Below the pieces are notes generated by a model, which had not been told where the DNA came from, did no database searches, and saw only the letters and a program-made list of their open reading frames with translations. The position numbers and the translations under genes are program-made. This document shows positions 1 through 64,000 of a stretch of 64,000 nt of DNA, one piece after another; within the stretch, counting starts at the first letter, position 1; each line of letters starts with the position of its first letter. Source of the DNA: Vezdaea acicularis (Eukaryota); assembly GCA_026025075.1 (NCBI GenBank), contig JAPEUI010000004.1:186001-250000 (forward strand), given 5' to 3'.

Positions 1-2871
1 CGCGACCAAGGACCAGGACCAACGACCAAGGCACCATTCGCGAAGCCTGTTCGTCCGCACCTCTCTCTTCTCTTTTCCCTTTTCTCTTCTCCCTGCTCTC
101 ACTCTACCTGTCCTTCCTCACCATCCGCCTCTTCACTGCCTCGGCCGTCTCGAGCTCGGCTCGCTGATGTCGCGGTACGCCTCGATTCAGCTCCATCATT
201 CATCTCCCCAATCGCCAGTGTTCACCGGCTCGGCGGCATCGAAGGAGCATATTACTATACGAATACCTCTCTAGTCGGATTTTAGTCGTTGACGAGGCTC
301 CCAATCCGCGATTAGCGCTGTTGGTCCCCACGGGCGTCGGACCCTGTCTGTCCACCCACATCACGGCGTGTGCACGCAAGCTTTCGCCGCGCTATCACCT
401 TCCCTGCTCGCCGGCGTCGCACCTCCTCCGCGGTGGGTCAGGGCATCAAGGGGGACTCCTCGACCTGTTGCCTCCGGCCAGGTCCATCGGGGACATTTAC
501 ATCGTCCGTCATCGTAGGCGGCGCGCTCGTCTCATCCGTCGCTCGGAATCAGTAGGATGATGGTCGGAGAGAGAGGCGTAAGGAGAGGGAGGAGCGCCTG
601 ATCCGAGCATGATACTGCAAGGATGCTGCCGTGCTTGAGGTCTGTTCACGGTCCTTCGTCCAACGGGGTTGGGCTTCGGTTACGCTGACCCAGATAGGGA
701 ATCGAGACGGCGCTTGAGCTAAGCGGGTGGGAGCGAAGGGTGCAGGGTGAGCTATCTTAGCGAAGGCGCACACAATGGCCCCGTTCAAACGAAGAGGGAG
801 ATATCGAACAGGTCCCTGCGACCACGGCTACTGGAATTGGGGACCATCCGCCGCTGACCGTCGTATTCCCACGATGCTTCACGTAATCAACATCAACATC
901 GACCTCGACCTCGACCCCTCCCCCCAGAGACCGAACCATCGGCGGAGGGATCTCCGTTGCGCGATCATGGCCCATGTAACGGTGGGAGGGGAAGGGCTGC
1001 TGCGCAGGGACAGAGCTCGAGACGAGCGGCAAGGATCAGGCGAAGAAGAAGGTGAAGAGACGGTGGTCTGCCCCTTCCTGTTCAAGCCAGGGTTTGGAGC
1101 AGCAAGCCCTACCCCAGAACAGAGCGCGCCAGCGGCTGAGTATGCCAAGCCAACGGTCCCGCACAAACGCCGCACTGCATTCTCGCCTCTACACCTACGA
1201 TACTCGAAATCTTTTCTCGGCCTCGATAAAGAAGAAAAGAATCCATCCGGCGCGGAGGGGCCTGGCCGATCTTTCACCCCGGCTCAAACGCCTCATCGTC
1301 GCCCCCGTCCGACTGGAGTCCTTGCGAGCTAACCTGGGGAGACGAACGCTTTCGAGTCCGTCCCTCGTCACTAGGGCTTCTGGCTCGAGGGCAGCGGGTT
1401 GCACGTCATGTGACGTGAGAGCGGCGGCGGCGGGCAAGCAGGCGATTATCGACAGGGCGCCAAAGTCATAACGTACAGGAATGGGCTCACGCACTCGCGG
1501 GGGGCGGAGATCCCCCAAGTGGAGGGCGCCAGGGCCCCCCACACTTGTCGAGGTGGCCGAGCGACGGCGGCGCCGAGCAGCCGCTAAGGTCCGTCGCCCG
1601 CTCGCCGGGGAGGGGCGCCCGAGCAGCACGACGACGGTGCCTTCTGACTAGCCCGGCGCGGTGTCTTGGGCCTCTTGTTACGCGACTCGACCGCCCATTT
1701 GAGCTTTGGGACCAGCAGCATCCAATACCACCCGATGCCACCCAATGCCACCCCGCCGGCCGCCGCCGCGATCACTCCGGACGCGCACCCTCCAAGCGTT
1801 ACCAGTTGTGAACTCCCAACTGGCGGACTCGCCGCCTCTGACCACCGCGGACCACTGGCCGCAGGGCATATACCCCAAGCCCCCCCGTTCGCATTTCCGC
1901 TCGCTGCCTCCATGCAGCTAGGGGCTCACCCCCCTCCCTCCTTCCCCTTCCACCCCTCCCCAGCTCTTTTCGCCAGACCCCCCCCCCTCCCCGGTTGTAC
2001 ATCATCCCGCACCGAACCAGGGACCGAGCCCTGGTCGAACGCCCCTTCGGTAACAAGTGTCCATACGGGTACCAGGCGCAGCGAGACGACTTGTCGACGC
2101 GGCGTCGACGCTCTGAGGGCTTAGGGCCGGCGACCACTTCGATGACCGTCCTCGCCGACGACCATGACCCCAATGGCACAGGCGCGCCCTCGACTGCCCC
2201 CCCCCCCCTCTTCGCCTTTTTCGCGTCGTTTCCTCAAGTCATCTGCTGCGGCCCTCCCCCAGCCTTGCGTGCCCCCACGAAGCTCGGTACTGCTCATTTC
2301 TCTGCGCCAGGCAGCGTTGTTGTCGGTGAAAATTTTCGATCGACCACCATCACGAGAAGGTGTGGCGTCTGCTCCTGAGATGATGGACGAAGGCAGGCGA
2401 GAGACGGCGGGCTGGGCTGGGGGTGCTCCCGTACCGCGCCCGTTGAAGCTCTCCACTAGGTCACCCTCGAGCTCTGAACCTCTCCATCCGCCCGCTGCTC
2501 GTCTGTTATAAACGCCCCGCGCTCCCACCGTCGTCACCATTCCCCCGACGCGCCATCTTCATTCAATGCTACTATACGCTCTCGTATATCTCTAGTCCTG
2601 TCCTGCCCGTCCCCTTCGTGTCTCTGCTTTTCATTCTGGTGGAGCGCTTGGTTTTTCTATTACCTCGTTAGGCAACTCATACCGCTCTCTCTCTGTCTCT
2701 CTCTTTCCCGGGAGCTGTGCTCCGTCTCCGCTTGACCGTCTTGTATATTGAGCATTGGGCGACCGACGGCGTGAGCGAACCTTCATCACCGCAAAGCTGG
2801 CAGCCATCGTAGCCTCTCCCCCAGCCCTGTTCTGGCGGGATCGTCCCCATCAGTCGTTGCCGTCGACCGCG

Positions 2872-4397
2872 ATGGACATCTCCGGTCTGGTCTCGTATGA
2901 TCACCTCGGCTCCCGTGCCACTTCTTCCGCCGCTTCGTCCCGGGGCATGATGATGCCCCACCTCGATCTCAATCTGGCGTCCTATCCTCAATCCAACATG
3001 GACGGTTTCGTCGGATTCCCCTCCGCCGGCTATGGATATCACCAGATGACCACCGCCGGCTACCAACAGATGCTCCCCGCATACTCCACCCCGTACCAAC
3101 CAATGTCCCATCCCGCGCCGATGCAACCGGTCCACGACGTCCATCCAGGTCTCCCACACGTTCGGGATGCCCTGGATGGTCTCGCGCGCGATGGTGGGAG
3201 CCCCATGGTGAAGAGTGAAGATGGATCGATGTACCGAGGGTACCCCCCTCATCATGAGCAGGTCGATACCTACTCCGTCGACAGCAAGATCTCGACATCG
3301 ACCGTCTCGAGCGGCGAGGCCCACTTCGCGACCGACGTCGACACCCTCATGAAAGCCATCCAGGCCAAGTCCAAACCGAACCCCCAGCGGAGGCTTCCCC
3401 TCCCCAGCCAGTCTCCTCAGACCATCCGGTCCACCATCGCGCAACCACAGCTGTATTCGGGAGGCTACGCGCAAGAACCAGCATACGCGGACGCCGGGAT
3501 GGCCGTGCCCAAGACTCAGCGGTCGAAGAAGCGATATACATGCGAGATCCCCGGCTGTTCCAAGAGTTTCTTTCAGAAGACCCATCTGGAGATTCACACG
3601 CGAGCGCACACCGGAGTGAAGCCATTCGTAAGCACCTTCCACACGCTGTCTGATCTTGACGACGAGCTTCAGCTGACCCCTTGACTAGGTCTGCAAAGAC
3701 CCAACCTGTGGTCAGCGCTTCTCCCAACTAGGGAACTTGAAGGTTGGTTGACTCATGATCCTCGGATGTGATCACTCTGGAAGCCTAACTTGCTCCCCGC
3801 AGACTCATGAGAGGAGACACACGGGTGAACGACCGTACCAATGTGATGTCTGCGGCAAGCGGTTCGCCCAGCGGGGAAACGTCCGAGCGCACAAGATTGT
3901 GCACGAGCAGAGCAAGCCGTTCCTATGCAAACTGGAGGACTGCCGTAAGCAGTTCACACAGCTAGGAAACCTCAAAGTTCGTCGCTCTTTCCCATCCCCC
4001 AACTAGATACGCTCGAAACTAAACGTCCCCGGTGCAGTCCCATCAAAACAAGTTTCACGCGCAGACGCTGAAGCACCTCACCTTGAAGTTCGCCACGATG
4101 CGGGAGGGTGACCCGGTCTCCGCCGCCGACAAGGAGCTCTGGGAGTACTTCGCCACGCTCTACAAGAATTCCAACAAGGGCATCAAGGGCCGCGGCAAGG
4201 ATCGTAAGATCGCCGGGCCCAACAGCCCGCACAAGCGTGACGACCGCAGCTGCAGCAGCGATCTCAGCGGCCGCAGCGAGAACGGCCAGAGCCACCACGG
4301 CGCGTACGACTTCAACGAGGGGATGGATGTCGAGGGGGACGACCACGACGACCGACGGCCGACCGATTTTGCGTTCGCCGATCGGAAGATGTATTGA
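2872..4397 (+). CDS. AZF1: C2H2 zinc-finger transcription factor, Azf1-like (4 exons)
   Basis: Four C2H2 fingers across spliced exons ([91 protein letters not shown]) followed by the Azf1-type tail [20 protein letters not shown]. Introns at about 3628-3688, 3743-3802 and 3977-4037. Confidence 0.9.
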
Positions 4398-5087
4398 CGA
4401 AACGAGGACGATTTTTCCTTTTTCTGCTTTTAGAGAGGGCGAGGGTGGAGTTCGGGATCGGGTTGCAACTTTAAAAAAAAAAGGAGAAGGGGGAAATGGC
4501 ATGTTGGGTGGCTTGCGTCGGTGGGTCGGTGGGAGGGTTTGGTGCTCGGTTGGCGGCGTATCAAAACAAAAACGGTGTCATGTACGGCGGCGCGATCTCC
4601 TTTGTTCATATGATCGTTATGCGGAAGACGACGTGTATCAAGGTGCGGGTGGCAGGGCCGGATGGTCTGGAGGTCACGGCGGTGGCTTTCCTTGTTGATA
4701 GCTCTCATAGCTCTGTATGTACGCATATACTGTATCATTGACCTTCCTTGCCACATGAGGGTGATCACATCACGGTGTTGGCACCGGACGTCTGTCACCC
4801 CGAATCTGCAGCCGGTTCTGTCCAGCTCGGCCCGGACGATCAGATGCCGTCCAAGGTCCCTCTCACAGATCATCACGATCCCCCGGCGACGGTGCTGACT
4901 TCGCGAAACGCCTCATCTGCCTGAAGTCAAACGAGGCATGACTCCATCGCGGCTCTTAGAGCTCTTAGCGACACCGGTGGGATGTGACGACCCATATCTC
5001 AAATGACAAGTGAGACGGGCGTAGATCAGAGTCGTCTCCTTTTTTCCTCTTCTAAAGCATGACCGTTGCTCCTCATCGCATCGTCGA

Positions 5088-6233
5088 TCATGATTCCTTC
5101 CGCTCAGCCCCTATGCCGTCCGTCGCACCCATCATCCGCGGCAGATAGAACCTCACATTCTCATACACGAGGAAGGTCAAGCAGACATTCGGCAGCACCC
5201 TTGCCACGCTCGGGCCCAAGCCGCGGTAGAAGCCCCCGATTCCATCCTGCCTCCACGTCTGCCGGACCACGTCGAAACCCCCCTTGTACAGCGTATCCGC
5301 ATCGTACACCTGGAGTCGCGCCCTCACGACCTGGTAAGGGTATGTCGTGCCCATAGCAACGAGTTTTGCGAGCGCCGAAAGATACAGGTACTCGACGTTA
5401 GTGAGACGGCCAGCCGTGGCGCCCGCGGACATGGAGTTGGAGAGATGTGAGCGGTCGTAGGCAGTCTGCCATATCTTAAGCTTCTCGTAAACAAGGAACT
5501 GCACCGCCCCATGGCTTGTCCCAAGCAATGAAGGTACTAGGCCGCGGTAGAACCCTCGCAAGCCTTCGACGCGGAGAATGGTGCTGGCGCCCTGGTAGAG
5601 GGATGGGTATGCGCCCGGGGCGGAACCAGAGGTGGAGAGCATGCGCGTTTTGATGACCCATATTGGGTTTGTGATCAGAGCGGTAAGAGCGCCTTTCCAC
5701 CGCCGTCAAGTAAGCTGTGCACAATTCAATCGAGGAGGAGAGTGGCCCACCTGCAAAACCTGCGGCGAGGAAATAATCTGGTCCGCTAAGCCTGTAGACT
5801 GGCGACGTGCCGTGTATACGGTGTGCGGCATCCTGAAGCTGCTTATAGCTAGTCGTCATAGTCAGTCATGGCGAATCAATATCAAGGATCTTGCCGTTCC
5901 GTTACCAGAAGAAATAGACGCCCCAACTGAGTGTATTCCCGACCAGGTTCGGCGTCAACCCGCGATAAAGACCTCGCACGTTTCCCTCATTCTTTGCAAT
6001 ATCTCTGGCGACTCTGAAAGAATCACCAAATTTCAAGGACAGGCGCTGGCGCTTGACTGAGGGAAACGGTACTGTTAGCAGAGTGTGCAAACCAGGGTCA
6101 ATGCAGGTCGTTCACCTTGTAATCGGGTCTTGATAACATCGAGTGGATGAAGGACGATCGTCGAGGCGAAACCGGCAGTGAGCCCAGCAGTAGTCTCTAC
6201 GAGCGACTCGGATCTCGAATGAGTAAGACTCAT
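5088..6233 (-). CDS. FLX1: Mitochondrial carrier, folate/FAD transporter (Flx1/SLC25A32-like)
   Basis: Three PX[DE]XX[KR]XR-type carrier repeats (HPLDVIKTRLQ, NPIWVIKTRML, YPYQVVRARLQ) in spliced exons. Confidence 0.85.
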
Positions 6234-7337
6234 GAAGGGGCAGGGAGTGGTTTTTGTTGCGCGTCTCGCATTTAGATCTACCCCTAACGAATGTGCCGAA
6301 TCACTCTTGACGTTACAGACGTCATCGGTAAGTGGATCTGTCACGAAACCGACACAAATGGTTGGAAACATTCTTGTTTGATTCTCTCGCCGCTTAAGTC
6401 ACATTTCATGGCAGAAGGGATACAGCTCTTGGGCAAATGTTTGAGTAAAGATACAGAGCTCCAGCCACGTGTATCCGCTAAGCTCAGACGTAAGTATACA
6501 ATTTTATACATGAGTGAAGGCCATAGCATTCAATCTTTCCCATGCGTATCTAGCATCCTCCCAACCCGTAACTCTACAAGTGAATTTCCTGTGCAACGGG
6601 CCTCTGAGGCATATACGTATCAATCCCGATGGTTCTGACCAGCTTGATCACGATAGGGGGGAAATCAGCCTATGTGACATGGTATTAGAAGTTTGTGCTG
6701 AGCATGCATATGGCATAATATTCTGTATCGTACCGAATGAGCGGAGGTCTTGGCTCGCTCCGTGTATATCCTACAGAAGTGTCAATGTCTACATTGCGGT
6801 CAAGAAGCTGGATTGTGTTCATACCAAGATATATGATCAACGGCAGGTAGCCACTACCTGGAGTCAGCAATGTGTGTGCATCACACGTATGCACTAAAAG
6901 AGGGACTTACTAGTGTATCGCAACTCGGGAGATGTCGATGATCTTGGTAATTCTCTCCTGTAAAGGGTAAATTTGACAAGGTTCGGAATGGATTGAGGAG
7001 AGAGCCGACCTTTGTTTCTTCTGAGAGCTGCATATTTTCCAGCTAAGAGCGTGGACGGTTGTTGATTGGGATACTTGTTGCGTTGCCGAGATTCACTGTG
7101 CCTATCTTCTGAATCTAAGGGTGGATAGTCATAAGAGTATCGAAGACTTTCTAATTTCTATTTGCTGTAGGTGATTGATGATTACGCTTCACACAGAAAA
7201 TTTAGTTACGGAGGGCGTCACGTACAAATGCGTACTTTGCAACTTAATCAAACACCTGATCGAATGCACATGCTTTGCGACCCGCATGTAAATTTTCGAA
7301 CCTTTGCACCTGCAGGAAAATAGTTTTATACTTCGCC

Positions 7338-8610
7338 ATGTCGGGCGCCAGGCACTGGTAAGCTATATGCCTAGAATTTTCAACATCCGTACGCATATCC
7401 TACTAACTGCTTGGCGGTATAGGGAACAAGACAAGGAAGCTACAGTCTACGTTGGCAACCTTGATGAACGCGTTTCAGACAGCTTGGTGTGGGAGCTCAT
7501 GCTCCAGGCTGGCCGTATTGTCAATGTACATTTGCCCAAGGACCGCGTGGCGCAGACACATCAAGGATATGGCTTCGTTGAATTCATCAGCGAGGAGGAT
7601 GCGGAGTATGCGGCCAAGATCATGAATCAGGTACGACTATATGGCAAACCAATCAGGGTCAATAAGGTGAATCCCCACGTCCTCTGTAGAGCGACCGTAT
7701 TCTTACTTGGTTTAGGCTTCAGCAGACAAGCAAAAGACCGTGGAAGTTGGTGCTGAGTTGTTCGTGGGCAATTTGGATGCAATGGTTGATGAGAAAACGC
7801 TCTACGATACCTTCAGCAGATTTGGAGGATTGGTGCAGCCACCTAAGGTATTTCAATCCTCGAAGACAATATTATGTAACTTCATCATACTAACGAACGT
7901 AGATTGCTCGAGATGATGCGGGTCTGTCTAAGGGCTACGGTTTTGTGTCCTTCTCGGACTTCGATGCCTCGGATAGTGCAATAGAAAATATGAATGGCAA
8001 ATACCTTATGAACAAGGAGATTTCAGTTCAGTATGCGTACAAGAAAGATGGGAAGGGTGAGCGGCATGGCGATCAAGCTGAGAGAATGCTCGCTGCCGAA
8101 GCTCGGAAACATAATGTCCAGCTACCAACACAAGCGTTCCCTACACACGTTTTCAACGCACCTACTGCGAACGCGTCAGTGAACATGGTTCAAGAGAGCG
8201 ATATCAGCAGAGCCCTCAACGGAGCGGGCGGTTCCTCTGCCAACTATATGACCGGGCGTGTAGGTATGCCCAACGGGGGCTATCCTGGCGTCCCTCCTGC
8301 GCTGCAGCACCAGCAACAGCGACCGCCACTGCAAGGAGTTCAGCCACTCCCCGCACCACCTTCTGGGTTACCGGCACGACCGCCCCCTTCTAATGCGGGT
8401 TACGGCGGGCCACAACATTTCAGTCCAAGTGGATATCCTCAACCAGCGCCAGGCTTCCCACATCCAGGGCCACCGCCCGCGATGGTGGCCCCCCCTGGGT
8501 TCGGTCCTCCACCAGGGCAGGGACAAGGACCTCCAGGTTTCAGTCCACAGAGCGCATATCCACCTGGATTTCCCCAAGGACCTCCCGCAGGATACGGTAA
8601 GGGACGGTGA
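7338..8610 (+). CDS. HSH49: Splicing factor 3B subunit 4 (SAP49/Hsh49), two RRMs plus Pro-rich tail
   Basis: [46 protein letters not shown], a second RRM and [13 protein letters not shown]. Confidence 0.93.
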
Positions 8611-9099
8611 ATATTCTTTGTGGTTCGCCTGTTATATCAAAGTTCCCTCGCAATATTTGAACGAGTATACTCTCACATCTATGTTTGCTCGGTCACAAGG
8701 TCGGCTTATATCCTTGGTACCATCTCAACCAATCAAGAAAAGCCACTCAGGTGGCAAGACTGTATGGCTAAAGCCCTGAGAAAAAGCTCTTCCGGGCAAA
8801 GACGTTGAAGAGCCGTCCCACTAACCTAGAAAGACTGGCAGATTTACGAAGCTAACCTTCACGCTTAACGATCCGGGCGATATCTTTAAAGAGATTGGAT
8901 CTGCTGAATGTGAATTTGCCCCACGAGGCATACAACGCCGATATATAATATTGTAGGTATGAAAGATAAATTTGCAAAAACCCAACCATACGGGACTCCG
9001 TAAACATGCTTCTGTGGCCGCCCAAATTGCCAAAATTGCCAGAGTGGCCGCGAATGAGCATCAATGTGCGGAGTTCCACTTCCCTAGTCAATACCATGT

Positions 9100-9524
9100 T
9101 CAAGAGAAGGAAACAAATTTAGGATCCCTCGGTCGTCCATCCGGGCCAATGTCATTTTTCGCAAATCGTTGCTCCGTGTAAATCCTCCGCGCTTCATCAA
9201 ACCCGACGCGCCTCGTCTTCATTATCCTCTGAACCTCCTTCTTGCCCGCATCATCTAGCCCTTGCCGTGAATCGCCAGACATGATATTTGAAGATAGGTC
9301 AAATGAGCCTGAGGTTAGGCCTGATTCTATATCACCAGCGAAAGAGGATGGTAAACGTGAATACAGGTATTGGGGAGCCGGTAGTAAAGGTAGCCATCGA
9401 GCACGGAAGATGAAAAGTGCTTGCAGTGTGATGTCAGCAAGATGACGGAGACATAGAAGTGATTAGACCTACCTGTAGCAAGGACAAGTGCAAAGAACGA
9501 TATCGAGTAGATCATGTAAGCCAT
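9100..9524 (-). CDS. Small fungal DUF2015/UPF0357-family protein
   Basis: Hydrophobic N-terminus MAYMIYSISFFALVLAT, one intron, then GLTSGSFDLSSNIMSGDSRQGLDDAGKKEVQRIMKTRRVGFDEARR...GPDGRPRDPKFVSFS. Confidence 0.8.
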
Positions 9525-9858
9525 TTTGCCAATGAATAATGCGATCCGGCTAATGCCGGTCCCAGGCCTCAAGAGCACAAACAGGACTACTAACGCATGG
9601 AGCAGTTGTGTGCTTTGATGATTGCAGGTTTTCGTCGAGGATGTGATGGCGATCTTGTGTCGTAATTCAATCTTCTTATGAGCTGGTCGCATCACCCTTT
9701 GGATTAGGTTTAGCGCCATCGGGAAACTAAGCTCGCTAAACGATTGTTCCGAGAGGGCTGACCCTCGCGCGAAATCAGAAGTGCATTCTAATCCATCACC
9801 CACATTGCGAGCTTCTTCCAATCTTTACGTCGGACCCTCTACGAGTTGGATCAGCAAG

Positions 9859-10579
9859 ATGTCTAATGTCTCAGCTGACCTGATCTGGGAAATAGCTCGT
9901 AAGTAGATGCGAAAAGGTCTAGATTAGACCTAATTACTCACCTAATTTTACGAGATTAGGTGGAAACAATGCCTACCTAGTCAAGAGGCGCACGGGGGGT
10001 GGGGTTCAGTTCTCTAGAGATCCCCTGAACTTGGCAAATAAACAGTCTCGAAAGGTTTGGCACCCATCAAAACTATCTTTGAGGTAGTATTGCTCACAGG
10101 ACTACAGTATAGTGGGTTCGTAAACAACAAGGTACTGGCAGTCTCCGAGTGACGAGTGAAGGAGGCGCTGAGAACCTGAGTGAAAAAAGCTAACCCAAAC
10201 TACAGGCTGTTGGTCTTCATAGTTCCGACAAGGACTCAATCACTTTGACTACCAAAAAGTCGAAGCACCACAATAAGCCAGCTTCAAACCTGCACAATGT
10301 TTCCTGGGGTGCAAATAAGCCAAGTCGAAAGTTCGTCAGAGCCATATCAAATCACTGTTTTCGTGCTTTAACTTCCGTTCTAACACGCTTCATTCTTCTA
10401 GGGTCTACAGCGGAATAGTTGCGCATACTGCGAAAAATGGCTATCGTCCTGATCTGCGAGCCGAGTCCGTGGCACGAGCAAGTGCAATCCGCAGGTCCCA
10501 CAGACCTACAAAAGAAACACCAGAAAAGAAAGCCCGCGGTGCAAAGGCGAAGAAAGCTGCTGAAACAAAATCGTCATAG
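9859..10579 (+). CDS. RPL28: 60S ribosomal protein eL28 (L28e), 5 exons
   Basis: Spliced by hand (not in ORF track): MSNVSADLIWEIAR/GGNNAYLVKRRTGGGVQFSRDPLNLANKQSRK/YSGFVNNK/AVGL.../...GYRPDLRAESVARASAIRRS; TAG at 10577-10579. Confidence 0.9.
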
Positions 10580-11186
10580 GCATACTTGATATGATCTGGT
10601 GGGAATTGGGAATACTTCAAAGGTCTTAAGCTTTACTAAGTTTTGACTCCCCATCCTCAAAAGTACATTGTGCATCGGCCAGGCTACTCATAACCTGATG
10701 TCTCCGCGAAATTGCAAGTTTGCGCACCGTTGTTAGTAGCATTTCGGCATCAAGAGTGAAAAATCCAGCCTCAACTCCAGATCTGCCCTTAGATGAGATC
10801 AGATGGAAATACCTCATGATTCGAACTAGACCATGTGTGTGTGCCTAGAAATTTGGATCTTGATTCTAGTATCATTGCACGTAGTTGTTTAGTTAGTTGT
10901 GAGCAGACCGACATTCAACCCTGTAAATAACCGAATACCACAGGCAAACGCTAGCCCTCATGCCGCGTTAGAGGCAAACGACACTTCTGAAGGACCCCAC
11001 CATCCGAACTCGGCTACCTAAATCGATCTTCACTGAACATCATCACGTCCGAATCTTTCAATTACTGGCAGCAGCTCCTGCTTTTTTAAGACAATCTCAA
11101 GGTCACCGCAACTTTATCAGCTCAGTAGTTTCTGCATCGTCAAGTTTACCCCGCACTTACAGACAAGTACTCTCTAGACGTCAGAT

Positions 11187-12785
11187 ATGGTGAAAGCCGG
11201 TATTACATTCGTTCTCGTAGCATATCACCTGAATACTAATAGTCACGGCAGTGGTCCTTGGTGCCTCCGGTGGAATTGGTCAGGTAGAGTAGCCTTAGTC
11301 GCACGTGTTTTTCACTTTGGAAACTAAGAGACTCGGTACAGCCACTGTCCCTCCTTCTGAAGGCGTCCAACATCATCGATGAATTATCTCTTTACGATGT
11401 TGTGAACACTCTAGGCGTGACTGCCGATTTGTCACATATTTCCTCTAAGGCGGTGAGTGACGGGATCATGATACAACGCTGCCTGTAGTGGCATGCTAAC
11501 AAGATGGCAGAAAATCACTGGTTACTTGCCCAAGGATGATGGCTTAAAACACGCCCTTACGGGGGCTGACGTTGTTGTGATTCCTGCCGGAATTCCACGT
11601 ACGTCTTACAGAGACTGCACCTCCAGCTTAGTCGCTCATTGGCACGTGTGTAGGCAAACCGGGTATGACTCGAGATGATCTTTTCAAGATTAACGCCGGT
11701 ATTGTTCGAGATCTTGTCACAGGCATTGCCGAGTTCAGTCCCAAGGCTTTCGTCCTGGTCATCTCTAACCCTGTGAATTCCACCGTACCAATCGCTGCGG
11801 AAGTATTGAAGTCAAAGAAGGTCTTTGATCCGAGCCGTCTTTTTGGAGTTACAACCCTTGACGTCGTCCGAGCGGAGACTTTTGTTGCAGAGGTCATTGG
11901 AGAGAAAGAACCTCAAAAGCTCAACATTCCTGTCGTCGGTGGTCATTCTGGGGAGACCATTGTGCCATTGTTTAGTCTTGCCAATCCGAGTGTTAAGATT
12001 CCAATTGAGAAGCTACCAGGCCTTATCAATCGTAAGTAATACTGAGAATGCTGGTCACAGAAGTGTTCACAACCCTCCAGTTTGGTCGCCCAACCTAGGA
12101 CGCTTAATAGTTCGCTTCAATTTGTGGGTGTGCAAGGCCATCCCAGAAGATATGACCGTTCTGTTAGGCCACCTCATATGCCGTTAATATCAAGCAACGG
12201 GATCCTTTTCAAGATATTGGCCGCTTCAATGCAAAAATGAAACCCCATGAGCACTTCTGTGACTAGCTTCTTTTGGCTACCACAGGACAGTCATGCTAAC
12301 AGGCTTGTCCAGGCATCCAGTTTGGTGGGGACGAGGTAGTAAAAGCAAAAGATGGCACAGGCTCAGCTACGCTCTCCATGGCGTATGCTGGTTTCCGGTA
12401 ACTAGTCACGTCATGATTCCCAAGGCTTTGGCTGACGATTGCTGAATAGCTTTGCTGAGAAAGTCGTGAAAGCGATGAAGGGTGAGAAAGGCATCGTCGA
12501 GCCCTCCTTCGTCTATCTACCTGGCATTGAAGGTGGAGAATCGATCGCCAAGGCGACAGGTTTAGACTACTTCTCTGTGCCAATTGCACTCGGCGTAAGC
12601 GCTCCATCCGAATTTATGGTCAACGCTAACAGAATTCATTGCAGCCATCAGGGGCGCTCAAGGCAATCGATATCCTAAGTAGAGTCAACGACAGCGAAAA
12701 GAAACTCCTCGAGCCATGCATTGCGGGCCTGAAAGGAAACATCGAGAAAGGGATAGAATTTGTCAAGCACCCCAATTCAAAGTGA
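11187..12785 (+). CDS. MDH: NAD-dependent malate dehydrogenase, cytosolic/peroxisomal type (no mitochondrial presequence)
   Basis: [80 protein letters not shown]; ends ...[15 protein letters not shown]. Confidence 0.95.
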
Positions 12786-13196
12786 TTCTTCACCTTTTGG
12801 ATCTTTCCGTTGGCACTTACCACTGCATTGTCTTCTTGATTTCTTACTTCTCAATCCGCGTCCGCTTTCGTCGGCCATATAGCGTGCCAGCGAATTGGTA
12901 GGATATTTGGCTGATCAGTAATGATGGGTTGACAGGCTATGAAAAGCGATAGATCCTCATTTGGCAAACGACAATGCTAGCTTAGAATTCAGTTTTTCTC
13001 ATGGTGAAGTCCATTAAACCTTTGTTACAGAGCATCATCAGAAGCGCAGCGTGTCCCCAATGCAACCCATTCTCTGTTGCATTCAGCGGGAAATCGTGCA
13101 TACTGCTGTAAATGCATAGTCGACCACTGCCCTGTAAACTATTCATCACGGGAGTTGAATAATGCCCGTTCATGAAATTCAATAATGCTTCATGAT

Positions 13197-13974
13197 TTAC
13201 GGCTTTGTATTGATTGTCTTAATCTGAAATGTTGCACTTGGTAGTTGCGAGGTTTCTGCATGAACTGTCGCATTGATACTCATGCTTGCAAGTGCACCTC
13301 GAATAATTCCGCAAGGGAACCACAGAAACTAGATCCAATTAGGTCAATCAGGGTCCCAACCCTCATGATCTGATGCACTGGGGGGCTGTTACTGGTTGTG
13401 CCTTAATTATTGCCTGACCTCCAGCCTCTGTGCTCATGCGTGAAAATGGTCGGAAGGTGTTATCTGTCAAAACGTAAACGCCCTGAACCTTTGTCAGTCA
13501 ATATGCTCTTCTGGCGCAGATGCCTCATCCTCAGTTTTGTCGCCTTACCCGATAATTTGTTTTCAGATTATCGATCTGTTTTCGAAAAACCAGTGTCCAT
13601 AAGTCTTTACATAGGAACTTGATGACGTCCAAGGTATCTGTGAGTCGTGGTCTATCCCTAGAAAATCTATCCCATTCATAGGTTAGCTATTGCACCCGTG
13701 ACCAAAACCTTGGAACCCCAGAGACATCAGGCACCAGCACGCACCTTTCCGCTAGGCCCTGACCCACCCTATAGCCAAGCATTTCAAGTCGATAGAATGC
13801 TGCTTCGCGCTCTTCGTCGTCGTCCAGCTTTGTTTCTGAGAGGGAGAGCTCGTTTGCAAGTCTATATGCCATGGGGACAAGTTCAATAAGAAGAAAGTCT
13901 AGACATGAGAAGTTGAGGAAAGTTGCATAGGGATCGGACGCATTGAAGGGGGGCAGAGGGGTATCAAAAGACAT
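13197..13974 (-). CDS. TRS33: TRAPP complex subunit Trs33 (Bet3 family)
   Basis: [51 protein letters not shown] segment, [13 protein letters not shown]...ATFQIKT; TAA at 13197-13199. Confidence 0.88.
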
Positions 13975-14481
13975 ATTCTATAGCCTTCAAGACCGGGATT
14001 GTAGGCGAGGCTATGATGAGGTTGTGGAGATGCCTTCCGTCGATATTAAAGGATCACGAAATGTTCACATCCGTTCGGTTCGGAATTCGGCGAGTCTTCA
14101 TGGTTCAAGTGAGTGCCCCTACTTGGAATACTGATTTTAATTTGTTTCATTCTAAGCCTTACGTTCAGAAGGGCTAATATGGCACTATCGGACGTTGGCC
14201 TCATCATACATGTTTGCGCCCAAAATAAGTGATGTCCTCTGCACCACCAGCGTATATCTTGATGAGGAACCCTGCTTTTTGGATGCAGAACCAAGGAGTT
14301 ATATGCCATAGGTCCACCTAGGTCTCATGCCAAATCCTACGCCAGCAATGCTACCGAAATCTGCATGTTTCAATACTCCCGAGTTGTTGACAATTCCCCC
14401 CCTGGTCAAGCAATAACGAAAACGCCTGTAATATACGTCAAGTTCCAGCTACAACTATGCAAACGCGCAATTCGCCAACGT

Positions 14482-16438
14482 TCAGGTATTAGGATAACGC
14501 CCATAATCGTAAGGTTGTGATCCTGGGAAATTCAGATTTCTAATATTTTCGGCTCGGAGAACTTCGCCTGTCCCAGCACGCAAAAGCGAATCCATTGAAG
14601 ACATCTTCCGTTTTGCCGGCCTGGGCAGCTCATCCTCCTCGTCACTTTGTGTGAGATCTATGACCGTGGCAATTGGCCGCTTGTTACTGAGTGGTCGAGT
14701 TGACGACGCAGCCGATGTTGCGGGGAAGGATGTCTCTCGAGATGATATGGGCGGAGTTTTGATCAAGGACGGGGTCGCCGAAGTGGAAGAGTTTTTTTGA
14801 AGCGATGTAATCCGAGTATCTGGTATTTCCATCAAGTCGTCATCAGAATCGATGGCAGCTACCCTGGGGCCCCCCAAGATGCGCAATTTTTGCGGCCTAG
14901 TATTCTGGGACCAGGTGCCATTTGGTTCGATTGTAACCTGTTCCACTGTGCTTGGTGTGGCATTCAATATTTCGCCGACATACCTTTCAAGATGTTAGAT
15001 AGTATCCTTGCAAGAGGAGTACGCACAAATACTTACAGGTCTAGAGCGAGAGCTTCGAAACTAATGACTTTGTTACATACAGGACAAGTCCAGGTTGGGG
15101 CTTGCTCTTGCAGTTGTAGGAACGATTTCCCATCGAAACATTGGTTATGAGAGCAAAGAGTAGAACGGCAGGCAAGCTCCATGCGCACAGTTGAGAGTGG
15201 GCATTTCAAAGACATGATGGTGGAAGTCGCGACTATATCAGCATCCTGAGCCTTGCTGAGCACTATTGCAGGCATTTATTAAATACCTTCTAATGAGTTA
15301 CTCAAGGCTCCACTTACTCCCTTGCACAACAGTGTCTTTAGTTATAACCTTCCCATTCTTCAACCTCTCGACAAGTTCATCAACTGCGTGTGTCTTTACC
15401 AAATTCACAACGAAAGAGAAGTCCTGCTGCCTCTGTTAGGTGGTCTCGAAATATGGGGGAGACGATACTTACCTTAGTTGTCAAAGCATACACCAATACA
15501 ATCCGATTGCTCGCTGTAGTTGTCTTCCGAACATATTCAGTGATATCTGCAGGCCTAGTGGAGCCAGGCTTATTTTTCAGCCCTCGTAGATTCGTTTTAA
15601 CTTCGACTTCATTGACCTTAAGCTCAACCTGCGCCGGAAAGCTCACGTCATGTTTCGAGTAGGGCCCAAGACCATTTTCTGCCGCACAGAAGACCATTAC
15701 TCGTAGGGAAGGTTCAGCAACAATTCTTGCAAGCCTTTCAGCGGTAAAAGTAAAACTAGCCGTCGTGTTACTACGATTCTGAGGCATCACTTAAAAACAC
15801 AATCAGCACTACTCCACTAGAACACACGAAGGGAGACTTTCAAACTTACTGGGACACTTTACAGGCGTACACAGTTCATCTTCTACTGTGAGGAAAGGGC
15901 TGTCCTTGAACGTAAGCCGACCTGTTTTCTCTAATCAGCAAGCTCAAAGACGGCACGAGATAACGTCCATGCCACCCTCACCTAATATTAAAGGGCTGTG
16001 GGGTATAGAGCCAATGGGGCGACCAGCATTGTTGTTGATAGAGTGAGATGGTCGTGCTGATTGTGCTGGGCTGTGTGGTCTGTTCTTGGGACTCGGAGAT
16101 GACATGTTGCTGGTGGGGCTAAAGACCCTTCCGCGAATACGTTTGAATCCAGCCATGTCCCTAGAATGCGCATATTCTTCAACCTCTTTACGTCAAACAA
16201 TTGTCAGCAACAGCATATTAAGCAATGTCATTGACTGGGGAAAACATCCTAGGCCGTCTGTAGGAAATGTGTGATTTGGGTGCTTACTTCTAATGAGACG
16301 AGCCTGCATCGCAGCCTTTAAGCCATGAGCTGGTAGACCCTCTGCTTTCAGAATTGCTGTGAGGTTTCTGTTGAGCAAGCCTTTGATTTGGGCAGCTATG
16401 GGCTTGGGGTCAAGATGTTGTCCGTTGATTGACGCCAT
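14482..16438 (-). CDS. SIZ1: PIAS/Siz-family SUMO E3 ligase (SAP-like N-terminus, PINIT, SP-RING/MIZ finger)
   Basis: NLRGLKNKPGSTRPADIT (PINIT), MSLKCPLSTVRMELACRSTLCSHNQCFD...QAPTWTCPVC (SP-RING), SIM-like VIDLTQSDEE. Confidence 0.9.
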
Positions 16439-17265
16439 TTTGGAGGTGAACAGTTGTCCCGGCTCGACACACGTGTGAGGTCAACTGGACGTTGCTTGAA
16501 AGAGCCGGCGGTCGTAAGTATGGGAATGCATGGAAGGTGTCAGAATGAGTGGAGGATGCGCAAGCATGAACTTGGGGAGCTGAAAGACCGTGAGGGGCAA
16601 ACGAGGATTGCAATAGGTGCCTGAAAGGTGGTGGAGAAAGACGGGAGAGCCCCAATGTTGTAACGCATGCTAAATGTTGTCCACCGATTTCCTTGGGTCG
16701 GGAAATCTTTTTACCGCCTCGTCGTTCCGCTCGTCGCTTAACAAGTTTAGTCCCTAAATTAATTGCGACTGGTTAAGCAGAGCATTACTGTAGTCTAATA
16801 GATCTTCGCCGACACACGCCGCCTCTCCTCTACTTCCAATGATTCCAATATTCATCCAGCACCATGGTCGCCCTAAGTAATGACCTAATTGCCTAGGTAA
16901 AATCTCACAAGATAGATGACAAAACAATTGCAAAATCAAGAAAATATAAGCTCAAAAATGTGAAAGTTTTGATTGAATATTTTGATAATTTTAGTATTTC
17001 TAATCCTAATCTTAGGAAATTGATGATAAATTCAAATGTCAAATTCACAGAATTATATATAGAGCAATGTAATAAAAATAACTAGAATGATTGATTTTTA
17101 TAGAAAAATATAGATATGTTTAATTTATGGATAAAAGAATATATTTACCAAATATTATATTTTTCAAATAAAAACAACAAGCATGAAGATGCATGAATAC
17201 TTATAAAAAAAAGTTATTATTTTTTAATCAACGTGAATATCATATTGTCTAATAATTATAGGATA

Positions 17266-17642
17266 TGTAAGAACACGGTGGCATCTGCTTAGGGCGCGCC
17301 GGCGCGCCCTAGACGGCTGTTCTCGCTTAGACGCCGACGGCGCTCAGGGGACGTTTAGTCAGCGCACCCCTTATATATATATCGAGTCGAGCCCGCTAAG
17401 GACGCGGCATCGAATAGTCTTGACCTATAGCTAGTCTTAGAATCTATTCAAGTAACCGCAATTCATTCATTATATCACTATATCGCTATATCTATGTAGC
17501 CCTGTGACATTGCTAGCTATTGCCGGCAGCCCGCCTACCCCTATAGCCTATTAAACACGCAGTGACATCGCAGGCGGGCCGCAGACGGCGCCGGCCTGCC
17601 ACGCTCTCAGAATCAGGGGCAGCTATCGTGCCCGTCCTTACA
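17266..17642. mobile_element. Solo LTR (377 bp)
   Basis: TGTAAGAAC...GTCCTTACA termini, perfect 5-bp TSD GGATA (17261-17265 and 17643-17647), internal TATATATAT, GC-rich relative to its flanks. Confidence 0.88.
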
Positions 17643-17737
17643 GGATACATGAACATGAATCAATAACAAACTAATTATGAAAATGAGCACAATAGCTATT
17701 TCTAAATATTGAAAAGTGGTAGATTGAGCAATCTCAA

Positions 17738-17930
17738 TGTAAAAATGCGGTGGCATCCATCTAAAACACGCAAGCATATCTTAGATGACTGTCTTAACTT
17801 AAAAATCAACGACATTCAGAGAGCGCTTAGTTAGCGCGCTTCTGATATATATATTAAACTAATCTTGCTAGAGACTCAGCATTAAATAACTTTGGCTCAT
17901 AGCTAGTTATTAGAATCTATCTATATGTAA
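17738..17930. mobile_element. Heavily mutated partial second copy of the same LTR family
   Basis: First 55 nt align gaplessly to 17266-17320 with 20 differences, 19 of them transitions; similarity continues to about 17930. Confidence 0.75.
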
Positions 17931-19118
17931 AATGCTGTTATGGCTTTTTTGATAGTTTATTGGCGGAGCTATAGCAGCTAAGCAAGATGAACGCCGCTTA
18001 AAGCTTAGCTTAGAGAAAGTAATAATCAAATCCTCTTCCTATATATGCTCAATGGCGCTATCCTGATAGCTCATCATCAAATAATCTTATTTATATACTA
18101 TAGTTATGATATATAAGACTTTATAGCAATTTTCATTATATATATTCAATAATTAATGTTCAAATTTGAAGTAATTTTGTATAAAAACGTTCAAAAGACT
18201 GTGATAATATTAAATAATAAATGATATAAATAAATAATAAATAAATGAATAAATATTAACAGAACTATAGAAACTGCTTAAAAAATATATAACTTATCAA
18301 TCAGGAATTAAAAAATATATTCAAATTTTATAATATATTTGCATTAGCTTTTAGAATTTTTAAACTTTTTGGAACAAATAAAAATATAAACAAACGGCTT
18401 TATTATCTTATATATTTTTTGCAAGAAGGCAAAATTATTTGAATTTTTATAAACATACTATTATAAAAATAGTCAACGGTTTTGCTAAAACTTGTTGACA
18501 AAAAATGCTGATTTGTTAAGGTTAAATCAGAATAAATTCAATCAATAGCTTTTATATCTATATATTTGATTGCAATATTATATTGACTTGTCATTAAATA
18601 ATCTATTACATATGATTTTAAATTAATTTTTATTTGTTTATATTTTAATTGTACATTTTTACATATTATATATATCTAATTATAGTAATTATATTATTTA
18701 TATACATTAAGCATTACATACGCCCTTCTTACTAGAAGCAAAAAGCACCTATTATTCAAAAGGCAGATCTTATATCTGTTCTTACACATAAGTATCTCAT
18801 ATGGTTCATGTATCTCATTAATGTAATACATTTACTTTTATATTAAATATTCAATTAAAAAATTTATTTATTCTAGACATAAAAATAAAGATTTAAATAT
18901 GTCCATGATATGTAGATAAGTAAAATATTTAAACAATACTAATATTTCAAAAAATAAACTTCTATTAAAAAATTAATCCAAAATTGACATTCTAAAGTTG
19001 TGTATAAATTTTATGAGATCAAAAATCTGCTTTGTTAGACCTAAAATTTACATTTGAAATATTGTAAGCTTCATAGTTGGCTTGCGTGTATCAAAGTACA
19101 ATGTTGTGGGGGTTACTA

Positions 19119-19561
19119 CAGTATCCGGGGCATGTTTTCAAGGTGAGCTGAACTGGCTAGCTTTTTAGCGCAACAAATTTCCTGTCGTGTCTTAAGGATG
19201 ATCCCAGCTAAATTGTTGAAAGGGCAATAAATTAGTGTTGGGTCAAATCGGTGGACAAAATTGTTAGCTCATTAAACCGGGGTCCCCCTATTGCCAAAAG
19301 CTTCACCCTCCAAAGCACAAAATTGCCCTGCCAGGTCGTATATATAACCCGAAGTGTGTTAATCCAACAAGAGTAAAGGGGTAGCACTATCGAGCTAATA
19401 CTAAGAATCATCATCATTAATTGCCAACGATCTCGGAACGGCTGAAAGCAATGCATGCCGATAGGCCACTAATCGTTTATGCGCCATCAATTTTGCCCAC
19501 CGCTTCGATAAGTGCGATTTGATTTTGATCCACTTTGAAGACCTACTTACACCGGATACCG
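19119..19561. mobile_element. Degenerate Tc1/mariner-type non-autonomous element
   Basis: TA|CAGTATCCGG ... CCGGATACCG|TA. The inverted similarity continues about 35 nt, mostly with transitions and one 4-nt gap. Confidence 0.45.
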
Positions 19562-19764
19562 TAGTAGCTCGCGCCGTGACTCGCGTCATGAAATGGTACA
19601 CATATAACTCCGACCGAAATGTCAAACTGACCATCAAGGAGCTTCATATATGCCCTGTTTCATCCAGCCGCTAGCATCATCCGTTGCCATTCTGAACCAC
19701 AACAACTGCCAACTTACTTTCGTGGCCAACTTTCTCATATTTGTTTGATAGTAGTTCACCCGAC

Positions 19765-20360
19765 ATGGCGAAGGGCCTGCGGTCTAGTGCTAGAAAGAGT
19801 AATCGCTCTAAATTGCGGACTAAAGTTTTCGAGCCTGTCGAAAAAGCTAGGACAGAGAGGCTATCGCAGAAGCTCACCAAACTTGCATCGGAATCAAATT
19901 CTCATCAGGATCGTGATGCGAGATTCGAAGAGGAAGTTTGTTAGTAGAAGGTTTTCTTCAAAACCTTTACATTTACTTACTAGCTCTATGAAGTAGCTAG
20001 GGCGCGAGATGTTTCAAGCCGAGACCCTAACGACGAGGGGGAGCTCAAAGCAGGTCAGTCTACTTGGTTGCCCGTTTAGAATGGCTATGATTAGACGGCC
20101 TCAGTGCGTGTTCACCCATCATGTCATGCAGTCGAATTCCGCTGTTTCCATGTGGTGTATGCTTCTATCAGTTGACTAAATAATGCATAGTAATGGACGT
20201 CGATGGACATGAGAAAGCCTCATCTGAAGACAAGGCAACCATGCGGTCGATTATGGTTCGAAAGAGACGCCAGAAAAGGAAGGCCTCCACAATCACCTTC
20301 CAAAGCCTCCACAAAGTGCGCGGCTCATCAACCTCAAGACGGACAAAGCCACCACTTAGG
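19765..20360 (+). CDS. DUF2423-family small basic protein
   Basis: MAKGLRSSARKSNRSKLRTKVFEPVEKARTERLSQKL; two introns; basic C-terminus KRRQKRKASTITF. Confidence 0.75.
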
Positions 20361-21042
20361 CGCTAATTCCAAATGTCCATTTGCCGTCTTCAAGTCTTCG
20401 AAATTCGCTCAATGGATAATCCGACAAGATCTCCCTGCGACTACTTGGTGAACTGGGCGGAAATCTTATCTGAGGATAGCTGGGGCAGGTTCGGGCATGA
20501 CTGAGCCTGAGCTTTCTTGATGCTCGGGCCGCATCTTTGTCCGTCCTATATATTCACGCCCTGGGAAGCAAATTAGGACCATGACCGGCTGGCACAAGAG
20601 CTGTTCTTGCCACACGCTCTTTGACTATCTCTAAGGGGACTGTTGGGACTAAGGAATAAATATGCCAAGGCTAGAATAGCATTCGGCGAAGCCTCTTCAG
20701 GGCTGTGGGTAGACATAAAATACCATAAAACCTAATCACCTTCGGTGCACTGCTTTGATGAGAAGTATGAATTAAATTAATTGATGACTTCAAGAAAAAA
20801 CCGCTCAAACTGCCAAATGGTTCGTTGCACTTAAGAAAATGCTGGTATTTTGTCGCAACAGCTAGTGTATAGTTCGGTCTCAGTAAGTTCGCGAAGATCA
20901 CGTTAACGATTGTCATTTTCAACTCCAATATATTGTAGATTTTCTTGAAATCTCATATTTGCGATGATGATTTCACATGGTGCGGGGAATCTCGAACCTT
21001 GACAAGGCAATGCGCCTTAATGAAGGCTGTTTCGCATCAAGA

Positions 21043-24000
21043 ATGTCTTCTACTAGCACACCGCTTGGCCTATCTCGCCCTTTAACGCTTTTACTCTCGA
21101 ACCTACTCATACCAATCGCCATTTCAATCTTTGCGCTGGGGTTTTTCCCGTATAAACCCTTTCTTCCCGGCTTAGCCAGTTTCAATCATGGCCCTGCAGC
21201 GCATGATGTGCCGAAGGCGCAGTTCAACAAAGTAGTTTTCATGGTTGTGGATGCGTTAAGAAGGTTGGCAGCACCCTACGCGTCGAAGGCTCTATTGGGC
21301 TAATCGTTCAAGTACAGTGATTTTGTCTTCTCTAAAAGTTCAGATTTCCAGTTCACGCAGCAGTGGGCCCCGTTCACCTGAGCACCTCGATCAACTCACT
21401 AAGACTCTACCCCCAGGTTGATATCCAATGGGCTAGCAATTCCTTTTACGGCACATGCAGCTTCGCCGACAATCACGATGCCCCGAGTCAAGGCAATTAC
21501 CACGGGCTCCATACCGTCCTTTCTAGATGTCATTCTGAACTTTGCTGAGTCCGACACGACGTCTACGCTTGCTCATCAAGACACATGGCTAGCACAGATG
21601 TCAAGGATGGATGGAGGCTTGGTCATGTACGGTGATGACACTTGGTTAAAGCTCTTTCCAGACACTTTTATCAGAGCGGACGGCACCTCGAGCTTCTTCG
21701 TTTCCGTTGGTGAAAACCTGCCCCCCTGACGGAATGCTGTGCTGAAGCCCCTCCTCAGGATTATACAGAAGTCGATAACAACGTGACAAGGCACATTCCG
21801 ACGGAGCTCAAAAACAACGACTGGAATACTATGATCATGCACTACCTAGGCTTAGATCACATTGGCCATAAGGCTGGTCCTCAAAGGTTTGGGCTCACAT
21901 CCTGCGGCAAAATCTTTTTTCAAGGCTCATTTCTATAAAAGTGCAAATATGCGTCCCAAGCAGAGGGAGATGGATGATATTGTTCGAATGATATATGAGG
22001 CAATGAGTCGTGAAAGTCATTTAAATTCGACTTTACTAGTTATGTGTGGCGATCACGGGATGAATGAGGCTGGCAATCACGGTGGATCCTCTCCTGGAGA
22101 GACCTCTACAGCTATGGTATTTATCTCTCCTAGGTTTGGAAATATCTTCCTGGGCCAGCCATGTCCTATCAATGAAAAAGGATCATTTCAATACTACGAG
22201 ACGGTCGAACAATCTGATGTAGTACCAACTCTTGCGGGGTTACTGGGCTTCCCAATTCCTAGAAATAATCTTGGGGTTTTTATCCCCAAGTTTCTCTCCC
22301 TTTGGGACTCCGGTCAGATTTAGTATCGATTTCCTAAGACTCAGTTTCACTAACTATTCTAGAACATGACCGGCTTTTACTCCTCCTCGGCAATGCATGG
22401 CAAATGCTTGGAATTATTAGTTCAACTTTCCCTGGCTTTCAATTACGGCAGCACGCAAATCCAAAACTTCAAGCGTGCTCGGGGTTGTCCATGCTCGACC
22501 AGATGGGCTGCCAGTTTACCAACATAGAGCATGATATTCAAAGTAATGCGGATAGAAGCTTTAAAAAAGAAAGTCTCTTGCTCGTGCGTTTAGTTGAGGT
22601 ACTTTTACTGTTCCTATACTCCAGAGCCAATTTTTGCTAAATTTGGCTTAAGACTTGTAGGATGATGCAGCAAATTATGAGAAACACTGCAAGTAACTAC
22701 GATGTCACGAAGCTAGGAGGTGGCGCAATAATCGCAGTTATAGCGACGACTTTGGCTACCCTAGCTATAGCGGAAAAAGAAGTGTCCCCCCCTTCTTTTG
22801 CGTTCGCTCTTATTTGTCTCTCATATGGCTTTATGATGTTTGCCAGTAGCTACATAGAAGAAGAGCAGCATTTCTGGTACTGGGCAGCGTCAGCCTGGCT
22901 TGGATATCTTGCCCTAAAAAGGTACCGCTTGCAAGAAACTGGTGGCTTCAGATGCTGACTTTCTCTGTAGTTTCACATTAGAAGGATATTACCTCGGCAA
23001 TCGTACCCTGGCAGCTTTGTCGCTCCATCTCCTGCTCCGAGTAGTGCGCCGATGGAATCAAACGGGCCAAAAATTCGCTGGAAATTCTGATATTGCTAGT
23101 GCATTCCTTCCTCGACATACCACTCTACTGTGGACCTGTGTCACTGTCACGTACATTTTAACCATTCACTCAACCGTTCTACATTGGCCAGGGAACGCGT
23201 CTAACCGGGTAGCAAAAGCAATCTTACTGACATTGTTTTCTTTGTCTTTAATATTCAAGATTAGCTTCACTTACATTGACGCCCCAGAGCTTCTTCAAAC
23301 CTTCCCAAGAGTCATAGGAGGAGCAGTCAACACTGTGCCTTTAGTCATGCAGGCAAGGGGAGTCTTTTTAGGGATTGGCATATCTTTTCTATATGCTATT
23401 GTGTGTCACTGGCGGACGCAGAGGGGTACTGACAGCAGCCAAAACACGGGTCAAGGAAGAAGCGGTGAGCACTGGAAATAAGACTATACATGCACACTAG
23501 AAGCTAACAATATTACAGCCCTCGTCTGGACAAGTCATTCTCTCCTGACCACATTCCTCATGACTCAGTCGAGAATTACAAATGTCCCACTATTTCTCCT
23601 TTTCCAAATGCAATTCCGAGCGCTTCTAGCTCTTCGAATGACATCTTTCGAGATTACAATCACTTCGCTCACCTTACAAAATCTCTCATTCTTCGCTTTA
23701 GGGGGGTCAAATGCAATTTCTTCGGTCGATCTATCAAATTCCTACAATGGTGTCAGTGGGTACAATGTTGTTGCTGTGGGTCTTCTGACATTCGTGTCAA
23801 ATTGGGCAGGTCCGATATGGTGGTCATCTGCGACCAGCCTCTTGTTCTTGAACTCACGTAAAGGAAACGCTATATTTTCAGCTGCATTCCAGCATCTAGC
23901 ACTTGTTTCCGTGTTCGTAACGTCTAGTCTTTCCTTTGTTATGATAGCTTGCATCATTCTAAGGGCTCATCTCTTTATTTGGACCGTATTTTCACCGAAA

Positions 24001-24093
24001 TATTTGTACAGCATAGCATGGAGTCTGGCGCACCACTTCCTCGGCACTGTTGTGGTTGCAAGTACGCTGTTGTGGGCAGCAGTTCTAGAATAG
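21043..24093 (+). CDS. GPI7: GPI ethanolamine phosphate transferase 2 (Gpi7/Las21/PIG-G)
   Basis: GFFPYKPFLPG, VVFMVVDALR, PTITMPRVKAITTG, LHYLGLDHIGHK, GDHGMN, SSYIEEEQHFWYW, GGSNAISSVDLSN, HLFIWTVFSPKY. Confidence 0.92.
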
Positions 24094-24210
24094 AGGACAG
24101 AATCATTGAAGACTTTGACGGAAGGTCTCCAATTAACCTGCTCTGGGCCATCATCCGTAGCTGGCTAGATCAAATACAACTTCAAGATCTGATCCCGTGG
24201 GAGAATGCTA

Positions 24211-24917
24211 TCAAAGCAGTCCCTCAAACAGCCTATCGAGGGTATCCGCGTGTCCTTCATTCGTTTCCTTGATAACTGCATCGCCACTCGTAGCGAATCG
24301 TTTTGATTTCGAAGGCTTGATGCCTATCCTTGAATGCAGGTGGGGAGACGAGTTAGGAGGTTCCGCTTTATTCGTCAAATTTGCCCCTACTACCTTTCTT
24401 TGAGGTTTCGACATGGCTAGCCTTTGGGATCGGCTAGTATGCTTGGCCAGTGGGCGCGCATTGAATTTCACACGGTTCGTGCGAGCCCCAGGCACAACAA
24501 CTGATGAGATGCAGTCGACGGACCCCGTACCAATGGCCTTGTTTATGGTAGCAAGGATGGAAATGAGGAAAAGTCCTAAAGGAGCGTATTGCGTCTCTGC
24601 GACAACGTCGGAGAACGCTCTGCAAAGAAAGGTAAGCTGATCCGCGGATCAGGACATTAGGAGGGGGGGGGGGGCACAAACACGTAGCATTTCGGTACCA
24701 AGATTTCCTGGAAAAATTTAAGACTGATTTCTGTTTGTAGCTTATCTTTTGCAACTGAGAGACGCAAGAGTTTCTTGATATTCTGGCGGAGCATGTGGAA
24801 CCACCTCCACCAAGTGGAAAGGCGATGTTGGTTCTTGTTGCGGTGGAAGCTCATGGAAATAAGCTGATGAGCATCCGATAAGTCTTTCATAGTATTTTGA
24901 TGCATAGCTAACTGCAT
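24211..24917 (-). CDS. RMP1: RNase MRP protein subunit Rmp1-like
   Basis: FHRNKNQHRLSTWWRWF motif, VPKCY|...AFSDVVAETQYAPLGLFLIS, C-terminal DTLDRLFEGL. Start codon uncertain (24917, 24905 or 24890). Confidence 0.78.
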
Positions 24918-26374
24918 TGCAATCCAAAGGGCAGATAAGATGGGGATTGTAGGTTAAGGATTTCATCGGTACAAATGTAGGTGCCCATACTTTTGTCTGT
25001 CAATCGGACAATACGAACAATCAGCTGCCGATACTAGAATTGAAATGATAAACCCTCTGAACCTATAAATATGGTCAAGGCATAATTAAGGATTATTAAA
25101 CTTGATATGGTTATAAATATATATATTATATTGGAGGACCTTATGTATTTCATTTTTACGACCTTGTCATTCCTTGCTAGTAAGCGTTTTTCGTGTACAG
25201 TTATTCTATATCGAGTTGTCTAGAGAAAGGGGCAGGGAAAGGTACAAAGACTAGTACTACTATGTTCATCTGGCTTGAACAGTTTATGTTAGGGGGTCAC
25301 TCTTCTGTTCGAAATAATTTCATTCACATAGGAATTGGGCTTTGGACCCTTATAACTGACGAGAATTTTTGATTCTGATACAACGAACTGAGCTACAAAG
25401 CTTGTGACCTTACTACTCGCGAGAATTATGAGTTCAAAATTGCAACGCCTCTAGCTAGATACTTTCCTTTGAGAAAATTTATCGGCGACAAATAGGCAAC
25501 TTGCAGAAGAAACAAATGAAACTGGAGGCTTTCGACGAGCAAGCCTAAAAGGGTCGACTACCTCTATATTGAAGAAAACAGAGCAGAACAAGCGAAGCAG
25601 TAGAGTAAAGGCCAATTTCAGAGGTCCAAAGATAAGCTAGTAGAAACAGGATGAAGATGCTTGCCGACCACTCCAATAATATTCCCTCGGCCCTAGAGAA
25701 ATTGGTCCCAGGCTGGTCCAGAACAATATTGTAAAAAGAGCGAGAAGGAATGACAAGCCTCCCCCAATTACCTGCGGTTGTCCCAGACTACCATTGAGGC
25801 TGGCCCGCAACGGTCTTCCAACCTTCCGCATATGCTATCGGATCCAGGTTTTGCTTATGTAAAAGGGGTGATTGGCCGTCCTAGGAACCCTTCTCGTTTC
25901 ACACCTCAAACTCATGGAGCAAGATGAGCGATTGGAGAATGAGAATCCGATAATTGTTTTCGAACAAAGGCAAACCTCCACAGCCGGATCATGACCATAG
26001 ATTCGTAGTAGAAAAGATGATGGCTAAGAAGGCCAGGATCAAGAAATTAAAGATCGACGCATATAAGAGAGATGCATCTTCGTTGCTGTGAGACAATATC
26101 CCAGCTTTTGTTGAAGAGAATTGAGATAACCGGATGTTTTTATTGAGAACCGAAATGTAACATTTTGTTGTTGAGCCCATTGTATTGTGGAGATTCATCG
26201 TCGAGGAAAACATGTGGAAGCAATGGCAATATCTGTCAAGTCTTGTTACACATGCGGCAGTACGGCATGCCGTTGAACAAACTAGCTGGATTGGAATGCT
26301 TCTACTCGTTGTATGTTGATTGGCAGCCCCAATGGGGAGGGAATTCAGCCCGACAACGTTCAATTTTCAGAGTA

Positions 26375-29300
26375 CTAAAAGCCGTAGTACCCCGCAGCTG
26401 TACGTGATCTGGCTAGGCTGGCAGCATAGCGCGAAGCCGCACGCCGAGGACTTCCGCGGTCACGATGAGTCTCGTAGTCAAGCTCGTATGCCTCCTCAAT
26501 CTCTGCGAGGGGTGTTCCACGGTCGTACTGGGATCGGCGTCGGCGTTGTTCGTCGCGATGATACTGTCCAGCCCTGGGGGCAAACAGACCTACGTTGAGT
26601 TTTGAGTTAGCTGAGGATAGCGGGGATCAAACTTGACAAGAACCCTACCAACGTGTTCAGCGTTCTCTACGCTTCGGCGCATTTTGCTTGGGTTATCAGG
26701 CCCAGGAAATGGAGCCTCTTTACCAGCATCAGAGCCAGTGCCTGTGTAAAATATCTTGAAGAAGTCAGCCTGCGTTGAGTAGTCTTATTGACTTGCTGCT
26801 AACCTTAGGACGAAAAGACGGACATTCAAGCATCACAGAGCTGTTTCGAAATTTCTGGACGAGGCAGTCTTTCCCTTGAATAGCTTGGAGCACCCATTAG
26901 TAAACATGGTCTGAGTGGAAATTTGTTAAAAATTACTAGCATAGGAGACCTCAGCCACTTTATCACTATTGAAACGATTCCTAAAAGGCGTTAGAAGATA
27001 GTGATCTGACTCACGGTGGGTAAGAAGATATCGAGTTTACGCACCATCGTCTCCCAGCCCGAGCTCTAACGAACTTTAAACCACTCAGCACAGATCAGAG
27101 TTGCAAAAGAAGCGCCGCTTACATCAATGATATCAACTGGCTAGAAAATCTGTCAGTAAATTCTCGTATAAAGCAAGGCTATTTTCTTACATCCACAAAA
27201 TTGATGAAAGCATAGCCCACGCTACGACCATCAGACCAAAGGACGAGAGGTTTTCTTCATCAAACTCACTTGCAGTTATTGGCAAAGTCTATCAAGCCGA
27301 AGTTTTAGCTTTTTGCGCTGGGCCCCTTGCTTTGATGGCTTGACTCACCAATACGCAGATACAAGAAGTCGTATTTCGCTGCGCTAGTCTCATCAATGAT
27401 ACTCCTCAATAGCGGCTGTGACCACGTTAGCTGAGAAACGCTAGACCGGGGGTCAATAGTGGAGAGCTGAGCACCTCTTCAATACGATTTGGGATGTTCC
27501 GGAGCATGATCTGGAAGGGTTCAGGATTAGCCTTCCATCGAGAATTTGAGGGGGTCGAGGCTCGATTACCGTTGTCCTGACGTCTAAGCCCTGGCTGATT
27601 CGTTCGATATCGACGACGTTGTGGTGACCAGACGAGTACTCATCTCGACGACTCGCTCTAGCACTACCACGCTGTTGAGGAGAATAACGGGCCCCTAGAT
27701 GACGCAATGACTCTAGGTATACCTGACCTTCCCCAATTGTACCAAGAGGGTCGAAGGTACCTCTCAAAGCTCGATGATGGTAGCTTACCTCGGGGGAATG
27801 ATGATAAGTAGCTCGACCATGCTGCGTCAGAATTTCGGTCGCACAGCTAGGAGCGGGTCGACCTGAGATAGGACGGAGTTCTTCGAGGGTGCCGTTCTGT
27901 AGGAGGTAGTTATTGTCGGAGGTATAAGGGTGAGAGTCGATGATTAGACTTCTATCGAACCGAGCGACGTTGGCGACACCAGGTCCGATTCTCATACGGT
28001 CCAATTCGTCGTATAGAGGTGAAGCCTCTTTAAAAAGATCAGAGGATCGACCACTACTGTTGTGCATGGAGACTTCGACGATGCAACTCTGTTTCGAAGG
28101 ATTTATTAGTAGGGTCCGATGGAAGCCGTTGATCGTTACGTAGAGACAGGAGGGTAATAAATCGTTGCGTTTTGACTTACATTAACTTTAAAGCCAGACA
28201 GAGCAGATATAGCACGACCAGCAGCTCTGAGGTCAAAGAAGTCTGCGCAGATGCGGACGCACCCAAGATTTTGTGATCCCAGAGCTTTGAAGCTATGAAT
28301 ATCCCCGTAGTTCATAAGGAGCTCTTGCAACAGTCTCTGAATTGCAGAAGAGTCAAATTCCTGAGCTCGACTAGTGTGAATTCCTGTAGCAATGACATTG
28401 GACCCCGTGGTAAAGGTGAATGCCCTTCCGGAGTGCTCCGGCGAAAGTTTCTTTATATAGGTTAGAACTAGGAAGAGATGGCTTTAAGCGGAACGAGAGT
28501 ATCTCTTACCAACGCGAATTGTACAGTCGAAGAGTAACCAACTTGCCATTCCGGGTGTAGGCTACGTGTCTCGGCAACGGCTTTCTGGGAGTCACGGATG
28601 TCCCAAAAGCCAACATACACTGTTCCGTGAATTGACAAGTCAGTGTAGACTGGTCCGACAACCGTTGGAAAGTTAGAGATCTGCAAAGCCAATCAGTAAT
28701 AAGCACTACCAAGCAAGATGGGGCTCATCATTCACCTTGAATAGAGTGGAAAGCTCATCTACTGTGACGCCCTTAACTCCGGTGAGTGTTATAGCGCGGG
28801 AGATGCTAGCTCCAATGCCATGAAAGACAGGGACAGGATACTTGGAGGAGCTTGCGCTTGTGCCAGAATAATACTGATGCTGATTAGAATCATGACTGGC
28901 ACTTGGCGAAGTAACGTTGCTTAAGGTTGCGTCATGGTTGGCGTAGTAACTTGCACCTGAGGTTTGTAAAGCCACAGACATCGGATGTCGGGAGATGTAA
29001 GGGTCTGAACCTCTAACAAAGGAACCGGGGGCCGCCGCTTCTGCATTCGCAGGTACCTTGTAGGATGACGCTGTGCTGGCAACGAGATGGTAATCGCCTT
29101 GGGGGGGGCGATAGCGAGCATCTCGAAGGCCATCGCTCAGGGCGAAGGGCGTGAAGGAGGAAGCCATTGGAGACAGCTTTTGTTCCGAAGACCTATTTCT
29201 AGCAAGCATAATAGATTCACCCCCTTTGAGCCGTGTTTCTTCAACATTACCCTCCACAAAAGGATCAACTGAAGCCGTTTCCCCTCCATTGATAAACCCA

Positions 29301-29485
29301 TGTAGGAAATATGTAGGGAGCTTCTGAAGAGCCGATGAGAGGTCGAGCAATGGCACCTTGGCTAGCTTAGGGGCACCTATAGTCGTCATACCGTCGGCAA
29401 TGTTGGGAGAGATAGCAGTAGCTTTGGTTTCTGGTGTAGAGCCATGGCCGGAGTGGCTTCCGTTGGAAGATTCGGGACTATCCAT
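26375..29485 (-). CDS. mei2: Mei2-like RRM protein (many short exons; 5' end uncertain, additional upstream exons likely)
   Basis: Mei2-type RRM3: VVDIERISQGLDVRTT/IMLRNIPN/YDFLYLRI/DFANNC/VGYAFINF/NRFNSDKVAE/IQGKDCLVQKFRNSSVM; tail PFPGPDNPSKMRRSVENAEHVG/LFAPRAG...RRRRSQYDRGTP. Confidence 0.85.
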
Positions 29486-31080
29486 CACAGAAATTTCTCC
29501 TGCAGGGGATAAAATAGCGTGTAAAACTTTAATGATGTAGGAATTAGCATGTTTCAAGACTTAGCGTGCACCTGGTTTTGAAAGTAGTGCCATGAGCACA
29601 ATCTAGCTGATTGAGTAACCATACCTTGCTACCAGATATCGATTGGATGGTCGACTTGAAGGATTATTTCCTATGGTCTTAAGTTAGTAAGGAAAAGTCA
29701 TGAAGACAGCCCAAATGAAGCAGGAGAAGGTGTAGAAAGGGATGGAAACAAAGAGAAAACCACAAAGCTGTGAATTAGAATAATCTCATATCCGGCTAGG
29801 CTAGGGTGCATTGTTCTGACGTCTAGATATTACTTGACCAAAGCGGCTTCCGCTAATTTTGGCCATTATGTATTCCTTTAAGAGAGTGCTAGAAGTGAGC
29901 ACACGGCTCCCACGGTAAGGAGAAGATCCCTCTCACGATAGAGCACAGAAGAGGGGGAAAGGGAGTAATAACAGAGGCGAACTTAAGACGTAGTCTTCCA
30001 GTGACATGCCAAGATCATCAGTGGAGGTCTCGTTCAGTGATAAGAGTCCCAAAAACTGAGGTCAAAAGAGGTTCCAGAATTGTTGCACGTATGAATCAAG
30101 AGGTATGAACGCTTGGGTACTTATGAGGTTGCAGAAGTCTTCGCAAGGCACCGGTTCATGAAAGAGCTGGTTTCACTTACTCAATTCTGCGTTACTTGAG
30201 ATCTCGGCAGATGGAAGAGATTTCCTTGGAGATAGAGGGCAGGATCTCGACACCTTGAAAGAGGAAGGTAAATGGAAGGTAATCCTTCGCAAGAGGTTGA
30301 TCGTAGTATGTAAGAGACAAAGAAAAGGCGTGGTTAGGAGAGCATTCCCGGAAAAAGAGAGGGTACGGTGCGTATAAGCGGAGAGGAGCGGGAAGACGGA
30401 TTTGTGGGAAGAGAGGTGGGAGAAATCGTCCAGTCCCAGAACGGAAGGGCATTCACAGGAGGGTCAGAACTGGAGGAAGCTGGGTCCCGAAGGCTAAGGG
30501 GGCTGAGCTCTCCATGTAGCCGGAGGTCCAACAGGGTTCACCACTACGGGCAGAAGACATAAGAAGGCGCGAGCGGGCCGTAAGAAAAGACCTATCGAGG
30601 AGTTGCCCTCCTGCGATAGGTCATGCGAAAACATAGCAGCCTTATCCGGCGCGGCTCCTTTCAATTTACTCTAGAGACTCTAATACGCAGTACTGGTCCA
30701 AAGGAGGCAACGGAGCATGGTCCCGGCTAACCTTTGGTGCGGGAATATTGGGGGTTGGATGCGGCCCCATCTCTGGAGATTTGGGCGACTCAATGGCTGA
30801 GTCTTTGGCGATGGCAGGCACAATAGGGTAACTGCTCGCCTAGGCTACAGTACCAGGTCAAAAGTCTGAATCCTTTAGCGAAAACACGCTTAAAATCGCC
30901 ATTTTTGACCTTTTGCAACTCACAATGTAAAATCGACCAATGCATAAGATACTCCAGAATTCAAGTGGCTAAACAAGAAATGGGCCTAGTTTATCTTATA
31001 ATTTATCTGAGTTGATTGATACACTGTCGCTGTGCATAGACCGCTGCAAACCCGGACATGAATTCATTTTATCGATCTGC

Positions 31081-31345
31081 TGTCATGATCCCGCCTTCCC
31101 GTGACCCAAAGCTACGACTAGCCTGCGCTACCCCTGCGTCACGTGACCACCGTCATATGGCAAAGCGGGGAAGCGCTGTAGAATAGCTCCTCAGTATTCA
31201 ATCGTATAGATACTTACTATTGACTACTAAACTATTCTATCCTCGATTGCGTACCGCCTGCGTGTCTACTGCGTGCCCACTGCGTTCCGCATCACTTATC
31301 CTGATTGATCCTAGCCGCTCCCTGCTCGTACGCTACATCCTTACA
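31081..31345 (+). repeat. 5' LTR (265 bp)
   Basis: TGTCATGATC...CATCCTTACA; identical by eye to 38869-39133. Confidence 0.96.
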
Positions 31346-31348
31346 ATT

Positions 31349-31358
31349 ATTGAATACT
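31349..31358 (+). promoter_or_regulatory. Self-priming (Tf1-type) primer-binding site
   Basis: ATTGAATACT is the exact reverse complement of AGTATTCAAT at 31193-31202 inside the LTR; no TGG-type tRNA PBS is present. Confidence 0.75.
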
Positions 31359-31388
31359 CCACCCTTGAGCAGCCGGCAGCAAGAGATC

Positions 31389-32582
31389 ATGACGGACATG
31401 ACCCCAATACCGACACGCAAGAGAGACGCAAGTCCCACGCAGGGCAGAGCATCGTCCGGTACTGCTCCTACCGCGGCCACTGCCTCAGAAGAGCAGGAGG
31501 GACGCAGGACTCCCGCATCCGATGAAGAGATGCTAGATCCTGAAGAACGAGAAGAGAGGATTGCCCAGATGCAGGCGGAGGCGTATGAAGTGGAACGGCA
31601 GCAGGAGTATCAGCGTCTGCTGCGCTCCAAGGAAAATGGCTACCTCTCTACGCAGGCTAATCCATTGCCTCGCCAGGGTGACGCAGGGGAGCCGCAGGGT
31701 AACCGCCGAGGCACAAGCCCTTTGCAAGCGGAGGTCGACGCAAAGCGTAGGAAGACTATCCGGGATGAGGAGAAGGATATACCTCTCCCCAGCGTCAAAG
31801 AGTACAAGGGGGAAAGCTATAAGGAGTTTAGGGACTGGGAAAGACAGTTGAAGGTTTGCTTCGAGACAAGGCCTACCTCTTTCGATCGAGACTCTCAAAA
31901 GGTCAGGTTCGCGCGGGGGAAGCTCACGGGCACCGCAGGCGAGGCCTGGACTCGGCTTGATGAGGGCAAAAGCTATACTTGGGCAGAATTTATCCAGTTT
32001 TTAAAGAAGCAAATCACCTCGGACGCTGGCGCTGCCCTTGGTGATCTGACCGGCTGGTGCAACTGCAAGCAGGGGGGCCGCACGGTCAGCGCAGTCGTCA
32101 ACGAGATTGACGACTTTGAGTCTCGAATGGAGCGATTCCCGGAGACCACTCGAATCAACATCCTCGTGTTGGCTATGCGAGCATCGCTCCGTAAGGAACT
32201 CATGAGGAATGGAGTACTCCCTACAACTAGGGAATCTGCCATCGCTCAAGCAATGACCCTTGAGACAGCGGAGCAGGAGGACCGCAGGCGGGACGCAAGG
32301 GAGCCGCTAGGGCGACAACCTACTTCGTGGAAGTGGAAGGCCCCAGAGAAGAATACTCCCAAGGCGAACCCTTACCCTGCGTCAGGCGTCAACGTGGAGC
32401 CACCCCGCAGTGCCTATGCTACCGAGTCCTTTGGCGCACGAGGGTCGGTCCCACCAAACACAGACCGCAAGAAGAATGCTACTTGCCACTACTGTAACAG
32501 GAAGGGCCATTATCAGGCGGAGTGCCGCAAGCTGCTCGCAGACACCAAGCAGTCGCCGCAAGTAAAAGAGCCCGGGTCGTAG
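31389..32582 (+). CDS. gag: Retrotransposon Gag
   Basis: Open frame with capsid-like region (QKVRFARGKLTGTAGEAW...TWAEFIQFLK) and CCHC knuckle CHYCNRKGHYQAEC. Confidence 0.92.
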   Translation: MTDMTPIPTRKRDASPTQGRASSGTAPTAATASEEQEGRRTPASDEEMLDPEEREERIAQMQAEAYEVERQQEYQRLLRSKENGYLSTQANPLPRQGDAGEPQGNRRGTSPLQAEVDAKRRKTIRDEEKDIPLPSVKEYKGESYKEFRDWERQLKVCFETRPTSFDRDSQKVRFARGKLTGTAGEAWTRLDEGKSYTWAEFIQFLKKQITSDAGAALGDLTGWCNCKQGGRTVSAVVNEIDDFESRMERFPETTRINILVLAMRASLRKELMRNGVLPTTRESAIAQAMTLETAEQEDRRRDAREPLGRQPTSWKWKAPEKNTPKANPYPASGVNVEPPRSAYATESFGARGSVPPNTDRKKNATCHYCNRKGHYQAECRKLLADTKQSPQVKEPGS

Positions 32583-35500
32583 ACGTTGCCTCCGTCCTAC
32601 TGACCCGCAATTCCAAGAAGGGAGCTCACACCATGTTTATCTCCGTTGAGATACGCAGAGGCAACGCTCCAGCCACGCTACTGAGAGCGTTGGTCGATTC
32701 AGGGGCTTCGTTGAATTTCATCTCGCAGCTAAAAGTTAAAGAGCTAGGTCTCAGGGGTAACGCAGACGCACCGCAGGGGATTCGCAGTCTTAGCGGGCAC
32801 CTCATCTCTACGTTTCAAACCCATGACCTCGAGACTCATATGGTAGATAGCAATGGCAAAGCCCGGCAAATGAAAGATGCCTATGTCGCCGCAAGTTTCA
32901 CTGGCTGCGATCTCATACTAGGGATAACGTGGCTACAGGAACAAGATCCGGATATCCGATGGGCGGCCGAGACGCTGGTTTGGAGGAAGAACCTCAGCCC
33001 GAATACGCCGAACGCTGTGGAGATACTCTCTCCAATTGCCTTCGCGGCTTGCATAGCCGAGGAAGGTTTGAGGCCATACCACATAACGGCCACGCAAGTG
33101 CCACGCACGGGTACCGCAGGCGGCCTATTTGGAACAACCACGGAGGCTCCCCTGCCTAAGGAGTACGCCGACTTCGAGCGAGTGTTCTCTGAGGAGGGCG
33201 CCAATGAATTGGCGCCCCATGGACCTCAAGATCATGAGATTGATACTCAAGGGGAACAGCCTCCATTCGGGCCGTTATATCCGCTATCGAATCTGGAGCT
33301 CAAGGCTCTTCGAGAATACATCAGCGACAACCTTGCGAGGGGCTTTATACACCCCAGCACCTCGCCTGCGGGGGCGCCCATCATCTTCGTCAAGAAGAAG
33401 GATGGCACCTTACGGCTTTGCGTGGACTATAGGGGGCTAAATAAGATCACCCTAAAGAACCGCTATCCCTTGCCCCTTATCGGCGAAGCGCTGGATCGGC
33501 TTGTAGGCGCCAAGGTCTATAGCAAGCTGGATATCCGTTCAGCGTATAACCTTATACGGATAAAGGAGGGCGATGAGTGGAAGACTGCGTTCCGCACGCG
33601 GTACGGACACTTTGAATATAAGGTGATGCCGTTTGGCTTAGCAAATGCTCCCGCCACCTTCCAAAGCTACATCAACTATGTCCTGCGCGATTTCTTAGAT
33701 GTCTTCTGCATCGCGTACTTGGACGACATACTGATATTCTCGGACAACCGAGACGAGCACACGCAGCAGGTACGCAGGGTCCTCGCACGCCTCTCTAAGC
33801 ATCGACTATTCGCAAGACTCGACAAGTGCGAGTTCTATGTGAAGCAAGTCGGCTTCGTAGGATTCGTCGTTCAACCAGATGGCGTGGCCATGGAGCAGAG
33901 CCGGGTCGCAACGATTCGAGACTGGCCTCTACCAAAGACTCACCGGGACATCCAAGTCTTCTTAGGGTTCGCAAACTTCTACCGCAGGTTCATCGCAGGC
34001 TACTCGCAGGTGGCACGACCCCTGAATGCGCTACTGCGGGACTCGGTAAAGGGGAAGTTCCCAGGTCGAACTCTAGTCATGTCCGAAGACGCTTTACGAG
34101 CGTTCGACGAGCTTAAGCAGTGCTTTGTGACTGCGCCAGTCCTGCGGCACTACGACCCGGAGTTGCACATTCAGCTGGAAACTGATGCGTCTAAGTACGC
34201 CATCGCCGGAATCCTTTCGCAGCAAGACGCAGTAGAGGCGCAGGCGCATTGGCGGCCGGTCGCCTATTGGTCTCGTGGGCTTAAGGAGGCAGAGCTGAAC
34301 TACGGGGTCGGAGACGCAGAGATGCTGGCTATCGTTGAAGCATGCAAGCAGTGGCGCCATTACCTCGAAGGGGCCACGCATGCGGTGCGCTGTATCACCG
34401 ATCATGCAAACTTGACTACGTTCCTAAGCACCAAGACCCTCAGGGGCAAATACGCCCGCTGGTGGGAGATACTATCGGCGCTAGACCTAGATATCTCCTA
34501 TCGAGCAGGGAAACTCAACCCAGCGGATGCACCATCTCGGCGACCGGACTACGAGGAGCGAGCCCGGCGTGAAGAAGCCGCCGCCCTCGAGCACACAACC
34601 GGCAACGCCACAGGAGAGTCGACGCCCGTAGACGTCGCATGCGTGATTGCTGCGGCCTACCTGCGGCGTGACCTTAGAGAGATAGCAGCTGATGAAGGAC
34701 CTATACGGTCAAGCGTAGCAGGTCCCAACGCTACATCCTCCCTTCGCGTGTGGGCCTCCTTCCGGCTTGCTAGAAGCGGCCGTCCATTGAAGGTGGTGCC
34801 TATCGGCGAAGTGCGAGAGAGCGCGAGAACAGAGAACGCATACGCAGACCCCACGCAGGAGTTTCGCGCGCTTGTCTCAAAGCTTCAGAAAGACAATGCG
34901 TTCGCACAAGAATTGATCGCCTTCCTGCTGGCCCCCGAGGGACGCCGGGTAGCCGGCGCCGGGGGTGCACAGGGGGACGCAGGCGTACCGCAAGGGGTAC
35001 CGCCTGGGGGCAAAGACCCCAAGTGGAAGGCTCATCAGGGGCTACTATTCCATGATACTCAGATATATCTGCCACCTCCCTCAAGGGGCGAGGCGATGCG
35101 GAAGAACCATGACGACCCCCACGCGGGCCACTTTGGATATCTCCGCACCTACGAAACAATAAGAAGAAAGTTCTATTGGCCAGGCATGTCAAAGGAGATC
35201 AAGCAGTATGTACGCACGTGTAACGCATGCGCGCGTATCAAGACTACGAGGCATCAGCCTTACGGGGAACTTCAGTCACTACCAGCACCGAAGGGTGTGT
35301 GGAAGGATCTTACCATGGATTTCATTACAGATCTGCCGCCTGCGGGACGCAGGGGTACCGCATACGACGCAATCCTGGTGGTCGTGGATCGCCATTCCAA
35401 GATGGCGCGATACATCCCCACGCGGAAGAGCTTGGACGCTGCGGGTCTCGCGGAGCTATTCTATGAGCACGTTTGGAGAGACTACGGGGTCCCAACGTCC

Positions 35501-36436
35501 ATCGTATCAGACCGGGGAACCCAGTTCACTTCGAACTTCTGGTCTACTTTCTGCTTCCAGCTGGGCATCCGGCGACGCCTGAGTACCGCTTTCCACCCGC
35601 AGACGGACGGGCAGACGGAACGCCAGAACCAAACCCTGGAGCAATACCTCCGTAGTTATATCAACTACCAGCAGGATGATTGGGTTGACTGGCTGGGGAG
35701 TGCTGAGTTTGCGTATAACAACAGCGTCCAGACCACGACGAAGCACACCCCCTTTTTTGCAGTTAGGGGTGATCACCCCAACACAGGCGATGAGATCCCG
35801 CGGGATGACTGCGACATGCCTGCGGTAGCCGTGCGTGTCGCTGCCCTTGTTGAACTACGGGAGGAGATGGCTAGGAATTGGCAGGCTGCGGTGAGGAAAC
35901 AGGCGGAATACTACGATTCCAGCCACAAGCCTATGGAATTCGCGATTGACGACAAGGTCTGGCTCTCCGGAAAGAACATCCGTACCGCGAGGCCATCCAA
36001 GAAGCTAGACCATAAATACTATGGTCCGTATCGCATTAAGGACGTAGTGGGGGAGCAGGCGTACCGCCTGGACCTACCGACAGGAACCAAGATACACCCC
36101 GTATTTCATGTGTCCTTGCTGAAACCTTACCACGCCAGCGAAGGCCGCAGCGATACGGCTGCGCTGCCCCTGCAAGTTCCTGGCGAGGAAGACCCAGTCA
36201 TCAGCGCCATCTTAGACAGCAAACTGCGTTATGGTAAACTGTATTACCTGGTGTCCTATGAGGACAGGACAGACGCCGAGAATCAATGGCTCGCCGCGGA
36301 TGATCTGGGAGCGGCGCAGGCGCTGCGCAGCATAAGCGCTGCTTTCCACGAGCGTTATCCCCTTAAAGCTGACAAACTGACAGAGGATCAATATCAGAGA
36401 GGGCCCAGGCAGAAACGCAAACGCGCAGTGAGATAA
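32522..36436 (+). CDS. pol: Retrotransposon Pol polyprotein (protease, RT, RNase H, integrase, chromodomain); -1 frame relative to gag
   Basis: ALVDSGA; LRLCVDYRGLN, MPFGLANAPATFQ, YLDD; ETDAS; HHCC zinc finger (HDDPHAGH...CNAC); MDF/SDRG/HPQTDGQTER; chromo-like ILDSK...YLVSY...ENQW. Confidence 0.96.
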   Translation: MPQAARRHQAVAASKRARVVDVASVLLTRNSKKGAHTMFISVEIRRGNAPATLLRALVDSGASLNFISQLKVKELGLRGNADAPQGIRSLSGHLISTFQTHDLETHMVDSNGKARQMKDAYVAASFTGCDLILGITWLQEQDPDIRWAAETLVWRKNLSPNTPNAVEILSPIAFAACIAEEGLRPYHITATQVPRTGTAGGLFGTTTEAPLPKEYADFERVFSEEGANELAPHGPQDHEIDTQGEQPPFGPLYPLSNLELKALREYISDNLARGFIHPSTSPAGAPIIFVKKKDGTLRLCVDYRGLNKITLKNRYPLPLIGEALDRLVGAKVYSKLDIRSAYNLIRIKEGDEWKTAFRTRYGHFEYKVMPFGLANAPATFQSYINYVLRDFLDVFCIAYLDDILIFSDNRDEHTQQVRRVLARLSKHRLFARLDKCEFYVKQVGFVGFVVQPDGVAMEQSRVATIRDWPLPKTHRDIQVFLGFANFYRRFIAGYSQVARPLNALLRDSVKGKFPGRTLVMSEDALRAFDELKQCFVTAPVLRHYDPELHIQLETDASKYAIAGILSQQDAVEAQAHWRPVAYWSRGLKEAELNYGVGDAEMLAIVEACKQWRHYLEGATHAVRCITDHANLTTFLSTKTLRGKYARWWEILSALDLDISYRAGKLNPADAPSRRPDYEERARREEAAALEHTTGNATGESTPVDVACVIAAAYLRRDLREIAADEGPIRSSVAGPNATSSLRVWASFRLARSGRPLKVVPIGEVRESARTENAYADPTQEFRALVSKLQKDNAFAQELIAFLLAPEGRRVAGAGGAQGDAGVPQGVPPGGKDPKWKAHQGLLFHDTQIYLPPPSRGEAMRKNHDDPHAGHFGYLRTYETIRRKFYWPGMSKEIKQYVRTCNACARIKTTRHQPYGELQSLPAPKGVWKDLTMDFITDLPPAGRRGTAYDAILVVVDRHSKMARYIPTRKSLDAAGLAELFYEHVWRDYGVPTSIVSDRGTQFTSNFWSTFCFQLGIRRRLSTAFHPQTDGQTERQNQTLEQYLRSYINYQQDDWVDWLGSAEFAYNNSVQTTTKHTPFFAVRGDHPNTGDEIPRDDCDMPAVAVRVAALVELREEMARNWQAAVRKQAEYYDSSHKPMEFAIDDKVWLSGKNIRTARPSKKLDHKYYGPYRIKDVVGEQAYRLDLPTGTKIHPVFHVSLLKPYHASEGRSDTAALPLQVPGEEDPVISAILDSKLRYGKLYYLVSYEDRTDAENQWLAADDLGAAQALRSISAAFHERYPLKADKLTEDQYQRGPRQKRKRAVR

Positions 36437-36681
36437 CGCGGGACCCATGCAGGCCCCGCGCTGGCTCCATGCCGGCGCCTCCGCGCTACTCACAATTTCT
36501 CCCTTAAAAGGATCGAAGCGCTGACGAGACACGAGGAAGCTACAAGGCGGATGTGGGCGGTCAGGCACGGGAGTTGGGGACAGATAAGGGGAGAGAAAAG
36601 TAATCTATGGAGCTAGCTAAGCAATCTGAGCAATCTAAGTAATCGGAGCTATCTAAGCTAAAGCTGCGAGGCAACTGCTAC

Positions 36682-38387
36682 CTAGGCGAATGTCATCCAC
36701 CCCATGTGCTCCTCAACGGGGTGCTGTTCGATTCCTCCAGCGCCTTCCGCCGACTCCTCGTCCTCCCAGTCTTCCTCGTTCTCCGCTTCTCCTTCGTCCT
36801 TCTCGCCCTCCTTGTTCTCCGCAACCGCCTCGACATTGTCCTCGGAACCCATCTCTCCATCGGAAAGAGGGCGCTCCTCGGCGGACGCCCACGCAGGCGA
36901 GCCCCCGTCGCCCCCCTCGAGGGCAGCAGCAGAAGTTTCCGTGGGCACAGGGGAAGAAGGAGCGGCGCGACGTCTTTTAGCTACTCTGTCCGCAGCTTGT
37001 CGCCCAAAGACAACCGCGGAGAGATCGGAGAGCGCAGGAGAAGGGGAACGACGGCGTTTAGATACCTGAGTGCTGTCCTTGTCGGCGGCAGCGAGCCTCG
37101 TGCGGCCCTCAGGCGCTGCTTCGTGATCGGTCTCGGCGTCATCGTCAGTCTCGCGGAAGACAAACTCCTCGGAGATAGCGGCTTTTCCCTTGCCCTTGGC
37201 CTTCTTCTTACCTTTGGCCTTGCCCTTGGCAAGGGCGGCGAGTTTTCTGCGGGCCCCTGGCGGAATAGGGATGGCACCCTCCAAGGAAGAGGTGTCGTCG
37301 GAGACAAACTCCTTGCTCTTGGCCTTAGCCTGAGACTTCCCTGCGGTGTTGACAGCGGACCCCTTGCGGCCCTTGCGCCCTACCTCCACTGTGATCTCCT
37401 CCTCTCCGCCCTCCGGAAAGTCCTCTACGCCCTCCAAACTGGACTCGGAGTCAGTACTGAGGCCCCCAGAAGAAAGTTCCAGTGCGGCGTCCCGGGAAGA
37501 GCCAAGGAAGGCGGAAAACCCTTTCCTTGCAGGGGGAGCGCCGGAGCGGGAGGAGCGCTGATGTTCAGCCGGGAGCTGGTCAGGGGAAGCGGCAGCGGAT
37601 GGAGTCACAAGGAGACCGCCGGTAGAGGAACCGCTGAGAGGCGGTGGGACGACTACGGTGAAATCGTCAGGGTCGACTACTTGCCCGAGGGCCAGAGAGG
37701 GGAGTTTCGACTAGCAAGAGGTTAGCAAGGGTACCGCAGAAGACGAGAGAGAGGAATAAGACAGGCGCAAGGGATAGAGCGTACGTTATAGCGCTCTATA
37801 TCCACCAACGCTTCAAGCGCGCTGGCGATGCGCTCTACCGCCTTCTGCTTCGCGCGAGCGGCGTCCTCCACGTTGTTGCCGGTTATGTTGACTCTGCGCC
37901 ATGCCATCACCTCGATAGCATAGCGGCGGATGAGCTTCGTAAAAGCCTTTTGAGCCGGCTTATAGCCAGGGCACTTCTTGGCTACAGGGAAAGCTAGTAC
38001 AACGGTGCAAGCGGGACGCAAGGGGGGAGCAGGGACGTACCAGGACCAGGGAAAGAATTTCGAAGCGCCACGAGTTGGTCAGAATACTTGAGAAGCTGAT
38101 TCGTGACAAGATGGAAGGCCTCGGGGATCTGTGAGGCGTTAGCAAGCCACGCAAGGGCGACGCCGGATACCCACATCATGACAATGATGCTTATTGTGTT
38201 GGCATCGCACACACTTGTGGAACGCCGCGGTACGCTCACAGCGCAACCCGGGCTCGAGGGGCAGATTCTGTACACAGCGAAGGCAGGTACGTCGAGACAG
38301 CGGCGGCGTACCGGCGACGCGCGGAGGGGGGACACCAGCGACAAAGGGCCTCTGCGGCGAGGGACCAGGCTGGATAGACGACATCAT
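36682..38387 (-). CDS. Antisense, spliced accessory gene of the retrotransposon (508 aa; Cys6 zinc-cluster-like N-terminus)
   Basis: Exons 38387-38175, 38128-38041, 37981-37785 and 37710-36682 join into one frame of 1527 nt. Introns are GTGGGT..GCTAAC..CAG, GTACGT..TAG and GTACGC..GCTAAC..TAG. Confidence 0.8.
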
Positions 38388-38853
38388 AGGGAAATATTGA
38401 AGAAAGGCCGGAGCGTCCAGAGAAGAGGCGGAAAGAGAAGGATTCGCCGGAGCGCTATAGTCGTGGAGACTGCGTGGCGAGTGAAAGTTCGCAAGGCGAA
38501 GTTGACAATGTGGCACATGGGGCCTAACCCTAGGACACGTGCCACCACGCAAGCTCCCCGACACGCCTCACAGGTCTATTGGATGATACTAAGGAAAAAG
38601 ACGCGCCATAGCGTTACTATGGCCTTGCAGGCGGCAAACCTGCGCTACCCCTACAAAGCATCAGAGATACGGCAAGGGTTACTGCCCACACTGGGCCGAA
38701 GGCGTCAAGGCGACCAAGGGGCATCAGCGAAATCATTTCACTAAGGGGCTCAGGGGGCACGCTTGCGTAGCTCCTGAGCTACGCCTGCGTGCCTACTGCC
38801 ATACTAAGAATGAAAAAGGAGTTAGGGACATAGGCTGCGGGGACCGCAGCCTT

Positions 38854-38864
38854 GGAGGAGGGGG
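38854..38864 (+). promoter_or_regulatory. Polypurine tract
   Basis: GGAGGAGGGGG just upstream of the 3' LTR, preceded by a 9-bp hairpin AGGCTGCGG-GGA-CCGCAGCCT (38832-38852). Confidence 0.85.
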
Positions 38865-38868
38865 TAAT

Positions 38869-39133
38869 TGTCATGATCCCGCCTTCCCGTGACCCAAAGC
38901 TACGACTAGCCTGCGCTACCCCTGCGTCACGTGACCACCGTCATATGGCAAAGCGGGGAAGCGCTGTAGAATAGCTCCTCAGTATTCAATCGTATAGATA
39001 CTTACTATTGACTACTAAACTATTCTATCCTCGATTGCGTACCGCCTGCGTGTCTACTGCGTGCCCACTGCGTTCCGCATCACTTATCCTGATTGATCCT
39101 AGCCGCTCCCTGCTCGTACGCTACATCCTTACA
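38869..39133 (+). repeat. 3' LTR (265 bp)
   Basis: Direct repeat of 31081-31345, followed by TSD TCTGC. Confidence 0.96.
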
Positions 39134-39777
39134 TCTGCCTAAGAAACTCGTCAAATTTTGGTGAGATCAAATGATCAGAAAATTCGGTGCAACTTCTAAA
39201 AATCATTACACAACCCATAGAACAGCTAAGATCCTTGAGCTTATATATATTTATATTCAATCAATTTCAGATTTTTTGAGGGGTTTTCAGCATCATCATA
39301 GCATACAAATTCCCAACACAAAGCCTATTTGACATCATCGAGAAATGGCGATTTTAGGCGTGTTTTCGCTAAAGGATTCAGACTTTTGACCTGGTACTGT
39401 AGCGCGTCACTTGTGGCTTGCGGCTCTGGAGAGGCCATAGCAATCTAGTTAGCGCATCCGCAGATTCTGGATGCGGTAGTGCAGGAGCTGCCCATTCAGC
39501 AAGAACCTCCCCAACTTTGTCTATGCACCTAGCCGTCGAGACCTTCAGCGAATGGCTCCATCGCATGCTAGAAGTACCGTACCTGAGGAGAACCTCAGCT
39601 GATGAGGGTTTTCGAAGTTTTTGAAACCTTGGTGTGCTTGAATAACCTAAGCCTTTGCCCAATTGCTGCACACCATCGAGTTCCATTCCAGCGTAGACGC
39701 TAGGATATATACCCCTTTCCCTTGAAAAAGACAATGTCTGGAAATTGACCAGTGGGATAGCACCACGGAGTAAGGCA

Positions 39778-42549
39778 ATGCCTTCTGCCGTTCTAGGTAG
39801 AGATGAGCCTGTGAAAGCTGTCGAGAAAATAGTCCGGTCCTCCCCCGAAGACGGGTATGTAGACCAGGTGGCATTTGCTATCAAAGAGGCAGAGCAGTCC
39901 AACCGAACCCTCCAGCTCGTCCAGAGCCTTTCCCAACTGGCGGATGAGCGTGAAGCGGATATCCAGCGAATGTGTAATTCGCATCATCAAGAGTTCGTCA
40001 CGTCTGTCGATCATCTCCTACGCACCCGGGAGGGAATGGTCGCCTTAACCTCGGAAATTCTTAATCTCAACCAGAAAATTCAAATAAGCACAGAGAAGCT
40101 GGCAGAGCAGAAAAAGGCCTTGGTTGATGCTAGAGGGGTTCGACACAATATTGATGAAGCTACGCAAAGTCTCAAAGACTGCTTAGAGGTCCTACGGTTG
40201 GCAAACCATGTCCATGAACTTCGTGACAAGAAGAACTACTACGCTGCATTAACAGCATTGGCTGAGTTGCAGAACGTCCACCTAAAAGAAATCACAAATT
40301 ACAAGATTGCGGAACTGATCCAAAAATCTGTGCCCGCCACACAGAGGGATGTAGCGAAAGATGTAGTAAGGGAACTGAATGAATGGCTACACAAGATTCG
40401 TGAAACCTCTCAATTTATCGGCGAGCTTGCATTCTACCACACATCACTTAGGAAAGCCAGGCACGAGGAGAGGATGGAGAAGCTCGCCTCTAGTGCACAA
40501 TTCAAACTCAATTCTGCGATTGAGCTAGTTTCAGACGAGACAGAAGACTTCGATGTCTTGGACAATGATGAGGTGCAGGTTGATTTCACTCCTCTTTTCG
40601 ACTGTGTACATATCCATGAGGAACTTAGCCAGATCGATAAATTTCGGCTGGAGTACGCGATGACGCGGAACGAGCAAAAGAAGTTATTGCTTCGTATTCC
40701 TGTTGATTTGACGGAAGTCAATCAAACATCTCTCAGTGGACTTCTTGAAAGCATCGCAGGATTCGCTATCATAGAGCGAGCAACGCAAAAGAGAGCGAAT
40801 GGGCTTCGATCACCGAGTGATGTAAGTCACCTTGAATCCCGTAGCCTTCTCATTGATTGAATTGGGCGAAGGTCGAAGACTTATGGGATTCGATGTGTCG
40901 AAGCGCTGTGAATGTGATGTCTGAAGCCCTCAACAGGGTCGACAGCGCAGAATCCCTCCTAAAGATCAAAGGTCTTATAGCTCTTTTTATTCAGACGATG
41001 GATGTGAGAACTTCTGTAAGCCCTGAACCTATCCGTAGCGATGCTAAGGTGGCTGAAGGGATGGGACTACTCGGTTGAGGCTCTTGATTCGTTCCTTTTG
41101 AACCTGTTTGAGAAATATGCCGAGCTTTTGAAGAAAAAATGCAGTGACGAGTTTCAGGCAGTATGTAGAACGGCCCCGGTATGCTCCATTCTTGCTTGTC
41201 TGCTAATGATCTTTAAGATTGTCCTGGCAGATGATTATATGCCGATGCCTATTAATGACTTGGAGGAGTATGATAAGTTGGTGCACGTTAGTTGGTATGA
41301 TCCAGGAAAAGGGAGAGAAGAATTGGAGTAGGTCGTACTTGCCAGCCCAGTGAAATCTTACTTACTCTCTCAGTTTTCCATGCGTGCTCCCTTTCTCACA
41401 GATGTATCCACTATGCTGCATCGAAATAAGGAACTTTCTTAATCAGTTCTACTTTTTCTCTGATGATCACTTCGAGCATTCGAGCATAATTGATGAAACC
41501 CTGAGAAAAGTGAGTCAACCTCTGTTCCATCCCATTGTTCTTACCATATGCTCATATGATTCTTTTCAAGTCCCTTGATGAACTGTTGTTAGAAAAGATC
41601 TGCGAGCCGCTCGTAGAACGGCTACAGACGCAGTATCTCGGTCAGATAGTGCAAATTCTCATCAATTTAGAACATTTCGAAACGGCTTGCGAGGAACTTG
41701 AGCAGCTTCTTATTGCGGCTAGATCCTCAACGTCCTCTCATGGCCCCATTACTTTTAATGCGACTGAAGCCTTTAGAAGCCATAAAAAGACGGCTGAAAA
41801 GCGGATCTTCGAAGTGGTCAACTCTAAAATTGACGCGCTTATTGAGACAGCTGATTACAACTGGTAGGTCGATCCTATTTATTATTATTTCAATTGCATC
41901 TTCGGTTTGATTGAATCGTAGATTTAATGCTTCACAGGATGGCGTATAGATCTCATACAGAACCGAGTAATTACATGCAGGAACTGACAAGATACCTGTC
42001 TGATATAATGAGCTCAACTCTTCTTGGGCTCCCTACTGATATCAGTCGGCTGATATACTTTGATGCTCTTAGTCATGCTGCAAGCAGGATAGAGGTAAAT
42101 CCCTAATCACTTCCAAGCAGCACGTGAACCTCAATTGATGAAGAATTACAAGGCTTTACCTCTGTCAGATGATGTTAAACGCATCAACGTAAATGGTGCC
42201 AATGCGCTTGCCGTGGATGTCTCATACCTCACCGATTTTATTCTCAGTCTGAACGATAAGATCCTCCTTGAGACCTTCGAGGGCCTTCAACAAACGGTCA
42301 ATCTACTTAAAGCTGGAAAAGATGCTCAGGCTGAGTTCCAGGACCCGGTCATTGGGAATAAGAAATATAATAGGATAACCCTTGATCAAGCCTCAAAACT
42401 CTGGGGGAAGTAGGTTTCCTCTGCCCGCTTCTTAGCCGAGCTCAAAAATAGTGACTAACCCGAGGACTTACAGGATCGTCGATCCACTCCAAAGCCACAC
42501 CACCATGGACAAGCTTACGAATCTATCCTCTAGATTTGGAATGAAGTAG
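39778..42549 (+). CDS. SEC15: Exocyst subunit Sec15
   Basis: READIQRMCNSHHQEFV, VDFTPLFDCVHIH, IAGFAIIER, DDYMPMPI, LPFSQMYPLCC, YLGQIVQILINLEHFE, VNSKID. Confidence 0.92.
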
Positions 42550-43107
42550 AAAATGACACGAGGTAGCACTGGATATTTGCAACGTTTTGGGGGTCGGTAG
42601 CCAAGAGGGATATATCTGGACCCCGCCTATGACATAGTCCTGAGTAATTCTTAACTTCCGCCAGTTGTGAGCCTGAGCTGGTTGTTTACGAGACGGAGAA
42701 GCCTAGTCCCGTTTAGCATTGCATGAGGACTCTCATGTTTGCTGAATAAGTCCTGCAAGCTTAGAGACCTCGTTGACCTAAGGGCAACAATAGCGCAGAT
42801 TGAGAATGGTATGTTTGCACAGAAAGATATGTATCACGACTTTCCAACTCTCTGGACTTACAATGCCTTCGTAACAAAACGGTCAAAGTGGGCGATTGCC
42901 CTTCGAGGATTAATTGATGGTAAACCCGTTGCCAGTCCTGCCCGCTAGCTTTGTCAGGGCATTTCACGTGAGCTTCGTTATTATGCGCGCGGCCATGATA
43001 TTTCTCAAGTTTCTTCTCTTGTGAAACTCCCATAGATTATGCTTAATACAAGGCGCGCTCCAGCAATCGACCTTTATCTGCTGCGTGAACTCTCGAATGA
43101 GAAACGT

Positions 43108-44470
43108 TCAGCCCACCTCGTAATCCCGCTCTCCCTCGGCATCAGCATCGCCTTCACCCCCGTCGTGCCTTACATAGCCATGCCCAGGGTCCTGACCTGG
43201 GGAAGGCTCTTGGCCGCGTTGGCCAACATGATACAGCTGCTCTTGGTCAGCCGTCAAGTCGTAGACTGGTATCGTAGAAGGCGTCTTGGTCAACTGAAGT
43301 GCCTAGAGGCAGAATGGCTAATTTGATCGACCTACCTGCTGTGGTGGCAACCCAGGATAATACATGCCATCCATCGTACCATAGATCTGCTGAGGTGGTT
43401 GATCGTATGCACCCGGGGGACCAGATTGAACCTGGCCCGTGTACATATTGGGTTGAGGTCGATAATCTTGCTCTTGGTTAATGGGATGGTTACCAAGGGC
43501 AGGATAATCGGGTGGCGCCATTGGGTGCTGATGGGATGGCTGGGGAACATTGGGTTGTTGAGACGGTATTTGGTTACCACTGGCAGTGGAGGCAGTTGGT
43601 ACTTGCGGCGCGCCTCCGCCTGCGCCACCCTGTCCTGGAGCCCGCTTCGCATGAGCGACAGCCTCTTCTCTTGGGACGATGTCAATTAGGAAATCGAACA
43701 TGTCTGACTTTGCAAGCGCGGACGCAATATCCGAGCGTTGAAGTGTCCGACGCTTGTTTTCTTCAGCATGTATCCACGCACGCATCGTCAGCTCGGTAAT
43801 AAAAATGTCGCATCCTTTTGCGAACAGGATTGGTGCTTCAGCTGAAATCATCTTGACGTCCGGGTCAGCTTTCATGACCTTTTTAATTCGGGCGAGGGGC
43901 AGCTGGTGAATTTTGTAATCATGATTTTCCGTTTCTAGTTGTCGTATCGTCTGTTGCCAGTAGGTGGTGAGGATGTCACGATATGTGCCCTGTAAACCTT
44001 GGTTCACCTACATATTTTATGCATTGATTATTACCTAATAAGTGTTCTCAGGTGTCTGGAAGACCTACATTGGCCCAAGCCCCAGTATATAGCTCCTGCA
44101 CTGGTGCGTAGCCTCGAGCTGCGATCTATACATCATCTTAGCGTTCGTCGAACGGAACGGCCTGGCTTTCTGCAGATTGGCCTGGCTCGTTTGGGCGCAA
44201 CTTACCGCGGCACTTGCTCCTATACGTGAATTCGTGTCAGCATTAGAATTCAACTCGAGGTGCACGGAAAAGGAAGGTAACGACGCCTTCGCATGTGTTA
44301 TAGTGAGATAGAAGACGCATCTGCCGTCTAGGTGATGGGAGGTGGGACTGAGAAGTTAGAGACGTACCGTAATGCCCGCCTTGAGTAGTGTCGTAAACTG
44401 GCGGCTGTTCTTGTTGTTGTTGCTGCTGCTGGCCGTGTGTAGAGCCAGCCGGCAGGTTCTGCGTATCCAT
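43108..44470 (-). CDS. HAP5: CCAAT-binding complex subunit HapE/Hap5 (NF-YC)
   Basis: [45 protein letters not shown]...[10 protein letters not shown] histone fold; short 5' exons including a 14-nt microexon. Confidence 0.92.
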
Positions 44471-45535
44471 GGTTCGGTTCCAGCACAGAGTCTCTTCGAT
44501 ATAGTGGTCTATAACCACACTGGTGAAACCAAGAGCAATGCGCTTGAATGCACGAGACCGAGACGTGGAAAAGCGAGATTGTTGTCAGACTAGGATGGTT
44601 CGATGGATGACGATTTGATCGATGACTCTCAAGTAGTCTTTTGAATGAACAAAAATGGTCGCTGTAAGGTCAACCCTTCAGATGAGCGCAATCGCCTATT
44701 CACAATCCGCAATTCGCAATCCGCAGTGACCAACGTATTCCTTGTATGCTTGGACTTCTCTCCAGCTTCCTCGTGTTTCGAAAACGTCCTCGAATTAGGC
44801 GTAGGAAGCCGGCAGTGGTAGCGGCGGTAATTGAGGAGAGCTGCGTGAGCCGGGCTGTTCTGCCGTGGGCAGCCTTACGACAAGAGGTGGTTGGTTGCGT
44901 TGTCTCAGTAGCGGGTGCAGGCACTGGAGAATTGTCGAATCGGCTTGCCGAGAGTCAGCGGTCAGGTCTTTATTAGTAGGAGAGCTGCAGAGCATTCGTA
45001 AGTCGATTCATAACAAAAGCTGAATAGAATTCTTCGTTGATTCAAGGTAGCTGTGAACACTTTTGCGTAAGTTCAAGGGGCTTCTTGTACTATATTACCA
45101 AACGCTCCTGTTCGCTGGCTGACCGGCGTCAGTACAGGCGGTGAGGGCAGCCTCAAAAAGTTGGAGGATGTGCTGTCCATGGAAACCTTGACTAGCTTCG
45201 TTTTCTGGTGCTTTTAGTGAAGTGGGATGACGATGCGTGGGAGCTTGACGGTTGTGCATGCAAATATTGAACGCATGGTAAGCCTGATTTGGAAGACCAG
45301 TCGCACTGCTATCACTATGTCGGATTCCTTTCCACAAGGCTGCTTTACCGCCTAGGTATAGGTACATGTAAGCCGCAACAATTCTCATATGAGCGCGGAA
45401 TAGTTTTCGCCAACAACCGGTTCATTTCCGCCCCTTCCCACCACACAGCGTCGAAAGTAAAATCAATCGCGCCTGTATCAGTAAATCGAGATATCCGACG
45501 TCCTTCCTTTCTTTTTCAGTAATCTGCTTTGTTTC

Positions 45536-46521
45536 ATGGATGACTTTCTTGAACGCGGTCGAAATCCCGAAGAAGGTGGCCTTGGTGATAGGGACATCCA
45601 AGATCTGCTTGAGAAAGTTGAGCATAGACTACGAAATCACGCCCAAAAGCCGTTACCTGCAAGCTACATCCAACGCCATTCAGAGAGGGACAGGTGAGAG
45701 CAGCGGCTTCGCTCTAACTCATGTCACTTGCTGACTCCCCTTAAAGCCGCCCAGAACTTCAACCAGATCTTAAGAAACGTCCATACATAGAAGCTAAGAC
45801 CGATGCGGCCTATGTGGATTCGATGGTACTCCAGCAGTCATCGACAGACCACCTTTCCAAAAGAGCAAGAAACATCAAAGATATCGCGATACGGAAACAG
45901 AAAGCTAAGATGGTACGTCCATACTTGAACGCTTGCACAGCCTTGACCCCTTGTCCGTGAGGAAAAAATAGCCCAAAACTCTTTACGTGGAAGAATGGTC
46001 CCGTCTTGGTACCAATCCACAACCTATGAAAGCTCAAAGTACACATAGTTACTCTGAGACACAAATCTACGATCCAATATTTTGCTCGGTTCTTGTGTGT
46101 GAACGAATTTTGTTAATAGATGTTACGATAGTGCAAGACCGCGAATGCGGGTTCAGACTGGTTCAACCTTCCCAAAACGGAGATGACAGTGGAGCTGAAG
46201 CGCGATCTTCAGTTGCTTCGCATGCGATCCGTGGTAGACCCGAAACGGCATTACAAAAAGGACAATGGATTAAATAAGTCAATCATGCCAGACTATTCTC
46301 ACGTCGGAAGAGTAATAGAGGGGCCCACGGAGTTTTTTAGCGCAAGATTGCACAACAAGGACAGGAAGAATACCTTTGTTGAAGAGATCCTTATGAAGGG
46401 CGACTCTAAAAATGGGTTTAAAAGAAAATACGAGGCGATTCAAGTAGCCAAGACCAGTGGGAAGAAGGCGTTTTACAAAGCTGTCAGAAATAAAAGGGCG
46501 AAGGCCAGCAGTACTACTTGA
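45536..46521 (+). CDS. FCF2: rRNA-processing protein Fcf2
   Basis: AGSDWFNLPKTEMTVELKRDLQLLRMRSVVDPKRHYKK, VGRVIEGPTEFFSARL, SGKKAFYK. Start inferred. Confidence 0.85.
45952..46061 (+). ncRNA. snR63: Intronic box C/D snoRNA, probable snR63/U46 (SNORD46) counterpart
   Basis: C-box-like GTGAGGA (45957-63), D box CTGA (46054-57), TGTC/GACA terminal stem, guide CATAGTTACT complementary to LSU rRNA helix 69 AGUAACUAUG. Confidence 0.72.
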
Positions 46522-46967
46522 TTGAAGGATTATACGTACATCAAAAAGCCACTCACTCTTGATAGCAAGCCACTTTTGCTATTCTGGACAACCTCCAAAG
46601 CAACCGATCAATGCTTTGAGCCTAAAGTCAGCATCGGGCCAATCCCACCGTCTCAATTCTGCGGTTTCTGAGACGTCCACAATTCTCATCTGAGCTTGAG
46701 CAGACTTTCTTTGCCGCCACTACAACCTTTCAGGATACATGCATTGCAGGCTTGTCTTCAAAAGCCACATTCTCGGCAGTCGAAACTATCTACAGTTTTC
46801 CCATCTTATAGAAGGTGGATGAGGATGAGCACTCTTGGTATTGAGGCTTAGCAAGAGGTTTCAAAGTTGGATCTATTGAGCTCTAAAGGCTTGGAGTGAG
46901 TGACATGATCTCTTAGAGCTGCCCCCTGCGCCTATAGACTCGAGTCAGATTCATCAGATATTTTCAT

Positions 46968-48306
46968 CTAAGGCGGAAGCGTATCAACAATCTGTCTCAC
47001 GAGTCCCTATAGAGGCATCGTCGTATCGTCAGTGTTGCGCTAATATATTGAACATGAGATGGCTGACCTGCATGTAACTCGTCGCAGTTTGCCCCACTTT
47101 CAGGACTTCTTCGTGTGTTGCCTTCCCCCTGGACAACATTTTGCTCATGCCTTCTCCACCTACTCCAGCTAAGGTTTCATCATCCCCTCTCATGACAGGC
47201 TCGAGCACAGCATTATTTGTCACCAAACTCATGGCTAAAACTCGAATTCCGCAATGCTTGGCAACAATGACCTCAGGCACTGTGCTCATACCGACAAGGT
47301 CGGCTCCAAGCAGTCTAAGCATGCGACACTCAGCCCGCGTTTCGTACCTGTATCATTAGCTTTTATGGAAAAAGGAATTTGATTTATTCACGTTGGACCT
47401 CCGACAAATGCATATGTTCCTTCTTGAAGCTGTCGTCCGCTTTGATCAAGGCCAAGATCTCGCCAACAACCGTGGGCCAGCCTTCGGAGCTCGAGATCGT
47501 ACAAGTCGGAAAGTGCAGGAAAGCGTTCACCGAATTCGTTAGCGTTAGGACCTCTCAGCGGATTTGCTCCAACCATTCCAGCAAGGTTCAGATGCTATTC
47601 GCCTTAGCTCCTCCTAATCATATAAGACGGATATAGACATATGGTTCATTTAAACGTACATCATTTATGATGACGATGTCGCCCACTAGGTATTCAGAAC
47701 TAATTCCTCCAGCCGCATTTGTTACTTTAAAGGCGCTTGAATTAATTTGCCATGCTTGCTCAATTTCGGCCACAATTGTATTTTGCAAAGTTAGATACTT
47801 ACCGAGCAGCGTATGGACATCTAAGAGTTTGAATACTCTTATAGGAAACGTGACTAATCCTATGGAATATCCTTCATAGAAGCTACAAGAACAAATTGAA
47901 ATTAATCTCGGAGTTTGGAGCTAGTCACGGTGATGATGCTTACTGTGCTCTACCAACCATTAATACACTAGGTTTCTTGCCCTTTCCGAGAAGGCCGAAA
48001 ACTAGTTTCCCGGCATGCCCTTTTGCTAAGAAAGTATTCAGGGTTATTTGCATGCCTCTGGTTCTGGAAAGTAGATAACGAATCTATGGCCCCTTCCTTA
48101 CCTGTAGAATCCGGGAAATGTGGGACATCGCAGTAGTCGATCTCAAATCTTGGTTCAGCTGCCACGGTCTTCGAGATTTCCCCAAGTCCAGAGCCACAGA
48201 TGATCGCAACTTCGGGGCGCCGCAATTCCTCGGGAAGTCGAGATCGCAAGTATTTGGCTGTAGTAGAGGCCTCCTGAAAGATGCTTGACGACGAGAGGGC
48301 ATCCAT
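46968..48306 (-). CDS. PNP1: Purine nucleoside phosphorylase
   Basis: [17 protein letters not shown]/..[66 protein letters not shown]. Confidence 0.92.
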
Positions 48307-48562
48307 GTTATCTTGCGACCGTAATTATAGATCAAACCTTCTCGTAGCTATCATCACCTGGGATAGTTATTCACCTATCTCTATCCCCTTCAACTGTCTA
48401 GGGTGCCTGTGCTCTGATCTAGCAAATAGGTAGGCAGTATAACCATCCGAAGAGCACGTACTAGACTGAAACGGTTTAGCTACCGAGCGTGAGCTGCGCT
48501 TGCGGGATATTGGTATCAAACGCAAGCCTTTGACACCCATCATCTACCCAGGGCAATATACA

Positions 48563-49606
48563 ATGGCAGCGCCTGCCTTTCTGGGACTGCGACTGCGTAC
48601 CGTGAAACGATTCAAGGTGTGTGTACTTTGTAGATCAAGTGCTTAGGTATTGAATTAATCTATATCTTACGTTTGTGCAGCGTATGCCACACTTTTCACA
48701 AACCGCAACATCACCCCTCTCAACTTCAGCTCCATACACAGCTACGTCAAAACATCCTCCGTAAGATCTTATGGTCATCTGTGTCGCGAGACTGGATGCT
48801 CATGCATACGTTTTAGGTCGCTTTCGCAGTCAATAGAAGAGCATGAGCCGCGATTACCACGAACCATTCAAGCAGTTTATCTAAAGCCTTTAAAGCGACA
48901 GGCTCAGCTTGGTCTTCCAGTATGCGACCTGCAAATGCGATCATACAGCGTCCGCAATCTCGAATTTTTCGCAGACTTTGCCCTCCGAGCAGCGTACTAC
49001 CTGCACCTCTCTGCATCTGGGCCTTCTCCGCTTCCTCGAATAACAGAACGCTGGACAGTGCCCCGAAGCGTGTTTGTCCACAAGAAGAGCCAGGAAAACT
49101 TTGAAAGAATCACATTAAGACGATTGATTCAGATCAAAGATGGTCACCCGGAGACCGTTGAGGTATGGTTGGCGTACTTAAGAAAGCATGCGTTTTATGG
49201 TATAGGGATGAAGGCGAATGTGTGGCGATATGACAGATTAGGTGAGCGTTGCTTAAGCTTCCACTAATATCACTATGCTCATATCTTGGTAGGCGTATCT
49301 AAATCAATGGATTTGAACCTTGAGGAGATGAAGACAATCCTCGAGCGTAAGCTGGCACATTTCGGGCGCAGCGGACCTACACAGGAACTAGAGTCGCCTG
49401 ATACAGCTACGGAGCTAATAAGCAGCGAGAAATATAGAGGGGCGGTCAACGAACCTCTCATAGATAGGCGCAGTAAACTGAGAAGGCTAGATACACGAAA
49501 CACATTAAAGGAGCTATTGACAGGTTATAAGGCTTCACAAGGGGATAAAGACAGTAACACTAGCGACAGGATTACACAGGTCGAAGGCGTAAACAAAGAC
49601 TTATAA
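48563..49606 (+). CDS. RSM10: Mitochondrial ribosomal protein S10 (uS10m)
   Basis: RSYSVRNLEFFADFALRAAYYL...GPSPLPRITERWTVPRSVFVHKKSQENFERITLRRLIQ. Confidence 0.88.
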
Positions 49607-49921
49607 TACTTCTCGTGGAAGTTATTCTGATCCTTGTAAAGGGGGGCTTGCTTGTGGTCAGAACCCTAAAGGGGTCTATGACGCTGGTGCTGGCGTTAAT
49701 CGATATAATTTGATGGATCGACCATGCGAGTTCACGCTGATACACTTCTGGTATTCACTTACACTGTACTCCATAATCATTTGAATAGCTTCGAATGTAT
49801 CAATAAATATTTCACAAATAATGGTGGATAGAATAGGCGCCCACGTGACGATGAATAAGCGCTCTCTGTACACCTGAGGTAGTCTGCCGCTCGCAATGCA
49901 ACGTGCTAGGAGGATCGCGAC

Positions 49922-51286
49922 ATGCTTCGATCATCAAACCGCCATGTAGGAACACTTCAACAGTATAGCATTCCCAGGTGGTCTTGGATAGCCTCCTATC
50001 GGCTTTTTGACTCGAGAAGGCCTTATAGCGCATTTAGCTCTAGCCAAGTGCCCACCCAACGTGTCATATTTTCTGGTATACAACCAACCGGTGTCCCGCA
50101 CCTAGGGAACTATCTTGGAGCTTTACGTCAATGGGTCGAATTACAAACGCAGCCAGCTAAGGATACAAGACTCTTGTTCTGCATTGTAGATCTGCACGCT
50201 TTGACCCAACTTCAGGACCCGAAGCAGCTGCGGCAATGGAAGAGAGATACGATCATAAGCATGCTGGCTGTCGGCATGGACCCAGAGCGCTCCATCATGT
50301 TCAATCAATCTGACGTATTCTTCACCCAAAAAGTTCGCTACATGCACTAGACTGACTTTTCCAGGTTCCGGCCCATACAGAGCTTATGTGGATCTTGAGC
50401 TGTATTGCGTCTACTGGATATCTTTCACGGATGACTCAGTGGAAGGTTAGATTGCCCTTCCCAACTTCTAGGGCGAGACTAATCTGCATCAGAGCAAGCT
50501 ACGTGTCTCTCCGACAGCATCTTTCCGGGACTCAGAGGCGAGTCGGAAGCTGAAGCTAGGGCTGTTCTCCTATCCGGTACTACAGGCTGCAGATATTCTT
50601 GTCCATCGGTTCGACTTTCCAAATTTGTTCCCCTGTTATCTTCATATATTGACTGGCTAGTGCTACGCATGTTCCTGTAGGAGCCGACCAGATGCAGCAT
50701 CTAGAATTTGCTCGCGAGTGCGCGAGCAGTTTTAATCATCTGTATGGCTATCATCTACCGTTACCGGAGACCATGCTTTGTAAGTGACCTCGCAGAAGTT
50801 CAGTTGAACGAAGCTGAGCTCTTGGCAGCACAAGCAAAGAAGGTGATGTCACTAAAGCACCCCCACCTTAAGATGTCTAAGTCGCACGAAGACTCTCGGT
50901 CGAGAATTCTCCTCACAGAGACCCCGGAACACGTGCGCGACAAGATCAATTACGCTCTTACCGACTCCGAACCTGGTGTGACATATGATCCAGCGCGAAG
51001 GCCGGGTGTCTCAAATTTAATTGAGATTGTATCGCATCTCAGCCGGGGGAACCAGTCGTACCAAGAGGTTGCTCGAACATATGAAGGGTTGAGCTTGAGA
51101 ATCTTCAAGGAGGAAGTGTCGAGTTGCATTTCGAGTCATCTTTCCCCCATTCGGGACCGATTTGAAGAATTCACGCATAAAGAAGGCGGAAAATTCGTCG
51201 ATCGAATTGCATCTGAAGGCGCAGGCAAGGCTAGAGTCGGAGCCGGAGTAACTTTGGAGCTGCTCAAACATGCGATTGGTCTGTGA
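49922..51286 (+). CDS. MSW1: Mitochondrial tryptophanyl-tRNA synthetase
   Basis: FSGIQPTGVPHLGNYLGA (HIGH), SYPVLQAADIL, VPVGADQ.QHLE, KMSKS; presequence-like N-terminus. Confidence 0.93.
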
Positions 51287-51669
51287 CTCCCTCTAGGAGG
51301 AAGCGACTAAAGGTTGTAGAGCTCTGGGTGTCTCCTTGAGAATTCGGCTGAATATTATCATGCCCTTTTTCTGGAAGACTTCAGTTAACTAGGGACGTGT
51401 GGGGAAAGTTTCAAGTTCCATACATACGAGAATGACGCAAGCAGGGATTATATTATGATATTAGAATTAAAATAATATATTTACGATTATTGCCTCATTC
51501 GTTCCTAATAGAGCTTGTACTAATCTATTCACTGGACCCAGCGAGCTACGTCGGCACCTGAGGTGCGAAACTAGTGTTTGGCTTTTGGTAAGATCTGGTC
51601 ATAGCGCACTCAGATTTACTTGCATGTGCATCCACAACGACAAAATCAATCAGCATACCAAATTGGACC

Positions 51670-52832
51670 ATGTTTCAAAGATATCGGCGATCCACTAAAC
51701 CCTGTATTAGAGGGCTTATAACCCAGGCTCTTAAGCTACCTTCCAATCGATCTTACAGATCTCTTGCTTACACAGTTCACGCGCCCTCTACATCTAACCC
51801 ATCAAACATCCAAAATGCTCCGATACTGTTCATGCACGGTCTCTTTGGCTCAAGGAAGAACAACCGGAGCATCAGTAAGTAAGGAAACATCTGAAAATAC
51901 GGTTCGCCCTGGTTGACTGTAGTGTGGCAGGGCGCTAGCTCGAGACCTTGGTAAAGCAGTCTTCGCAATCGTAAGTTGAACTTCAATTCCGGACCTGGTG
52001 TTGGCTTTACATCTTGAAATAGGACTTGAGAAACCATGGCGATTCATTCCACGACCCTAGGCATGACTACATAGCAATGGCAGAGGATATTGAAGATTTC
52101 ATTAGTGAGCAGAAATTGGAGAATGCGACTTTGATTGGCCACTCAATGTATACTGTGCTTGTCTGTCAATAAGCATTCAATACTAAAGTTTGCAGGGGTG
52201 CTAAAACTGCCATGACCGTGGCTTTGAGATCACCAAATCTAATAGAAAGTTTGATATCGGTTGATAACGCTCCTATTGATGCAGCATTACAAAGCGATTT
52301 TGGCAAGTATATCCGAGGAATGCAAAGAATTGAAGATATCGGAGTGAAGAGGCAGAGCGAGGCCGACGAAATTCTCAAGGAATACGAAACTGTGAGTCAC
52401 TTTGTATTCATTGTGAACGACGCAAGCTAAGCCAGACATAGTCCCTTCCCATTCGCCAATTCCTACTCACAAACCTTTTTCGAGATCCACAAACAGGCCT
52501 GCAAAGGTTTCGATTACCGCTAAAGTTTCTTGCCTCCGATCTTGACAACATGGCAGATTTCCCCTTCAGAAATCCAGATGAAGTCCGCTTTGAGAAGCCA
52601 ACACTGTTTGTGCGAGGCACGAAAAGCCATTATGTTTCAGACGACGCTCTGCCTGTAATTGGACGCTTCTTTCCGACGTTTGAACTTAGGGACATAGAGG
52701 CTGGTCATTGGGTTATATCGGAAAACCCCGAAGCTTTCAAGAACGGTCAGTTGAATTCACGACTACCCCTAGAGCTTCTGGATTGCTGATCCACATTCAG
52801 TTGTCGTTGAATTCCTTCAAAAGAAGGATTAG
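51670..52832 (+). CDS. Mitochondrial alpha/beta hydrolase (ABHD11/Imo32-like)
   Basis: MHGLFGSRKNNRS, DLRNHGDS, IGHSM/GAKTAM, GHWVISENP. Confidence 0.85.
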
Positions 52833-52940
52833 AATTAGTCCTTATGCATTATCGGCTATCTGATATACCCGAGACACCCTAGAGTACCATCAGGATTTAG
52901 GCTTCATACATGTGAAATATGCGGGTTGCTGCAACACAAG

Positions 52941-53758
52941 TTAACAGGAACAGAGGGAGGCTCCTATTCCTCGTCTCCGACTAAGCTCGATAGTGTCATT
53001 GTCACCCCTGGACAGTAGACTCGCTAGCTGTGGGCTGAGGACTATTCGATCGACTACCTCGATGAATGGTTTCCTAACGTTTTCGCGCGTCTTAGAGCTG
53101 ACCTCACAGAATAGAGCCCCGCGTCGCTTCGCTAGTGCCTCGCCCTCTTCAGAAAACACCATTCTTGAAGAGGTTCGATCGACCTTGCTACCGACCTACG
53201 ATTACATGTCAGCATTGGAAGTCTCATAAAGAACGAGCGTACTAGATAAAAAACAGCGCCTGGTGTAGCCTGTGCCTCTGCTTCATCGAACCACCGATCC
53301 ATGGCGAGGAAGCTTTCGCGGCTACAAGTATCATATACGAGAATAACGCCATGTGCTCCACGATAGTAGCTGTTAGACAGTGTGCGAAATCTTTCTAGGA
53401 CTGTATCAGCTTAACTGATGTGGCTCTAGAGTATTGAACATTTACCCTGCCCTGCCGTATCGAGGAGATTCAGCCGGTATGGTGTGCCTCGCACTGAAAC
53501 CTTCTTGATCTAGAAGGTATTAGTAGTAATTTATGAAGGCGTCGTGTAAGAACCCGCCTTGAAATCAACCCCTATGGTAGCCGTGGACGATTCGGAATCG
53601 AAGAAATCATCGCAATATCTAATTAGAACTTTGATGTGCCTTATTCAGCATAGGCAATTGGCAACCGAGCACCATTTTGGCTCACGGGTGCTCTTGCCTG
53701 CGCCGGACGGGCCAATAAGTAACACCTTGAGAGTGGGCAAGGCTTCTTCGGAGGCCAT
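52941..53758 (-). CDS. Rab-family GTPase, Rab18-like
   Basis: [47 protein letters not shown], C-terminal CSC prenylation motif. Confidence 0.85.
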
Positions 53759-54141
53759 GAGAAAAGTGATGAAGCCAGCAGTAGAAAGCACGTCATAGAG
53801 TTCTATGAGCGTGAGAACACTATTATAATGTGGTGCGATAATGTTTCAACGCAGCACCCCTAGCCAAAGAAAAGCTGCGCGATGTAGTTCTGGGAGAGAG
53901 GCAACTCTACGGGACTACGCCGGCATTATTAACGATCGCTTAATCACTAGGCTCACACATCCTAAGATCCACCCTAAGATCTTTAGTATGCACAAAATCA
54001 GAATCTACAGACCTTTGGGTGGTCACCAGAGGGAATTTTGTGATCTGCAATCTATTGGTCTTTACAGACTGGAGGTATGGACGAATAGTTTCCCAAAGCC
54101 ACACTAGTTCCCATCGTTGCACCTTTCCCATTGAGGCCACA

Positions 54142-55238
54142 TTATACATTATCTAATGGCGTTGGCTCCTTGAACTCCCGCTCGACCTGCAGTGTAGCAT
54201 GTTAGGAGGATACCTACATTTATTGTTGAGATGGACAAGGATACAAACTAACCTTTTGGCCTTGCTCGTCTGTCGTAGACTCGCCATGGAGATTGAGGAG
54301 AGCACCCAAATCGAACTTGGGCGCTTTCAGTAGCTTTACCTTTCGGATATGAACCTTGATAGCTCCCCTATTAGTGATGGTGCAGTTGAAATTGGTAATG
54401 AAGCTCTGGAAAACCTACATTTTGAAGAGGGTAAATTCCTTGCGTTGCTTTCTCAATCTCCCGTCCAATCACTTCGGGTATTAGTTTCGCAGTTAATTGT
54501 GATAGTGTGCAACTACTAGCTTCTCTCTGGATTATCTCAACCATTTTCTTGCGGATAGAGCGGATTTGGGATGATGCGGCGTAGGTTGTCTTTTTGATCT
54601 GGTTGGGTCGGCGTTTGGTAAAGGCGATCGCAAACAATCGGAGAAGGTAATCATCGGTGGTTTTGACAGTCACATTGGCCTCAATGAGAGTTTGCCACTT
54701 TCGAACAAGGGATCGCAGCTTATCGGATGTAAAATCGAGTCCGTAGAAGTTTGTAAGACAGTTCTTGCCCTGCACTTCATCTACTCTCAATTTGACCTTT
54801 CGGAATGCATGGTCCTCATCCTTCTGCAAGTCTGCCAATGACACCTCGAAAATTCTCCCTTTCAGAGCATCGTTTGCATTCTTCAAACCAGTCGTCCGAT
54901 TGACTAAGGTCTTGCCAACACTGCCATTTTCGTCAGATAAATTTCGGTTGACTCGAGGCTGGTTTCCTTTACTTACTCTCTAACCTGGAAGGTGGACGGA
55001 GCCTGGCTTATTAGGACTTACTCCAAAGCTTGGGTTCACGCAACAGCTTACTTTAACAGAGTACCAGTCCTTCCTCGTGAAAGGGTCTTGTGTCTTCTTC
55101 TTCAGGCCTTTCTTGCCCTTAGATAGCCGTTTGTTCCTAAAAATTTCATTATTACCTAATTCATCCCCACCAACAGGACTCGCAAGAAGTAGCAGAGCAG
55201 AGGCTGGAGCAGAATATGACTTACTTGCCAACAGCCAT
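54142..55238 (-). CDS. RPS1: 40S ribosomal protein eS1 (S1/S3a)
   Basis: [73 protein letters not shown]. Confidence 0.95.
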
Positions 55239-57297
55239 GCTTTCAAGCTGACGATGACTTGGTTAAAAGGCTCTATGATTGAGCTCGTAAAGATCAGTGA
55301 AAAGGTGTTTTGGTGGAGAGCGAAGTTCAAGGTTTGACGACTAGGTGCGCTAAGCGAGTTTCCAGGGCTAGCCCGACGAGCAGTCTCCCCATCTTAGCGA
55401 CGCGTCCATCTCTCTTGTAAAATCCAGTTGATAACTTGAGCGCATAACTAGTTGCAACGCCAACGGTGAAATCGAATGTTCAGCCTCCAACAAGCGTGTT
55501 TTTCGTTGGCTAAAGAACATAAGCAGTATCAGACTCGTATTGGTGATAGAGTTTGGACTGCACATCGAAGTTGTAACGTAGGACGCTCACTCTTCGATCT
55601 GGGATTTCTCTAAGGAGTTGCATGCACTTTGAAATTCATTTTCTCTGGCAATATACCTACTCGCCTCTTAAGAGGTGTGGGGCTAATATATGACCTTTCA
55701 ACCTGAGCAAAATGGGTGCCTCTTTGGGTTTACAACTCTTGGGGACTTTCCCTCCAAAGCTGTGGCGCCTTCTATCTTTCAATTTGCAGCACCTATACCT
55801 TTTCCTGCGTCATGAAAACTGCTTTTGAGCGCTCAAAAATGGTTCATACGCCTGTTTGGGTCTATAGCGTTATATGACCTACGCTACTAACTATAGCATT
55901 TGAGGATGTCTCGCGTGGATTCTTTATGGATTCAAAGTCGGGAAAGCTTATGTATTCGACTGATTTTAGGTCAACTCTGAGTCTTCATGTCACAACTCAA
56001 ATTTCTTTCCTCACCTCGACGCTTAAGTTCAGGTCTGTCCTTTGTCCTCTCACCTAGTTGAACCTGTTCTGAGCTTTTTCTGCTTGAAGCTGCTATCGAT
56101 AGCGACGAAGACGCGTTGTCTGTGGCGGCTGCAATCTGTGACGCATGACTGGAATGTGCTATCTTTGCCAGCGAGGCTGTGGCCTTGGGTGATACGCAAG
56201 ATGCTGTAATGTAGGAAATTTGGGAGCTAACGGAGGCTGGACTGACCCTAGACGGGGTGAGAGAGGGCTGCCTGCTGGTTAGTTCAGGGTTGAATGTCCC
56301 CATTGGCGATGCTCGCAAGTCCGGTACGATCTGGGAGCTTGGGATACAAGACAACCAAAGGAAGCCTGAAGTAGAGCTTAGGACGTAGTTCAGCAGTATG
56401 GATCGAGATGGGCGGGTGCCGCCTTTCAAGCAAACCCTCTTGAAGAAAGTCGGGTTGGCAACAAGGCCAGCGAAACTGCTCGGCGAACGACAAATTGCAG
56501 CTCAATGAGCTGCTATTGGGCCTGGAGTTAAGGTCCATCCAGAATTGAGCCAAGCATTGGCCAACAACACCTGTAGAGTAGCAACAACTCACCAGCAGCT
56601 ACTGGACCGGGAAGACGGAGCGTAAGCATGGATGCGAACAATATACTTGCAATGATGTAATCCAGATTCCTTTTCAGTGCGGGAGTCTTGAAATTGGAAT
56701 TGGCGATGTTGTGTGGCCCTTCGTATCGGCCTCTCTTCGCTGAGAATATGTCATTATCAGCAGGAATATGCAGGATGCGTTGTTTGGAGTAACCGAATTG
56801 CTCCCTAGAAACTTATACTATGACTAAAAGGGCTATAAAGACTGCCCTGTGATTGACAAGTACAGGGTGGGGGAGAATGCTATTCATCCATCGAAGAATT
56901 TTTAGGTTCATTCGGTTACCCGAGAAACACCCTTGTCGGACCCTTTAAATCGCTCCACGTCACGGAAGGTAATCCCTGCTTATGGCCGTACCTTGTTTGG
57001 ATGCCAGAGAAAAGCATGGAATATGATCTTCTATACTCATGGAAGGTCTGCGATGAATGTCTGGCTTTGAAGCTATGTTGCTCGTAACATCTTGTATGGC
57101 TCACTCCTAGAAGATCCCTGCCTTTTGATGCAGTGGCAGCCCGCGCTAACACTAAGCGCTCCCTAATCCCCTTCTGATAACATTCGAGACTGTAGGAGAG
57201 CTGGTAGTAATGATAGATATCCAGTGTGACCAAGAAATCACACCAGAGGTGCTGATATTGGGGCCCGAGGTTTATTAGGATTGTCCTAGTTAATTCG

Positions 57298-59386
57298 CTA
57301 ATGCTGTAAAAAGACGCAAGTCAACATTGAACGATGTCTCTCTGTGCGCAGATATCTCTCACATCAATATCATCCCAAGCACGGCCTTGGACATTCGATA
57401 ATTCATCCATGGTCATTACTTTGCCTGTAGTGACTGAATAGATAATACATGAGATCACGTTTCAGTTGAGGAAGGGATAGAATTATGCTCACAGTAACCA
57501 GCGTGTATTTTGGCGTCGATTTCAACTCGGCTGTCTTCTGGAATAAGCTCATCCGGAATCGGGACCCGCTCATGTATAGGAATCCCTTGCTCAACAATCG
57601 CATCGTGTTTCATACTGTGAGTGTCAACAGCACCGTATAAACTTTGGCTTTCAACAGTTTTGAGCTTTGAACCTTCGCCGGGAGACTCACTTTGACATGC
57701 TCAACATGCGGTCAATTTTGGTAATGCCGAGCCAATGAAGTATCTAGAAAATGTTTAGCTACTTGTGCTTCATCTTGGCGCACATCAGAGAGACTTACAT
57801 CGGGCATTAGTGCCTGGAAGCGCATGTCCTATTGACGTTACTTATTAATGAGCACTACCAATCCTGTCAGGGCTTTGAATACCTTGACCCCAGCAATATT
57901 CTCAGTTCTTTTGAAGTATTCACTGGCTTCTACACAGGAGGTTTTAGTTACGTGAAGTGGCGCTACTCTCTCTAAAAGTGCTTACTGTCGGTACCGCGTT
58001 TCCCTGGCATACATCGTTAGACTACTGGTTTCTATGGATTGGAAACTTACTGGCGTTATAAACGAGGTACTTGGTTACTTCCCCTAACGCACGCCCTTCC
58101 TTGCGAAAATAGATGACAACCCCGCTGCCCCCCTTTTGAGCCTCTTTGACCGCCTCTTCCACACCAAAGATGAGATAAGGCCTGCAAGTACATATATCGG
58201 ATCCAAAAACGTCACTACCGTTACACTCGTCATGAACTCGTAAAGCGAGTCTTACATTCTTGTCTGACATCTTTGCGGGGTCGCCAAAGCAATATACAGT
58301 GAGCCCTCCGATAGGGGGAAGGAATAGCTTGATGTCACCTCTAGTGATTAGTTCGGGAAATGACCCTCCAGTGTTCTCGAAAAGTGACCTCCGAAGAGCG
58401 CCTTCATCTGTATACAGGAATGAGCACGTCGTACAGACTCTGGAAGGCATGCAATGCCTAATTGCTAGTTGATACCTATGAGATTCACGTACCTATGCCG
58501 AAACGTTTCGCGACTCCCGGTAAATACCAAACGGGCTCAACAGCAAATTTAGTGACTGCAAGCTCTCCACTTTCATTGAGACATATCTTCCCATCTGGCT
58601 TGAGGCGGCCGGCCTTAACGCTCTGTTCCAATTCTGGTAATTTCATATGAGCTTTAGTGATAGCAATTGTGGGCCGGATGTCAATATTTTCTTTTTCAAT
58701 AATGTCTTTAAATAGCCACGGAGCGAGATGACCAAAGGGGTCCATAGAGCAGATTTTTCCAGGGTCAGCCCACTGCTTGAAAGGGCCAATATCAGTGGCA
58801 GGTTCTGTGTTTGTGAAATCAGGCCTATGATCAGCATCAAGATCGTGACTGGCAACTGCGAGCGCATGGTAAATTGAGTATGAACCTCCGTGAGCCCCAA
58901 TGGCTGTTGTATTTGTTCACATTAGCAGGTTTTTTTTATTAAGTCTTCTCTTTTGAAGGCGGAGCAGCTCTTACCGTTCCTTCTCCGGATCGTGCTGTGG
59001 CTTCTAGAGACAACCACTGGCCCACGCTTTGCGGCATCGTACTCGCCCCATTTCATCAAGATGGGTTCAATGCCAGCTTGAGCGGGGTAAGTGGTAAGTA
59101 TGATTCGTGAGGTAATTGCAGTAGATCTTGGTACTTCGGTCGCTGGTTGCTCCTCAATTTTCTGAGCTGCTGCCGGCTGAACAACATTGCTGGGATTGTC
59201 GCTGTAAGGAAAATCTTTCTTCGTCACATCTCCTTTGAGCTGCTGAGTCACGGAAATCATGTTTACTCGATTGTCAAGAGCCTCAATTGCTGCAGCTAGG
59301 TTTGTTTGGTCGGCTTGAATTGCCTTTAAGGTTTTGAGGATATCCTCCATGACGCCACCTTGATTGGGAGTCGTATCGGAAGCCAT
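57298..59386 (-). CDS. urg1: GTP cyclohydrolase II-like uracil-regulated protein (Urg1/Urc1)
   Basis: RIILTTYP, RGPVVVSR...RRRN/AIGAHGGSYSIYHALA, RVHDECNGSDVFGSDICTCRPYL, YFRKEGRALGEVTKYLVYNA, EIDAKIHAGY. Confidence 0.9.
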
Positions 59387-59821
59387 AACTAGCGTATCGC
59401 TCACAAGGCGACAGAGTTTTCTTCCGTATATGGGTTACACTCCGTTTCGGAAGAAGTCTTATACGCTAGCCCCTATAATAACCTTCTTTGAAACCTAAGT
59501 AAATCGATCTTATGGGCCTTGAGGTGGCAGAGAAGATCAACGGATAACCCCACGAGCACTTACTATGACTAGTCTAAACGATTTGAAGCTCAGGAGAACA
59601 AATCTATTCGGTCGACCTGTTACAGTACGAATCAACTCTGAGGGTGTTTGTTCCTGGATTGCAAATGCAGGGATAGCTTTCGGCTTGGAGCTAAGACTCG
59701 CTAGAGCACGCCACCAAACTTATTGGTATTTCGCGCTAGTTGCTTGGGTAAGGCCGGCATCAAACATAGAATCACGGCGAGTGGCAGATAGCTGTATACA
59801 ATCCAAACTTTCACAATCTCG

Positions 59822-60411
59822 ATGGTAGTTCTAGACCAAGCTCACTATTGGAGTAATAACTAAGAACAGTCATATCAGGGAAAACGAAAGAAGTCGTCAA
59901 GAAAGCCTCAAGGCCCAAGAAAAGTGACTAGTTGCCGAATGAACGAATGCGCCTCGCTGACCTTTTGTGAAGAAAGAGACTCTACCATCCACTTTCGAAT
60001 GCCTGTTTTGCAACCACGAAAAATCAGTGGTTGTGAAGCTTGACAAAAAGGCCGGGACGGGCGAGTTATCCTGCAAAGTTTGCGGACAGCAGTATCAGAC
60101 AGGCATCAATTGTGAGTGAAGCAACGACAACCTCGATCCTATCGACAGTCCGCTTGAAGATTTTGCTTATTGGTGAGAAATCAGACCTTTCTGCGGCGGT
60201 AGACGTATACGCTGCCTGGATTGATGCCGCCGATGCAGTCAACAAAGGCGACCACGAAGATGACGAACCTCATCTCGTCCATGGAGCCCATCCTGCGCGT
60301 GGTAGCAAGGCGAACGGAGATGAGCAGGATGGGTATGCAGAACCGGATGCCGAAAACTTTATTGACGACAAGGAGGATCCCGGACGTTTAGACTTTGAAG
60401 ATGACGAGTAA
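59822..60411 (+). CDS. ELF1: Transcription elongation factor Elf1
   Basis: ATG|intron|[10 protein letters not shown]/..[13 protein letters not shown]...LSCKVCGQ/..[14 protein letters not shown]. Confidence 0.9.
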
Positions 60412-60825
60412 TATTTGTCAAGCGTAGGGTGTTGGAGAAGGGTACACAGACGTACTCAATCCGCATGCATGGATTGATGGTAATTGGGATAGCTAATGGC
60501 GACAAATGCAACGTACAGGACGCTTGTGTCTACTTTCTAGAGTTACTATGTCTTCAGAACTCGCTAAGAAAGGATATCATTGCCTATTGCAGTAGAAGCG
60601 CATTTGTGAATTAGGGCAAACTTTAGGCAGCTATATACGAAAGCCCCTAGAAATCGCACTCCAGTAAAGCAGCCACTTTAAGCTTATATACGGTAGTTAA
60701 TCACTTATAGCCTATACAATGGCGTGTAGAAGACGATCACGATCGCCAGTGCAAATGAAGCAACGTCATATCATTAGTCTCCGGGAGCAGACTTAAGGCC
60801 GCCTCAAGGAGGGTGTTGATGGATA

Positions 60826-61741
<916 letters not shown>

Positions 61742-62693
61742 CTTGTGTAACTTGATTCGAAGCCAAAATATGTATTGTTGCTTTAATCAAGCGCATGAAC
61801 CTGCTACTAATCCGCGCAAATGACTGAAAGGTTCCAGACTAGACTGAGAGAATTTGAAGGGAATATGCGTCGTTCACGAGGGGTGACAAGTTTGCTCGAT
61901 GTTGAGATTTCGTATCTTCAACGACCAGACCAGAAGACAGAGCAAGATGTACGTGTCTGTAAGATTGATCGCGGGAGACAATTATAAATATTCCCCCGCA
62001 ATACAAATGCATATCTTTTACTCACAGCAAATTGGGGGCCGCTTTACTGATCAAATGGCCGTGTGACACCTATCGTGACCTAGTGAGCCTCCTTATGAAC
62101 AAGCTTTCAATCAAGAAGTTTAATCGCTTGCGCGGATAACGTCTCGAGCAAAAGCGTCACCGAGCGTTTTAGCGCCGCGCTAACGTGGACCTCGCTTCTA
62201 CCCGAGCTAACCCCTGTCGAGCCAACCTCGAAAATGCATGGAAGCCATCTGTTTCTTCTAGCCCTGCAACGACGCCAGCTTGATGATATCAATATCACAA
62301 CGAATGAACACGCGAAGGTCTCAAGACTTGAGAACGTTCTGAGAGGATTTGCACCGAGCCAATGTCAAGGAAGCTTGGTTAAATTGATGTGGACGTCAAG
62401 GGTAACATGGCTAAGATAATTTACCCATTTGTCTGTTCTTGGCGTGTTACCAAGGCACCAACTTCGGTCTTGGTCATCCACGCACCTGCTCACTCGCGCA
62501 GGCCAATACATATCGATTGTTGTTCCTGCGTCTGGTGAAAGTCTAATAATGCATGATGGATAGCTGGGTATTTACACTCTTTATTCTCGTGTAAGCTAGG
62601 TCATGCGCTTAAGAGATTGGCGAAGCACTTGGGTCGTAAAAGGGTTGTGCCCACGTTCAACGCGACATCACACCCGGACGACTGATTTCACCC

Positions 62694-63701
62694 ATGGCTG
62701 CATTCTCCCGGGGATTACGTGTGCGCATGCCAGAAAATAATCTCTTTCTATATTACGGAGCACGAGACATGACGACGTCATTCCCCTCCCTTTCTGGCCA
62801 TAATCGTTGGTCAAAGATCAAGCACGACAAGGGCAAGGCTGATGCGCAAAAAAATAGACTGCGCTCTGCATTGTCGAAAGAGCTGATTCAAGCCTCAAAA
62901 TGTTGTCTTCACCCATTGGTACACCGTTAGTAAAGTATTTTGCCCCTCTAACTTGTTGTCACAGTATTAGGATCCGATCCAAAGGTCAATCCTCGTCTTG
63001 CCGCAGCAATTGCCAATGCTAGAAAAGGTAAGTGCGAATACGGATGCATCTGAACCTGAGTTTCTAATCTCACAGAGAAAGCTGGCTTCCCTAAATCTTC
63101 CATTGAGTCAGCTATTGCCCGCGGTCAGGGTGTTTCTGGAAATGGTTCACCACTAGAGAATGTTACACTTGAGGCACTCCTCCCGCAGGCAGTGGCTTTT
63201 GTAATCGATTGCCAGACCGATAATAAGACTAGGTGTCTTCAAGAACTGCGCCTCCTTGTGAAAAGTCATGGGGGTACTGTCACATCAACTGCCTATCTTT
63301 TTGAAAAGAGGGGCCGACTAGTATTCGAGAAAGCCGAAAAAGCCGTCGATGATATATTGGAAGTAATAGTTGAGGCTGACGTGCACGATATGGAGACGGA
63401 CGAGAGTGGTAATGTTCTAGTGTTTACACACCCAAGTGATACTGTCATGACTGGGGCAAAAATATCGGAAAGAACGGGTATTCGGATGCACAGCTCTAAC
63501 ATCATATATCATCCGATTGAAGATACCCGAGTCCCTATAGATACGAAAGCGAGCGTGGAGGCTTTAACAGCGTTCATCACGGACATACAGCAAGAGTCCG
63601 CTGTTCAGGGTATATACTTCAATGCGGCGCAAGGCAAGGTTGGTGATCAGGAATGGGTAGGGCTACAAAACAGCATAGATGGTTCAGGAAATAGCCTTTG
63701 A
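62694..63701 (+). CDS. YebC/TACO1-family mitochondrial translational activator (Dpc29-like)
   Basis: SGHNRWSKIKHDKG, NPRLAAAIANARK, IESAIARG, IDCQTDNKTR, YLFEKRG. Confidence 0.85.
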
Positions 63702-64000
63702 CAGAATATTCCTTGGAGACCAAGAATTGGGGATAGCTTTGTAATTGAAGTCGTTGAAGATTGTCTGCGAATGGGAGCCTTGCGGCATTTGCAACTAATG
63801 GTGAATGCTATGAGGTTGTCATTCAAATAGGTAGGCCAATGATGAATGCGTAGGTTTTGCTAACCTAGATGTATGCTTATTCCTCCCCCACTTGCGAAAC
63901 GACAGTCTTGCTTTCCTCTAACCTCCGAGCCCGTCTGTCTAGCCGTCGCTTCCTCAATCTTTCTAATTCAGAAACTATGTCCTCCTTTTCAAATGGAATC

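Follow-up and report, generated by a model that had tools for sequence, protein, structure and literature searches.

The window analysed here, a stretch of 64,000 nucleotides from Vezdaea acicularis, contains an LTR retrotransposon of 8053 bp with open gag and pol frames, which encloses a gene in antisense orientation. The element is flanked by a target site duplication (TCTGC, read from the flanks at 31076-31080 and 39134-39138) and bounded by two plus-strand LTRs of 265 nt (5' LTR with TG...CA ends, 31081-31345; 3' LTR, 38869-39133) that are 100% identical to each other. The gag frame is open from 31305 to 32582, and its translation from the first ATG (31389-32582, plus strand) carries a CCHC knuckle near the end (weak match to Pfam zf-CCHC, E 0.026). 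The pol gene (32498-36436, plus strand) is an open frame of 1312 aa, shifted by -1 relative to gag. It contains protease, reverse transcriptase, RNase H and integrase in this order, followed by SH3_Tf2-1 and a weakly matching chromodomain (Pfam matches: RVT_1, E 3.5e-35; RT_RNaseH, 1.2e-30; Integrase_H2C2, 1.8e-20; rve, 4.7e-09; SH3_Tf2-1, 9.9e-21). A polypurine tract, GGAGGAGGGGG (38854-38864, plus strand), is located immediately upstream of the 3' LTR. With its LTRs, target site duplication, CCHC-containing Gag and PR-RT-RNH-INT order, this is a Ty3/gypsy LTR retrotransposon; the identical LTRs, the duplication and the open gag and pol frames show that it is intact and was inserted very recently.

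The original prediction, made from the DNA letters, spoke of a young chromovirus. Its youth is evident from the identical 265-nt LTRs and the target site duplication, whereas the assignment to the chromoviruses is weakly supported: the pol C-terminus matches Pfam Chromo with 14 bits (E 0.048), under the cut-off of 25.1 bits, and in a sequence search against the PDB all 14 matches at E<=1 were HP1/CBX chromodomain proteins (best E 0.014). No second copy of the element is present within the 64-kb window, and an Rfam scan and a tRNA scan of the window gave no match each.

Structure of the antisense gene

The distance from the pol stop (36436) to the start of the 3' LTR (38869) is 2432 nt, and much of it is filled, as originally proposed, by the antisense gene (36682-38387, minus strand). 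Its four exons of 213, 88, 197 and 1029 nt add up to 1527 nt, encoding 508 aa and a stop codon. Exon 1 (38175-38387, minus strand) contains the start codon(s), a Pro-rich leader and a cluster of six cysteines; exon 2 (38041-38128, minus strand) encodes helix 1 of the N-terminal domain and exon 3 (37785-37981, minus strand) its helices 2 and 3; exon 4 (36682-37710, minus strand) encodes a tail of 342 aa, predicted to be disordered, and the stop codon. The exons are separated by three minus-strand introns: intron 1 (38129-38174, 46 nt, phase 0, GTGGGT...GCTAAC...CAG), intron 2 (37982-38040, 59 nt, phase 1, GTACGT...TAG, with only a near-consensus ACTAGC) and intron 3 (37711-37784, 74 nt, phase 0, GTACGC...GCTAAC...TAG). 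Note that the phases 0, 1, 0 are fixed by the exon lengths. All coordinates and numbers of the original prediction (four exons, GT-AG introns of 46, 59 and 74 nt, phases 0, 1, 0, 508 aa) could be reproduced, and the GCTAAC branch site that it had assigned to two introns was found in introns 1 and 3.

On the upstream side, 481 nt separate the antisense ATG from the 3' LTR. This region (38388-38853, minus strand) is the putative promoter and 5' UTR; it contains a CT-rich tract and, at 38536, a CACGTG. Downstream, the 245 nt that lie between the two stop codons of pol and of the antisense gene form a spacer that is likely the 3' UTR of the latter; it contains an 18-nt tandem repeat in 2.8 copies (36609-36658, Tandem Repeats Finder).

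Evidence for a protein-coding gene

To judge the length of the spliced frame, we determined the longest ATG-to-stop frame in the pol-to-LTR region that can be assembled with at most three introns of 40-100 nt and the same donor/acceptor consensus. In the real region this frame has 512 aa on the minus strand and 331 aa on the plus strand, while in 60 dinucleotide-preserving shuffles the median for the best of both strands was 129 aa and the longest frame had 303 aa; none of the 60 reached 508 aa. The 512-aa path of this search is 4 aa longer than the 508-aa gene model. Furthermore, codon asymmetry in exon 4 favours the minus strand by 0.20 bits per codon with a table from gag and pol and by 0.11 with a host table (calibration genes, 0.12-0.31), corresponding to totals of 68.6 or 38.3 bits for minus over plus.

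The gene model was also compared with database proteins. The product of exon 4 is identical to a database protein, P0001, and intron 3 is also present in the public gene models of P0001 and of a second protein, P0002. Both models run into intron 1, where they cannot be aligned; beginning with the boundary of exon 2, their identity is 92%. The public gene model at the locus misses the Cys-rich exon 1, and the gene is not flagged as transposon-borne. Independent support, also for the missing part, comes from a more distant protein of 155 aa, P0004, which aligns colinearly with exons 1-3 (residues 2-163; 46% identity in 162 columns, E 5.5e-45 in pairwise blastp). Its N-terminus is 51% identical to exon 1, with all six cysteines and three histidines conserved; the alignment is gapless over the junction of intron 1 and has a 7-residue gap beside that of intron 2. 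This colinearity and the same six-Cys spacing support the start codon as well as the junctions at introns 1 and 2.

It could be argued that the spliced frame merely results from GC-rich sequence or from a sense ORF, and that the locus gives rise at most to a non-coding antisense RNA. Indeed, a mirror ORF on the plus strand is open across exon 4 (36643-37725, 360 aa), GC by codon position is similar on both strands, and exon 1 has a slightly negative codon asymmetry (-15.1 and -10.9 bits for the two tables, 71 codons). However, the observed spliced length was matched by none of the 60 shuffles, homology to P0004 extends colinearly through three exons with conserved Cys and His, the asymmetry of exon 4 amounts to 38-69 bits for the minus strand, and the plus-strand ORFs have no Pfam match. 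We therefore consider a non-coding origin of the frame extremely improbable. Judged from sequence, the intron-containing antisense frame between pol and the 3' LTR appears to be a genuine protein-coding gene, and its predicted place inside a retrotransposon is borne out by the enclosing LTRs and target site duplication.

Properties of the protein product

The 508-aa product is predicted to consist of a Pro-rich leader, a Cys6 (+His3) cluster, a basic module of three helices and a disordered tail. Residues 1-166 are basic (pI 9.9), and the 342-aa tail has a pI of 4.8. The features listed in the original prediction are all there: the cysteines are spaced C-x2-C-x11-C-x8-C-x2-C-x6-C, and the tail has a Lys-rich patch and two KRRR motifs, at a distance of 26 residues from each other. 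The C-terminus contains Trp and Phe and is acidic (28 D/E vs 3 K/R in the last 88 aa).

In AlphaFold models, the N-terminal domain has three helices (pLDDT 60-81), and residues 116-453 of P0001 have a pLDDT below 50 nearly throughout. The Cys region is modelled with low confidence (pLDDT 54-70). A Foldseek search of the PDB with the P0004 model (mean pLDDT 61.6) gave nothing at E<=0.001, and the best hit of the same model in VIA-align wide was a designed three-helix bundle with a Z score of 8.9, a value that helical models commonly reach. Sequence searches of the PDB with exon 1 and with a family profile (A2) gave nothing meaningful; for the profile, no chain was found at E<=10. Altogether, neither the Pfam nor the PDB sequence or fold searches returned a match that would assign a function to the product. 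A match of the tail to SBDS_C (P0002, E 0.0022, 18.3 bits vs a cut-off of 27; P0001, E 0.25-0.38) was rejected as low-complexity. The self-association score for two copies of P0004 residues 31-155 with zinc was 0.00 vs a mark of 0.32, a value that is uninformative either way.

Affiliation of the cysteine cluster

The product had been described as Cys6 zinc-cluster-like. In Gal4-type Zn2Cys6 domains, in which six Cys coordinate two zinc ions between them and which recognise DNA half-sites of the CGG type, the cysteines follow the pattern C-x2-C-x6-C-x5-12-C-x2-C-x6-8-C. The first loop of the antisense product, with 11 residues instead of 6, is five residues too long for this pattern, and the spacing is identical in P0004. 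In hmmscan, neither exon 1 nor P0004 matched any Pfam family at E<=10, although a very weak match could have been lost, since most of those above about E 0.1 are removed by the HMMER filters. In the Gal4 sense, therefore, the description is not supported. A divergent but true Gal4-type factor, with dimeric DNA binding and activation via the acidic C-terminus, would account for the six cysteines, for the second half of the cluster (C-x8-C-x2-C-x6-C), which fits the Zn2Cys6 pattern, and for a layout that resembles Gal4 in the succession of an N-terminal Cys cluster, helices, a long linker and an acidic aromatic C-terminus. Nevertheless, we regard such an origin as very unlikely, as Zn_clus (PF00172) is among the families without a match at E<=10, the long first loop is conserved in P0004 and is devoid of the conserved basic residues, and the family profile matched no PDB chain at E<=10. 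The three conserved histidines, which further distinguish the product from PF00172 proteins, allow other arrangements of a putative zinc site.

Another candidate affiliation is with DUF3716 (PF12511), that is, with six-Cys proteins of other fungal transposons, in which case the antisense product would be a distant member of a broader transposon-associated Cys-rich superfamily. The lead comes from the ESM Atlas, where PF12511 is carried by 28% of the members of a cluster that exon 1 retrieved at rank 13 (score 0.78); it is a weak lead, the score being within the range reached by shuffled sequences, and hmmscan of exon 1 and of P0004 gave no PF12511 match at E<=10. According to the available part of PMC8232023, DUF3716 is found in REP9-1 (193 aa, six Cys) and REP9-2, small accessory proteins of REP9, an active transposon of Zymoseptoria. 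REP9 is a class II, IS3EU-like element, though, unlike the LTR retrotransposon described here, and the language-model lead is the only link between the two. Kinship with DUF3716 proteins is accordingly doubtful, and the antisense product most probably belongs to a protein family that has not been described.

Distribution of homologues

Among 1.84 billion representatives, only three proteins are related to the product at E<=0.001. P0002 is 92% identical to it in the folded part (87/95) and 78% in the tail (267/342), and a further protein, P0003, is 68% identical to the tail (225/332). In P0002 and P0003 the frame is kept and the folded part is more conserved than the tail; the three sequences show no variation in the two KRRR motifs or in the last motif of the C-terminus. 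Hence, the gene is not unique to this copy, having diverged copies (P0002, P0003) and a distant relative (P0004). The latter stops where exon 3 ends; it may derive from a genome or from assembled transcripts, or may represent a truncated model.

Further searches added no relatives. A word-based search with exon 1 for longer proteins confirmed 0 of 37 candidates, and one with the exon 2-3 region returned only P0001 and P0002 among 388 candidates. Pattern scans with A1 and P0004 gave no confirmed match among 285 and 52 candidates, respectively, in metagenome contigs and among 224 and 2 in viral contigs, and the conserved W-R-x-V-N-I-T-G-N motif, converted to a degenerate DNA pattern, had no match in viral contigs. 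Of the gypsy relatives that are complete in IMG/VR (pol identity of 32-41%), 14 of 14 have only 77-644 nt after pol, without any match to the protein, which implies that the antisense gene is an addition in this lineage.

Accessory gene or passenger?

The accessory genes of LTR retrotransposons are likely the raw material of retroviral regulatory genes. To our knowledge, almost none of them has a known function, and for fungi we know of brtn as the sole reported case. The locus described here offers a clean example, i.e., a young intact element, an antisense gene with three introns, a conserved putative metal-binding module and nuclear-type motifs, and could serve as a tractable system for asking what antisense genes do for their element. 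We consider it on the whole probable that the gene is an accessory gene borne by the element, of the antisense type located between pol and the 3' LTR; in its element context it is known from this one copy.

The main rival is that a host gene, or a gene of another transposable element, belonging to a small Cys-rich family of Ascomycota was captured between pol and the 3' LTR as a passenger with no role in the life cycle. P0004, with just 155 aa and ending at the end of exon 3, would fit this, and so would the nearest ESM Atlas clusters, which consist of unnamed Ascomycota proteins of 120-198 aa (best score 0.92, 203 shared features, 157 members; a lead only). They suggest a free-standing family of small proteins to which the tail exon was added here. 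The absence of the gene from 14 of 14 gypsy relatives points in the same direction, and an origin by transduction has been discussed for plant antisense ORFs (PMC11963269, available part). However, the element has transposed together with the gene, as seen from the identical LTRs and the target site duplication; the gene with its three introns is still intact; and the frame is kept in three diverged copies, with the folded part more strongly conserved. Note also that capture and later function are not mutually exclusive. A mere passenger thus seems to us rather unlikely.

If the gene is an accessory gene of the element, its transcription would start either at a promoter of its own, within the 481 nt that separate the ATG from the 3' LTR, or at the LTR, used in reverse orientation. 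The introns of the gene would survive each cycle of retrotransposition because they read CT...AC on the genomic (plus) RNA and could not be spliced from it. The product is cysteine-rich and probably nuclear; its motifs suggest that it binds zinc and enters the nucleus by means of the KRRR pair. A function as a nuclear regulator is inferred from the basic N-terminal domain, the disordered tail, the two KRRR motifs and the acidic C-terminus. In the nucleus, the protein may regulate transcription of its own element or the chromatin state of the latter, or serve as an adaptor in this, a role that would be similar to that of HBZ or Grande gene23 rather than structural. In the most far-reaching version, it would be the element's own zinc-binding regulator and a counterpart of retroviral antisense and trans-acting factors, binding via Cys6His3 and the three helices, while the acidic aromatic C-terminus switches the LTR on or blocks silencing by heterochromatin or RNAi; the N-terminal domain would stem from an unnamed family of small Cys-rich proteins that is spread across the Ascomycota, may be allied to DUF3716 and was repeatedly recruited by different classes of fungal transposons. 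Taken as a whole, this scenario is speculative and unlikely to be correct in all its parts.

Comparison with known antisense genes

The brtn gene is reportedly an antisense gene of Boty-like Ty3/gypsy elements in Botrytis cinerea and Sclerotinia (attributed to Zhao et al. 2011, Virology 417:248). For Boty, Grande, RIRE2, Retand and PvRetro13, ORFs that lie antisense between pol and the 3' LTR are listed in the available part of PMC7264820. The third-gene system of the original prediction thus belongs to a kind already described. The position that defines such ORFs there (aORF-3R), opposite to gag-pol and between the pol stop and the 3' LTR, is the one found here (36436 and 38869, respectively). 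A close counterpart is Boty, likewise an ascomycete gypsy element with an antisense gene between pol and the 3' LTR; its chromodomain-type pol may be a further shared feature (available parts of PMC7264820, PMC4227169, PMC8365987). These partial descriptions of brtn mention neither a Cys cluster nor three introns. Beyond Boty, we found no such arrangement in the literature on fungi.

The plant aORF-3R (gene23 of maize Grande, those of rice RIRE2 and Phaseolus PvRetro13, the TRP28 ORFs of Retand in Silene and others) share position and orientation with the gene described here, and their function is thought to be nuclear or regulatory; for Grande, a nuclear protein and an own promoter are reported (available parts of PMC7264820 and PMC11963269). 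According to the same sources, Retand also has short tandem repeats in the region between pol and the LTR, as at 36609-36658 here, with an interval of 2.9-6.6 kb vs 2.4 kb in the Vezdaea element. The plant genes differ in belonging to another kingdom and to other element lineages, and the Vezdaea product has no Pfam match to TRP28 or SMC.

Among retroviruses, HTLV antisense genes are mentioned in passing in the available part of PMC11963269. As for the mechanism, HBZ may serve as a working analogy, although it is a bZIP protein of a vertebrate retrovirus without sequence or fold relation to the product described here. The gene for HBZ of HTLV-1 is located close to the 3' LTR on the minus strand, its main mRNA is spliced, and the protein, which is nuclear and has basic patches as well as a region of the activation type, modulates transcription of its own element. 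Antisense accessory genes have been described before, in a few elements of plants and fungi; what is new here is a variant with a Cys-rich product of an undescribed family.

A very young Ty3/gypsy element in the window

An LTR retrotransposon of 8053 bp occupies positions 31081-39133 of the window. Its two LTRs (31081-31345 and 38869-39133, 265 nt each) are 100% identical and have the termini TG...CA; the 5-bp duplication TCTGC is present on both flanks of the element. A polypurine run, GGAGGAGGGGG, ends 4 bases short of the 3' LTR. The gag frame (31305-32582, first ATG at 31389) encodes a CCHC knuckle close to its end and is overlapped in the -1 frame by pol (32498-36436, 1312 aa), which has strong matches to the Pfam families RVT_1, RT_RNaseH, Integrase_H2C2, rve and SH3_Tf2-1. 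The chromodomain of pol is weak (Pfam Chromo, 14 bits vs. a cut-off of 25.1); among PDB sequences, all 14 matches of the last 128 pol residues at E≤1 were HP1/CBX chromodomain proteins (best E 0.014). On account of the identical LTRs, the target site duplication, the intact gag and pol frames and these Pfam and PDB matches, the element is a very young, apparently autonomous Ty3/gypsy element and probably a chromovirus. RIP-like depletion was not seen in it (GC 0.571, TA/AT 0.96), and the 64-kb window contains neither a further copy nor a solo LTR.

About 560 nt downstream of the element starts a plus-strand ORF (39697-40860) with a match to the N-terminal domain of exocyst Sec15 (E 4e-55), and minus-strand ORFs (28706-29560) lie on the other side of the element. 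The insertion, in the region 29560-39697, is therefore intergenic and promoter-side, i.e., of the type seen with Tf1-type elements. The motif CACGTG (as CACGTGAC) is found once in each LTR (31140 and 38928) and a third time at 38536, upstream of the antisense ATG; CTGCGT occurs three times per LTR with 11-nt spacing (31258-31285 and 39046-39073). These motifs are possible shared regulatory sites, although the CACGTG pattern may be chance, as there are 12 CACGTG in the whole window. Elsewhere in the window there is a sharp AT-rich island (18001-19000, GC 0.19-0.20 vs. 0.47 around it) with a TAAATAA-type short tandem repeat inside (18211-18259) and RIP indices that are not clearly raised, as well as a GC-rich stretch (1-4000, GC 0.61) in which each strand has a long open frame at 2677-3684; that of the plus strand has a weak C2H2 zinc-finger match below the cut-off (E 0.00085).

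Structure and coding strand of the antisense gene

The original prediction had placed a four-exon gene on the minus strand between pol and the 3' LTR (36682-38387), and its exons (38387-38175, 38128-38041, 37981-37785 and 37710-36682) were reproduced exactly on re-check. They comprise 213, 88, 197 and 1029 nt, together 1527 nt, and encode 508 aa plus stop. On the minus strand, intron 1 (46 nt) runs from donor GTGGGT to acceptor CAG, intron 2 (59 nt) from GTACGT to TAG and intron 3 (74 nt) from GTACGC to TAG. GCTAAC, which had been claimed for two of them, is present in introns 1 and 3, and intron 2 has a near-consensus ACTAGC. As a chance control, dynamic programming was used to find the longest ATG-to-stop frame with up to three such introns of 40-100 nt in 60 dinucleotide-preserving shuffles, the better strand being taken for each. 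The median was 129 aa and the maximum 303 aa, and none of the 60 was as long as 508 aa; in the real sequence the longest path had 512 aa on the minus strand, a slight difference from the 508-aa model, and 331 aa on the plus strand.

Two plus-strand mirror ORFs lie opposite the antisense exons, 36643-37725 (360 aa), the open frame opposite exon 4, and 38100-38744 (214 aa). GC content by codon position did not distinguish the strands. We scored codon asymmetry, i.e., log2 of codon frequency divided by the frequency of its reverse complement, with tables trained on gag and pol or on nine Pfam-matched host ORFs; known genes gave 0.12-0.31 bits per codon in cross-calibration with either table. Exon 4 scored +68.6 bits (0.20 per codon) with the gag+pol table and +38.3 bits (0.11 per codon) with the host table, and these positive values favour the minus strand as coding. 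The respective values for exon 3 were +23.2 and +0.1 bits. Exon 1 (71 codons) scored -15.1 and -10.9 bits, which counts against the gene model; however, the exon is rich in Pro and Cys, and homology to the database protein P0004 extends over it (see below). Since neither plus-strand ORF matches a Pfam family and their codon asymmetry is unfavourable, both most likely arise as by-products of the gene on the minus strand.

Relatives of the antisense protein

A word-based search with exon 4 among 5.8 billion proteins (8000 candidates scored) found three proteins: P0001 (453 aa, 100% identical), which is the window's own gene model, P0002 (462 aa) from a different contig, and the unnamed P0003 (344 aa), corresponding to exon 4 alone. 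The first two are both named hypothetical protein of a fungal MAG, with no mark of transposon origin. Their gene models have introns 2 and 3 exactly as proposed and begin within intron 1, thus lacking the Cys-rich first exon (intron 1 and exon 1 together cover 38129-38387 in the window). Between P0001 and P0002 the intron 1-derived stretch cannot be aligned, whereas identity is 92% from the first residue of exon 2 onward, a change that would be expected at a true intron-exon boundary. The two share 87/95 residues in exons 2-3 and 267/342 in exon 4; P0001 and P0003 share 225/332 in exon 4.

A full HMMER pass with a profile of these three proteins over 1.84 billion representatives returned only P0001, P0003 and the new P0004 (155 aa, E 4.3e-9). 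The initial Met of P0004 aligns with the second ATG of the window gene; the protein shares its Pro-rich leader and has the identical C-x2-C-x11-C-x8-C-x2-C-x6-C spacing, passes the exon 1/exon 2 junction without a gap and ends where exon 3 ends. Compared with the spliced window product assembled in silico (blastp), it shows 46% identity over 162 columns (residues 2-163, pairwise E 5.5e-45), and all six Cys and three His are kept. P0004 thus independently supports the start codon, exon 1 and the first two junctions. Junction 3 is based on frame continuity and the public gene models.

Features of the protein

All features that the original prediction described were confirmed in the product: its Cys spacing, a helical stretch, a Lys-rich patch, two KRRR motifs and an acidic end. 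Residues 1-166 are basic (pI 9.9), the tail (167-508) acidic (pI 4.8); the last 88 residues contain 28 D/E vs. 3 K/R. When three sequences were aligned, no variation was seen in either KRRR motif, in several short Ser/acidic/hydrophobic motifs or in a last C-terminal motif containing Trp and Phe, and the Lys-rich and Glu-rich runs were of variable length. The AlphaFold model of P0004 (from an alignment of four rows only; mean pLDDT 61.6, pTM 0.56) has disordered residues 1-30, a Cys region with little regular structure (pLDDT 54-70) and three helices (73-91, 96-125 and 130-154). These three helices were again predicted for P0001, with pLDDT <50 across nearly all of 116-453. The predicted layout reads like that of a transcription factor, in that a folded, basic N-terminal part is followed by a long disordered linker carrying basic patches and then by a C-terminus that is acidic and aromatic.

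The protein had also been called Cys6 zinc-cluster-like; in the Gal4 (Zn2Cys6) sense this is not supported, as it failed on both spacing and Pfam profile. Exon 1 and P0004 matched zero Pfam families at E≤10, no PDB chain was matched by sequence, and fold searches returned generic helical bundles only. With the three conserved His, the protein might have two separate tetrahedral zinc sites rather than a binuclear cluster.

In the ESM Atlas, P0004 adjoins a 157-member Ascomycota cluster that has no name (203 shared features, score 0.92), and 28 of its 30 matches are clusters without a Pfam family. Exon 1 alone matched unnamed Ascomycota clusters (up to 0.89) and, at rank 13 (0.78), a cluster with DUF3716 in 28% of members. 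We regard these neighbours as leads only. Six-Cys DUF3716 proteins are described as accessory genes of the Zymoseptoria DNA transposon REP9 (PMC8232023). The parallel is suggestive; neither exon 1 nor P0004 matches the DUF3716 Pfam profile.

Origin and putative role of the antisense gene

As the gene lies between the two identical LTRs of an insertion that has a target site duplication, we infer that the latest retrotransposition copied it, introns included. The introns would persist because, in antisense orientation, they are not splice substrates on the genomic RNA. For comparison, 14 complete gypsy elements (32-41% pol identity) from IMG/VR, a collection of viral contigs, were analyzed; they are probably retrotransposons of fungi, or transcripts of such elements, that were deposited as viruses. 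Each carries terminal direct repeats (27-123 nt) and has a total length of 5.5-6.4 kb; in all 14, only 77-644 nt follow the pol match, and tblastn found no match to the antisense protein. The gene is therefore an addition in the lineage of the window element rather than an ancestral gypsy feature.

The main rival explanation, that the element captured a gene belonging to a family of small Cys-rich proteins of Ascomycota and carries it as a passenger, seems to us rather unlikely. Gene structure, position inside the element, conservation pattern and predicted order and disorder are established directly, and we consider it fairly probable that this is an element-borne accessory gene encoding a nuclear, zinc-binding regulator or adaptor. 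It would be transcribed from its own promoter within 38388-38868, and its product would bind zinc, enter the nucleus via the KRRR pair and act on the element's own transcription or chromatin.

Published examples of antisense ORFs located between pol and the 3' LTR come from the plant elements Grande, RIRE2, Retand and PvRetro13 (PMC7264820, PMC11963269) and, in fungi, from Boty of Botrytis and Sclerotinia, with the gene brtn (PMC7264820, PMC11963269, PMC8365987, PMC4227169). Retand is also reported to have short tandem arrays in this region (PMC11963269); in the window, an 18-nt tandem repeat (2.8 copies, 36609-36658) is part of the 245 nt that separate the pol stop from the antisense stop. 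In our literature search, no antisense gene of Cys6 type with three introns came up for any fungal LTR element. The gene is real and clean and of a kind already known, and its role is a putative one. HTLV-1 HBZ is one of its two nearest working analogies. The other is gene23 of Grande, which is described as nuclear and as having its own promoter (PMC7264820).
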